DNA of 64,000 nt from Squalus acanthias. Taxonomy: Eukaryota. The notes beneath the pieces were generated by a model. It saw nothing but the letters and a program-made list of their open reading frames with translations. It was not told the origin of the DNA and did not search any database. Positions 1-64,000 of the stretch are shown here, one piece after another. Location of the stretch: NCBI GenBank assembly GCA_030390025.1, contig JASTWF010000121.1:992001-1056000 (forward strand), given 5' to 3'. Every line of letters begins with the position of its first letter. The stretch's first letter is position 1. The translations under genes were made by a program, and so were the position numbers.

Positions 1-84
1 CCCATTGGCCTCTTTCATGCTCCTACTTCCTTCTGTTTGAATCAAACTTTGATAAAGTTTACCCTGTATTATACAGGCTCTTAT

Positions 85-662
85 AGAATCTTACAGCACA
101 GGAGGAGGCCATTCGGCCTATCGTGCCTGTGCCGGCTCTTTGAAAGAGCTCTCCAATTAGTCCCACTCCCCCTGCTCTTTCCCCACAGCCCTGTAATTGT
201 TTCCTTTTCAAGTATTTAATCAATTCCCTTTTGAAAGTTACTATTGAATCTGCTTCCACCGCCCTTTCAGGCAGCGCATTCCAGATCACAACAACTCGCT
301 AGTAAAACAAATTCTCATTCCATGCTTTTGTACTCGATGCCTCTATTTATAAAGCCCAGGATCCCGGGTGCTTTTTTAACAACATGTCCTGCCACTATGA
401 AGATTTTTGTATGTGAACCCCAAGGTCTCTCTGTTCCTGCACCCCCTTTAAAATTGAACCATTTTGTTTATATTGCCTCTCCTCATTTTTCCTTCCAAAA
501 TGTATCACTTCACACTTCCCCTGCATTAAATTGAATCTGCCATGTGTCTGCCCATTTCACCGGTCCTCCTGGAGTCTGCTACTATCCTCATCAATCTTTA
601 CTACATTTCCCAGTATTGTGTCATCTGCAAACTTTGAAATGATGCCCTCTATGCCCCAGTCC
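85..662 (-). mobile_element. CR1 3' fragment
   Basis: WNALPERAVEA..FKREL C-terminal motif and RT end. Confidence 0.8.
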
Positions 663-967
663 ATTCTCAGCATTTAAAAAACCTGCTTCATGTCCTCTCT
701 CAATGAAATATCCTTGCTCCAGTGAGAACTAAGCTCATTCTAGCGTCACACTTGTTAACCGGCCCGAAATCCTTTGTGCTGCTCTTCTGAGCCCTCTCCA
801 ATGTGTCACTGCCCCTATGAAGATAGGGCCACAAACATTCACAGCCCTCGGACACTCTGTCACCATAACTCTGGTGGGAGTGCATGGGAGGGCTGCAAAT
901 TATTCTTGGACCCGGATGTGCCTGGTCCCAGCCTTCCATTGCCTTTTGAAGGTAACAGGGATAGACA

Positions 968-1382
968 CTAAAAGAAAGAACTTGCATTTATATAGCGCCT
1001 CTCATGACCTTGGGATGTCCCAAAGTGCTTTACAGCCAATGAAGTACATTTGAAGTGTAGTCACTGTTATAATGTAGGAATCACACAACGTCCCACAAAC
1101 AGCGATTAAATAAATGGCCAGATCATCTGTTTTAGGGATACATGTTGGCCTGGACACTGGGAGAACTCCCCAGCTAATCTTCATATAATGCCGTGCGATC
1201 TTTTACATCCACCTGAGATGGCAAACTTGGTTTAACATCTCATTTCAATGATGGCACCTCCAACAGTGCAGCACACCCTCAATACTGGAGTATCTAGATA
1301 CGTGCTGAAGTGTGTGGGGACTTGAACCCACAACCTTCTGACTCAGAGGCAAGCGTGCTACCAACTGAGCCATGGCTGACAC
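968..1382 (-). mobile_element. tRNA-headed SINE with L2-type tail
   Basis: Minus strand GTCAGCCATGGCTCAGTTGGTAG (A box)...GGGTTCAAGTCC (B box); tail CGCTATATAAATGCAAG(TTCT)n. A partial copy lies at ~8718-8863. Confidence 0.75.
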
Positions 1383-1545
1383 TCTTGCTGATGTTGAGTT
1401 CCATTTTTTCTGGGCTCTCAGTTTGCAAACTGGGCTGTTAAACATCAGTTATCTTATAACATTTCAAATTTTATAAATAGTTAAACTTAGCATGCTGGAG
1501 AAATATATTTCTTTGTGTTGAGCTCCATATATTTCCCACGTACAG

Positions 1546-1893
1546 GTCCATTGGCTGATCCGGTCCTTATTCAGTATCCAACAGTCAGCAAGGTATCAGA
1601 GGGTGAAACCGTCCAGTTACAATGTGCCATGTACAATGCCAGTGTGAGTGACACTGATGTCCACTGGCACTACCAGCGACCTGGGAACAACAGCGAGTGG
1701 GTGATGAGCCAGTTTGTGAATGGCACCATTACCAGGTCCCGGGGTTTCCCCGACCGTTTTCAGCCTTCCAGGAACGTCACCAGTAACAGTTACATTCTGA
1801 CCATCGTGAATGTGTCCCTCAGTGATACTGCTGTCTACAGCTGCGGTGTGTGGAGCTACATCTATGGAGCAGGGACCCAGCTCAATGTAACCG
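1546..1893 (+). CDS. IgSF receptor exon: V-type Ig domain 1 with built-in J-like G strand
   Basis: Acceptor cccacgtacag|GT, donor ACCG|gtaagt; 348 nt, phase 1/1. Encodes ...VQLQC..DVHWHYQRPG..FPDRF..YILTIVNVSLSDTAVYSC GVWSYIYGAGTQLNVT, with the canonical V-set C/W/DxAxYxC and a J-like YGAGTQLNV. Six N-glycosylation sequons. Confidence 0.93.
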
Positions 1894-3047
1894 GTAAGTC
1901 AATGTTAGCTAACACTGGCAGGGTCTCAGTAACAGCTCCTTACTGGGAACATGTTTAATCTTCACACAGTGGAGTGGACAAGTGGAAATATACAGTCAGA
2001 CACAATGGTTGCTGTAGTGCTGTGCTCATGGAACAGAGAGTGGGAATGTTGTTTGTGGAGTGCGAAATGCCAGAGTTGAATAGTGGAGATGTGAGAATGG
2101 ATCAATACTGTGGAACAAAAACAGAAAATACTGGAAAGTCTCGGCAAGTCTGTGCAGCATTTTTGTGGAGACAACAGAGGAGACGTTTTTGTGTGTGGGC
2201 CACACAGAACAAAGGGAGGGGAGAAGGGGAAAAACAGACAGAAGAAAGAAATAGATTAAATTGCTTAAGTGAATAACATAACACTAAATGGCATAAGCGA
2301 TATTATCAAAAACTGGTTTTGTTTCAGATTTCCAACATCTGCAATTCTTTGCTTTTTGAGAATATTCTGGATTTTTCCTTGATTACCTTTGAGAATTGGG
2401 GAGCGTTCATACAGAACGTCCCCTCAGGAGATTAAATGAGTGCGTAGAGTCCGTGATAGGGTAGAGTGTACATGGTGCGTGGAGGGGCATTAAACGGATC
2501 GCGCATAGTTTCAGAATAAGGGGTCACCCATTTAAGACGGAGATGAGGAGGAATTTCTTCTCTCAGAGGGTGGTGAATCTTTGGAATTCTCTACCCCAGA
2601 GGGCTGTGGAGGCGGAGTCATTGAATATATTCAAGGCGGAGATTGACAGACATTTGAACTACAAGGGAGTCAAGGGTTATGGGGAGAGAGCGGGAAAGTG
2701 GTGTTGAGGCCAAGATTGGATCAGCCATGATCTTATTGAATGGAGGAGCAGGCTCGAGGGGCCGATTGGCCGACTCCTGCTCCTGTTTCTTATGTTATTA
2801 TATAAATCTATGATAGAGTAGAGTGTACATGGACTGAATAAGGAGAATAAATGGGTCGGGTAAAAAGTCTATGATAGGGAAGAATGTACATGGTCAGTGG
2901 GAGGAGATTAAGTCAATGGATAGAGTCCATGAGAGATTATATACAGGCTCGCAAGGAGTTAAAATTGGTGGGTGGTTCACGATAGGGTTTAGAAGGTGTG
3001 GACTTGATGAAATGAATGTCCTTAAGTTGTTCAATTCTTTATCATTT

Positions 3048-5895
3048 AAGAACATAAGAACATAAGAAATAGGAGCAGGAGTCGGCCATTTGGCCCTTTG
3101 AGCCTGCTCTGCCATTCAACAAGATCATGGCTGATCTTTTACCTCAACTCCACCTTCCCGTACTATCCCCATATCCCTTAATTCCCTTAGTTCCCAAAAA
3201 TGTATCGAGCTCTGTCTTGAATATACTCAACGACTGATCATCGACAGCTCTCTGGGGTAGAGAATTCCAAAGATTCACAACCCTTTGAGTGAAAAAACTT
3301 TTCATCTCAGTCCTAAATGACTGACCCCTTATTCTAAGGATGTGACCCCGTGTTCTAGATTCCCTAGCCAGGGGAAACATTTCCCCAGCATTAAACCTGT
3401 CAAGCCCCTTAAGAATTTTATATGTTTCAATTAGATCACCTCTCATTCTTCTAAACTCTAGGGACTATAGGCCTAGTCTGCTCAATCTCTCCTCATAGGG
3501 CATTCCTCTCCTCACAGGAACCAATCTAGTGAACCTTTCGTTGCACTCCCTCTAAGGCAAGTATGTCTTTCCTTAGTTAAGGAGACCAGAACTGTACACA
3601 GTACTCCTGGTGTGGCCTCACCAATGCCCTGTATAATTGTATTAATACTTCTTTACTCTTATAATCTAATCCCTTTGTAACAAAAGCTAACATACCGTTT
3701 GTTTTCCTAATTGCTTGCTGTACCTGCATGTTCACTTTCTGTGATTCATGTGCAAGGACACCCAGGTCCCTCTGACTGCAAACATTTCCCAGTCTCTCAC
3801 CATTCAAAAAATATTCTGTTTTTTTTCCTACCAAAGTGGATAACTTCACACTTCCCCACATTGTATTCTATTTGCCATGTTCTTGCTCACTCAGCCAACC
3901 TGTCTATATCTCTCTGCAGTCTCTTTGCGTCCTCCTCACAGCTTACTTTCCCACCTAACTTTGTATCATCAGCAAACTTGGATATGTTACACTCAGTCCC
4001 TTCATCTAAGTCATTAATCTAGATTGTAAATAGCTGAGGCCCAAACACCAATCCTTGCTCGTTACAGCCTGCCAACCCGAAAAGCTCCAGTTTTTTTCTA
4101 CTCTCTGTTTTCTGTCCATTAACTAATCCTCAATCCATGCTAATATATTACCCCTAATCCCATGAGTCCTAATTTGGTGTAATAACCTCTTGTGTGGCAC
4201 CTTAGTGAATACTTTTTGAAAATCCAAATACACTACATTCACTGGTTCCCCCTTATCCATCCTACTAGTTACATCTTCAAAAAACTCTAACAGATTTGTC
4301 AAACATGATTTCCCTTTCATAAAACCATGTTCACTCTGCCTAATCATATTACGATTTTCTAAGTGCCCTGTTACCACGCCCCTAATATTAGATTCTAGCA
4401 TTTTGCCTACTACTGATGTCAGGCTAACTGGCCTATAGTTCCCCGTTTTTTCTCTTCCTCCTTTCTTAAATAGCGGGGTTATGTTTGCTACCTTCCAATC
4501 CTTGGGGACTGTTGTAGACTCTAGGGAATTCTGGAAGATTAATAGCAGTGCATCCACTATCTCTGCAGCTACCTCTTTTAAAATCCTGGGATAGAGGTCG
4601 TCAGGTCCAGGGGATTTGTCGCCACTTAGACCCATTAATTTCTTTACTTATACTGATTTCTTTAAGTTCCTCATTCTCTCGCGACACATGGTTCCCCATT
4701 ATTTCTGGAATTTTTTTGTGTCTTCTACCATGAAGACAGATACAAAGTATTTGTTTAATGTCTCTGCCATTTCCTTATTGCCCATTATAATTTCTCCTGT
4801 CTCTGCCTCTAATGGGCCCACATTTACTTTCACTAATCTCTTCCTATTTACATACCGGTAGAAACATTTACAATCTGTTTTTATGTCTCTTGCTAATTTA
4901 CTCACATTTTCTTTTTTCTCTTTCCTTATCAATTTCTTGGTCCTCCTTTGCTGAATTATAAAATCCTCCCAATCCTCAGGCTAACTACTCTTTTTGGCAA
5001 CATTATAAGCCTTTTCCTTTGATCTAATACTATCTTTAACTTCTCTTGTTAGCCACGGTTGGACCACATTTCCTGTGGGGCTTTTGTGCCTTAAAAGAAT
5101 ATATATTTGTTCTAAATTATGTATTAATTCTTTAAATGCTAGCCATTGCTTGTCTACTGTCATACCTTTTAATGTAGGTTCCCCAATCTACCTTCGCCAA
5201 CACACCCCTCATACATACATAGTTTGCTTTGTTTAGATTTAAGACCCTAGTTTCGGACTTAACTAAAATTCTTCATATTATGGTCACTCTTCCCTAAAGG
5301 CCCCTTTACTACAAGGTTATTAATTAACCCTTTCTCATTGCACAATATTAGATCTAAAATAGCCTATTTCCCTAGTTGGTTCCTCAACATACTGATCTAG
5401 AAAACTATCTTATATACAATCCATGAACTCGTCCTCCACATTATTACTGCACATTTGGTTTGCCCAGTCTATATGTAGATTAAAGTCCCTCTTGATTACT
5501 GTATTGCCCTTGTTACATACGCCTCTAATTTCCTGATTTATACTCTGTTCTACATTACAACCACTGTTTGGGGCCTATAAACAACTCCCACCAATGTTTT
5601 TGCTGTTTCTTAGCTCCAACCAAACTGATTCAACTTCTTGATTATCCGAGCCAAGATCCTTTCCCTCTACTGTCTTTATCCCATCCTTTAGTATCAGGGC
5701 TATCCCTTCTCCTTTTCCATTTTGCCTATCTCTTCTAAAAGTTGAGTATCCTGAAATCTTTAGTTTCCAACATTGGCCACTTTGCAACCACGCCTCCGTA
5801 ATGGCTATTAGATCAAACCTATTCATTTCTATCTGCGCCATTAATTTTATTGCGAATGCTTTGCGCATTCAGATATTGTGCCTTTAGCTTTGACA
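3048..5895 (-). mobile_element. Decayed CR1 LINE ORF2
   Basis: Minus-strand EN and RT fragments (ITEAWL, KSPGPD, NYRPVSLTS, RNFFTQRVV-like) and (AAGAACAT)n tail. Confidence 0.92.
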
Positions 5896-6266
5896 TATTT
5901 TCTCTGGTTATCAATTGTATTCGACTCTTTTCAGACACATTTTCTCTGAGTAATTATTACCAATCAAGGAAAATTCTTTAAAAAAATTATTAATCTTGTT
6001 CAACACGATATTTTATCCCAAGTGTGGTTAAAATACTATTCCTGCAGAGCTGATCTCATAGTAAAGAGGGCTTGGTTCAGAGCATTAGAAAATGATTCCA
6101 TTTTTTAATATAAAGTATGAATAAACCAACTCTGCTGATTTAGTATTAGAATCTGTTCTTTCTTTGAAGCACATAATCTAAGTTGCCTGAACTTTCCATT
6201 TAAAGAATGCGGACTATTTGAAGCCTTCAGATTGGTTCTTACCTTCCCGATATTTTTCCCTCAAAG

Positions 6267-6611
6267 TTGCAAATGCTCCAGTCCTTCTCCAGTCTCCGAG
6301 CCTGGAACGTGTCACAGAGGGTCACTCGGCGCGGTTACAGTGCACCATGCGGAACGCCAGAGTGAGAGACACCGATGTCCACTGGTACCGGCAACTACCA
6401 GGGCAAGATATGGAGCGGGTTTTAACACATGAGGCAAGTGGCAGCACACGAGGGAGCCCAGGTTCCACTGACCGTCTCCAGCCTTCCAGAGACACCTCCA
6501 ATAACAGCTTCATTCTGACAATCACAAAGGTGCAGATTGATGACACTGCCTTCTATTACTGTAAAGTGTGGGGAGATATCAGCGGGAACGGAACCCAGCT
6601 CAATGTAACCA
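6267..6611 (+). CDS. IgSF receptor exon: V-type Ig domain 2 with J-like G strand
   Basis: Acceptor tttttccctcaaag|TT, donor ACCA|gtaagt; 345 nt, phase 1/1. ARLQC..DVHWYRQLPG..DRLQPSRD..FILTITKVQIDDTAFYYCKVWGDISGNGTQLNVT; clearly paralogous to domain 1. Confidence 0.93.
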
Positions 6612-6789
6612 GTAAGTAGAGTTTATGTGATACTAACTGATCTCCGATGGTGTAGTTGATGGGCAGGCTGGGAATTGAAGAGCAGTTTCGAAGTTTATTT
6701 ATAATTTTTATACAATGGCTTAAAATGGTTTTAAAAATCTGAAAAAATTTAACTTTTAATTTTTCATGAACTTTTCAGTGCTTGCACCT

Positions 6790-7335
6790 AATGAAATCAG
6801 TATTTGTAAATTGTGCAGTCTCCTCTACATTGGGGAGTCCCAACGCAGATTGGGTGAGCGCTTTGCGGCACACCTCCGTTCAGTCCGCAAACGTGACCCC
6901 GAGCTTCCGGTCACCTGTCACTTTAATTATCCGGACTACTCTGACCTCTCTATCCTCGGCCTCCTACACTGTTCCAATGAAGCTCAACGTAAGCTCGATG
7001 AACAGCACCTCATCTTTCGATTGGGCACTTTACAACCTTGAGTTCAACAATTTCAGATCATAACCTCGGCCCCATTTTTCAGACAGCAGGTGCTGTTAAT
7101 GATTGTGCTGCTCATTGAATCTCTCCTGCCTTCCACCCTATCACAGACCGTCCCTTTTGTTCTTTCCTCCCCTCCCCCCATTCCCTGCCCCAGCACTTGC
7201 TTCAAATCTGTTACATCTCTAACTTTTTCCAGTTCTGACGAAAGTTCATCGATCTGAAACGTTAACTCTGTTTCTCTCTCCAGATGCTGTCCGACCTGCT
7301 GAGTGTTTCCAGTATTTCTGTTTCTATTTGTAAAT
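6790..7335 (+). mobile_element. Penelope-like GIY-YIG fragment
   Basis: C..CSLLYIGESQRRLGERFAAHLRSV..PVTCHFN..EQHLIFRLGTLQP; the shared terminal motif CTGAAACGTTAACTCTG recurs at ~7625 and ~27003. Confidence 0.75.
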
Positions 7336-7829
7336 TTCCAGCCTGGTTTGTCACAGTACACTTCAGGTATTATAGTGCAGGGGTCCCCAAACTGTAGCCT
7401 GCGGCTCACATAGAAACCTTGACCCCAGGCAGCTCAGTCTTATTTACTTGTATTTCTTAGTTGCTGGTTTGTTCTGTTTGGGTCTTGTGGGCCGGAAGGT
7501 TTGCAAAGCACAGTTCTGGGTGCTGCTGTTTCAGTGGTGGATGAATCCCAAATCAGAGCAACAAGATCTTGCTTAAAACCTGTTACATCTCTAACATTTT
7601 ACAGTTCTGATGAAAGGTCATCACCCTGAAACGTTAACTCTGTTTCTCTCTCCACAGATGCTGCCTGACCTGCTGAGAATTTCCAGCATTTGCTGTTTTT
7701 ATTTCAGATTTCCAGCATCCGCAGTGTTTTGCTTTTGTATTACAATATCTTTACCCACTTCCTTATGAAAAGATCTACATTTTATTTCTCCATATTACTA
7801 AAATAAAGCTGTACACCATAAAATCTCCT

Positions 7830-8718
7830 GACTCTACCCACCCATTTAATCTCCTCCCACAGCCCATGGACACTCTCTCCTATCACAGACCCTAACCATC
7901 CATTTAATCTCCTCCCACAGCCCATGTACACTCTCCCCTATCACAGACTCTAACCACCCATTTAATCTCCTCCCACAGCCCATGTACACTCTCCCCTATC
8001 ACAGACTCTAACCACCCATTTAATCTCCTCCCACAGCCCATGTACACTCTCCCCTATCACAGACTCTACCCACCCATTTAATCTCCTCCCACAGCCCATG
8101 TACACTCTCCCCTATCACAGACTCTAACCACCCATTCAATCTCCTCCCACAGCCCATGTACACTCTCCCCTATCACAGACTCTAACCACCCATTTAATCT
8201 CCTCCCACAGCCCATGTACACTCTCCCCTATCACAGACTCTACCCACTCATTTAATCTCCTCCCACAGCCCATGTACACTCTCCCCTATCACAGACTCTA
8301 CCCACCCATTTAATCTCCTCCCACAGCCCATGTACACTTTCCTCTATCACAGACTCTACCCACCCATTTAATCATCTCCCACAGCCCATGTACACTCTCC
8401 CCTATCACAGACTCTACCCACCCATTTAATCTCCTCCCACAGCCCATGTACACTCTCCCCTATCACAGACTCTACCCACCCATTTAATCTCCTCCCACAG
8501 CCCATGTACACTCTCCCCTATCACAGACTCTACCCATCCATTTAATCTCCTCCCACAGCCCATGTACACTCTCCCCTATCACAGACTCTACCCACCCATT
8601 TAATCTCCTCCCACAGCCCATGGACACTCTCCCCTATCACAGACTCTACCCACCCATTTAATCTCCTCCCACAGCCCATGTACACTCTCCCCTATCACAG
8701 ACTCTACCCACCCATTTT
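7830..8718. repeat. 59-bp minisatellite, about 15 copies
   Basis: Unit GACTCTACCCACCCATTTAATCTCCTCCCACAGCCCATGTACACTCTCCCCTATCACA. Confidence 0.95.
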
Positions 8719-9349
8719 ATCTCATTTCAATGATGGCACCTCCAACAGTGCAGCACACCCTCAATACTGGAGTATCGAGATACGTGCTGAAGTGTGTGGG
8801 GACTTGAACCCACAACCTTCTGACTCAGAGGCAAGTGTGCTACCAACTGAGCCATGGCTGACACTATTGCTGATGTTGAGTTCCACTTTATCTGGGCTCT
8901 CAGTTTGCAAACTGGGCTGTTAAGCATCAGGTGATCTTATAACATTTCAAATTTTATAAATTGTTAAACTTAGCATGCTGGAGCGGAAAAGTGGTGTTGA
9001 GGCCAAGATTGGATCAGCCATGATCTTATTGAATGGCGGAGCAGGCTCGAGGGGCTGATTGGCCGACTCCTGCTCCTGTTTCTTATGTTATTATGCTCTT
9101 ATGTAAAGTCTATGATAGAGCAGAGTGTACATGGACTCAATAAGGAGAATAAATGGGTCGGGTAAAAAGTCTATGATAGGGAAGAATGTACAGGGTCAGT
9201 GGGAGGAGATTAGGTCGATGGATAGAGTCCATGAGAGATTATATACAGGCTCGCAAGGAGTTAAAATTGGTGGGTGGTCCATGATAGGGTGTAGGAGGAG
9301 CGGACTTGATGAAATGAATGTCCTTAAGTTGTTCAATTCTCTATCATTT

Positions 9350-11050
9350 AAGAACATAAGAACATAAGAAATAGGAGCAGGAGTCGGCCATTTGGCCCTT
9401 TGAGCTTGCTCCGCCATTCAACAAGATCATGGCTGATCTTCTACCTCAACTCCACCTAACCAGTATATCCGCATATCCCTTAATTCCCTTAGTTCCCAAA
9501 AATGTATCGAGCTCTGTCTTGAATATACTCAACGACTGATCATCGACAGCTCTCTGGGGTAGAGAATTCCAAAGATTCACAACCCTTTGAGTGAAGAAAC
9601 TTCTCCTCATCTCAGTCCTAAATGACTGACCCCTTATTCTAAGTCTGTGACCCCGTGTTCTAGATTCCCCAGCCAGGGGAAACATTTCCCCAGCATTAAA
9701 CCTGTCAAGCTCCTTAAGAATTTTATATGTTTCAATTAGATCACCTCTCATTCTTCTAAACTCCAGCGACTATAGGCCTAGTCTACTCAATCTCTCCTCA
9801 TAGGGCAATCCCCTCATCACAGGAACCAATCTAGTGAACCTTCGTTGCAGTCCCTCTAAGGCAAGTATGTCTTTCCTTAGGTAAGGAGACCAGAACTGTA
9901 CACAGTACTCCAGGTGTGGCCTCACCAATGCCCTGTATAATTGTAGTAATACTTCTTTACTCTTATAATCTAATCCCTTTGTAACAAAAGCTAACATACT
10001 ATTTGCTTTCCTAATTGCTTGCTGTACCTGCATGTTCATTTTCTGTGGTTCATGTGCAAGGACACCCAGGTCCCTCTGACTGCAAACGTTTCCCAGTCTC
10101 TCACCATTCAAAAAATATTCTGGTTTTTTTTCCTACCAAAGTGGATAACTTCACACTTCCCCACATTGTATTCTATTTGCCATGTTCTTGCTCACTCAGC
10201 CAACCTGTCTATATCTCTCTGCAATCTCTTGGCGTCCTCCTCACAGCTTACTTTCCCACCTAACTTTGTATCATCAGCAAACTTGGATACGTTACACTCA
10301 GTCCCTTCATCTAAGTCATTAATCTAGATTGTAAATAGCTGAGGCCCAAGTATCAATCCTTGCTAGTTACAGCCTGCCAACCCGAAAAAGTCCATTTTTT
10401 TTCTACTCTCTGTTTTCTGTCCAATAACCAATCCTCAATCCATGCTAATATATTACCCCCAATCCCATGAGTCCTAATTTGGTGTAATAACCTCTTGTGT
10501 GGCACCTTAGTGAATACTTATTGAAAATCCAGATACACAACATCCACTGGTTCCCCCTTATCCATCCTACTAGTTACATCTTCAAAAAACTCTAACAGAT
10601 TTGTCAAACACAATTTCCCTTTCATAAAACCATATTAACTCTGCCTAATGATATTACGATTTTCTAAGTGCCCTGTTACCACACCCCTAATAATAAACTC
10701 TAGCATTTTGCCTACTACTGATGTCAGGCTAACTTGCCTATAGTTCCCCGTTTCTTCTATTCCTCCTTTCTTAATTAGCGGAGTGATGTTTGCTGCCTTC
10801 AAATCTTTGGGGACTGTTCCAGAATCTAGGGAATTCTGGAAGATTAATGGAAGTGCATCCACTATCTCTGCAGCTACCTCTTTTAAATCCCTAGAATGCA
10901 GGTCGTCAGGTCCAGGGGATTTGTCGCCACTTAGTCCCATTAATTTCTTCACTTATACTGATTTCTTTAAGTTCCTCATTCTCTCTAGATCCTTGGTTCC
11001 CCATTATTTCCAGAATATTTTTTGTGTCTTCAACCGTGAAGACAGATACA
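9350..11050 (-). mobile_element. Decayed CR1 LINE (duplicate of 3048-4745)
   Basis: Collinear with the 3048 copy apart from small indels; shares the same flanking sequence. Confidence 0.92.
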
Positions 11051-11052
11051 GA

Positions 11053-11690
11053 GGGCTGGATTTTGATACTGGGGACGTGATGGAGGCGGGAATCCCACTT
11101 TTTGGGTTGTAGACCCACCTCCATCGACTTGTGGCCAACCCACTGTATTTTCCCTTGATTGACCTTGTTGAGCCCGCCCAGTGAGCTCAGCAGGCCAATT
11201 AAGGGCCACCCGGCAACAGGTGATGTCACAGATTGACATTTCATCTGTCAAGAGCTTTTGACAGATGAAATATCAGCGTTTGAGAGCTCTGTGAAGCTGT
11301 CAAACACTGACAATTTGTCTTCTAACTTGAGTCCTTCCTCTCAGGCTGAGTTAGAATCATTCCAGCACAGAAAACAGAGACTGAAACTTTTGACAGCACC
11401 ACGGCCTTTCTGCTTTCTGTGCCAGTGAGATTTCTGACTCCCGAGAACTGAAGGGCTGACACCTGCAGGAGGAAGTTAAGGTAAGTAAAACTTTATCCCA
11501 CACTTTACACTTACCTTACACGCTTACCTCTGCACACAGGCACCCATCACTCACCTGCCCACCGGACATATCGACCCCTCCAACCCCTGCAGACCCACGG
11601 TCCGCCTCGCTAACTTGGCGTGGTTGGCACCTGTCGGAAAGCCCACATTTCAGTCTTCAAAATAGGGATTAGGCAAAAAACTGCCTGTTA
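11053..11690 (+). mobile_element. Probable truncated Harbinger-type MITE
   Basis: Begins GGGCTGGATTTT exactly where the upstream CR1 copy is cut; second TIR not found. Confidence 0.4.
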
Positions 11691-12590
11691 ACTTTCCAAT
11701 GTTGGTGTTCAGAGAGATTTGGGTGTCCTGGTGCAAGAAATACAGAAAGCTAGCATGCAGGTACAGCAAACAATAAGGAAGGCAAATGACATGTTGGCCT
11801 TTATTGCAAGGGGTTTGGAGAATAAGAGTAAGGAAGTCTTGCTACAATTGGTGAAACCACACCTGGAGTACTGTGCACAGTTTTGGTCTCCTTATCTAAG
11901 GAAGGATATACTTGCCTTGGAGGCGGTGCAACGAAGGTTCACTAGATTGATTCCTGGGAGGAGAGGGCTGTCCTATGATAAGAGTTTGTGTAGAATGGGC
12001 CTATACTCTCTGGCGTTTAGAAGAATGAGAGGTGATCTCATTGAAACATACAAGATTCTGAAGGGGAATTGACAGGGTAGATGCTGAGAGGTTGTTTCCC
12101 CCGGGCTGGAGTGTCTAGAACTAGGGGGCACAGTCTCAGGATAAGGGGTCGGCCATTTAAGACTGAGATGAGGAGGAATTTCTTCACTCAGAGGGTTGTG
12201 AATCTTTGGAATTCTCTGCCCCAGAGGGCTGTGAATGCTGAGTCTTTGAGTACATTCAAGGCTGAGATCGAGAGATTTTTGGACTCATGGGGAATCAAGG
12301 GATATGGAGATCGGGCGGGAAAGTGGAGTTGAGGTCGATGATCAGCCATGATCTTATTGAATGGCGGAGCAGGCTCGAGGGGCCGTATGGCCAACTCCTG
12401 CTCTTATTTCTTAAGTTCTTATATTTTTATGCATTTAAGGGGAGGCTAGACATGCATATGAGGGAGAAGGGAATAGAGGATTATGCTGATAGATTTAGAT
12501 GAGGAAAGACGGGAGGAGGCTCGAGTGGAGCATAAACACCAGCATGGACTGGTTGGGCTGAATGGCCTGTTTCTGTGCCATATATCCTGT
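11690..12590 (+). mobile_element. CR1 3' fragments
   Basis: RDLGV..PHLEYC..RRMRGDLIE..RNFFTQRVV plus 3' UTR, followed by a second short tail. Confidence 0.85.
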
Positions 12591-12819
12591 GTCATCCATA
12601 GCAAGTAGTCAGTGTGTGATGCTGGGACAGACTGACAGCCACATTATAGATAAATCAAACTGCTCCATGTTTAAACTAACATTATCCCCCCAGGTTCCAT
12701 CATCTGAATTCCACCCTGATTTGATTTTCCCATTGGTGCCATTTCACATTTCACTGTCTGAAGAGAATCTGATGTCTTTCCCTGGTCTTCTGCCTTAAAC
12801 ATGTCATTTCCTTTCACAG

Positions 12820-12954
12820 TTTCTGAAACACAAATGGATCGAGTCGTGAAGACGACCCTTGTCTGGATCATTCTGGGTGCTGTGCTGGGAGTCACTGTTG
12901 TTACTGGAGGCATTTTACTCATCAGACACACACTTTGTGGAAAAAAACAATCCC
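12820..12954 (+). CDS. IgSF receptor exon: stalk + transmembrane helix
   Basis: Acceptor ttcctttcacag|TT, donor TCCC|gtatgt; 135 nt, phase 1/1. ISETQMDRVVKTT-LVWIILGAVLGVTVVTGGILLI-RHTLCGKKQS: hydrophobic span with GxxxG and no charged residue, then basic stop-transfer residues. Confidence 0.88.
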
Positions 12955-13132
12955 GTATGTGACTAAATAATTCAGTTTGACTTGTTTGCTGTGTATAGTT
13001 AATAAAAAATAAAAGGCCAGAACTAATCGTTAAAGAACCTGTTTTGATAATATATAAAATGTTATTGAGCAGCAAAGTATGATTAATATCATTGCAGTTA
13101 ATGTTGGTGAGATTTTATCATTTATTTCCCAG

Positions 13133-13206
13133 CACCATCGGGAACAGCTGATGATCAGAACGCAACTGCTGATTATGAAAATGTTTTTTCTGCAGGAGAC
13201 ACACAG
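13133..13206 (+). CDS. IgSF receptor cytoplasmic exon 1 (YENV motif)
   Basis: Acceptor tttatttcccag|CA, donor CAG|gtgagt; phase 1/0; PPSGTADDQNATADYENVFSAGDTQ, in frame with the TM exon. Confidence 0.82.
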
Positions 13207-14639
13207 GTGAGTTCAGTTGGTTTTCGAGGATGTTGCTTTCTGTAATGAGAAGGATCTGTGTGATGGGACAGATCTGATGATGTGTTTGTGTCTTTCTACA
13301 CCACTTTGTCCAGTTATTTCTGCACTTATTTTCCCTCGTGGCACTGTAGACCATCTGAATATTGTCAGTTAAGATGATTGTCCTTGCTCTGTACAGAATG
13401 TACTTTGCTGCATCTGTTCCTGGACTCTGAGAAACTTATCGCACTCCGGCAGATGATGAGATGTGTGGCCATAGACTCCCAAGTTTGAATGAGTGATAGC
13501 TTAGTGGGCAGTAGCTTGTCATACCTTTAATCAGCAAATGTGCTGAATTCCCATCGCCGAACCCTAACTCTACAATCTCCCCCAGCTCTACAATCCTCCA
13601 CCTCATTACTCCATTCTCCTGGCTCTGGTCTGTGGTGCACCTCCTTCCCATTGCCCCACCATTGGTAATAAATCTTTCTGCCGCATGGGCCCGACTCTTT
13701 GGAATTCCCTTCAATCTTCTCTGTCTTCCCCCTTCCACAGCCATACACTCCATCCCATCTTTCAGTGCCAGGCACTCACTCCTGCTTCACTGCCATGCAT
13801 TCGGCCATCCTTCCCCCACCACCATCCATTCCTGCTACTGTCCTTCCCACTACCATCCACTCTCCACCTCCCTCCACTGCTATCCATTGCCCTCCTCAAC
13901 TTCCTGCTTCTATCCATTGTCCTCCTCCCTCTATCTGCCACCCATTATCTTTCTCTCACTTCCACTTTCATTCATTCTCTCTTCTCTCCTTGACTTCCAT
14001 TTTCCTCCCTTCTCTCGCTATCCATTGTGTTCCCCTTGCCATTTGTCCCCCCTCCCCCACTTCCACCCACTTCTACCTGTGTTTGGAGTGAATGCACTGG
14101 ACAGATCCTCGTGGCACTAATGGCCCGCATCGCTGCCTTTCATCAGAATGTGAGTTCCTGCCGACACTGAGGCAGATATCCTGGCCATGAGCACTGGGAG
14201 CGTACTGAGAGGAGAGAGAGACCTGCACTTGGGAGGAGCGGGACTGGGAGGCACTGTGGGGCCCGACAGTGTCGACTTTTCTTACAATGCACTAACACGC
14301 TGACTGGGAACCCAAAACGCTGTCTGCCAGTGCGAGTCACTGATGGTTGGTAACTATGAGTATGTATTGAGTATTTGTTCACCCGAATAATGAAGTGATT
14401 TGCCAAGTTTTCTGGACCAATCTTTCACATCCACAGCTCTGACACATTTCCAATCTCTTTCTCCACTTGTCCTATCGTGGCCTGAGTTGTGAAGCTCAAA
14501 GATTGGGAAAGGCAATCTGCTCTCAGACTGTGCTTTGCTCCCTCTGTGACTGTTTTTATGCAGGTCCCAAAACTCTCTTTTTTTCATCAGCCTGTTTCTT
14601 TTTGCCATGTTCTCAGTGGCTATGCTGCATTTTTATCAA

Positions 14640-17600
14640 GTTGGGGGTTGCGAACCTGTGCAGGGAGACAGAGGAAAGGGAAGCAAGGATAGAAGCAAAA
14701 GACAGGAAGGAGAAAAGCAAAAGTGGCAGTCAGAGGAATCAAGGGTGTAAATCAAACATGGCCACAGTAAATAATAATTCTAAAAGTTCTAAGAGTGTTA
14801 AAAAAACAAGCCTGAAGGCTTTGTGTCTTAATGCAAGGAGCATTCGTAATACGGTGGATGAATTGGCTGCGCAAATAGATGTAAATGGATATGATATAAT
14901 TGGGATTACGGAGACGTGGCTCCAAGGTGACCAAGGCTGGGAATACAACATGCAGGGGTATTCAATATTCAGAAGGGACAGGCAAAAAGGAAAAGGAGGT
15001 GGGGTAGCATTGCTGGTTAAAGAGGAGATTAACACAATAGTAAGGAAGGATATTAGCTCTGACGATGTGGAATCTGTATGGGTAGAGCTGAGAAATACCA
15101 AGGGGCAGAAAACGTTAGAGGGAGTTATATACAGACCCCCAAACAGTAATGCTGAGGTTGGGGATGGAATTAAATGGGAAATTAGAGATGCGTGCAATAA
15201 GGGCACAGCAGTTATCATGGATGGCTTTAATCTACATATAGATTGGGCTAACCAAATTAGTAACAATACTGTGGAGGAGGAATTCCTAGAGTGTATACGG
15301 GATGGTTTCCTGGACCAATATGTCGAGGAACCAACAAGAGATCAGGCCATCTTAGACTGGGTATTATGTAATGAGAAAGGATTAATTAGCAATCTTGTTG
15401 TGCGAGGCCCCTTGGGGAGGAGCGATCATAATATGATAGAATTCTTCATTAAGATGGAGAGTGAAGTAGTTGACTCAGAGACTAGGGTCCTGAATTTAAA
15501 TAAAGGAAACTACGATGGCATGAGGAGTGAATTGGCTAGGGTGGATTGGGGAGCGTTACTTAAAGGGTTGACGGTGGATAGGCAATGGCAAACATTTAAA
15601 GATCGCATGGATGAACTACAGTATTTGTTCAGCCCTGTTTGGCATAAAAATAAAACAAAAATTGTGACTCAACCGTGGCTAACAAGGGAATTTAGGGATA
15701 GCATAAGATCCAAGGAGAGGACATATAAATTGGCCAGAAAAAGCAGCAAACCTGAGGATTGTGAGCAGTTTAGGATTCAGCAAAGGAGAACAAAGGGCTT
15801 AATTAAGAGGGGGGAAATAGAATATGAGAGTAAGCTTGCAGGGAACATAACAACTGACTGTAAAAGCTTCTATAGATATGTGAAGAGAAAAAGATTGGTG
15901 AAGTCATGCGTAGGTCCCTTGCAGTCAGAATCAGGGGAATTTATAATGGGGAACAAAGAAATGGCTGACCAATTAAATACCTACTTTGGTTCTGCCTTCA
16001 CAAAGGAGGACACAAATAACCTCCCAGAGATCTCGGGGAATGTAGGGTCTAATGAGAGGGAAGAACTGAATGAAATCAGTATTTGTAGGGAAATGGTGTT
16101 AGGGAAATTGACGGGATTGAAGGCCAATAAATCCCCAGGGCCTGATAATCTACATCCGAGGGTACTTAAGGAAGTGGCCCTAGAAATATTACATGCATTG
16201 CTGGTCATCTTCCAAAATTCTATAGACTCTGGAACAGTTCCCATGGATTGGAGGGTAGCTAATTTAACCTCACTATTTAAAAAAGGTGGTAGATCGAAAA
16301 CGGGGAATTATAGACCGGTAAGCCAGACATCGGTAGTGGGGAAAATGCTAGAGTCCATTATAAAAGATGCAATAGCAGAGCAGTTGGAAAACAGTGACAG
16401 GATTGGACAAAGTCAACATGGATTTACAAAAGGTAATTCATGCCTTATTAATCTATTGAAAATTTTTGATGATGTAACTGGTAGAATAGATAAGGGAGAA
16501 CCAGTGGATGTGGTGTATTTAGACTTTCAGAAGACTTTTGATAAGGTCCCGCATAAGAGATTGGCGTGCAATGTTAAAGCACATGGGATTGGGGGTAAGG
16601 TACTGACTTGGATAGAGAACTGGTTGGCAGACAGGAAGCAAAGAGTTGGAATAAATAGGTCTTTTTCCGAGTGGCAGGCAGTGACTAGTGGAGTACCACA
16701 GGGATCGGTGCTAGGACCCCAGTTATTCACAATATATATTAATGATCTAGACGAGGGAACTAGATGTAATATCTCTAAGTTTGCAGACGACACAAAGCTG
16801 GGTGGGCGTGTGTGCTGTGAGGAGGATGCAGAGAAACTCCAGTATGATTTGGACAAGTTGGGTGATTGTGCAGATGCATGGCAGATGCTGTATAATGTGG
16901 ATAAATGCGAGGTTATCCACTTTGGTGGCAAAAACATGAAGGCAGATTATTATCTGAATGGCAATAGATTGGGAAAAGGGGAAGTGCAACGAGACCTGGG
17001 AGTCCTTGTGCACCAGTTGTTGAAGGTAAGCATGCAGGTGCAGCAGGCGGTTAAGAAGGCAAATGGTATGTTGGGCTTCATAGCGAGAGGATTCGAGTAC
17101 AGGAGCAAGGATGTCTTGCTACAGTTGTACAGTGCCTTGGTGAGACCACACCTTGAGTATTGTGTCCAGTTTTAGTTGCCTTATCTGAGGAAGGATGTTC
17201 TTGCCATGGAGGGAGTGCAGAGAAGATTCACCAAACTGATACCTGGGATGGCAGGAATGACGTATGAAGAGAGATTGGGATGTTTGGGTTTGTATTCGCT
17301 CGAGTTTAGAAGAATGAGAGGGGATCTCATTGAAATTTATAAAATTCTAACAGGACTAGACAGACTAGATACAGGAAGGATGTTCCCGATGGCGGGGGAG
17401 TCCAGAACCAGGGGTCACAGTCTAAGGATATGGGGTAAGCCATTTAGGACTGAGATGAGGAGGAATTTCTTCACCCAGAGAGTGGTGAACCTGTGGAATT
17501 CTCTACCACAGAAAGCAGTTGAGGCCAACTCATTAAATATATTCAAGAAGGAGATAGATATATTTCTTAAGGCTAAAGGGATCAAGGGATATGGGGAGAA

Positions 17601-17718
17601 AGCAGGGACAGGGTACTGAATTTGGATGATCAGCCATGATCTCATTAAATGGTGGAGCAGGCTCGAGGGGCCGAATGGCCTACTCCTGCTCCTATCTTCT
17701 ATGTTTCTATGTTTCTAT
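14640..17718 (+). mobile_element. CR1 LINE with nearly intact ORF2 (APE endonuclease + RT)
   Basis: [39 protein letters not shown] motifs; a single stop at 17173-17175 (TAG where paralogues have TGG); (TTCTATGT)n tail. Confidence 0.95.
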
Positions 17719-17911
17719 ACCCTTTACTTCGAGCTTCTCTACACGCACTTTACAAGACTGATTTAAGCTGACTTTTTTTGTTTATGGATTTAAGCAAAAT
17801 GTGTAGATTACTGAAATAACAACTAACATGGAGAACATCATCCCAGAGAATTCTTAAACCAACATCAGCAATACATTGGACAATGTAACTATCGTTTGTA
17901 TTTTGTTGTAG

Positions 17912-17953
17912 AACTCAGGAGATCGTCTGGCAGATTCAAATGCCACGTACATG
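17912..17953 (+). CDS. IgSF receptor cytoplasmic exon 2 (first ITAM tyrosine)
   Basis: Acceptor ttttgttgtag|AAC, donor ATG|gtaaga; 42 nt, phase 0/0; NSGDRLADSNATYM. Confidence 0.78.
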
Positions 17954-18089
17954 GTAAGAAACTCCAATTTTAGAACATTAATATTTTCCAAATTGCCCTT
18001 CATTGGGCGCGTGTTACTAGATTGCTAATTCTATCATTGGGCGCGTGTTACTAGATTGCTAATTCTATCATTGCTCTGTTCTCTGTTAG

Positions 18090-18132
18090 GCATTACAGTG
18101 ACCGGATCAGTCCATATACAGTGAGCTTAAAG
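18090..18132 (+). CDS. IgSF receptor cytoplasmic exon 3 (rest of ITAM), containing an in-frame TGA
   Basis: Acceptor ttctctgttag|GCA, donor AAAG|gtatgt; reads ALQ*PDQSIYSELK with TGA at 18099-18101; completes YMAL-x7-YSEL. Confidence 0.75.
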
Positions 18133-18625
18133 GTATGTTTCTGTAACACTTGACAAGGGTGGAGTCAAAGCTTGTGATATCTGTCACTTTTTGTATAAAT
18201 GGTGAAACTGTGGGAAAACCTTCCCCTAAAATGGATCCACAGCAGCAACATTGCATGGACTAGACCCAGAGCAATGAGTCCAGTGTGGTAACGGGCCATC
18301 AGTCGCCCAGTACCGTGATGGATTGAATGTTGTGTGGTAATGAACAGCTTTTACTAAATCATTAACACCCGCTCACACACAAATCCTCTCATTTGTTGAC
18401 ACCGAGTATTGTAACCAGATTAAAAGTAGCCAGTGCAATTTATTTTCTAACTCAACAATTTCCATTGGTTTCAAGGGTTAAGCAAATTATTGGCTCCGAT
18501 TTTTCCAACAAGAGCTATGTCATATCAATTCTGGGAAAATAGACCATAATAATCAAGGGAAAGCTACGTACTCGCAGGCCACTTACATTCCTATAACCAT
18601 TAATTACTTGTCACTATTATTTCAG

Positions 18626-18675
18626 AGATAAATACGTCGACCGCTGATTCATTTTTCAACCTCATTTCTACCTGA
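18626..18675 (+). CDS. Probable terminal exon of the receptor gene
   Basis: Acceptor ctattatttcag|AG; in phase 1 it would read EINTSTADSFFNLIST*. Exact acceptor uncertain (tandem cagag); it lies downstream of the TGA at 18099, so it may be untranslated in this allele. Confidence 0.4.
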
Positions 18676-18896
18676 AGTGCCATCAGAATGATACAGCGAC
18701 TGAAAGAGTTAAATTATGAGGGCGGGTTGCATACATTGGATTTATTGTCTTCAGTTTAGGAGGTCGAGGGGTGATCTAATCGAGGTGTTTATAATGATAA
18801 AGGGATTTGAGAGGGTAGATTGAGAGAAACTATTTCCTCTGGTGGGAGAATCAAGAACAAGGCGGCAGAACCTTAAAATTCGAGCCAGGCCGTTCA

Positions 18897-21800
18897 GGAG
18901 AGAAACTGTTCCAGCAGCATTCCCTGGACAGTGATCAGGAGTGAAACAGTTCCAGCAGCATTCCCGGGACAGTGATCAGGAGTGAAACAGTTCCAGCAGC
19001 ATTCCCTGGACAGTGATCAGGAGTGAAACAGTTCCAGCAGCATTCCCTGGACAGTGATCAGGAGTGAAACAGTTCCAGCAGCATTCCCGGGACAGTGATC
19101 AGGAGTGAAACAGTTCCAGCAGTCCCTGGACAGTGATCAGGAGTGAAACAGTTCCAGCAGTCCCTGGACAGTGATCAGGAGTGAAACAGTTCCAGCATTC
19201 CCTGGACAGTGATCAGGAGTGAAACAGTTCCAGCAGTCCCTGGACAGTGATCAGGAGTGAAACAGTTCCAGCATTCCCTGGACAGTGATCAGGAGTGAAA
19301 CAGTTCCAGCAGCATTCCCTGGACAGTGATCAGGAGTGAAACAGTTCCAGCATTCCCTGGACAGTGATCAGGAGTGAAACAGTTCCAGCATTCCCTGGAC
19401 AGTGATCAGGAGTGAAACAGTTCCAGCAGCATTCCCTGGACAGTGATCAGGAGTGAAACAGTTCCAGCAGCATTCCCTGGACAGTGATCAGGAGTGAAAC
19501 AGTTCCAGCATTCCCTGGACAGTGATCAGGAGTGAAACAGTTCCAGCAGTCCCTGGACAGTGATCAGGAGTGAAACAGTTCCAGCATTCCCTGGACAGTG
19601 ATCAGGAGTGAAACTTTTCCAGCAGCATTCCCTGGACAGTGATCAGGAGTGAAACAGTTCCAGCAGCAGTCCCTGGACAGTGATCAGGAGTGAAACAGTT
19701 CCAGCAGCATTCCCGGGACAGTGATCAGGAGTGAAACAGTTCCCGCAGTCCCTGGACAGTGATCAGGAGTGAAACAGTTCCAGCATTCCCTGGACAGTGA
19801 TCAGGAGTGAAACAGTTCCAGCAGCATTCCCTGGACAGTGATCAGGAGTGAAACAGTTCCAGCAGCAGTCCCTGGACAGTGATCAGGAGTGAAACAGTTC
19901 CAGCAGTCCCTGGACAGTGATCAGGAGTGAAACAGTTCCAGCAGTCCCGGGACAGTGATCAGGAGTGAAACAGTTCCAGCAGCATTCCCTGGACAGTGAT
20001 CAGGAGTGAAACAGTTCCAGCAGCATTCCCTGGACAGTGATCAGGAGTGAAACAGTTCCAGCAGCATTCCCGGGACAGTGATCAGGAGTGAAACAGTTCC
20101 AGCAGCATTCCCTGGACAGTGATCAGGAGTGAAACAGTTCCAGCAGCATTCCCGGGACAGTGATCAGGAGTGAAACAGTTCCAGCAGCATTCCCTGGACA
20201 GTGATCAGGAGTGAAACAGTTCCAGCAGCATTCCCTGGACAGTGATCAGGAGTGAAACAGTTCCAGCAGCATTCCCAGGACAGTGATCAGGAGTGAAACA
20301 GTTCCAGCATTCCCGGGACAGTGATCAGGAGTGAAACAGTTCCAGCATTCCCTGGACAGTGATCAGGAGTGAAACAGTTCCAGCATTCCCTGGACAGTGA
20401 TCAGGAGTGAAACAGTTCCAGCATTCCCTGGACAGTGATCAGGAGTGAAACAGTTCCAGCATTCCCTGGACAGTGATCAGGTGTGAAACAGTTCCAGCAT
20501 TCCCGGGACAGTGATCAGGAGTGAAACAGTTCCAGCAGCATTCCCTGGACAGTGATCAGGAGTGAAACAGTTCCAGCATTCCCTGGACAGTGATCAGGAG
20601 TGAAACAGTTCCAGCATTCCCTGGACAGTGATCAGGAGTGAAACAGTTCCAGCATTCCCTGGACAGTGATCAGGAGTGAAACAGTTCCAGCAGCATTCCC
20701 TGGACAGTGATCAGGAGTGAAACAGTTCCAGCAGCATTCCCGGGACAGTGATCAGGAGTGAAACAGTTCCAGCAGCATTCCCTGGACAGTGATCAGGAGT
20801 GAAACAGTTCCAGCAGCAGTCCCGGGACAGTGATCAGGAGTGAAACAGTTCCAGCATTCCCAGGACAGTGATCAGCAGTGAAACAGTTCCAACAGCAGTC
20901 CCTGGACAGTGATCAGGAGTGAAACAGTTCCAGCAGCATTCCCTGGACAGTGATCAGGAGTGAAACAGTTCCAGCAGTCCCTGGACAGTGATCAGGAGTG
21001 AAACAGTTCCAGCAGCATTCCCTGGACAGTGATCAGGAGTGAAACAGTTCCAGCAGCATTCCCTGGACAGTGATCAGGAGTGAAACAGTTCCAGCAGTCC
21101 CTGGACAGTGATCAGGAGTGAAACAGTTCCAGCAGTCCCTGGACAGTGATCAGGAGTGAAACAGTTCCAGCAGCATTCCCTGGACAGTGATCAGGAGTGA
21201 AACAGTTCCAGCATTCCCGGGACAGTGATCAGGAGTGAAACAGTTCCAGCATTCCCTGGACAGTGATCAGGAGTGAAACAGTTCCAGCAGCATTCCCTGG
21301 ACAGTGATCAGGAGTGAAACAGTTCCAGCAGCATTCCCGGGACAGTGATCAGGAGTGAAACAGTTCCAGCATTCCCGGGACAGTGATCAGGAGTGAAACA
21401 GTTCCAGCATTCCCGGGACAGTGATCAGGAGTGAAACAGTTCCAGCATTCCCTGGACAGTGATCAGGAGTGAAACAGTTCCAGCAGCATTCCCTGGACAG
21501 TGATCAGGAGTGAAACAGTTCCAGCAGCATTCCCGGGACAGTGATCAGGAGTGAAACAGTTCCAGCATTCCCGGGACAGTGATCAGGAGTGAAACAGTTC
21601 CAGCATTCCCTGGACAGTGATCAGGAGTGAAACAGTTCCAGCAGTCCCTGGACAGTGATCAGGAGTGAAACAGTTCCAGCAGCATTCCCTGGACAGTGAT
21701 CAGGAGTGAAACAGTTCCAGCAGTCCCTGGACAGTGATCAGGAGTGAAACAGTTCCAGCAGCATTCCCTGGACAGTGATCAGGAGTGAAACAGTTCCAGC

Positions 21801-22873
21801 AGTCCCTGGACAGTGATCAGGAGTGAAACAGTTCCAGCAGCATTCCCTGGACAGTGATCAGGAGTGAAACAGTTCCAGCAGCATTCCCTGGACAGTGATC
21901 AGGAGTGAAACAGTTCCAGCAGCATTCCCTGGACAGTGATCAGGAGTGAAACAGTTCCAGCAGCATTCCCGGGACAGTGATCAGGAGTGAAACAGTTCCA
22001 GCAGCATTCCCGGGACAGTGATCAGGAGTGAAACAGTTCCAGCAGCATTCCCGGGACAGTGATCAGGAGTGAAACAGTTCCAGCAGCATTCCCTGGACAG
22101 TGATCAGGAATGAAACAGTTCCGGCAGCATTCCCGGGACAGTGATCAGGAGTGAAACAGTTCCAGCAGCATTCCCTGGACAGTGATCAGGAGTGAAACAG
22201 TTCCAGCAGCATTCCCTGGACAGTGATCAGGAGTGAAACAGTTCCAGCATTCCCGGGACAGTGATCAGGAGTGAAACAGTTCCAGCAGCAGTCCCTGGAC
22301 AGTGATCAGGAGTGAAACAGTTCCAGCATTCCCGGGACAGTGATCAGGAGTGAAACAGTTCCAGCATTCCCGGGACAGTGATCAGGAGTGAAACAGTTCC
22401 AGCAGCAATCCCTGGACAGTGATCAGGAGTGAAACAGTTCCAGCAGCATTCCCTGGACAGTGATCAGGAGTGAAACAGTTCCAGCAGCATTCCCTGGACA
22501 GTGATCAGGAGTGAAACAGTTCCAGCAGCATTCCCGCGACAGTGATCAGGAGCGAAACAGTTCCAGCAGCCCCTGGACAGTGATCAGGAGTGAAACAGTT
22601 CCGGCAGCATTCCCGGGACAGTGATCAGGAGTGAAACAGTTCCAGCAGTCCCTGGACAGTGATCAGGAGTGAAACAATTCCGGCAGCATTCCTGGGACAG
22701 TGATCAGGAGTGAAACAGTTCCAGCAGCATTCCCTGGACAGTGATCAGGAGTGAAACAGTTCCAGCAGCATTCCCTGGACAGTGATCAGGAGTGAAACAG
22801 TTCCAGCATTCCCTGGACAGTGATCAGGAGTGAAACAGTTCCAGCAGCAGTCCCTGGACAGTGATCAGGAGTG
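18897..22873. repeat. 38/41-bp minisatellite, ~4 kb, roughly 100 copies
   Basis: Unit GGAGTGAAACAGTTCCAG(CAG)CATTCCCTGGACAGTGATCA with a few recurring variants. Confidence 0.97.
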
Positions 22874-22939
22874 GGAATGCTGACCAGTCATTTTTGTCCC
22901 TGTTCAGCCTGCGGGTCCCTAACTGCCACTGTTGGAGTC

Positions 22940-25685
22940 AACACAGACACTATTACTGAAACACGGCTGAAAGAAGGGCAGGAATGGCAGCTCAACATTC
23001 CTGGTTACAGGGTTTTTAGACGAGATAAAGGGGGATAAAAAAGGAGGGGGTGTCGCAATATTGGTTAACGAAACAATTACAGCTGTGAGCAGGGAAGATA
23101 TGTTGGAAGGATCATGGTACAAGGACTAGGGGGCACAGATTTAAAGTTTTGGGCAAGAGATACAGGAGGATGTGAGTTAAAACCTTTTTACACAGCGAGT
23201 GGTGATGACCTGGAACTCGCTGCCGACAGAAGTGGTGGAAGCGGAGACACTCAGTGTTTTCAAGGGGAGACTGGATAGGCACTTGAGGGAAATAAACTTG
23301 CAGGGCTACGGGGATAGAATGGGGGAATGGGAATGACTGGGTTGCTCTACAGAGAGCCGGCACGGACTCGATGGGCTCGATATGACTCTATGACTCATTA
23401 AATGAGGCCCTATGGGTTGAACTGAAGGACATAAATGGGGCAATTACACTGCTGAGAGTGTACTATAGACCCCCAAATAATCAGAGGGAGATAGAAGAGC
23501 CAATATGTAGGCAAATTTCTGAGAAGTGCAAAACAATAGGGCAGTAATAGTAGGGGATTTCAATGACCCTAACATTAACTAGGATAGAATCTGTGTAGAG
23601 AGTGTGCAGAATTCTGAAAATGCATTCAAGAGAACTTTTTTAGCCAGTACAGAGCAAGTCCAACAAGAGAGGGGGCGGTTCTAGACTTAGTTTTAGGGAA
23701 TGAAGCTGGGCAGGAGGAAGGGGTATCAGTGGGAGAGTATTTTGGTGGTAGTGATCATAATTCAGTTAGATTTAGCGTAGTTATGGAAAAGGACAAAGAT
23801 AGACCAGGAGTAAAAGTTCTCAATTGGGGAAAGGCCAATTTTACTAAGCTTTTTGTGGTACATATCAATGATTTAGACTTCAATGTAGGGGGCATGATTA
23901 AGAAGTTTGCAGATGATACAAAAATTGGCCGTGTGGTTGATAATGAGGAAGAAAGCTGTAGACTGCAGCAAGATATCAATGGACTGGTCAAGTGGGCAAA
24001 CAAGTGGCAAATGGAATTCAATCCAGAGAAGTGTGAGGTAATGCATTTGGGAAGGGCTAACAAGGTAAGGAAATACACCATAAATGGTAGGATACTGAGA
24101 AGAGTAGAGGAACAGAGGGACCTTGGAGTGCATGTCCACAGAACTCTGAAGGTAGCAGGACAGGTAGAAAGGGTGATTAAGGCATGCGGGAAAGATTGGA
24201 TAGGCTGGGATTGTTTTCTTTGGAACAGAGGAGGCTGAGGGGAGACTTGATTGAGGTGTATAAAATTATGAGGGGCCGAGATAGAGTGGATAGGGAGGAC
24301 CTATTTCCCCTAGAAGAGAGGTCAATAACCAGGGGTCATAGATTTAAAGTAACTGATAGAAGGATTAGAGGGGAGGTGAGGAGAACGTCTTTCGCCCAGA
24401 GGGTGGTGGGACGCTGAAACGCTCATCACATTTAAAATGCACTTGGATATGGACTTGAAGTGCCGTAACTTGCAAGGCTATGGATCAAGAGCTGGAATGT
24501 GGGATTGAAGGGATATTTACCAGTCCTAGCCCCTTTAGGGCTACCCCGGATCAGGCGTATTTCTCAGACGTTCATTTTTAACTAAAGTTTGAGGTAGCCG
24601 AATCCTAAAGTTCTGGGCTATCTCTCCCTAAAGGAAAGGAACAACCTGAGAATGTTACCGTCCTCCAGATAGCACTTTTAATAAGTTTAGCTAGACTGTA
24701 ACGTCCCAGATATTAAGAGGGTCCGGAAAACTCCCCTCAGAAATCTGCAACTCTTCATCAAAGAGTGTACAGAGATTGAGTTTGTGAGTTTTTGATACAG
24801 AAGTCTTATGTGCGACAATTCTAAAAATATATAGATTTATTAAAGAACCGACATGCAATCTACAGTTGGTGAATCAGTCAATCGCAACTTTAACAGCTCT
24901 AAAATGAAAAAAAAGTACATCTTTTTAACAGAGAATCTTACTTTTAAATCTTAACTTCGCCACAGTATTACAGTTCTTAAAGGTTTCTTATACAGGATAT
25001 ACATCAATATCAAATACCTTTGATCCCCGAGGTACAAAGAGTGGTAGACTACAGAGCTGCCTCTGAAGCCGAGAATCGCTTTGCCTGATTAAAGCGAGTC
25101 TGAAATTCCATTTGAGAGTTCAATATTTATACCCTTTTCCAGTGGTGTTTCCTTTAAGGTTTTCTGCTGATGCAAGTTAATTATCACTAGTCATCTTTCT
25201 GCCGACCTCTGCCATTCTTACTGCCACATCAGCCAGAACCTTTTCTCATCTCTCGGTGTTCTAAGTTCACCATATAAAAACAGTGTGCTGGGCAGGTGTT
25301 CTTTATTTTATATCATCATTATGAAGTTTAAATTAGAACACCTTATCCAGGGTGAACCATTGTTTTGTTCCCAAAAGGTCAGCTTATCGGAGCCATGCAC
25401 ATTCTGTTTCAATAAGTTTATTTATTCAGTGTCAACAACTGTCTTATCTCAATAGCCAGAATGCTTTCATAGCTATTTCATAGTTAGGTTTCCAAATTCC
25501 CAAACCCAGTTCGTCATGTTTTAATAAGGCCAGAACTCCTTCATAAGATAGTGTATTTTTCTGAATAGGTTATATGTCTTACTCCTTCACAGGATTAGGC
25601 TGGAGAGCTCTTTTTCGGCCGGCACAGACACGATGGGTCGAATGGCCTCCTTCTGTGCTGTAAATTTCTATGATTCTATGATTCA
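22940..25685 (+). mobile_element. Internally deleted CR1 interrupted by another CR1 3' piece (~23113-23395) and by the solo LTR
   Basis: EN motifs (GGGVA, YRPP, SDHN) fused to RT (KFADDTK); the tail resumes after 25591. Confidence 0.8.
24506..25591 (-). mobile_element. Solo LTR of the same foamy-like ERV family
   Basis: + strand TGAAGGGATATT...CCTTCACA, collinear with the proviral LTRs; 4-bp TSD GGAT (24502-24505 and 25592-25595); inserted in the 3' end of a CR1. Confidence 0.92.
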
Positions 25686-27205
25686 CTCAACCCTGAGACC
25701 TTACCAGTCTCTATGACTCAGATACACCCGGGATAAACTCAGACAATGTCTGAAATTGTCTTTTACTGTCACATTTTACACTAGATTACTTTAGATTACT
25801 GCTTTATTTTTAATTTTGTTCAAACAGGCAATAAACAAACAGCTGACAGCTGAAGCACAGAAGAAGTCCGTCCATAAGATGCTATTCTGGGAGGAAGAAC
25901 ATATGATGGACATTTCGATCAGGAAAAGGTTATCAGACCGAACAAGCCTGCTCCCCACCTGCTCACCAGATCCCTCAATCCCTTTTCTCATCTGATTATC
26001 TCCTGAACCCATTTATTCTGTTCATACCAGGAACATTCTTCGGTTCCTTACTCCACAATTCTGTGACCCTTTGGGTGATAAAGTTCTGCCTGACTTTAAC
26101 CTTTACTCCTGTCTTCCTAACTTGTTTCTCCTGGTATTTGAACAATTTGATTCGGCACTTTCCTTCAGAATCTTAGAAAGTTCAATTCGATCAAGCTGCA
26201 GTTTTCTGTTTTGCAAAGGAAACAATCTAAGCTTCCTTAACTTTTCATCATCATTTAAATTCCTGGAACCGGGAATAATCGTTTCTGAAAGGTAATAACA
26301 TGCAGGCGTCCTGATTGTCGGGTTAAACCATTGTCTTCCCCTCCACCCATCTCAAAGTCTTGGAACAGCTCCCTGCTCCCCCTCTCTCTCTCTCACTGCT
26401 CTCTCTCCCTCCCTCGCTCGCTGCTTTCTCCTTTTGATACTCTTGGCTCTCTCTCTCTCTCTCGCTCAATGCTCTCAGGGCTCTCTCCCTCTCAGAGGAA
26501 AGTAGATTGTGTCAGTACGTCAGTAATTTGCCATCTGATCAGAGGATTGTCTTAAGACTGATGCCCCCCAAGCCACAGCCCAGAAGCACATGATTGCTAC
26601 TTTGTTGCGAGCTGTCTAAAGTGCAACTTTTCCAAACACACGCTGTAATCTTGCTAATTGAGTTTTCTACTTGTGCTGTGTTCGGCTGAACCCAGCTAAG
26701 GCTGCCCCACCGTGATGGTGGAATCAAATGTATTCTTCTGTTTTTGATGATTCTGTATTATCTTTGATGTGCAGCAGTTAAATAAAATATTTTACTGCCG
26801 TGTGACCCGTTGTGATTTAGCTATTTGCTGATGAATCATCTTCACGTACCCGGGTATTCTAAATGATCTTCCCACTTTAACCATTGCTCGAAATTGATCA
26901 TTTGAATAACAGCCATTTTAAACCAGGCTGACAGCAGTTTGAAGATTGCAATAACATGAAGATTGCAACATAGCACTACAGTTCTGATGAAGGGTCATTG
27001 ACCTGAAACGTTAACTCTGTTTCTCTCTCCACAGCCTGACCTGCTGAGTGTTTCCAGCATTTTCTGTTTTTATTTATTATAGCACTGCAGTATCTATTTA
27101 ACAGGCTGTACCAAACATTTGAGAATCCATTTTTACTCATCAGCATTTGCAAGAATGATTTTTTTTGGTCTTGTTTAAAGTCTGGAGACTGCTGATGAAG
27201 TCATA

Positions 27206-28106
27206 GGGGTAAAAATTTGGTTGGTTTGCGCCTTCCGTTAGTGCCTTAAGAGGGCGCTAATGGGGCGCAAAACAACTAGCGCCTGTGCGCGGCGATGTTT
27301 GCGCCGCTCACGAAATTAACTAGACATTTTGCGGCGGTGCTAAACACTACCGCCACGTTCTCCTGCGCCGGCCGATCGTGACGTCAGTCGAGAGTGCAAC
27401 GCCCCGGTAGCGCCCCGGACCGGATATTGAGTGGCGCCCCCTGTCTTACCGCCTGCCGTTAGCAACGACAGGTTGAGGGGAGCGTTTTGCAGTCAGGAAG
27501 GGACTGGGGGAGCGCTATTTAAAGGCGACCGCTTCCTACCTTTTTTTGTCAGCAAAATTTTTGCACCACGCATTCTGAGTGAGAGAGAGAGACTGCAGGA
27601 GATATTCAAAGCTGTGTTGAGGAGTTTTGGGTACTGAGCAGCACTTTGCAGGTTCTTTCTGGTTTGATGTTCCTTGCATCGATTTAGAAGAGAATATGGG
27701 GGCTGCAGTCTGAGCTCTTTCCCTGGGCCTCTCCATTGTTCTTTCCAGCAGAATTGATGTACTGGTCTCTCCAGGCCGAGATTCAAGCCTGCAATGAGCA
27801 GGGTGTGGATGGAGAGCAAGATCGACCCCCCCCCCCCACCACTTTAAGAACTGTCCCCCGCCAGTGTGTCTGTGTTCTATTGCTGACTGACATCGCATGA
27901 GCTTCGCCAGCGCTCTGAGGTAGCGCCTCGCTCCTCGGCCTTTGCGCCTTAAGACAGGTGTGTAGCGCCTGATTTAGCGCCCCAATCACCTCCAGGGGCG
28001 ATAAAAGCCAAGTTTGCAGTCAGAGGCGATAATTAGCGGCAGGCGCTAAACTTTGCGCCCGGCCAATAATCGCGCCCCAAACGGGGCGATACTGAATTTC
28101 ACCCCC
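27206..28106 (+). mobile_element. Non-autonomous deletion derivative related to the 48111-52295 Harbinger
   Basis: TIRs GGGGTAAAAATT / AATTTCACCCCC, TSD ATA; left part matches ~48111-48640 and right part ~51970-52295; inserted in a CR1 tail. Confidence 0.88.
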
Positions 28107-31090
28107 ATAGAGTCATAAGGGCACAGAAGGAGGCCATTCGGCCCATCGAGTCCGTGCCAGCTCTCTGTAGAGCTGTCCAAACAGTCCCATTCCCCTGATC
28201 TATCCCCGTAGCCCTGCAAGTTTATTTCCCTCAAGTGCCTATCCAGTCTCTCCTTGAAAACATTGAGTGTCTCCGCTTCCACAACTTCCGTCCGCAGCGA
28301 ATTCCAGGTCCTCACCACTCGCTGCGTAAAAAAGTTTTTCCTCACATCCCCCCTGTATCTCTTGCCCAAAACCTTAAATCTGTGTCCCCTAGTTCTTGTA
28401 CCATCAACTAGTGGGACCAGTCTTTCCCCGTCTAGCCCATCCAAACCCGTCATAATCTTGTACACCTCTATCAAATCATCCCTCAACCTCCTTTGCTCTA
28501 ATGAAAACAAATCCAGCTTCTCCAACCTGTCGTTGTAGCTAAGATCCCCCATCCCCGGAACCATTCTGGTAAGTCTCCTCTGCACCCTCTCAAGGGCTGT
28601 CACATTCTTCCTAAAGTGTGGTGACCAGAACTGGACGCAATACTCCAGTTGTGGCCTAACCAGAGCTTTATAAAGGTTCAGCATAACTTCTCTACTTCTG
28701 TACTCAATACCCCTATTTATGAAGCCCATGATCGCATATGCTTTGCTAACCACTCTCTCAATATGTCCTGCCACCTTCAGGGACCTATTCACATTAACTC
28801 CCAGATCCCTCTGTCCCTGCACACTCATTAAAACTGTGCCATTAAGTGTATATTGCCTCTCCCTGTTCCTTCTGCCAAAATGCATCACCTCACACTTCTC
28901 TATTAAATTCCATCTGCCACTTGTCTGCCCATTCTGCTAGTCTTTCTATGTCCTGTTGCTGTCGATTGGTATCATTCTCACTGTTTGCCACACTCCCAAG
29001 TTTGGTGTCATCGGAAAATTTAGAAATTCTACTTTGTATTCCAATATCCAGGTCATTTATATATATATCAAAAAAAGCAGTGGCCCCAGCACTGACCCTT
29101 GGGGAACACCACTGCCTACCATCCTCCAGTCTGAAAATCCAAAAATGTGCGGGTTAGGTTGATTTGGCTATGATAAATTGACCCTTAGTGTTAGGGGGGG
29201 ATTAAATATGTGGGGTTATGGGGATAGGATGGGATATGTTAGGGGGAATTAAATACGTGGGGTTACGGGGGTAGGGTGGGATATGTGTACTGTGGGGATT
29301 AAAGCAGGGACAGGGTACTGGATTTGGATGATCAGCCATGATCGTATTGAATGGTGGAGCAGGCTCGACGGGCCGAATGGCCTACTCCTGCTCCTAGATT
29401 CTATGTTTCTATGTTTCTATGAAAAACAGCCATTTACCACAACTCGCTGTTTTCTGTCCTTAAGCTAATTCCTTATCCAAGCTGCCACTGACACATCTAT
29501 TCCATGAGCCTCAATTTTGTTAACCAGCCTTCTATGTGGTACTTTATCTAACGTCTTCTGAAAATCCATGCAGACAACATCCATTGCATTCCCTTCATCA
29601 ATCCTCTCTGGTACTTCATCAAAAAATTCAATTAGATTTGCCAAACACGATCTGCCTTTTACAAACCCATGTTGGCTCTCCTAATTAGCTTAAACCCATC
29701 CAAGTGCCCGTAAATCATTTCCTTGATTATTGTTTCTAAAACTTTACCCACCACTGATGTGAAACTGACGGGCCTGTAATTCCTAGGATTGTCCTTACAC
29801 CATTTCTTGAACAATGGTGTCACATTTGCCACTTTCCAAGCCTCAGGCACTTCCCCCGCATCGAGGGAAGATTGGAAAATTATGGCAAGCCCTTCCGCTA
29901 TCTCTTCCCCCAACTCCCTTAGATTTTGTCAGCATCCACCTCCTCAGTAAACCTTCACCGAAGTGAATGATAGCATGGGCCTTACACTGAACATCCGCAA
30001 GACAAAGGTCCTCTACCAACCTGCTCCCACCTCACAGTACTGCCCCCCGATTATCAAAATCCACGATGAGGCCTTGGACAACGTGGATCACTTTCCACAG
30101 CTCGGGAGCCTACTGATAACAAGGGCAGACGTCGATGGTGAAGTCCAACACCGCCTTCAGTGTGCCAGTGCAGCATTCGGTCACCTGTGGAAGAGTTTGT
30201 TTGAAGACCAGGACCTCAAACCCGGCACCAAGCTCATGGTCTACAGAGCAGTAGTGATTCCTGCCCTCCTGCATGCTTCAGAGACATGGACCCTGTACAG
30301 CAGACACCTCAAAGCACTGGAGAGGTAACACCAACGCTGCCTCCGCAAGATCCTGCAAATCCATTGGCAGGATAGGCGCACCAACGTCAGTGTTCTTGCT
30401 CAGGCCAACATTCCCAGCATCGAAGCTTTGACCACGCTCGATCAGCTCTGATGGATGGGCCACATCGTCCGCATGCCCGATACGAGACTCCCAAAACAAG
30501 CGCTCTACTCGGAGCTCCGACACGGCAAGAGAGCCCCAGGTGGGCAGAGGAAATGCTTCAAGGGCACCCTCAAAGCCTCCCTGAAAAAGTGCTACATCCC
30601 CACCGACACCTGGGAATCTCTGGCCCAAGACCGCTCAAAGTCGAGGAGAAGCATCCGGGAAGGTGCCGAAAACCTCGATTCTCTTCGCCGGGATCAAGCG
30701 GAAGCCAAGCGCAAACAGCGGAAGGAGTGCACGTAAACCCAAGCACCCCACCCACCCGCCCCTTCAACCACCGTCTGCCCCACCTGTGACAGAGACTGTA
30801 GGTCCCGCATTGGAATCATCAGTCACCTGAGAACTCATTTTTAGTGTGGAAGCAAGTCATCCTCGGTTCCGAGGGACTGTCTAAGAAGAAGAAGAAGAGT
30901 AAACATCGATACAAAGTACTTATTGAGTATTCTAGCCTTGCCCTGTGCCTCTAAGCATATATCACCTTCTTTGTCTTTAATAGGCCCCACCCTGCCTCTT
31001 ACTACCCGCTTACTGTTTACATGCCGGTAGAATATTTTTGTGTTCCCTTTTATGTTAACCACCATTGTACTCTTATATTCTCTCTTTGCC
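28107..31090 (-). mobile_element. CR1 LINE interrupted by a SINE/CR1 tail (~29140-29420) and an RTE piece
   Basis: Minus-strand ORF2 fragments at 28046-28888, 29659-29913 and 30900-31090. Confidence 0.85.
29963..30898 (+). mobile_element. RTE-clade LINE 3' fragment
   Basis: GLTLNIRKTKV..LGS..TKLMVYRAVV..ETW..GHIVRMPDTRLPK..R..GG; terminal C2H2-like motif; (AAG)n tail. Confidence 0.85.
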
Positions 31091-31129
31091 AATCTTATTT
31101 TCATCTCCTCTGGCACTTTCAACCCTTTG

Positions 31130-31930
31130 AGCATCTCACCTTGTTACACCCCTCTCACCTCTCATTTAAAATCCTCGTTCTCTACCGCCCACCCAAGAAC
31201 CATAGTATCATATTTGACCCCAAGATGAGCTTCCGACCACATATCCGCGGCATAACTAAGCCCGCCTATTTTCACCTCCGTAACATTGCCCATCTCCGCC
31301 CCTGCCTCACCTCATCCGCTGCTGAAAGCCTCATCCATGCCTTTGTGACCTCTAGAATTGACTATTCCAATGCACTCCTGGTTGGCCTCCCACATTCCAT
31401 CCTACGTAAACTTGAGGTCATCCAAAACTCAGCTGCCCGTGTTCTAACTCGCACCAAGACTCATTTACCTATCACTCCTGTGCTCGCTGACCTACATTGG
31501 CTCCCAGTTAAGGAATGCCTCGATTTCAAAATTCTCATCCTCCTTTTCAAATCCCTCCATGGCCTCGTCATTCCCTATCTCTGTAATCTCCTTCAGCCCC
31601 ACAACCCCTCGAGATATCTGCGCTCCTCTAATTCTGCCCTCTTGACCATCCCTGACTTTAATCGCTCAACCATTGGTGGCCGTGCCTTCTGTTGCCTAGG
31701 CCCTAAGCTTTTGAATTCCCTGCCTAAACCTCTCTGCCTCCCGACCTCTCTTTCCTCCTTTAAGACGCTCCTTAAAACCTACCTTTTTGACCAAGCTTTC
31801 GATCACCTGCCCTAATATCTCCTTATGTGGCTCGGGGTCAAATTTTGCTTTATAACACTCCTGTGAAGCACCTTGGGACATTTTACTACGTTAAAGGCGC
31901 TATATAAATACAAGTTGTTGTTGTTGTTGT
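31130..31930 (+). mobile_element. L2-clade LINE 3' fragment
   Basis: HAFVTSRIDYSNALL..IQNSAAR..HW LPV..FKT.LKTYLF; tail CGCTATATAAATACAAG(TTG)n. Further fragments at ~33310-33720 (+), ~44900-45360 (-) and ~52430-52980 (-). Confidence 0.85.
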
Positions 31931-33721
31931 TAACTTACATTAAGTAATTTTGCGACATCAAATATTGAGGTTTTTGTTCAGTTTAATTAGATTTTTTGTT
32001 GACATTTACTTGCATCAGTGAAATGAAAAATAGAAAGCTTTTGTCGTGAGAAATTTGTTCACAAAGATATAAAGATTAAGATCAAGAGCTCGTCACACAA
32101 ACCACAGACTTGACAGTTTTTCTTTGGCCACTGGCCATTTGTCAGCCTATTTCCTCAACTCATGCCCACACTTGATTCTGTGAACCATATTAGGCCAAAA
32201 TGTGAAGGCTGATACAGCGATTGGTGCAACTCCCATGAACATGTGTTATTCCGATAATAAAATAGGAGGGAGGTGCAATTGACAAAACAGTTATACCCAC
32301 TCCTTCGCTTTGGAGCCCGGACTGACATTAACCAAATATCAGAAAGGTGCCTTTGACCATTGAATGAAACTGTCACTCACAGCATAGTTCAAAGAAACCC
32401 CTTTCCCCCACAGGCTCCACCCCCCCGACCTCCCCACGACCCCCGACCTCTCCCCTCCCGGCGCTCCTGTTCCAGTGCTGGGGGCTGTCCCCAAGGGTCC
32501 CCGGGGGGCGGGGCTGTGACCTCCTGCCGCTGACGTTCCCTCTTGCCCACCGGCCAAGCTGTCCAATTGGCCGGCTGCCGGGCGGGAGGCGGCCCTACAA
32601 TATGCTAATGAGTCGAATGGCGTGCTGGGTTCTTTGTCTGATGTTGGTGCTGGCAGTGGGCTGACTGTAGAGCAGCACAAGGCAGTGAAAGATTCAGACA
32701 AACACTCCTCACTCCCAGGGCCCTCCTCACAATCACCCTTCATTCTAGCCTGTGCACAGCCTCTGTTTCTAGTCCATTTGCATTGATAATGTCACCTCTT
32801 CTCCGACAGCCCTCTCACGGTTTAACGACTTAATGAACTCTTGCTCTTGTGTTTTGCCTTGGTTTCCAGGCTTTTTTCTAGGTCTCTCGATCCCTCCATT
32901 ACCCTTTCAGCTTGCCGGCAAATCACGTGCAGGACATCCCTTTTCTAACTTTAGCTACCAAATGAACTCCCTCCTTATTTCAGAGGAGCATCCACTGATC
33001 ACTCCAGACCCAACTGGAAGATCCACCATGGCCTGAAATGGGCCCTGGCTTTATGTCTAATTTAGCATTCCATTGCACCGCACCTGTGCCCATTTCAGGG
33101 TGTCGAATAGTTTCAATGTGGCCCCAATGTCTCTTCAGAAATGGATTGCCATGGAGATGGGACACTTCAAACATTGCGGTAGGGGTGGGGGAGGGTTGCA
33201 GTTTGATGTCTATTGAAAGAACTGTCCTAAATTCAGTTTAAAAAATGCTTGAAACAATGTGCAAGGAGCCCAGATCTGACTAGAATTCACATCTCTCAAT
33301 CCGATTTCAACCTTGGCGTTATGTTTGACCCCAAGATGAGCTTCCAACCACAGATCCACGCCATCACTAAGACCGCCTATTTCCACCTCCGTAACATCGT
33401 CTGACTCCGCCCCTGCCTCAGCATATCTGCTGCAGAAACCCTCATCCATGTCTTTGTTACCTCTAGACTTGACTATTCCAATGTTCTCCTGGCCAGCCTC
33501 CCATCTTGCACCCTACATAAACTTGAGCTCATCCAAACTCTGTTGCCCGTGTCCTAACTCCCTGTCTCTGATCTGCTCCAGCCCTACAACCCCCCCGAGA
33601 ACTCTGCGCTGCACCACTTCTGGCCTCTTGAGCATCCCCGATTTTAATCGCCCCAGCATTGGTGGCCGTGCCTTCAGCTCTGGAATTCCCTCCCTAAATC
33701 TCTCCCTCTCTCTACCTCCCT

Positions 33722-35700
33722 GAGGAACTTCTGCAGCGATCTCCTGGGGCTGTGATGATTGACCTTCAACCACCACAACCATTTTCCTTTATGCTAAGTA
33801 TGACTCCAGCCAGTGGAGAGTTTCCCCCCCCCCCCCGATTCCCATTGACTTCAATTTTACTAGAGCTCCTTGATGCCACACTCGGTCAAATGCTGCCTTG
33901 ATGTCAAGGGCAGTCACTCTGGAATTCAGCTCCTTTGTCCATGTTTGGACCAAGGCTGTAATGATGTCGGGAGCTGAGTGGTCTTGGCCGAACCCAAACT
34001 GGGCATCAGTGAGCAGGTGCCGCTTGATAGCACTGTTGATGACACCTTCCATCACTTTGCTGATGATTGAGAGTAGACTGATGGGGCGGTAATTGGCCGG
34101 ATTGGATTTGTCCTGCTTTTTGTGGACAGGACATACCTGGTCAATTTTCCACATTGTCGGATAGATGCCAGTGTTGTAGCTGTACTGGAACAGCTTGGCT
34201 AGAGGCACGGCTAGTTCTGGAGCACAAATCTTCAGCACGATAGCCGGGATGTTGTCGGGTTCCATAGCTTGCTATATCCAGTGTGTTCAGCCGTTTCTTG
34301 ATATCACTTGGAGTGAATCGAATTGGCTGAAGACTGGCTTCTGTGATGGTGGGAAGCTCAGGAGTAGGCCGATATGGATCATTCACTCGGCACTTCTGGT
34401 TGAAAACGCTTCCGCCTTGTCTTTTGCACTCATGTGCTGGGCTCCACCATCATTGAAGATGGGGATATTCATGGAACCACCTCCTCCTCCCATTAGTTGT
34501 TTAATGGTCCACCACCATTCACGACTGGATGTGGCAGGACTGCAGAGCTTTGATCTGATCCATTGATTGTGGGATCGCTTAGCCCTGTCTATAGCATGCT
34601 GCTTCTGCTTTTTAGCATGCAAGTAGTCCTGTGTTGCAGCTTCCCCAGGTTGGCAGCTCATTCTTAGTGCTGGTGCTGCTCCTGGCATGCTCTTCTACAC
34701 TCCTTATTGAACCAGGGTTGGTCCCCTGGCTTGGTGGTAATGGTAGAATGAGGGATATGCCAGGCCATGAGGTTACAGATTGTGGTGGAATACAATTCTG
34801 CTGCTGCTGATGGCCCACAGCGCCTCATGGATGCCCAGTTTTAAGCTGCTAGATCTGTTCTGAATCTATCCCATTTAGCACGGTGTCCTCAGTTTTAAGG
34901 CGGGACTTTGTCTCCACAATGACTGTGCGGTGGTCACTGCTACCAATACTGTCATGGACAGATGCATCTGCGACAGGTAGATTGGTGAGGACGAGGTGAA
35001 GTAGGTTTTTCCCTCGTGTTGGTTCTCTCACCACCTGTTGCAGGCCCAGACTGGCAGCTATGTCCTTCAGGACTCGGCCAGCTCGGTCAGTAGTGGTGCT
35101 GCTGAGCCACTCTTGTTGATGGACATTGAAGTCCCCCACCCAGAGTACATTCTGTGCCCTTGCTACTCTTAGTGCTTCTTCCAAGTGGTGTCCAACATGA
35201 CAGAGTACTGATTCATCAGCTGAGGGAGGGCAGTAGGTGGTAATCAGCAGGATGATTCCTTACCCATTCATGACCTGAAGCTCTGAGACTTCATGGGGTC
35301 CAGAGTTAATGTTGAGAACTCCCAGGGCCACTCCTTCCCGACTGTATACCCCCCGGTGGGTCTGTCCTGCCAGTGGGACAGGACATACCCAGGGATGGTG
35401 ATGGAGGAGTTTGGGACATTGGATGAAAGGTATGATTCTGTGAGTATGACTATGTCAGGCTGTTGCTTGACTAGTCTGTGGGACAGCTCTCCCAATATTG
35501 GCACAAGTCCCCAGATGTTGCTGAGGATGACTTTGCAGGGTCGACTGGGCTGGGTGTGCCGTTGTCGTGTCCGTAGCCAGTGCCGGGTTGTCCGACCGAT
35601 TTCATTCTTATTATTGTGTTTTGTAGCAGTTTGTTACAACCGAGTGTCTCGCTGGGCCATTTCAGAGGGCAGTTAAGAGTTATCCACCTTGCTGTGGGTC
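33722..35700 (-). mobile_element. Second CR1-group LINE family, decayed EN+RT
   Basis: DIVILTESYL, VGDFNVH, GSSDH, NYRPISLLS, ALDIKAAFDRVWH. A 3' end of a similar element lies at ~56820-57400 (+). Confidence 0.85.
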
Positions 35701-36039
35701 TGGAGTCACATATAGGCCAGACCAGGTAAGGACGGCAGATTTCCTTCCCTAAAGGACATTAGTGAACCAGATGGGTTTTTACGACAATCCGATAGTTTCA
35801 TGGTCACCATTACTGATTCTAGTTTTTTATTCCAGATTTAGTTAATTAACTGAATTGAAATTCCCCAGCTGCTGTGGTGGGATTTGAACTCATGTCTCTG
35901 GATCATTAGTTCAGGCCTACTGGATTACTAGACCAGTGACATTACCGCTATGCTACCTTTCCCAAGCTTCATAGTAAATTTAGTACTACAGTTGGAGACT
36001 CAGAGATAATCTTGAAGTGGAGCATTCATCGGGTAGGTC

Positions 36040-36800
36040 ATGGGTGGAGGGATCCCAAAATAGTTAGTGTACGATTCTGTCCTTGTACAAGGCCTTGCTC
36101 AGGCTGCACTTGGAATACTATATCCAGTTTTGATCTCCTCACATGGTGGGTGATATTGAGGCTTTGAAAAGGGTGGAGAGGAGGAGCCACTGGACTAATT
36201 CCCAGTCTGAAGCATCTTAGTTTTCAAGATAGGGTAAAAGAGTTGGGCCTCTACACTTTAGAGAAGCGTAGACTTCGGGATGATCCAATGGAAATTTATA
36301 AGATAATGAAGGGGATAGATTGTGTTCCAGTTGACAGTTTGTTCCAATAGGTTGGGGAGGACCAGGGGTCACAATCTGAAGTTGTACAAGGCCAGATCGA
36401 GGTTAGATGTCAGTGGGTGGTTCGTTTCCCAGAGAATGGTGGACCTCTGGAACAGGCTGCCATCTCGTGTGGTGGACGGCGATTCGCTGAATTCCTTCAA
36501 GCGAGAGCTGGACCAGTTTCTGGCTGGGGCGGAGATCACCTCTTACAGAAGGTGGGTACTGCAGGGAATTCAGGGCCAGAGTGAGCTCCTGGACTAGGTT
36601 CAATCACCTCGGGGCGTCGGAGAGGAATTTCCCAGATTTTTCCCCTTTTGGCCTGGGGTTTTTTAGCTGGTTTTTCACCTCTCCCAGGAGATCCCATGGT
36701 TTCGGGTGGGGTGGGGTGGAGAGTGTATATATTGTGATACACAAGGTATCGCAATTGTGTGGGACAGGCTGGATGGACCAGAGCGTCTTCACCTGTCCGT
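36040..36800 (+). mobile_element. CR1 3' fragment (family with long 3' UTR)
   Basis: RTRGHNLKL...SQRMVDLWNRLP..FKRELD. Confidence 0.75.
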
Positions 36801-36883
36801 CTGTTGGTCTGATGTCGGCTGTAAGAAGCCTTTGCATGGTCAGGCCTCATTTACATGGAAACACCAAGCTGATGGCACATTAT

Positions 36884-37627
36884 GGCCCAGAAATTGATCC
36901 CGCGACGCGAGAGTACGCACTGCGTACTCTCGCGTATTCTCTCACCAATTGCCGGTTTTCTGCATGCCCTGCGCATGCGCTGAAAACCGGCACTTGGTTT
37001 TTGGAAAAGGGGGCGGTTCCTCGGTGCACCGCGTGCGTGCTACAGGCTGCGCGCACGCTGTGTACTTAGTGCTTTGGACGCGCAGGTAAGGACGGAAGAT
37101 TTTAGAAATGAAAAAAGGAGGAGTAAGACCCACTTTTAAGAAGGTAAGTAGTGAATTAAGTATTATTTTGAATTTTTTTTAACAGGTATATCTTTTTTAG
37201 AGACTTTAAAGACAGGTAAGTTTATTTTTATAACTTTTTAAAAGATTTTAAATTTTTTCAAAAATTTAATTTTTTATTTAAAATGGTTAATTTATTTAAC
37301 TATACTTATTTTATTAATGTGATGGTTTTTAAAAAAAATTTAATTGAGGTTTAGCTGTTATTTTGGGGGTGTGTAAGATTCATAGCTTTCACAGCACGTA
37401 TGTGAAACTTATGAATGGAAGATGGTGTGCTGCCATTGGCTCTAACTGAGTCACGTGATCCCACAGCTCGCACGAATTCACTACGCCGGTGGGATACGCA
37501 AGCACTGCCCAGCTGATGTCCAGAACATCAAGTTCGTGCGAGCTGGATCTGAAAAAGCCAACGCGGAGTGAGAGATCGCGGGGAAGCCTTACCTCCGCGT
37601 CAACACTCAGTCTTTAATTTCTGGGCC
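36884..37627 (+). mobile_element. Harbinger-type MITE
   Basis: Perfect 12-bp TIR GGCCCAGAAATT / AATTTCTGGGCC; GC-rich arms, AT-rich core; flanks TAT/AAT. Confidence 0.82.
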
Positions 37628-38159
37628 AATAAGTATTGATATAGTAGCTCACCATTTTGGGAGGGAGGTTTCTACGTCTCAATAGCCACCTCCTCTCTGA
37701 AAGCTGAACAAAGGCCTTATTTCATATCTCTTCCATTCCACCTTCTCCACTATTATCTTTGCCTCCTCCATCTCTTAGTAGCCCTGACTCCCTTCTCACT
37801 ACCTTAGAGAAGCCTTTTTCTTTCCTTTATTTTTTTTTGCTACTTTGCTCTCTTACTCTCTTGTGGCCATTTTATTCCCCCTTTTGGAGCTTTCCTGCAT
37901 TCGTTATATTGGCTCATAAACCTTGCATCACTTTCCTTTCATCAGCTTGTCTTCCCTGGACCCACATATTGAACATTGGAAGATGTGACAGGTTCTGTTG
38001 ACAATGGGTGGAAGCAGGAACTGGGAAAATAACTGCCATTGAGAAGGAGATAGACGAGTGTTCAGAATCTGTTTCCAAGCTGCCTTACACACAAGCTAAT
38101 TATTGCATTATTGTTTTCAGTTAGTATCACTGAAATGTTGCCAGCCTGTGTGCTTTGAT

Positions 38160-38325
38160 GATATCTGCTTCTCTGAAAGAACGGCCCACTTCCTGTCCCT
38201 CCTCCCTCTATGTGTGAGCCGATGATTTGTCACAAGTGAGCAGTATCACAGAGCAACACATGGCTATCTGATAGATTGTCGTGTCAGATGGTATCGTGTC
38301 TGCAGGGACACACTTTCCAGTTGGA
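38160..38325 (+). promoter_or_regulatory. Candidate TATA-less haematopoietic-type promoter
   Basis: ETS core CACTTCCTG at 38187-38195 and GATA-like sites (ctatct/tgatag near 38263-38275), about 130 bp upstream of the leader ATG. Motif match only. Confidence 0.35.
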
Positions 38326-38377
38326 ATGATCTGTAAAATGTTCTTGGTTTTCACTCTGACCCTCTGCTCTTCTCTGG
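38326..38377 (+). CDS. Signal-peptide (leader) exon of a second surface/secreted protein gene, probably a paralogue
   Basis: ATG-MICKMFLVFTLTLCSSL-G|gtaagt; 52 nt, phase 1, hydrophobic core; lies in unique non-repeat sequence. Phase 1 is compatible with an Ig-V exon like 1546-1893. Confidence 0.7.
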
Positions 38378-38991
38378 GTAAGTACTTGTTCCAGTTTGGT
38401 TAGGAAGCAGCGAGTGTTTGGTTCAGTGTGTTAGACTTTTGATGTTTTCTGTTACTGACTGTGTAACCGTGTCCTGCAAGTCAGGCAGATTTTGCAGTGA
38501 TCCAGCAACGTGCTGAATTTATTCATTTCCAATTTCGACGCGAGTGCCTTAGAAGAGGAAGCAGCATGATTATATTGGCAGATCCCATTCAGCCTGCATT
38601 CACACTAACTACTGGTCTGAGACGGGGAGCTGGAGTTGGGCTTTAAGTCTGGCTTGACTCCTGGCTGGCTGTTTAGGAAAGAGCACTGCACCTGCCTGAG
38701 GAACAACAATCACTGCATTTATATAGCACCTTCAACAGGAGACACCAGATGGCGCTCTCCCACCCAGACCTTGGAAATGTAAATATTTCAAGTCTGACTT
38801 TGACTCTCACTGCACCTCACTCCAGAGTGGAGTTAAGCCCTGACTCTGGATTTACACTGGAAGTTTAGCTTTGCAGCAACGTTAACCATGCAGTGCAAAT
38901 GTTGCTGTGACTGTGTGTTCACATCCCTGAGGTGTTTCTCTGAGGCTGGGGAACAAAGGCTTGACTGGACATTCTGCTGCAAAGTGATTCT

Positions 38992-39092
38992 CAGAGAGAG
39001 AGAGAGAGAGAGAGAAGACCGGGCACTGGATCCGGGCTACCCGGGGGGGGAGAGAGAGAGAGAAGACCCGGCACTGGATCCGGGCTACCGGG

Positions 39093-39123
<31 letters not shown>

Positions 39124-39247
39124 CCCGGCACTGGATCCGGGCTACCCGGGGAGAGAGAGAGAGAGAAGACCCGGCACTGGATCCGGCTAACCAGAGAGAG
39201 AGAGAGAGAGAGAGAGAAGACCGGGCACTGGATCCGGGCTACCCGGG

Positions 39248-39278
<31 letters not shown>

Positions 39279-39451
39279 CCCGGCACTGGATCCGGGCTAC
39301 CCGGGGAGAGAGAAAGAGAGAAGACCCGACACTGGATCCGGCTAACCAGAGAGAGAGAGAGAGAGAGAGAGAGAAGACCCGGCACTGGATCCGGGCTACC
39401 CGGGGAGACAGAGAGAGAGAGAGAAGACCCGGCACTGGATCCGGCTACCCG

Positions 39452-39482
<31 letters not shown>

Positions 39483-39504
39483 CCCGGCACTGGATCCGGC
39501 TACC

Positions 39505-39541
<37 letters not shown>

Positions 39542-39670
39542 CCCGGCACTGGATCCGAGCTACCCAGGGAGGGAGAGCGAGAGAGAGAGAGAAGACCTGG
39601 CACTGGATCCGGATTACCCGGGGAGAGAGATAGAGAGAGAAGACCCGGCACTGGATCCGAGCTAGCCGGG

Positions 39671-39705
<35 letters not shown>

Positions 39706-39943
39706 CCCGGCACTGATCCGGGCTACCCGGGGAGAGAGAGAGAGAGAGAGAGAGAGAAGACCCGGCACTGGATCCGGGCTAGCCGGGGGAAGAGAGAGAG
39801 AGAGTAGAGAGAGAGAGAAGACCCGGCACTGATCCGGGCTACCCGGGGAGAGAGAGAGAGAGAGAGAGAGAGAAGACCCGGCACTGGATCCGGCTACCCG
39901 GGCAGAGAGAAAGAGAGAAGACCTGGCACTGGATCCGGCTACC

Positions 39944-39980
<37 letters not shown>

Positions 39981-40105
39981 CCCGGCACTGGATCCGGGCT
40001 ACCCGGGGAGAGAGAGAGAGAGAGAGAAGAACCGGCACTGGATCCGGCTACCCGGAGAGAGAGAGAGAGAGAGAGAGAAGACCCGGCACTGGATCCGGCT
40101 ATCCG

Positions 40106-40136
<31 letters not shown>

Positions 40137-40218
40137 CCCGGCACTGGATCCGGGCTAGCCAGGGGAAGAGAGAGAGAGAGAGAGAGAGAAGACCCGGCAC
40201 TGATCCGGGATACCCGGG

Positions 40219-40249
<31 letters not shown>

Positions 40250-40384
40250 CCCGGCACTGGATCCGGGCTACCCGGGGAGAGAGAGAGAGAGAGAGAGAGA
40301 GAAGACCGGGCACTGGATCCGGGCTACCCGGGGAGAGAGAGAGAGAGAGAGAGAAGACCGGGCACTGGATCCGGGCTACCCGGG

Positions 40385-40415
<31 letters not shown>

Positions 40416-40907
40416 CCCGGCACTGGATCCGGGCTACGCGGGGAGAGAGAAAGAGAGAAGACCCGGCACTGGATCCGGCTACCCGGAGAGAGAGAGAGAG
40501 AGAGAGAGAGAAGACCCAGCACTGGATCCGGGCTACCCAGGGAGAGAGAGAGAGAGAGAGAAGACCCGGCACTGGATCCGGCTACCCGGAGAGAGAGAGC
40601 GAGAGAGAGAGAGAAGACCCGGCACTGGATCCGAGCTACCCAGGGAGGGAGAGCGAGAGAGAGAGAGAAGACCTGGCACTGGATCCGGATTACCCGGGGA
40701 GAGAGATAGAGAGAGAAGACCCGGCACTGGATCCGAGCTACCCGGGGGAGAGAGAGAGAGAGAGCGAGAGAGAGAAGACCCGGCACTGGAACTGGGCTAC
40801 CCGGGGAGAGAGAGAGAGAGAGAAGACCCGGCACTGGATCCGGGCTACCCGGAGAGAGAGAGAGAGAGAGAGAGAGAAGACCCGGCACTGGATCCGGGCT
40901 ACCCGGG

Positions 40908-40938
<31 letters not shown>

Positions 40939-41630
40939 CCCGGCACTGGATCCGGGCTACGCGGGGAGAGAGAAAGAGAGAAGACCCGGCACTGGATCCG
41001 GCTACCCGGAGAGAGAGAGAGAGAGAGAGAGAGAAGACCCAGCACTGGATCCGGGCTACCCAGGGAGAGAGAGAGAGAGAGAGAAGACCCGGCACTGGAT
41101 CCGGCTACCCGGAGAGAGAGAGCGAGAGAGAGAGAGAAGACCCGGCACTGGATCCGAGCTACCCAGGGAGGGAGAGCGAGAGAGAGAGAGAAGACCTGGC
41201 ACTGGATCCGGATTACCCGGGGAGAGAGATAGAGAGAGAAGACCCGGCACTGGATCCGAGCTACCCGGGGGAGAGAGAGAGAGAGAGCGAGAGAGAGAAG
41301 ACCCGGCACTGGAACTGGGCTACCCGGGGAGAGAGAGAGAGAGAGAAGACCCGGCACTGGATCCGGGCTACCCGGAGAGAGAGAGAGAGAGAGAGAGAGA
41401 AGACCCGGCACTGGATCCGGGCTACCCGGGGAGAGAGAGAGAGAGAGAAAGAAGACCTGGCACTTGAACTGGGCTACCCGGGGAGAGAGAGAGAGAGAGA
41501 AGACCCGGCACTGGATCCTGGTTACCCGGGGTGGGGGGGTGGGGGGGGTGAAGAGAGAGAGAGAGAAGACACGGCACTGGATCCGTGCTACCCGGGGGGA
41601 GAGAGAGAGAAGACCCGGCACTGGATCCGT
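38992..41630. repeat. Compound minisatellite: (GA)n + GAAGACCCGGCACTGGATCCGGGCTACCCGGGG
   Basis: Constant ~33-bp core separated by variable (GA)n; a 523-bp higher-order period is visible around 40400-41420. Confidence 0.95.
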
Positions 41631-41689
41631 GCTGGCCAGGCGGGAGAAGAGAGGATGGGATGGAGCGAGAGAAAGAGGGAATCGTGGGG

Positions 41690-42660
41690 GGAGAGAAGGG
41701 CAGGAACTGGGGGAGAGAGAAGGTCATAAACTGGAGGAGAATGAAGGTCAGAAACTGGGGGAGAGAGAAGGTCAGAAACTGGGGTGAGAGAAGATCAGAA
41801 ACTGGGGTTGAGAGAAGGTCAGGAACTGGGAGAGAGAAAGTCAGAAACTGGGGGGAGAGAGAAGGTCAGAAACTGGGAGAGAGAGAAGCTCAGAAACTGG
41901 GGGGAGAAGGTCGGGAACTGGGGGAGAGAGAATGTCAGAAACTGGGGGAGAGAAGGTCAGGAACTGGGAGAGAGAGAAGGTCAGAAACTGGGAGAGAGAG
42001 AAGCTCAGAAACTGGGGGGAGAAGGTTGGGAACTGGGGGAGAGAGAATGTCAGAAACTGGGGGAGAGAAGGTCAGAAACTGGGAGAGAGAGAAGGTCAGA
42101 AACTGCGGGGGGGGGAGAGAAGGTCAGGAACTGGGGGAGAAGGTCGGGAACTGGGGGAGAAAGAAGGTCAGACACTGGGGGGAGAAGGTCGGGAACTGGA
42201 GGAGAGAGAGCATCAGAAACTAGGGGGTGAGAGAAGGTCAGGAACTGGGGGAGAGTGAAGGGCTAGAACTGGGGGGAGAGAGAAGGTCAGGAACTGGGAG
42301 AGAGAGAAGGTCAGGAACTGGAAGAGAGAGAAGGTGAGAAACTGTGGAGAGAGAGAAGGTCAGAAACTGGGGGAAAGAGAAAGTCAGAAACTGAGAGAGA
42401 GAAGGTCAGGAACTGGGAGAGAGAGAGGGTCAGGAACTGGAAGAGAGAGAAGGTGAGAAACTGTGGAGAGAGAGAAGGTCAGAAACTGGGGGAAAGAGAA
42501 AGTCAGAAACTGAGAGAGAGAAGGTCAGGAACTGGGAGAGAGAGAGGGTCAGGAACTGGGGAGAAAGAGAAGGTTATAAACTGTGGAGAGAGAAGTCAGA
42601 AATTGGGGGTGGAGAAGGTCAGAAACACGACGGGGAGAGCAGTTCAGAAACTGGGGGGTT
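41690..42660. repeat. G-rich AGGTCAG(G/A)AACTGGG tandem repeat
   Basis: 22-24-bp units, purine-rich + strand. Confidence 0.9.
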
Positions 42661-42974
42661 GTAAAGAGCCCAGAGCACAGTGGAGATGGGGGAAGAACGT
42701 GAACCAGGTCTAAAGCAGGGGGGAATGAGAGCGAGAATGTGATCCAGATGGTAAGACTGGTCACGTTCTTCCAACCCCACCCTCCTTACACCCGCAGCAC
42801 CTTCTCCCTCTCCTCCCTCTAGACCTGGTTGATTTCTCGGAAAGTTCGGGGCGCGTGTTGCAAGTGACATCATTGGACTGGACGAAATCCGGATGTCATG
42901 ACACTGTCACTATTCACTTCATGCCCAATAAACCTTTAACAATCCGTGACCTCTCACAATTCCCCATCCATGGT

Positions 42975-44535
42975 GGGGAAGGTCAGGAACTTGTTGGGGG
43001 GAGAAGGTCATGAAACCAGGGGAGAGGAATTTGGTCAGGAACCCGGGGGTAGGTCAGGAACTCGGGCCGAGTGGGAGGGAAAGTAAGGCACTTGGGTGTG
43101 GGGAGAATGTCAGAAACTTGGGGCCGTAGGTCAGGAACTTGGGCGGGGGTGGGGGGAGAAGGTCAGGAACTTGTGCGGGGGTGGGGGGGAGAAGGTCAGG
43201 AACTTGTGCGGGGGTCAAGGGCAGTAGGTCAGGAACTTGTGCGGGGGTGGGGGAGTAGGTCAGGAACTTGTGCGGGGGTGGGGGGGAGAAGGTCAGGAAC
43301 TTGTGCGGGGGTCAAGGGCAGTAGGTCAGGAACTTGTGCGGGGGTCAGGGGGAGTAGGTCAGGAACTTGTGCGGGGGTCAAGGGCAGTAGGTCAGGAACT
43401 TGTGCGGGGGTGGGGGGGAGAAGGTCAGGAACTTGTGCGGGGGTGGGGGGGAGAAGGTCAGGAACTAGTGCGGGGGTCAGGGGGAGTAGGTCAGGAACTT
43501 GTGCGGGGGTGGGGGGGAGAAGGTCAGGAACTTGTGCGGGGGTAGGGGGGAGTAGGTCAGGAACTTGTGCGGGGGTGGGGGGGAGAAGGTCAGGAACTTG
43601 TGCGGGGGTCAAGGGCAGTAGGTCAGGAACTTGTGCGGGGGTGGGGGAGTAGGTCAGGAACTTGTGCGGGGGTCAGGGGCAGTAGGTCAGGAACTTGTGC
43701 GGGGGTGGGGGGGAGAAGGTCAGGAACTTGTGCGGGGGTAGGGGGGAGTAGGTCAAGTACTTGTGCGGGGGTGGGGGGGAGAAGGTCAGGAACTTGTGCG
43801 GGGGTTGGGGGGAGAAGGTCAGGAACTTGTGCGGGGGTTGGGGGAGAAGGTCAGGAACTTGTGCGGGGGTCAGAGGCAGTAGGTCAGGAACTTGTGCGGG
43901 GGTCAGGGGCAGTAGGTCAGGAACTTGTGCGGGGGTGGGGGGGAGAAGGTCAGGAACTTGTGTGGGGGTCAGGGGGAGAAGGTCAGGAACTTGTGCGGGG
44001 GTCAGGGGGAGTTGGTCAGGAACTTGTGTGCGGGGGTGGGGGGGAGAAGGTCAGGAACTTGTGCAGGGGTGGGGGGGAGTAGATCAGTAACTTGGGTGGG
44101 GGAGCAGGGGGAGAAGGTCAGGAACTTGTTCGGGGGGCGGAGGGAGTAGGTCAGGAACTTGGGTATGGGTGGGGGGGAGTAGGTCAGGAACTTGGGTGGG
44201 GGTGAGGTGGGGGGAGTAGGTCAAGAACTTGTGTGGGGGTGGGGGGGGAGTAGGTCAGGTACTTGGGTGGGGGTCAGGGGGAGTAGGTCAGGAACTTGTG
44301 CAGGGGTGGGGGGGAGAAGGTCAGGAACTTGGGTGGGGGTCAGGGGGTGTAGGTCAGGAACTTGTGCAGGGGTGGGGGGGAGAAGGTCAGGAACTTGGGT
44401 GGGGGTCAGGGGGTGTAGGTCAGGAACTTGGGTGGGGGTCAGGGGGAGTAGGTCAGGAACTTGTGCGGGGGTGGGGGGGAGTAGGTCAGTAACTTGGGTG
44501 GGGGAGCAGGAACTTGTTAGAGGGCGGGAGAAGGT
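42975..44535. repeat. G-rich ~31-33-bp AGGTCAGGAACTTGTGCGGGGG tandem repeat
   Basis: Directly visible tandem units. Confidence 0.92.
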
Positions 44536-45359
44536 CTTAACCCACGAGGGTGAACCCTGTCTGTTCCAAGTGAGCTCTGTTCTGTCTGGAGTCCGCAGTC
44601 AGAATGGCTCGAATTACATTTTGCAAAGTAACTGATTACGTAGGAAGGGAGGATCTAATTACACATTCCAGAGAAACTGTTGGGTGTGTCTTGTCCTCCA
44701 AGGGGACCAATCAGCAATCAGGACTTGTCATGGAAGGGGACCAATCAGAGCTTTAGGTGTTGCGAATAAACACATCCATTGTTTACTGCCCCAAACTCTC
44801 CCATTAAACAACGGTTGTGTGAAAACTGTGCCTTCACTTCAAGTACAGCAAACCCTGGCATTGACTCTCTCAGAATATTCACCATTCACATCCATAGTGA
44901 CAACTTGCATTTATATAGCACCTTTAACATAGTAACAGTCCCAAGGCGCTTCACAAAAGCATTAGCAAAAGAAATTTGACACCGAGCCACACAAGGAGAT
45001 ATTGGGGAGATGGCCAAAAGCTTGGTCAAAGAGGTAGGTTTTAAGGAGCGTCTTAAAGGAGGAGAGAGGTAGAGCAGTTGAGAGGTTTAGGGAGGGAATT
45101 CCAGAGCTTAGGGCTTAGGCAGCTGAAGGCACGGCCGCCAATGGTGGAGCGAAGGAAATCAGGGATGTGCAAGAGGCCAGAATTGGAGGAATGCAGATAT
45201 CTCGGCGGGTTGTAGGGCTGGAGGAGCTTACAGACATAAGGAGGGGCGATGGATTTGAAAACAAGGATGAGAATTTTAAAATTGAGGCATTGCTAGAATG
45301 GAAGCCAATTTAGGTCAGAGAGCATGGGGTGTCGGATGAACGGGACTTGGTGCGAGTTC

Positions 45360-46832
45360 GAATCCTCCAATCCTCCTTAGATACAGGGATGGTGCCAGAG
45401 GACTGGAGAACTGCAAATGTTACACCCTTGTTCACACAAGGGTGTAAGGATAAACCCAGCAGCTACTGGCCAGTCAGTTTAACCTCGGTAGTGTTGAAGC
45501 TTTTAGAAATTATAATTCGGGACAAAATTAACAGTCACTTGGACAAGTGTGGATTAATTAAGGAAAGCCCGCACAGATGTGTTAAAGGTAAATTGTATTT
45601 AACTAACTTGATTGAGTTTTTTGATGAGGTAACAGAGAGGGTTGATCAGGGCAATGCAGTTGATGTGGTGTACATAGACTTCCAAAAGGCGTTTGATAAA
45701 GTGCCACATAATAGGCTTGCCAGCAAAGTTGAAGACCATGAATAAAAGGGGCAATGGCAGCCTGGATACAAAATTGGCCAAGTGACAGGAAACAGAGAGT
45801 AGTCGCGAACGGTTGTTTATCAGACTGGAGGAAGGTATCCAGTGATGTTCCCCAGGGGTCAGTACAAGGACCACTGCTTTTCTTGATATATATTATTGAC
45901 TTGGACTTGGGTATACAGGGCACAATTTCAAAATTTGCAGATGACAACAAAACTTGGAAGTATAGTGAACAGTGAGTAGGATAGTGATAGACAGGCTGGT
46001 GGAATGGGCGGACACATGGCAGATGAAATTTAACGCCGAAAAGTGCAAAGTGATACATTTTGGTAGGAAGAACGAGGAGAGGCAATATAAACTAAATGGT
46101 GCAATTCTAAAGGGGGTGCATGAACAGAGAGACCTGGGAGTATATGTGCACAAATCGTTGAAGGTGGCAGGGCAGGTTGAGAAAGTGGTTAAAAAAGCTA
46201 CGGGATACTGGGCTTCATAAATAGAGGCATAGAGTACAAAAGCAAATAAAGTTATGATGAACCTTTATAAAACACTGGTTCGGCCTCAACTGGAGTATTG
46301 TGTCCAGTTCTGGGCGCTGGACTTTAGGAAGGATGTGAAGGCCTTAGAGAGGGTGCAGAAAAGATTTACAAGAATGATTCCAGGGATGAGGGACTTCAGC
46401 TACGTGGATAGACTGGAGAAGCTGGGGTTGTTCTCCTTGGAGCAGAGAAGGTTGAGAGGAGATTTGATAGAGGTGTTCAAAATCATGAGGAGTCAAGACA
46501 GAGTAGATAGAGAGAAACTGTTCCCATTGGTGGAAGGGTCGAGAACCAGAGGACACAGATTTAAGGTGATTGGCAGAAGATCCAAAGGCAACATAAGGAA
46601 GACCTTTTTTATGCAGTGAGTGGTTAGGATCTGTAATACACTGCCTGAAAGGGTGGTGGAGTCAAACTCAATCACTACTTTCAATAGGGAATTGGATCAG
46701 TACCTGTAGGAAACAAATTGGCATGGCTATGGGGAAAGAGCGGGGGAGTTGGACTAGCTGAGGTGCTCTTGCAGAGAGCCGGCATTGGCTTGATGGGCCG
46801 AATGGCCTCCTTCTGTGCTGTAACCATTCTAT
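45360..46832 (+). mobile_element. 5'-truncated CR1
   Basis: DWRTANVTPLF..FQKAFDKVPH..KFADD..RPQLEYCVQFW..tail. Confidence 0.9.
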
Positions 46833-48110
46833 GGGGAAAAATTCATCCCCTGAGCGCGACCTGTTAGCGCCAGTAGATGGTGCTTATGTGGCATTGAAAC
46901 CAGTACCGACAGGGCGATGTGAATCCAGCACCGCCCACCAAATCGGGACCCCCCCCATAGTGCTGCCGGTAACAGCTATCGCCGGGGACCTCACCACCAG
47001 GGAGATCATGACGTCAGTGAGTGTGTAATGCTCACTGAACGCCAGATTTCCCAAATTGCTTTTACCCACTTACCTCACCGCCTGGAGTAAACACCGACAG
47101 GGAGAGCTGGCGTGCTGCACCAGGAAGCTGGCTGCAGGGATGTTATTTAAAGTGATCATCAGTAATCACTTACACCTGTCAGGTTAGTGCAGTTTCAGTG
47201 GCTTTTTGTTAGTTTCAGCTACTGCAACAGTTTCATTGAGTAATTTCGAGGTTCTTTTGCAGCAGGAGTCTTGTAGCAAGTATAAAGTAGCTACATTTAT
47301 TCTTCGAAGATTCAAACTGCAACACTTGGTAAGATTAATAGGGGCTATACTGGCATGCCACCTCGCCCTCCAGGATCTATGGCGGAGGGAGCATAGGCAG
47401 CAAGAAAGACAGGAACATGTGCGCAGAGGGAAGAGGGCGAGGAGGATGAGGGTGAGGGGTAGAGGACGAGGAGGAAGAGGACAAGGAAGGAGAGGATGAG
47501 GAGGAAGAGGATGAGGATGAAGAGGGCAAGGAGGAAGAGGGTGAGGAGGAAGAGGGTAAGGAGGAAGAGGACGAGGGGTAGAGGACGAGGAGGAAGAGGA
47601 CGAGGAGGAATAGGACGAGGAGGAAGAGGATGAGGATGAAGAAGATGAGGAACAGGATGGAAGGAGGTGGTAGCCAAACAATCTGGTTTCTGGATGGGTG
47701 GTCCGTGATGTGGTATGCAACCTCCCTCCACATAGTACGGCAGACTTGTGGCGAGGGCCTCTTGCCAGTTGGTGGGTACAGGACTGCCTGCCTTCTATCC
47801 AGTGCTAAAAACCAATGCCTCCAAAGCTTCATGGGCAAACCTGCGGGCTCTCTCCGTGGGGCGGCGATCTGCCATGAGGATTTGTAAATAAGTGCTCCTT
47901 CGCCTTGTTTTTCTTCTTATGGTTGTTGAGGCAGCTACACACACAACAATGCAGAGAATGAGGTGCTGCAGCATCAATGAACCTCCCCTTTAAGTAGTGA
48001 AAATAGCCTGTGGCAATCATGAGTTGCGATTAGACTGCCTCCGATATTGGTCCAGCCTTTAAGTGTAACGCCAATGAGCTTGGGTTTTTAGACTTGATTT
48101 AAGACTCTAA
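46833..48110 (+). mobile_element. Older degenerate Harbinger element (host of the nested copy); probably resumes 52299-~52420
   Basis: Starts GGGGAAAAATTC; minus-strand Myb remnant (ERARRFAHEALEALV / DRRQAVLYPPTGKRP..WREVA) and + strand acidic GAG-rich tract; right end not clearly resolved. Confidence 0.65.
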
Positions 48111-48623
48111 GGGGGAAAAATTCAGTTGGTTGCGCCTCCCGTTAGCGCCTTAAGAGTGTGCTAATGGAGCGCAAAGCAACTGGTGCCCGGGCGCAACGAT
48201 GTTTGCGCCACTCGCGAAATTAACTAGACATTTTGCGGTGTTGCTAAACTTTACCGCCGCGATCTCCTGCGCAAGCAGATCTTGACGTCATACGAAGGTG
48301 CAACGCCCTTGTGGCGCCCCGGAGCAGAAATTGAGTGGCGCCCCCATCCTTTCCGCCTGGTGCAACCAACGACTGGAAGACTGGAACGCTCCCCAGTCGC
48401 TGTGGGGCTGGGGGGGCGTTATTTAAAGGGGGCCTCTTCCTGTCTTTCTCTGTGGTTGACATTTTTGCACCACTCGTTCTGAGAGAGAGAGAGAGAGATT
48501 TGGAGAGAGAGAAAGAGAGACTTCTGCATTGAGTCAACGCTGTGTGAGGTAGTTTTGGCTACTGATCATAACTTTGCAGGTACTTTGGTTTTTGACCTTC
48601 ATAACTTTGATTGCCAAGAGTCT

Positions 48624-49772
48624 ATGGGGGCTGCACTGATTGGGTGCGTCGTCCTGCGCCACCAGAATCAGAGGACACAGAGACACAGAGAGAGAGTGGC
48701 AATCATGGCCAGACGGAGGAGGGCCAACAGGCCTCTGTACAGGACACCTTACCCTCCCAGGGTATATCGCCAACAATTCACATATATTAATATGACTGAG
48801 GAGCAGTGTTTGCGAAGGCTGCGCTTCAGCAAGGAGGTGGTCACTGAGCTCTGCCACCTGCTGCAGCCAGATCTGCAGCCTCAACTGAGGTCCAGGACGT
48901 CTCTGTCGGTGGCAGTGAAGATCACAGTGGCTCTGAACTTTTATGCCACTGGCTCATTTCAATCAGCTACTGGGGACATCGCCAATATCTCCCAGTTCGC
49001 GGTGCATTGCTGCATCCGTCAGGTCACAAATGCCCACTTTAAAAGGAAACGAGAGTACATCTCTTTCCCCATGACCCTGGACAAGCAGCAAGAATGCGCA
49101 ATGGGCTTTGCTAGGATAGCGGGCTTCCCCATGGTGCAGGGTGCCATTGACTGCACGCATGTGGCTTTGCGTGCTCCGCATGAGAATGCCAAGGATTTCC
49201 GCAACAGAAAGGGGTTCCATTCCTTAAACGTTCAGTTGGTCTGTGACCACAGACAGCTGATACTCGCTGTCAATGCCCACTATCCTGGCAGCTGCCATGA
49301 TGCATTCATCCTGCGCCAGACTACTGTGGCAGAACTTTTCCAGGCACCACATCAGCCAGTTGGTTGGCTTCTCAGGGACAAGGGATATCCACTGAGCACC
49401 TGGCTGATGACACCGCTCCGTACGCCCAACACCCCTGCTGAGCTGCGGTACAACGAGAGCCATCTCGCTACCAGGAACATCGTTGAGCACACAATCGGCG
49501 TGCTCAAGCAACAGTTCCGCTGTCTGGACCATTCTGGAGGAGCACTGCAGTACTCGCCTGAGCGAGTCTCCCACTTCGTAGTTGTGTGCTGCATGCTGTA
49601 TAACCTGCCAATCCTCAGGACCCAGCCAATGCCACCAGGCCTTGGAGCACCACCAGAGGAGGAGGAGGAAGAGGAGAAGGATGATCATCAGCAGCACCAA
49701 GGCGGGAGGGAGGCCCACAATGTAGAAACTGGAAGGGCCGTCTGTCAACGGCTGATAGCAAGCCGCTTCTAG
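48624..49772 (+). CDS. Harbinger (HARBI1-like) DDE transposase
   Basis: Open frame with GAIDCTH, RNRKGFHSLNVQLVCD, PGSCHDAFIL, DKGYP, RNIVE..IGVLK motifs; first ATG at 48624. Confidence 0.92.
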   Translation: MGAALIGCVVLRHQNQRTQRHRERVAIMARRRRANRPLYRTPYPPRVYRQQFTYINMTEEQCLRRLRFSKEVVTELCHLLQPDLQPQLRSRTSLSVAVKITVALNFYATGSFQSATGDIANISQFAVHCCIRQVTNAHFKRKREYISFPMTLDKQQECAMGFARIAGFPMVQGAIDCTHVALRAPHENAKDFRNRKGFHSLNVQLVCDHRQLILAVNAHYPGSCHDAFILRQTTVAELFQAPHQPVGWLLRDKGYPLSTWLMTPLRTPNTPAELRYNESHLATRNIVEHTIGVLKQQFRCLDHSGGALQYSPERVSHFVVVCCMLYNLPILRTQPMPPGLGAPPEEEEEEEKDDHQQHQGGREAHNVETGRAVCQRLIASRF

Positions 49773-50071
49773 GCCCCTGCTGAGGAAATGGCTTCTGCCA
49801 TTGAGAACAACATGAATGAAACCAACCCGCAACCCCTAAGCCGGCCAAGGCAGCAATGATTCCAAAGACCAAATATGTACATTTTGAATACAAAACCGTA
49901 TTTATTTTACAAACTCTGTGTGTGTCATTTCCTCATGACAAACTAATAGAAAGAAACACAAAAACACAGTCATTAACATAACTGGTTCTCATAACCTGGA
50001 GATAATGTTCAAAAGTTTGACCACGAACCTCGGCCTTTAATAAAAAAATGACCAACATTTTGTCACACCTC

Positions 50072-51945
50072 CTACTTTTTGCTCTTCGAGGGTGATCTCC
50101 TTCCCTTGCGCACTTCCCCCCTTCCCACCCTACTGCTCCTCCGTAATGGGACCTCAGTGGCTGCAGCAAGGCTGCTGGAAGGCTGCTGATTGTCAGAACC
50201 TGAGACTGCAGATGCCCTTGAAGGACGGCCTCGACCAGCTCTGGGCCTGGAGGGCCCGGCTGCAGACTGCACCAACTCTGCATGGGCGGCAGCAGTCTGG
50301 GCTACAGGCGGTGGCAAGTGCAGTGGAGAAGTGACAGTGGTGGCAGCAGGAATGCTGTCATCTTGAGAGAGGACAGCAACTCCCTGCTCGACCGACACAC
50401 TGGCACTCCCACGGGGCAGCACTTCAGCATCCGGAGCAATCTGCTGGAGCACAGATTGCTGGCCTGCTGCGGCGCGGTGAAAGCCCCAGGGACATGTGAA
50501 CGAACCATCGAGGATGGCAGCAGTCAGTGCTCGCGTGGCCTCAATCTGAGTCTGCAGGAGAGCAGTCAGAGATGGGTTCATGGCAGCCAGTGACTGAATA
50601 GCAGCGCTAAACATTTGCGTGGCATCCGCCTGTGCTCCAGCAAAGCGCTCCACAGTCCTTGCCAGTGATTCAATGCATTCGGGCACCCTTCCCACTGCAC
50701 CCATGAGCTCAGTGTGCATGTCCACCGCCTGGGTGTTCATTTCAGCGATGAGCTGCTCCTCCTCTGTGTCCAGTGCAGCAGGACTCGCTGGCATACTCTC
50801 CCTCCGGGGAGAAGGCCCCCGTTCTTCCCTACCCCCATGGCGTTGCTGCAGCCCGCTGGGTCCTGGAGCTTCACCCTTATCAGACCCTTCCCCCCTACTC
50901 CCCTCCAGGGAAGGCGTGTTCCCAGTGTGGGCATGGGCTTCCTCGGGAGAGGGTGGCACTGATGCTCCGCCTTCATCTTCCTCCTCGCCTGCAGCTTCAC
51001 TCCCACTGGCAGCTTGAGGGCTCGTCTCCTCAGCTGGTGAATCACCATCTGAAAGCAGGGAGGTACAAGAGTGGTTTTAGCATGAGGACAGGGGGGCAGT
51101 AAGGGAGGAATGAGTGCAGCGATTTAGTAAGTTGGATTGAAAGTGTCAAAGGCTGGTGTTGTGAGGGACAAGTGGAAGGACAGAGGACAAAAAGGTGATG
51201 ACCTTACCATTGCTGTACAGAACGGGGTCGACGTCTCCAGTGGCGACGGGACCGATCACCCGGCTTGCCACAATCCTGTGGACGCGCGCCTCAAGATCGC
51301 TGAGGGGTTGCAGCTGAGGCCGCCCTCCACCCGTCCGTTGCTGCTGTCTCCTATTATGAGATAGCTTGGCCTGCAAGAAAAAGGACGGCGTCTGAGTAAA
51401 TATACAGCCATGGTCTTGCCTGATGTGCCTCCCATAGGTGAATAGCCCTTACTTTATGCAGCCATGGTCTTGCCTGATGTGCCTCCCATAGGTGAATAGC
51501 CCTTACTGTATGCAGCCATGGTCTTGGCTGATGTGCCTCCCATAGGTGAATAGCCCTTACTGTATGCAAAGTGTGGAATGTGCGTGTGTGTTTCATGAGA
51601 GGGCCATAGGTGTTGGATGAGTGTTGGGCATTGGGGTTTTAAGACCCTCTGGCCATAGAGTGAGGTTGAGATGGAGGGATGGAGAGGTATTGAAAAAAAG
51701 CCACTCATCCTGACGATCCGACTGATGTCGTTGAACTTTTTTCGACATTGTATATGGGTCCTGGGCACCATGCTCCTGAAGGAGACGCTCTGAGCCACCT
51801 CCCTCCACACTCTTCTGTACTCGCGCGGCAAAGGCCTCCTGCCACTCTCAGGGAAGAGTATAGATTTTCTGCGCTCCACCGTGCCAACCAGAGCATCCAA
51901 GGCCCGCTCGCTGAAGCACTGAGCTCGTTCTCTCACCCTCTCCAT
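50072..51945 (-). CDS. Harbinger Myb/SANT-like DNA-binding partner gene, 3 exons (51945-51709, 51370-51208, 51048-50072)
   Basis: MERVRERAQCFSERALDALV...W.EVA..V......R...QCRKKFND (trihelix) | AKLSHNRR..TGGG | acidic/low-complexity tail. Exon phases are consistent; the intron 1 donor reads ATGAGT. Confidence 0.82.
51403..51567. repeat. 58-bp tandem repeat (~3 copies) in intron 1 of the Harbinger Myb gene
   Basis: CAGCCATGGTCTTGCCTGATGTGCCTCCCATAGGTGAATAGCCCTTACT.. repeated. Confidence 0.9.
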
Positions 51946-53144
51946 AGTCCTTGGCTGGACGATTTAGGCACAGGTCTCTCCAGGCCGAGATTCAAGGCTC
52001 CAATGAGCAGGGTGTGGCTGGAGTGCAAGATCGACCCTCCCCTTTAAGAACTGTCGGGCGCCAGTGTGTCTGTGTTCCATCGCTAACTGACAGCACCTGC
52101 GCTGCGCCCGCGCTCTGAGTTAGCGCCTTGCTCCTCGGCCTTTGCGCCTTAAGACAGGTGTGTAGCGCCTGATTTAGCGCTCCAATCACCTCCAGGGGCG
52201 ATAGAAGTCAAGTTTGCAATCAGAGGCGATAATTAGCACCAGGCGCCAATCTTTGCGCCCGGCCGATAATTGCGCTCCAAATGAATTTCTCCCCCTAAGT
52301 AATTTATTGAGCAGTGAGGACGAATTTTGCGTGCAGTGTAGAGCATTTTCCCCTGGCACTAATTCAACATCGTTTGTCCTAACATCGCCATTCCTTGGCT
52401 ATAACAAATTTCTAGCCCATTCTAGAATACAGGCAGCAGAGTTTTGGATGAGCTCAAGTATATGTAGGGTGGAAGATGGGAGTCCGGCGAGGAATTGGAA
52501 TAGTAAAGTCTGGAGGTAACAAAGGCATGGATGGGGGTTTTCAGCAGTGGATGAGTTGAGGCAGGGGCAGAGTCGGACGATGTTACGGAGGTTGAAGTAG
52601 GTGGTCTGGGTGATGGAGCGGATATGTGGTCAGAAGCTCATCTCAGGGTCAAATCCATCACCAAGGTTAGCAAATGGTCTGGTTCAGCCTCAGACAGTTG
52701 CCAGGGAGAGGGATGGATTCGGTGGCTAGGGAACAGAGTTTGTGGTGCGGACCGAAGACAATGACTTCGGTCTTCCCAATAATTAGTTGGTGGAAATTTC
52801 TGCTCATCCAGTACTGGATGTCGGACAATCAGTCGAACAATTTAGAGACAGTGGAGGGGTGGAGAGAGGTGGTGGTGAGGTAAAGCTGGGTGTCATAAGC
52901 GTACGTGTGGAACCTGACCTGCTTTTGGATGAGTTTGCCAAGGGGCAGCATGTAGACGAGAAATAGGAGGGTGCCAAGGATATTTTTTCCACAGTACATA
53001 AATGTGTTAAAACACAAATTTCCTCGATCTTTTTAGCTTAATAATGGTGTAATTGCTGAAGATCACGAGAAAATTCAAGGCCCATGTCAACATTTTGTTT
53101 CGGAAAATACTGAAGTTAACATTTCACTCTCATTATTTGTTAAT

Positions 53145-53878
53145 CATAGAGTCATAACGGCACAGAAGGAGGCCATTCAGCTCATCGAGTCCGTGCCAGC
53201 TCTCTGTAGAGCAATCCAGTCAGTCCCATTCCCCAGCTCTATCCCCGTAGCCCTGCAAGTTTATTTCCCTCAAGTGCCTATCCCGTCTCCCCTTGAAAAC
53301 ATTGAGTGTCTCCGCTTCCACCACTTCCATCGGCAGCGAGTTCCATGTCCTCACCACCCGCTGCATAAAAAGGTTTTTCCTCACATCCCCCCTGTATGTC
53401 ATGCCCAAAACCTTAAATCTGTGTCCCCTAGTCCTTGTGCCATCAACTAGTGGCAACAGCCTTTCCCCGTCTAGCCTATCCAAACCCATCATAATCTTGT
53501 ACACCTCTATCAAATCGCATCGCAACCTCCTTTGCTCTAATGAAAACAAATCCAGCTTCTCCAACCTGACCTTGTAGCTAAGATCCCCCATTCCCGGAAC
53601 CATTCTGGTAAATCTCCTCTGCACCCTCTCAAGGGCCTTCACATCTTTCCTAAAGTGTGGTGACCAGAAATGTATCCACTACTCCAGTTGTGGCCTAACC
53701 AGCGCTTTATAAAGGTTCAGCATAACTTCTCTGCTTTTGTACTCAATACCTCTATTTATGAAGCCCATATGCTTTGCTAACCACTCTCTCAATATGTCCC
53801 GCCACCTTCAGGGACCTATGCACATTAGCTCCCAGGTCCCTCTGTCCCTGCACACTCTTTAAAACTGTGCCATTAGCC
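53145..53878 (-). mobile_element. CR1 3' fragment
   Basis: Close relative of 28107-28850; ALERVQRRFTRM..RTRGH. Confidence 0.88.
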
Positions 53879-53899
53879 TGTTTGTGCTACACATGTTTG

Positions 53900-54830
53900 G
53901 GGACAAGGTCAGGAACTCGGGGAGAGAGGGAGGGTCAGGAACTCAGGGAGAGAAGGAAGGTCAAGAACTCGGGGAGAGAGGGAAGGTCAGGAACTCGGGG
54001 AGAGAGGGAAGGTCAGGAACTCGGGGAGAGAGGGAGGGTCAGGAACTCGGGGAGAGCGAAGGTCAGGAACTCGGGGAGAGAGGGAGGGTCAGGAGCTCGG
54101 GGAGAGAGGGAAGGTCAGGAACTCGGGGAGAGAGGGAATTCGGTCAGGAACTCGCGGAGAGAGGGAAGGTCAGGAGCTCGAGGAGAGAGGGAAGGTCAGG
54201 AGCTCGTGGAGAGAGGGAGGGTCAGTAGCTCGGGGAGAGATGGAAGGTCAGGAGCTCGTGGAGAGAGGGAGGGTCAGGAACTCGGGGAGAGAGGAAGGTC
54301 AGGAACTCGGGGAGAGAGGGAAGGTCAGGAACTCGGGGAGAGAGGGAAGGTCAGGAACTCGGGGAGAGAGGGAGGGTCAGGAACTCGGGGAGAGAGGGAA
54401 GGTCAAAACCTCGGGGAGAGAGGGAAGCTCAGGAACTCGGGGAGAGAGGGAAGGTCAGGAGCTCGGGGAGAGAGGGAAGGTCAGGAACTCGGGGAGAGAT
54501 GGAAGGTCAGGAGCTCGGGGAGAGAGGGATGGTCAGGAACTCGGGGAGAGAGGGAAGGTCAGGAGCTCGGGGAGAGAGGGAGGGTCAGGAACTCGGGGAG
54601 AGAGGGAGGGTCAGGAGCTCGTGGAGAGAGGGAGGGTCAGGAACTTGGGGAGAGAGGGAGGGTCAGGAACTCGGGGAGAGAGGGACGGTCAGGAGCTCGG
54701 GGAGAGAGGGAAGGTCAGGAACTCGGGGAGAGAGGGAGGGTCAGGAACTCGGGGAGAGAGGGAGGGTCAGGAGCTCGGGGAGAGAGGGAAGGTCAGGAAC
54801 TCAGGGAGAGAGGGAGGGTCAGGAGCTTGG
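53900..54830. repeat. G-rich 26-bp AGGTCAGGA(A/G)CTCGGGGAGAGAGGG tandem repeat
   Basis: Directly visible tandem units. Confidence 0.92.
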
Positions 54831-55493
54831 GAGTGGGGCGGTTGGGGAAATCACGGAGATACAGTGGGGATTGGGGATAAACACGATCCAGGTCTAAAGG
54901 GGGGTGGGGGGAATGATCGCGAGAATGTGATCCAGATGGGTAGACGGATCATATTTACCCTTCCTGTTCGACGTAGATCACTTTCTTCCAACCCCACCCC
55001 CTTTACACCCGCACCACGTTCTCTCTCCCTCCCCTAGACCTGCTTGATTTCTCAGTAAGCCCAGCACGTGTGTGGAAAGTGACATTATTGGACTGGACGA
55101 AATCCGTAGGTCATGACGCTTTCACTATTCGCTTTATACCCAATGAATCTGTTAACAATCCGTGATCCACACACAATGCCCTATTTAAGAGGGGGGGGGG
55201 GCTGGGGGGTGGAGGGAAGAAGGTCAAGAAGTTGGGCGGGGGTGAGAAGGTCAGGAACTTGTTGGGGAGGTGCTGGAGAAGGTCAGGAACTTGGGCGGGG
55301 TGAGGAGGTCTGGAACTCGGGGCAGGGGGAAAGAAGGTCAGGCAGTTTGGGGGGGGCGTGCGGTGGAAGAAGGTCCTAACACGGGAGGGTGAGTGTTGTT
55401 TGTTCTTTGAATGCAGTAGTGCTAGCACTGTGATCTCTGTCTGGAGCTTGTCTGTCACAGTGAATGGATCAAATTACGCATTGCAAAGACTAT

Positions 55494-56245
55494 GGCCCAG
55501 AAATTCGGCACTTGTCGGGTGAGTACGCGCTGTGTACTCACCCGTAAGGCCACTTGAAGTGCCGGTTTCCTGCATGCACTGCACATGCGCGGGAAACCGG
55601 AACTTCCGGTCTGGTGAAGGGAGGGGTTCAGAGGTGAACCGCGTACGTGGGAGAGGCTGCGCGCACGCAGCAAACTTCGGGTTTTTTTCAGGTTTCTCCG
55701 GGAGGGTAAGTATTGAAGAAGCTGCGCTTTTAAAAAGGAGGCGCAAGGCTTGTTTTTAACAAGGTAAGTGGTTAATTAATTACAATTAAAAAAAAATTTC
55801 TACAGGTTTATCTTTTTTAGATACTTTAAAGAAAGGTAAGTTTCTTTTTAGCACCGTTAAAGAGTATAATTAATTTTTTCAAAAATTTAGATTTTTGTTT
55901 AAAGTAGTTAATTTATTTAACTTATAGTTATTTTAAAAATGTAAATTATTTGAAGTTTAAGTGTGGTTTTGGGGCCGATTTCAATTCATAGATTTGACAG
56001 GTCTTCCTGTCAAATCTATGAATGAAAGATGGTCTGCTGCCATTGGCTCTCCATGGCCCACGTGATCCCAGGGGACGCTTCGAACTAACTGCGCCCCTGG
56101 GACACGCAAGCACTGCGCGCCGGCAGCTGGAGGAGGCCCAGGACCCGAAGTTCTCGTGGGCCCAAAACACAACGGCAGGCGCGGTAGGTAAGTACGTGTG
56201 CGATGCTTACACCCGCAGGAAGCCTGAAAACCGAATTTCTGGTCC
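55494..56245 (+). mobile_element. Harbinger-type MITE, same family as 36884-37627
   Basis: TIR GGCCCAGAAATTCGG / CCGAATTTCTGGTCC; collinear core; absent from the paralogous site near 44630. Confidence 0.85.
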
Positions 56246-57558
56246 CTTGATTGCTCAGACAGGCAGGATCTTATGGCACATTCCAGACAAATTATTGGGT
56301 GTGTCTTGTCCTCCAAGGGGACCAATCAGAAATCTGGTCTTGTCATCCAAGTGGACCAATCAGAACTTTGGTGTTGTAAATACATGCTGTCCCTCTAATT
56401 ATCACAAGTTACAGTGCAAAAGCCCCACAGAAAGTCTGGGGCAAGTGTTAGTGTAATGAATGGTGAGCTCCGTTCGTTCACTGTTGACTGGCCAATAATA
56501 ATTGCCATTTTTCCCCAGTAACTGAAATTTCTAATATCAAAAATAAAATTATAAGCTTAATAGAAAATTCAAAAATGAACACCCTCTCACAATAACATGA
56601 TTAAATTTATCATTGAATTGTCTTTGAATGTCTTGAATAAAGTCTATACTTGAAAGCCTTGGCTTGTCTCCAGAGCTGGAGCTTCTCCACAACAGTTGGA
56701 CAGTTTCCAACCACATTCTGGTAATGGCTGTCTGAGCATGTACCGCTGCAAAATTCCCCAGCGTGCACTGAGGTCACGGCCCAGAATATTCCAGGTATAA
56801 CTAGGTAGCTAGGATTTCTGTGGCGAGTGTCTCACCTCCTGACTCCCCAAAGCCTTTCCACCTTCTACAAGGCACAAGTAAGGAGTGTGATGGAATACTC
56901 TCCACTTGCCTGGATGAGTGCAGCTTCAACAACACTCAAGAAGCTCGACACCATCCAGGACAAAGCAGCCCGCTTGATTGGTACCCCATCCACCACATTA
57001 AACATTCACTCCCTCCACCACCGGCATACCGTGGCTGCAGTGTGTACCATCCACAAGATGCACTGCAGCAACTCGCCAAGGCTCCTTCGGCAGCACCTCC
57101 CAAACCCGCGACCTCTTCCACCTAGAAGGACAAGGGAGCAGGCGCATGGGAACACCACCACCTCCAAGTTCCGCTCCAAATCACACACCATCCTGACTTG
57201 AAAGTATATTGCCGATCGTTCATCGTCGCTGGGTCAAATTCTGGAACTCCCTTCCTAACAGTACTGTGGAGTACCTTCACCACACGGACTGCAGCAGTTC
57301 AAGAAGGTGGCTCACCACCACCTTCTCAAGGGCAATTAGGGATGGGCAATAACTGCTGGCCTTGCCAGCGACATCCAAATCCCATGAACGAATAAAAAAA
57401 TAAACTCCCACAAACAATTTCCCCCTTTCCTGTTCAATACTGTTATTGTACATCATTAAATACAGAGTAACCTGCCAGCTTGTGAGCAAAAGCAAGCTGG
57501 TCAATAATTCAGATCAGGCAGGAGGAGAGGGTGTGAGTTTAGCAAGTGTGAGTCCTCT

Positions 57559-58682
57559 TGAAGGGATATTACCCTTTAGGTCTACCCCGGATCAGGCGTA
57601 TTCCTCAGACGTTCACTTTCAACTAAAGTTTGAGGTAGCCGAATCCTAAAGACGCCTAATTGGGTCTGAAGGTCTGGACCATCTCTCCCTAAAGGAAAGG
57701 AACAACCTGAAAATGTTACCATCCTCCAGATAGCACTTTTAATAAGTTTAGCTAGACTGTAACCTTCCGGATATTATGAGGGTTTGGAAAACTCCTCCAG
57801 AATTCTGCAACTCCTCGCCAAAGAGTGTACAGAGATTGAGTTTGCGAGTTTGATACAGAAGTATTATGTGAGATAATTCTAAAAATATATAGATTTATTA
57901 AAGAACCGACATGTAATTTACAGTTGGTGAGTCATTCGCAACATTAACAGTTCCAAAAAGAGAAAACTTTACAATCTTATTATCAGAGATCCCCAACTCT
58001 CAAATCTTAACTTCACTACAGTTTTACAGTTCTTAGTTTTCTACAGGATATCCATCAAAATCAAATACAGTACCTTTGATCCCCGAGGTACAAAGAGTTG
58101 TAGACTTACAGAGCCTGCCTCTGAAGCTGAGAATTGCTTTGCCCCTTTACAGCGAGTCTACTATCCCATTTGAGAGTTCAATAGTTATACCCTTTTCCAG
58201 TGGTATTTCCTTTAAGGTTTTCTGCTGATGTAAGCTAATTATCTCTAGTCATTTATCGCTGACTTCTACAATTCTTAGTCACCTCAGCTGGTAGTATTAC
58301 AGAATTGTGTCTCATCTCTAGGTGTTCTAAGTTTATCATAAAAAACGGGTGTAACAGCAGGTGTGTTTTTTACTTGATGTCATTTTTACGAAGGCAGATG
58401 TTTGTGCTTCTTTATGAAGTGTTAATTAGAACACCTTAACCAGGGTGAACTATTGACTTGTTCCAATGTCAGTCTGTCAGGAGCCTTTACCCTTCTGTTT
58501 CAATAAGGTTATTGATTCAGTTTCAACAACTATCTTATCTCTATAGCCAGAATGCTATCACAGCTTTTCCATAGTTAGGTTTCTAGATTTCCAAACCCAG
58601 TTTGTCATGTTTCAATAAGGCCAGAATTCTTTCATAGAATGGTGTATTTTTCTGAATAGGTTGTATGGCCTATTCCTTCACA
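57559..58682 (-). repeat. 3' LTR of foamy-like ERV
   Basis: Same termini; preceded on the minus strand by the purine tract AAAGAGGGG (58685-58693). Confidence 0.93.
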
Positions 58683-59294
58683 CACCCCTCTTTACCAAAA
58701 AATGAGATCAAAACATCAGGGCAGTGTTTGGTCAATTTTACTAATAAGGTTACAATATCATATTAAATTCACGAGATTCACAAGAGCCTAATCATGTGCT
58801 ACATGAAATTCCTTTTAAGTATTTCCCAGGACAAAGTTTTGCCTTATTTTAAATGGAACACAAATTAAAAGGATGATAGGTACATTGTCATGCAATTAGC
58901 GAAACAACATGTACTTAGAATGTCCAATTGCCAGATGTACTTTCCGTAGAGGTGAGTTCTCCATACGAGTCAAGGAGACATCATTTGGAACTAGCTGAAG
59001 CTTGACACGCTGTTCCATTGATCCAGCGTGTGGACAGATTCTTGTTTTCGTGAAGGCTTTGCCAGGAGCTCAGTTGATTCCTTCTCCATCGCAGTGTTTT
59101 CCTCCTTCGTTGAAGTAACTCATTGATCTTTACTTGTTTCGGTTGTGACTTTTTGTGAATCCAATTCCTGAGGTGTCGGCGACACTGTCTGGCTGACCAT
59201 CGTCAGTAGTTCGATCGCCTCCATTTCCTGTGTCGTGCTCCAAGCTGGGTCTTGGAAGACAGTGTACGACTGCACCTTGTATTGTTCCTCCATT

Positions 59295-59628
59295 TCAGTA
59301 TCCCGCAGGACATCTTTTGAGATTGTCTATGGAGACAGTTTTAAGAATATGCTTGCCATTCGGCTGATTAATATGTATTTTAACTGTTCTTTCGTTAATA
59401 ACAGAATGTATTTGAACAGGTTTTTTCCACTTAGATCTTAAACCAGGTTTTTGCTCGAACTTCTTTCCTGTACCAATTCTCCTGCTAGGGGTTGCCATGC
59501 TTTGTTTGTCAACTTTTTCTGCCTATTTGCCTCCCTTATCCTCTGATCAATTTGATGATCTCCTCTGTTACTTCTTTTTTTAAATCTAACTGTCGCTGTT
59601 GGGTCAAGGAATCAGAGAGTGTAGAGGC
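59295..59628 (-). pseudogene. pol: Foamy-like integrase C-terminal domain remnant
   Basis: KWKKPVQIHSVINERTVKI...KTVSIDNLK resembles the foamy IN CTD (W.KP..V....N.RTV...TVSIDNLK); separated from the core by a CR1 insertion. Confidence 0.82.
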
Positions 59629-59629
59629 A

Positions 59630-60814
59630 ATGGGTGGAGGATTGGTTATCTAACAGGAAGCAGAGAGTTGGGATAAATGGTTCATTCTCGGAATGGCAAC
59701 CGGTAGCCAGTGGTGTTCCGCAGGGGTCGGTGCTGGGTCCCCAACTCTTTACAATCTATATTAACGATTTGGAGGAGGGGACCGAGTGTAACATATCAAA
59801 GTTTGCAGATGATACAAAGATGGGAGGAAAGTAGAAAGTGAGGAGGACATAAAAACCTACAAGGGGATATAGACAGGCTGGGTGAGTGGGCGGAGATTTG
59901 GCAGATGCAATACAATATTGGAAAATGTGAGGTTATGCACTTTGGCAGGAAAATTCAGAGAGCAAGTTATTATCTTAATGGCGAGAAACTGGAAAGTACT
60001 GCAGTACAAAGGGATCTGGGGGTCCTAGTGCAAGAAAATCAAAAAGTTAGTATGCAAGAAGGCCAACGGAATGTTGGCTTTTATTGCTAGGGGGATAGAT
60101 TATAAAAACAGACAGTTATATAAGGTATTGGTGAGACCGCACCTGGAATACTGCATACAGTTTTGGTGTCCATACTTAAGAAAAGACATACTTGCTCTCG
60201 AGGCAGTACAAAGAAGGTTCACTCGGTTAATCCCGGGGATGAGGGGGTGGACATATGAGGAGAGGTTGAGTAGATTGGGACTCTACTCATTGGAGTTCAG
60301 AAGAATGAGAGGCGATCTTACTGAAACAAATAAGATTGTGAAGGGGCTTGATCGGGTGGATGCGGTAAGGATCTTCCCAAGGATGGGTGAAACTAGAACT
60401 AGGGGGCATAATCTTAGAATAAGGGGCTGCTCTTTCAAAACTGAGATGAGGAGAAACTTCTTCACTCACAGGGTAGTAGGTCTGTGGAATTTGCTGCCCC
60501 AGGAAGCTGTGGAAGCTACATCATTAAATAAATTTAAAACAGAAATAGACAGTTTCCTAGAAGTAAAGGGAATTAGGGGTTATGGGGAGCGGGCAGGAAA
60601 TTGGACATGAGGCTGAGTTTGGATCGGTCGAGGCCCTGTGGGTGGCGGAGCGGGCCCAGGGGCTGAGTGGCCGGGTCCTGCTCCTACTTCTTGTGTTCTT
60701 TAGATATGAGGTTAGGATCAGATCAGCCATGATCTTATTGAATGGCGGAGCAGGCTCGAGGGGCTGATTGGCCTACTCCTGCTCCTATTTCTTATGTTCT
60801 TATGTTCTTATGTT
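59630..60814 (+). mobile_element. 5'-truncated CR1 inserted into the proviral integrase
   Basis: [18 protein letters not shown], (TTATGTTC)n tail; integrase sequence on both sides. Confidence 0.92.
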
Positions 60815-62090
60815 CAATTAAAGAACTATGGATAAGCGGTGTATGCATCTCAACCCCATACATCAGATAATATGGAGTTTTAGGGGACACTGTCCTGATG
60901 CAGATGCGGGCACATTATTAAGTGATAGCTGCACCTCCGGAATGACGGTGGTCCACTTATTTCCCCTGATTCTCAACAGTTTGACCAATAGCTTTTTTAC
61001 TTCCTAGTTTTTATGTTCCACCAGCCCGCTGATTGCAGATGACGTGGCGTGCTGTGCTCTAACCCAATCCCCCTTTGTTCGCAGTAGTCTTTGAAGACCT
61101 TGGATACAAAGGCTCCGCCTTGATCGGTGTGTAAGATTTTGGGTGCACCGACTACAGTAATTATGTCAGTAATAGCATTGGCGAGTGCGTTTTCCGAAAC
61201 AGTTTTTGTGGGGACCAGCCAGCAGAAGGAAGTGCATCCATCTACACAAACGAGAACATGTCTGTATCCCAAAGATGGGGGAAGTGGTCCAATAAAGTCA
61301 ATAATGAATTTTCCCATTGGCTCATCAGCTTTCACAGGAGCCAATGGTGGTGGCTTAATTAGTGATGACTTATTGGTTAAATTGCATGGCTCACAATTTG
61401 CCACATATGTTTTACAGGCCTTAAGCATGCCTGGCCACCAATATAAAGGAGTCAATTTGCAGAATGTTGTTCTGGCACCACAATGTGCTTGACCTATGCC
61501 CTCGTGAGATTCTTTTACAAGCTGTTCTCGTTTGTGTCTCGGGGGTACTTCTCGGTTTCCCTTGGGCAACTTAACTAGCAGAATGCCCGTAGGGGTTTCC
61601 GAGTAAAGTACTTTGGTGGATATCCTGGTGGATTCTCTTTTGTTGGGTCTAATAGCTGAATCAGTTCCTTATCCTGATTAGCTGCCAGTTCTGCCCTAGT
61701 GATAACACTAATATTGGCATGGCCCCTCTCGAGGGGGTGTCATGCAGACCGAACGTTTCGCTTGTTCGTCTGCAAGACTGTTTCCTTTTGAGTGTACTGT
61801 CCCAGTGGTATGCCCGTTTACATGAATCACCTGACAATTCTGTTTCTCCATTCTCGAACGAAGAATGTCTTCCCACAATGACTTATGTTTTATGAGTTTA
61901 CCTTATGATTGGTAAAAATGTGTTTGTTCCCAGAAAACTAGATCTTGGTTATATCCTCTTTTACAGTAGTCACTATCCGTACAGATTAGTGTGGGTTTAA
62001 TAGGGTCTGCCTTTTCTAAAGCATACCATAGTGCTGCGGCTTCAGCATATTGCGCTGACTTATGGCCAAGGGGTATGGACAGTAATTCTT
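60815..62090 (-). pseudogene. pol: Foamy-like pol remnant: RNase H + integrase Zn-binding/core
   Basis: RNase H: SIPLGHKSAQYAE..ICTDSDY..*GKLIKHK..W..HVNGH..GNSLAD. Integrase: AHCG..LYWWPGM..C..C..FIIDFIGPLPPSLGYRHVLVCVDGCTSFCWLVPTK..ILHTDQGGAF..STPRHLQS. Disrupted by stops and frameshifts. Confidence 0.9.
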
Positions 62091-62566
62091 CTGGATAAAA
62101 ATAGGAATCTCAAAGTCCCTACTACTATCTCAAAGGAATCTCAAAGTCCTCCCAGCTGAGGATTGTTGGGATGTCCCTTTTTTAATCGTCATTGATGATC
62201 CCATCAAAAATAATTACTTGGTCTTGTGGAGGTACATGGATAGGATTATTTCCCCTAATAAGCAATCGTTTGAATTTCCTAATAAAAAGACTTGGCCAAT
62301 TCCGACAGGGTATGCCATTTCGTCAAGGACCTAACCCTCGGTTACGGTTTAATATGAACTTTATAAGAAATTTCTAGACCTCAATGGTATATTGAGGGAG
62401 TTCTGATTTAAGTTCTACAAGGCCTGATCAGGGACTTGTCATCTCTAGAGACTTAAATCTGGGTCTTAGTACCACTGTCAGTAAACACTCCTTCTATACT
62501 TAACAACCTACAAGATGGATATCGATATAAATATAAGTATAGGTTCTGTATCAAGTCGTTAACACA

Positions 62567-62580
62567 CACGTTGGGCGCCA
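62567..62580 (-). promoter_or_regulatory. Primer-binding site, tRNA-Lys1,2 type
   Basis: TGGCGCCCAACGTG 2 nt inside the 5' LTR end; matches the first 14 nt of the Lys1,2 PBS TGGCGCCCAACGTGGGGC used by foamy viruses. Confidence 0.88.
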
Positions 62581-62582
62581 AC

Positions 62583-63716
62583 TGAAGGGATATTTACTAG
62601 TCCTCGCCCCTTTGGGGCTAGCCCAGTTCAGGTGTATTCCTCAAACGTTCACTTTCAACTAAAGTTTGAGGTAGCCGAATCCTAAAGACGCTTAATTGGG
62701 TCTGAAGGTCTGGACCATCTCTCCCTAAGGAAAGGAACACTGAAAATGTTACCATCCTCCAGATAGCGCATTTAATAAGTTTAGCTAGACTGTAACCCTT
62801 TCGGATATTATGAGGGTCCGGAAAACTCCCCCAGAATTCTGCAATTCCTCACCAAACAGTGTACAGAGATTGAGTTTGCGAGTTTGATACAGAAATATTA
62901 TGTGAGACAATTCTAAAAATATATAGATTTATTAAAGAACCGACATGTAATTTTACAGTTGGTGAGTCAATTGCAACATTAACAGTTCCAAAAAGAGAAA
63001 CCTTTACAATCTTATTATCAGAGATCCTTACTCTCAAATTTAACTTCGCTACAGTTTAACAGTTCTTAGTTTTCTACAGGATATCCACCAAAATCAAATA
63101 CAGTACCTTTGACCCCCGAGGTACAAAGAGTTGAAGACTTACAGAGCCTGCCTCTGAAGCTGAGAATCGCTTTGCCCCTTTACAGCGAGTCTACTATCCC
63201 ATTTGAGAGTTCAATATTTATACCCTTTTCCAGTGGTATTGCCTTTAAGGTTTTCTGCTGATGTAAGCTAATTATCTCTAGTCATTTTTCTGCTGACTTC
63301 TGCAATTTTTAGTCACCTCAGCTGGTAGTATTACAGAATCGTGTCTCATCTCTAGGTGTTCCAAGTTTACCATAAAAAATGGTGTAACAGCAGGTGCGTT
63401 TTTTACTTGATGTCATTTTTACGAAGGCAGTTGTTTGTGCTTCTTTATGAAGTGTAAATTAGAACACCTTAACCAGGGTGAACTATTGACTTGTTCCCAA
63501 TGTCAGTCTATCAGGAGCCTTTAACCTTCTGTTTCAATAAGGTTATTGATTCAGTGTCAACAACTATCTTATCTCTATAGCCAGAATGTTATCACAGCTT
63601 TTCCATAGTTAGGTTTCTAGATTTCCAAACCCAGTTTGTCATGTTTTAATAAGGCCAGAATTCTTTCATAGAATTGTGTATTTTTCTGAATAGGTTATAT
63701 GGCTTATTCCTTCACA
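62583..63716 (-). repeat. 5' LTR of foamy-like ERV
   Basis: Minus strand TGTGAAGG...CCCTTCA; aligns end to end with 57559-58682. Confidence 0.93.
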
Positions 63717-64000
63717 CTCTTGGAGAAGGACATCATTTGGACTGAATACTTTGTACTGTGGGATTATTGGGCAGTGCAGGGGGTGTGAAAGGGTGAAATC
63801 TGCTTCTCAATGAGAAGGCGCCTTCTTTGATGGACTATTTACAGTGCGGCACTATTTGGTAGCGCAGTTAAATATTAAAGAGTAAAAATCTAATGATTTA
63901 TTCTCTTGCAAAGAACCATATTAAATGCAGCATGTAGCAAATGCTGAGATTATTTATTGTTCTTGCTTTATCGAGAGTCCGTTGTGGCTCGAGGGGTGGC

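What the first reader, a model, noticed from the sequence alone, without database searches (positions are those of the whole stretch)
57555..63720. Endogenous foamy-virus-like provirus with both LTRs in a shark-type genome
Seen: paired ~1.13-kb LTRs, CTCT TSD, Lys1,2 PBS, PPT, and RNase H/IN motifs (FIIDFIGPLPPS.GY, LYWWP, TVSIDNLK). Known: a 4-bp TSD, Lys1,2 priming, long LTRs and these IN motifs typify Spumaretrovirinae. Endogenous foamy-like elements are uncommon but have been reported from fishes, including cartilaginous fishes. Inference: possibly an undescribed lineage. The two LTRs differ by scattered substitutions and small indels, so the insertion can be dated.
Basis: partly seen in the sequence, partly recalled or inferred. 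Interest (0 to 1): 0.75.

Follow-up and report, generated by a model that had tools for sequence, protein, structure and literature searches.

The report
Gutted foamy-like provirus, natural vector layout
This is a dead, gutted copy of a foamy-virus-like retrovirus in a vertebrate (probably shark) genome, with no detectable capsid, reverse-transcriptase or envelope gene, and the same gutted layout appears to recur in other copies, likely because it kept the RNA signals needed to ride on a helper virus.

Summary
A minus-strand element (57559-63716) has LTRs of 1134 and 1124 bp (K2P 0.047), a 4-bp TSD, a Lys-type PBS and a PPT. Its integrase groups with foamy and foamy-like viruses (99/98); grouping with class I ERVs (p-AU 0.0007) or Gypsy (0.033) is rejected.

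It is not a provirus-sized genome. Without a later LINE insertion it is about 5.0 kb: LTR, short leader, RNase H-integrase, 0.6-kb stub, PPT, LTR. No gag, protease, RT or env was detected. Contigs of divergent copies in four coded organisms run colinear from PBS into RNase H, so the deletion looks family-wide.

The kept 1.6 kb of pol matches in position the 1.8-kb CAS-II packaging region of mammalian foamy viruses. Best reading: a helper-dependent family, tens of millions of years old. Packaging function is inferred, not shown.

Foamy-like ERVs of cartilaginous fish are published; I could not read the key paper. The scan already noted gutted and env-deleted foamy-like copies, and the packaging idea, elsewhere in this genome. 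The shark host is not shown by my calls.

The parts
57555..57558 (.). target-site duplication, left copy (CTCT on +)
57559..58682 (-). 3' LTR, 1124 bp, TG...CA
58683..58693 (-). polypurine tract AAAGAGGGG (58693-58685), then two bases TG (58684-58683) before the LTR start seen at host junctions; contains the GGGTG border motif
   Evidence: motif described in PMC5210030 passages
58694..59282 (-). 0.59-kb stub between pol and PPT; no env or accessory gene detected
   Evidence: Pfam 0 families in 3 of 3 frames; PDB only chance hits for one frame
59283..59627 (-). integrase C-terminal part, with SH3_11 CTD and TVSIDNLK; broken by a frame switch near 59460-59440
59628..60818 (+). later insertion: 5'-truncated CR1-like LINE (59632-60814; family label recalled), tandem-repeat tail, flanked by CAAT at 59628-59631 and 60815-60818
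   Evidence: RVT_1 9e-9; other copies elsewhere in the window; LINE-free joint 59627>60815 in 5 contigs of X1 and 4 of X3, 0 in X7 and X13
60819..61668 (-). integrase N-terminal part, HHCC zinc finger and catalytic core; frame switches near 61030 and 60895
61711..62109 (-). retroviral-type RNase H, detected from Pfam model position 35 of 141 onward; stops present
62110..62562 (-). 0.45-kb leader, unassigned (possibly a gag stub and/or the start of RNase H); holds the junction of the large 5' deletion and a local tandem duplication at about 62104-62149
   Evidence: no significant match; colinear contigs of other copies; duplication visible
62563..62582 (-). primer-binding site (62580-62563, Lys-type; tRNA assignment recalled) after a 2-base GT spacer
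62583..63716 (-). 5' LTR, 1134 bp, TG...CA
63717..63720 (.). target-site duplication, right copy (CTCT on +)
24506..25591 (-). solo LTR of the same family, 1086 bp, own 4-bp TSD GGAT (24502-24505, 25592-25595); K2P 0.133 and 0.137 to the two proviral LTRs

Best explanation
It is a dead copy of a foamy-like endogenous retrovirus with no detectable gag, protease, RT or env, and it likely belongs to a helper-dependent family that was copied as RNA by the proteins of a fuller relative, probably keeping the 3' end of pol because that stretch would carry the internal packaging signal. Shown: LTR pair, TSD, PBS, PPT, foamy-type RNase H-integrase, a later LINE insertion, and colinear contigs of divergent copies across the 5' deletion. 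Inferred: tRNA-Lys-primed reverse transcription and integration by helper-supplied Pol; spread inside the germ line; RNA-level function of the kept pol (a CAS-II equivalent); insertion tens of millions of years ago; solo-LTR formation by LTR-LTR recombination.
For: Affinity: PDB best hits for the integrase piece are PFV integrase, E 1e-48, against Ty3 3e-8 (8 of 9 matches are PFV chains). The RNase H piece gives 5 of 5 hits named Pr125Pol, RNase H or PR-RT-RNase H, best E 1e-10. Among the best 150 hits from 1.84 billion proteins, the best single-domain score is feline foamy virus Pol, 148.8 bits against 107.0 for the best Gypsy-type row. Integrase tree of 42 rows: window with 7 foamy and 11 foamy-like rows at 99/98. 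Deletion: pol similarity starts at FFV residue 621 and ends at 1130 of 1156; only 471 bases lie between the LTR and that point. Family-wide: over 61850-62575, 1139, 999, 286 and 18 contigs were laid in 4 of 4 runs, all 30 bins have depth, and the share running on unlike the stretch is 0.01, 0, 0.01 and 0.16. Overlapping pieces with up to 32 differences tile it (62055-62261, 62204-62325, 62232-62455, 62273-62543, 62336-62575). Real integration: 2 of 2 insertions have a 4-bp TSD. Kept segment: about 1.6 kb of 3' pol against about 1.8 kb for CAS-II, which is essential in PFV, SFVmac and FFV and works with Gag, Pol and Env supplied in trans (PMC5035957 section 2.2, read).
Against: No function was tested; the match to CAS-II is positional only. 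[quoted passage not shown] The leader does not fold better than shuffles (z -0.49). Only one two-LTR copy was seen whole: no genome is held, no contig spans the stretch, and short contigs of a repeat can hide rare or divergent full-length copies. On the env side the listed pieces leave gaps (58694-58892, 59155-59182) and the table was cut. No helper element was identified. The CAS idea came from an earlier scan note, so that note is not independent support.
Confidence: 0.55

Rival explanations
1. Same helper-dependent family, but the kept RNase H-integrase stretch is passive: one founder with chance breakpoints amplified using only LTR, PBS, leader and PPT signals.
For: No internal PPT copy and no unusual leader structure. 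One founding deletion is a single event, so a positional match to CAS-II could be chance.
Against: Both deletions stop close to the edges of the region that foamy vectors need, and 1.6 kb of dispensable sequence was not shed in the copies seen.
Confidence: 0.2
2. The family kept RNase H-integrase because it made the protein (for example from the ATG at 62318 in the leader) and supplied its own integrase in cis.
For: HHCC and catalytic motifs remain recognisable, and a 223-codon piece is open. The leader has 5 ATG triplets, one in a purine-rich context.
Against: In PFV only the full Pol precursor is packaged, not free integrase (PMC3705302 passages). This copy has 10 stops in 433 codons of one frame and several frame switches. 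No gag match was found for the leader.
Confidence: 0.13
3. The deletions are private to this copy or a few copies, made after insertion or multiplied by segmental duplication; the family is otherwise an ordinary full-length or env-less ERV.
For: Only one whole copy was seen. Earlier scan notes describe 8.5-9.2-kb env-deleted foamy-like elements in this genome (not checked). Contig tiling is indirect.
Against: Divergent contigs in runs of 4 organism labels bridge the leader and RNase H colinearly, with at most 1 in 100 running on unlike in the three large runs. Depth in the leader bins is of the same order as in the integrase bins in X1 and X3, and about half in X7 and X13 (depth is no copy number).
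Confidence: 0.09
4. The element is a Ty3/Gypsy retrotransposon, a class I ERV, or another class III type (ERV-L, snakehead-like, lokiretrovirus).
For: Most of the 150 best integrase hits fall outside the foamy-like clade and lack a retroviral-type RNase H; the Atlas feature search returns generic retrotransposon integrases. No ERV-L, snakehead or lokiretrovirus row was in my trees.
Against: AU tests reject window+class I (p 0.0007) and window+Gypsy (p 0.033). The RNase H is Pfam RNase_H, not RT_RNaseH. RNase H-integrase scores 234 bits to macaque SFV against at most 117 for Gypsy rows and 99 for class I-type rows. All 9 of the 150 hits with a retroviral RNase H fall in the foamy-like clade.
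Confidence: 0.03

Closest known systems
Exogenous mammalian foamy viruses (PFV, SFVmac, FFV, BFV, EFV)
   Same: Integrase 46% identical to macaque SFV over 185 columns; RNase H and CTD best hits in PDB are foamy proteins; long LTRs, 4-bp TSD, Lys-type PBS, GGGTG at the PPT border.
   Different: Outside the mammal-plus-frog clade (99/97); no gag, PR, RT, env or accessory gene detected; no perfect central PPT copy; two extra bases between PPT and integrated U3 end.
Foamy-like ERVs of cartilaginous fish: CmiFLERV (PMC5512871, passages), ERV-Spuma.0-Sca (PMC10699275, passages and part 1 of 4), and the virus of Wang, Chen and Cui 2023 (PMC9972966, title in reference lists only)
   Same: Foamy-like pol basal to tetrapod foamy viruses, in a probable cartilaginous-fish host. 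[quoted passage not shown]
   Different: No sequence of these elements was available to me, so identity was not tested. The passages I read describe no RT-less, helper-dependent form.
Teleost foamy-like ERVs (DrFV, AcERV and others; PMC5210030, passages)
   Same: 4-nt TSD, mostly Lys PBS, GGGTG border motif, long LTRs.
   Different: Those described are full-length, some above 17 kb with accessory genes; this one is about 5 kb without the LINE.
Replication-deficient foamy transfer vectors (CAS-I, CAS-II, CAS-III; PMC5035957 section 2.2)
   Same: Same order of parts: LTR, PBS and short leader, 3' part of pol, PPT, LTR, relying on proteins supplied in trans.
   Different: Natural and decayed; packaging function untested; central PPT copy not found.
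Non-autonomous ERVs such as mouse IAP 1-delta-1, ETn and VL30 (recalled; PMC6466679 seen as a search listing only)
   Same: Internally deleted, amplified with helper proteins.
   Different: Those are orthoretroviral types; as I recall they are not defined by keeping the RNase H-integrase stretch.

Membership tests
Foamy-like ERVs (FLERV / ERV-Spuma) | Pol groups with foamy viruses rather than orthoretroviruses or Gypsy | tested here: met
   Integrase tree 99/98; AU rejects class I (0.0007) and Gypsy (0.033); RNase H-integrase tree 100/100 against class I outgroup. No ERV-L, snakehead or lokiretrovirus rows.
Foamy-like ERVs (FLERV / ERV-Spuma) | RT phylogeny (the usual defining marker) | not testable with these tools
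   No RT in this copy; no genome held.
Foamy-like ERVs (FLERV / ERV-Spuma) | 4-bp TSD | tested here: met
   2 of 2 insertions in the window; also typical of gammaretroviruses.
Foamy-like ERVs (FLERV / ERV-Spuma) | tRNA-Lys primer-binding site | tested here: inconclusive
   PBS at the expected place; assignment to Lys1,2 rests on recall, no tRNA library was searched.
Foamy-like ERVs (FLERV / ERV-Spuma) | GGGTG motif at the PPT-LTR border | tested here: met
   motif per PMC5210030.
Spumaretrovirinae in the strict sense (mammalian genera) | Nests within the tetrapod foamy virus clade | tested here: not met
   Excluded from the mammal-plus-frog clade at 99/97 and 85/91.
Spumaretrovirinae in the strict sense (mammalian genera) | [quoted passage not shown] | tested here: not met
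   No internal match within 1 mismatch in this decayed copy; feature.
Spumaretrovirinae in the strict sense (mammalian genera) | Asymmetric end processing (U5 trimmed, U3 not) | tested here: inconclusive
   Two bases lie between LTR and PBS and also between PPT and the U3 end seen at 2 of 2 host junctions; only one PPT junction seen. Rule per PMC9728412 passages.
Spumaretrovirinae in the strict sense (mammalian genera) | Foamy Gag, Env, separately expressed Pol, internal promoter, tas/bet | not testable with these tools
   These regions are not detectable in this copy.
Ty3/Gypsy | RT_RNaseH-type RNase H and integrase grouping with Gypsy | tested here: not met
Class I (gamma/epsilon-like) ERVs | Integrase groups with class I; MLVIN_C C-terminal domain | tested here: not met
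   AU p 0.0007; CTD is SH3_11.
Non-autonomous ERV family | Same deletion in many independently integrated copies | tested here: inconclusive
   Colinear divergent contigs across the 5' junction in 4 of 4 runs favour it; whole copies with distinct flanks were not seen.
Cartilaginous-fish endogenous foamy virus of Wang, Chen and Cui 2023 | Sequence identity with the published element | not testable with these tools
   Paper not held; no sequence available.

The most novel reading that the evidence does not exclude
A fish foamy-like virus evolved its own minimal vector: a multi-species, RT-less family that kept the CAS-I/CAS-II/CAS-III equivalents. The internal pol packaging signal, unique to foamy viruses, would then predate the split of fish and tetrapod foamy lineages. 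The two spare bases at the U3 end may also mean this lineage trimmed both DNA ends, so that asymmetric processing arose later.
Probability: 0.35. Interest if true: 0.65.

Novelty: new variant of a known kind. Interest (0 to 1): 0.42.

Why it matters
CAS-II has been mapped only in mammalian foamy viruses (PFV, SFVmac, FFV). A natural deletion family in a deep-branching vertebrate is a ready-made deletion map of what the RNA needed in cis, and it would date that packaging strategy. RT-less families are also invisible to RT-based ERV surveys, so fish foamy-like diversity and copy numbers may be undercounted. As a single dead provirus it is an ordinary repeat.

Tried and rejected
Genome-wide census: no genome is held for this window.

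Word-based homologue searches with the integrase piece found none: 0 of 676 candidates at E 1e-20 and 0 of 97 at 1e-10. These are weak blanks, since FFV Pol exists in the collection. Viral contigs gave one weak locus, L001 (34%, E 3e-4), not used.

Leader as gag stub or as connection/RNase H start: neither is supported. Pairwise alignments to 7 foamy-like Pols gave at best 9 of 200 shuffles as high among 21 comparisons. A profile of 13 natural Pols scored -2.9 bits against a null 95th percentile of -0.2. Pfam gave 0 families in 3 frames and PDB only ubiquitin variants at E about 1. An IIFDG word near 62220-62205 resembles the first RNase H motif but is only a lead.

3' stub as env remnant: no Pfam or meaningful PDB hit. 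The best pairwise score (3 of 200 shuffles, among 21 comparisons) fell on the RT region of FFV Pol and is taken as chance.

Other blanks: leader folding not unusual; no Rfam or tRNA hit in the window; Atlas searches gave generic integrase clusters and, for the LINE, only Chordata/Echinodermata. Expression: no RNA holder listed; X16 is only guessed to be RNA. Copy number was not derived, because summed contig depth is no copy number.

The 149-row tree was the quick search only; 2 of 151 rows were dropped for short matches. The trees used 41 and 19 hand-picked references out of about 280 proteins held. Earlier-findings look-ups by sequence, near and relatives returned nothing. PMC9972966 and PMC8223930 were not held. 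No supplements were read; those of PMC10699275 and PMC5512871 may list related elements.
Full report
OBSERVATION. The element lies on the minus strand at 57559-63716. The 5' LTR (62583-63716, 1134 bp) and 3' LTR (57559-58682, 1124 bp) both run TG...CA and align at 94.6%. They differ by 33 transitions and 18 transversions in 1119 sites plus 10 gap events, K2P 0.047 +/- 0.007, spread evenly along the LTR. CTCT flanks both ends. A solo LTR at 24506-25591 has the same termini and its own 4-bp TSD, GGAT, which fixes the boundaries independently. It is 13-14% distant from both proviral LTRs, so it comes from another wave or subfamily. The PBS starts two bases after the 5' LTR; its Lys1,2 assignment is recalled, not tested. 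The PPT is AAAGAGGGG at 58693-58685.

ANATOMY. The interior is 3.9 kb, of which 1.19 kb is a plus-strand, 5'-truncated LINE (RVT_1 9e-9) flanked by CAAT. It interrupts the integrase. Other copies lack it: the joint 59627>60815 stands in 5 contigs of run X1 and 4 of X3, and in none of X7 and X13. Without it the element is about 5.0 kb. tblastn with 7 foamy-like Pols finds only FFV residues 621-1130 of 1156, that is RNase H and integrase. No protease or RT is found. The 471 bases between LTR and RNase H and the 589 bases between integrase and PPT give 0 Pfam families in 6 of 6 frames and no significant pairwise, profile or PDB match. The copy is dead: 10 stops in 433 codons of one frame, frame switches near 61030, 60895 and 59450, and the LINE.

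AFFINITY. The 223-aa integrase piece matches PFV integrase at E 1e-48 and Ty3 at 3e-8. The RNase H piece matches chains named Pr125Pol, RNase H or PR-RT-RNase H, and the C-terminal piece only PFV integrase, weakly (E 0.03). In 1.84 billion representatives, the ranking by whole-protein E-value is led by a tandem-repeated Gypsy-type protein. By single-domain score the best is feline foamy virus Pol, followed by amphibian foamy-like proteins (Pleurodeles, Spea, Pelodytes) and an unnamed Logan protein. In a 42-row integrase tree the window joins 7 foamy and 11 foamy-like rows at 99/98; AU tests reject union with class I-type rows (p 0.0007) and Gypsy rows (p 0.033). The class I and Gypsy labels are mine, from Pfam content and names and from the tree. 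A 20-row RNase H-integrase tree with the mixture model puts it outside the mammal-plus-frog clade (99/97), unresolved beside the Pleurodeles rows. No teleost, chimaera or shark foamy-like reference and no ERV-L, snakehead or lokiretrovirus row was available. It is therefore a foamy-like ERV, not a member of a spumavirus genus.

FAMILY. Of 24 listed public runs, 20 hold part of 60820-63720 (best share 0.40), in 8 studies and 7 organism labels. I laid 5 of them, from 4 labels. Over 61850-62575, which must contain the junction of the gag-PR-RT deletion, all 30 bins have depth in 4 of 4 runs. The share of laid contigs that runs on unlike the stretch is 0.01, 0 and 0.01 in the three large runs and 0.16 in the small one (18 contigs). 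Overlapping pieces with up to 32 differences tile it from PBS to RNase H. Dozens of distinct contigs cover single internal positions (for example 75, 52, 23 and 5 at 62058). On the env side all bins have depth, but the listed pieces do not bridge every point. I read this as a family-wide deleted form in several related species. The limits are real: contigs are short, no piece spans the element, and rare or more divergent full-length copies would be missed.

MECHANISM. With no Gag or RT the element cannot copy itself, yet it ends in clean TG...CA termini with a TSD. The most likely route is packaging of its RNA by a fuller relative, tRNA-primed reverse transcription and integration by helper Pol (inferred). 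Why keep RNase H-integrase? Mammalian foamy viruses need, besides the 5' leader (CAS-I) and 3' end (CAS-III), an internal region of about 1.8 kb encoding the C-terminal domains of Pol (CAS-II) for genome and Pol encapsidation, and their transfer vectors are built from these parts (PMC5035957, section 2.2 read; PMC3705302 passages). The element keeps about 1.6 kb of the same part of pol. I took this idea from scan note e1-7805515 and checked only the positional match. Against it, the perfect central PPT copy is absent and the leader shows no special folding. I give 0.55 to the full reading, 0.2 to passive retention, 0.13 to a cis-acting integrase protein, 0.09 to private deletions and 0.03 to a non-foamy identity.

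AGE. K2P 0.047 gives 47 My at 0.5e-9 per site per year (rate assumed for catshark in PMC10699275, passage), 107 My at 2.2e-10 (assumed in PMC4422223, part 1 of 2 read), and 24 or 11 My at 1e-9 or 2.2e-9. Gene conversion was not tested. The LINE is most simply a later insertion into this copy.

END PROCESSING. PFV trims two bases from U5 only (PMC9728412 passages). Here two bases separate LTR and PBS, and two also separate the PPT from the U3 end seen at 2 of 2 host junctions. This may mean trimming of both ends, or a dinucleotide slip in this copy; one junction cannot decide.

HOST. My calls show a jawed vertebrate (Ig V-set exon).

KNOWN VERSUS NEW. Foamy-like ERVs are published from chimaera (PMC5512871, passages), catshark (PMC10699275), teleosts (PMC5210030, passages) and cartilaginous fish in a paper I saw only as a title (PMC9972966, not held). 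Searches (2 papers; 1 read in passages; 1, listing only; 20 of 30 listed, listings only; 10, listings only) showed no description of an RT-less, helper-dependent foamy-like family. Subscription papers and repeat databases were not searchable, so this is a weak blank. The scan itself already noted env-deleted, gutted and solo-LTR foamy-like copies in other pieces of this genome; whether they are this family is untested, since sequence look-ups returned nothing.

VERDICT. Real, foamy-like, internally deleted and probably helper-dependent: a new variant of a known kind. Interest 0.42; 0.65 if the kept pol is shown to be an ancient packaging signal.

Noticed in passing
window 1551-1894 (+): Ig V-set exon (Pfam V-set 8e-17) whose V and J-like parts (YSC...YGAGTQLNVT) lie in one exon ending in a GT donor. 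A germline-joined VJ-type domain, recalling NKp30 or pre-joined light chains (recalled). Shows a jawed-vertebrate host.
   Followed up: partly
window 48483-49772 (+) and 51454-51963 (-): Open 429-codon DDE_Tnp_4 transposase frame (2e-38) with a Myb/SANT-like gene nearby (1e-8): a Harbinger-type DNA transposon that may be young.
   Followed up: no
window 14443-17619 (+): LINE ORF2 with 910 open codons (endonuclease and RT), related at about 68% to the LINE piece inside the provirus.
   Followed up: no
window 18750-22400, 38900-44500, 53800-54900, 7700-8800: Several minisatellite arrays (38/41, 33, 26 and 58-bp units); the 24-, 26- and 33-bp arrays share the core AGGTCAGGAACT.
   Followed up: no
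window 58683-58684 with 63716 and 25591: Two bases (TG) between the PPT and the U3 end seen at both host junctions. Either both ends were trimmed, unlike PFV, or this copy has a TG slip.
   Followed up: partly
protein P0019 (unnamed Logan record): A foamy-like element with a Gag-sized N-terminal region, protease, RT, RNase H and integrase in one 1687-aa frame, deepest on the foamy-like side. Mammalian foamy viruses make Pol separately.
   Followed up: no
window 3800-4650 and 10120-10950: A 97%-identical 300-bp direct repeat 6.3 kb apart (D20), suggesting a recent local duplication of LINE-rich DNA.
   Followed up: no
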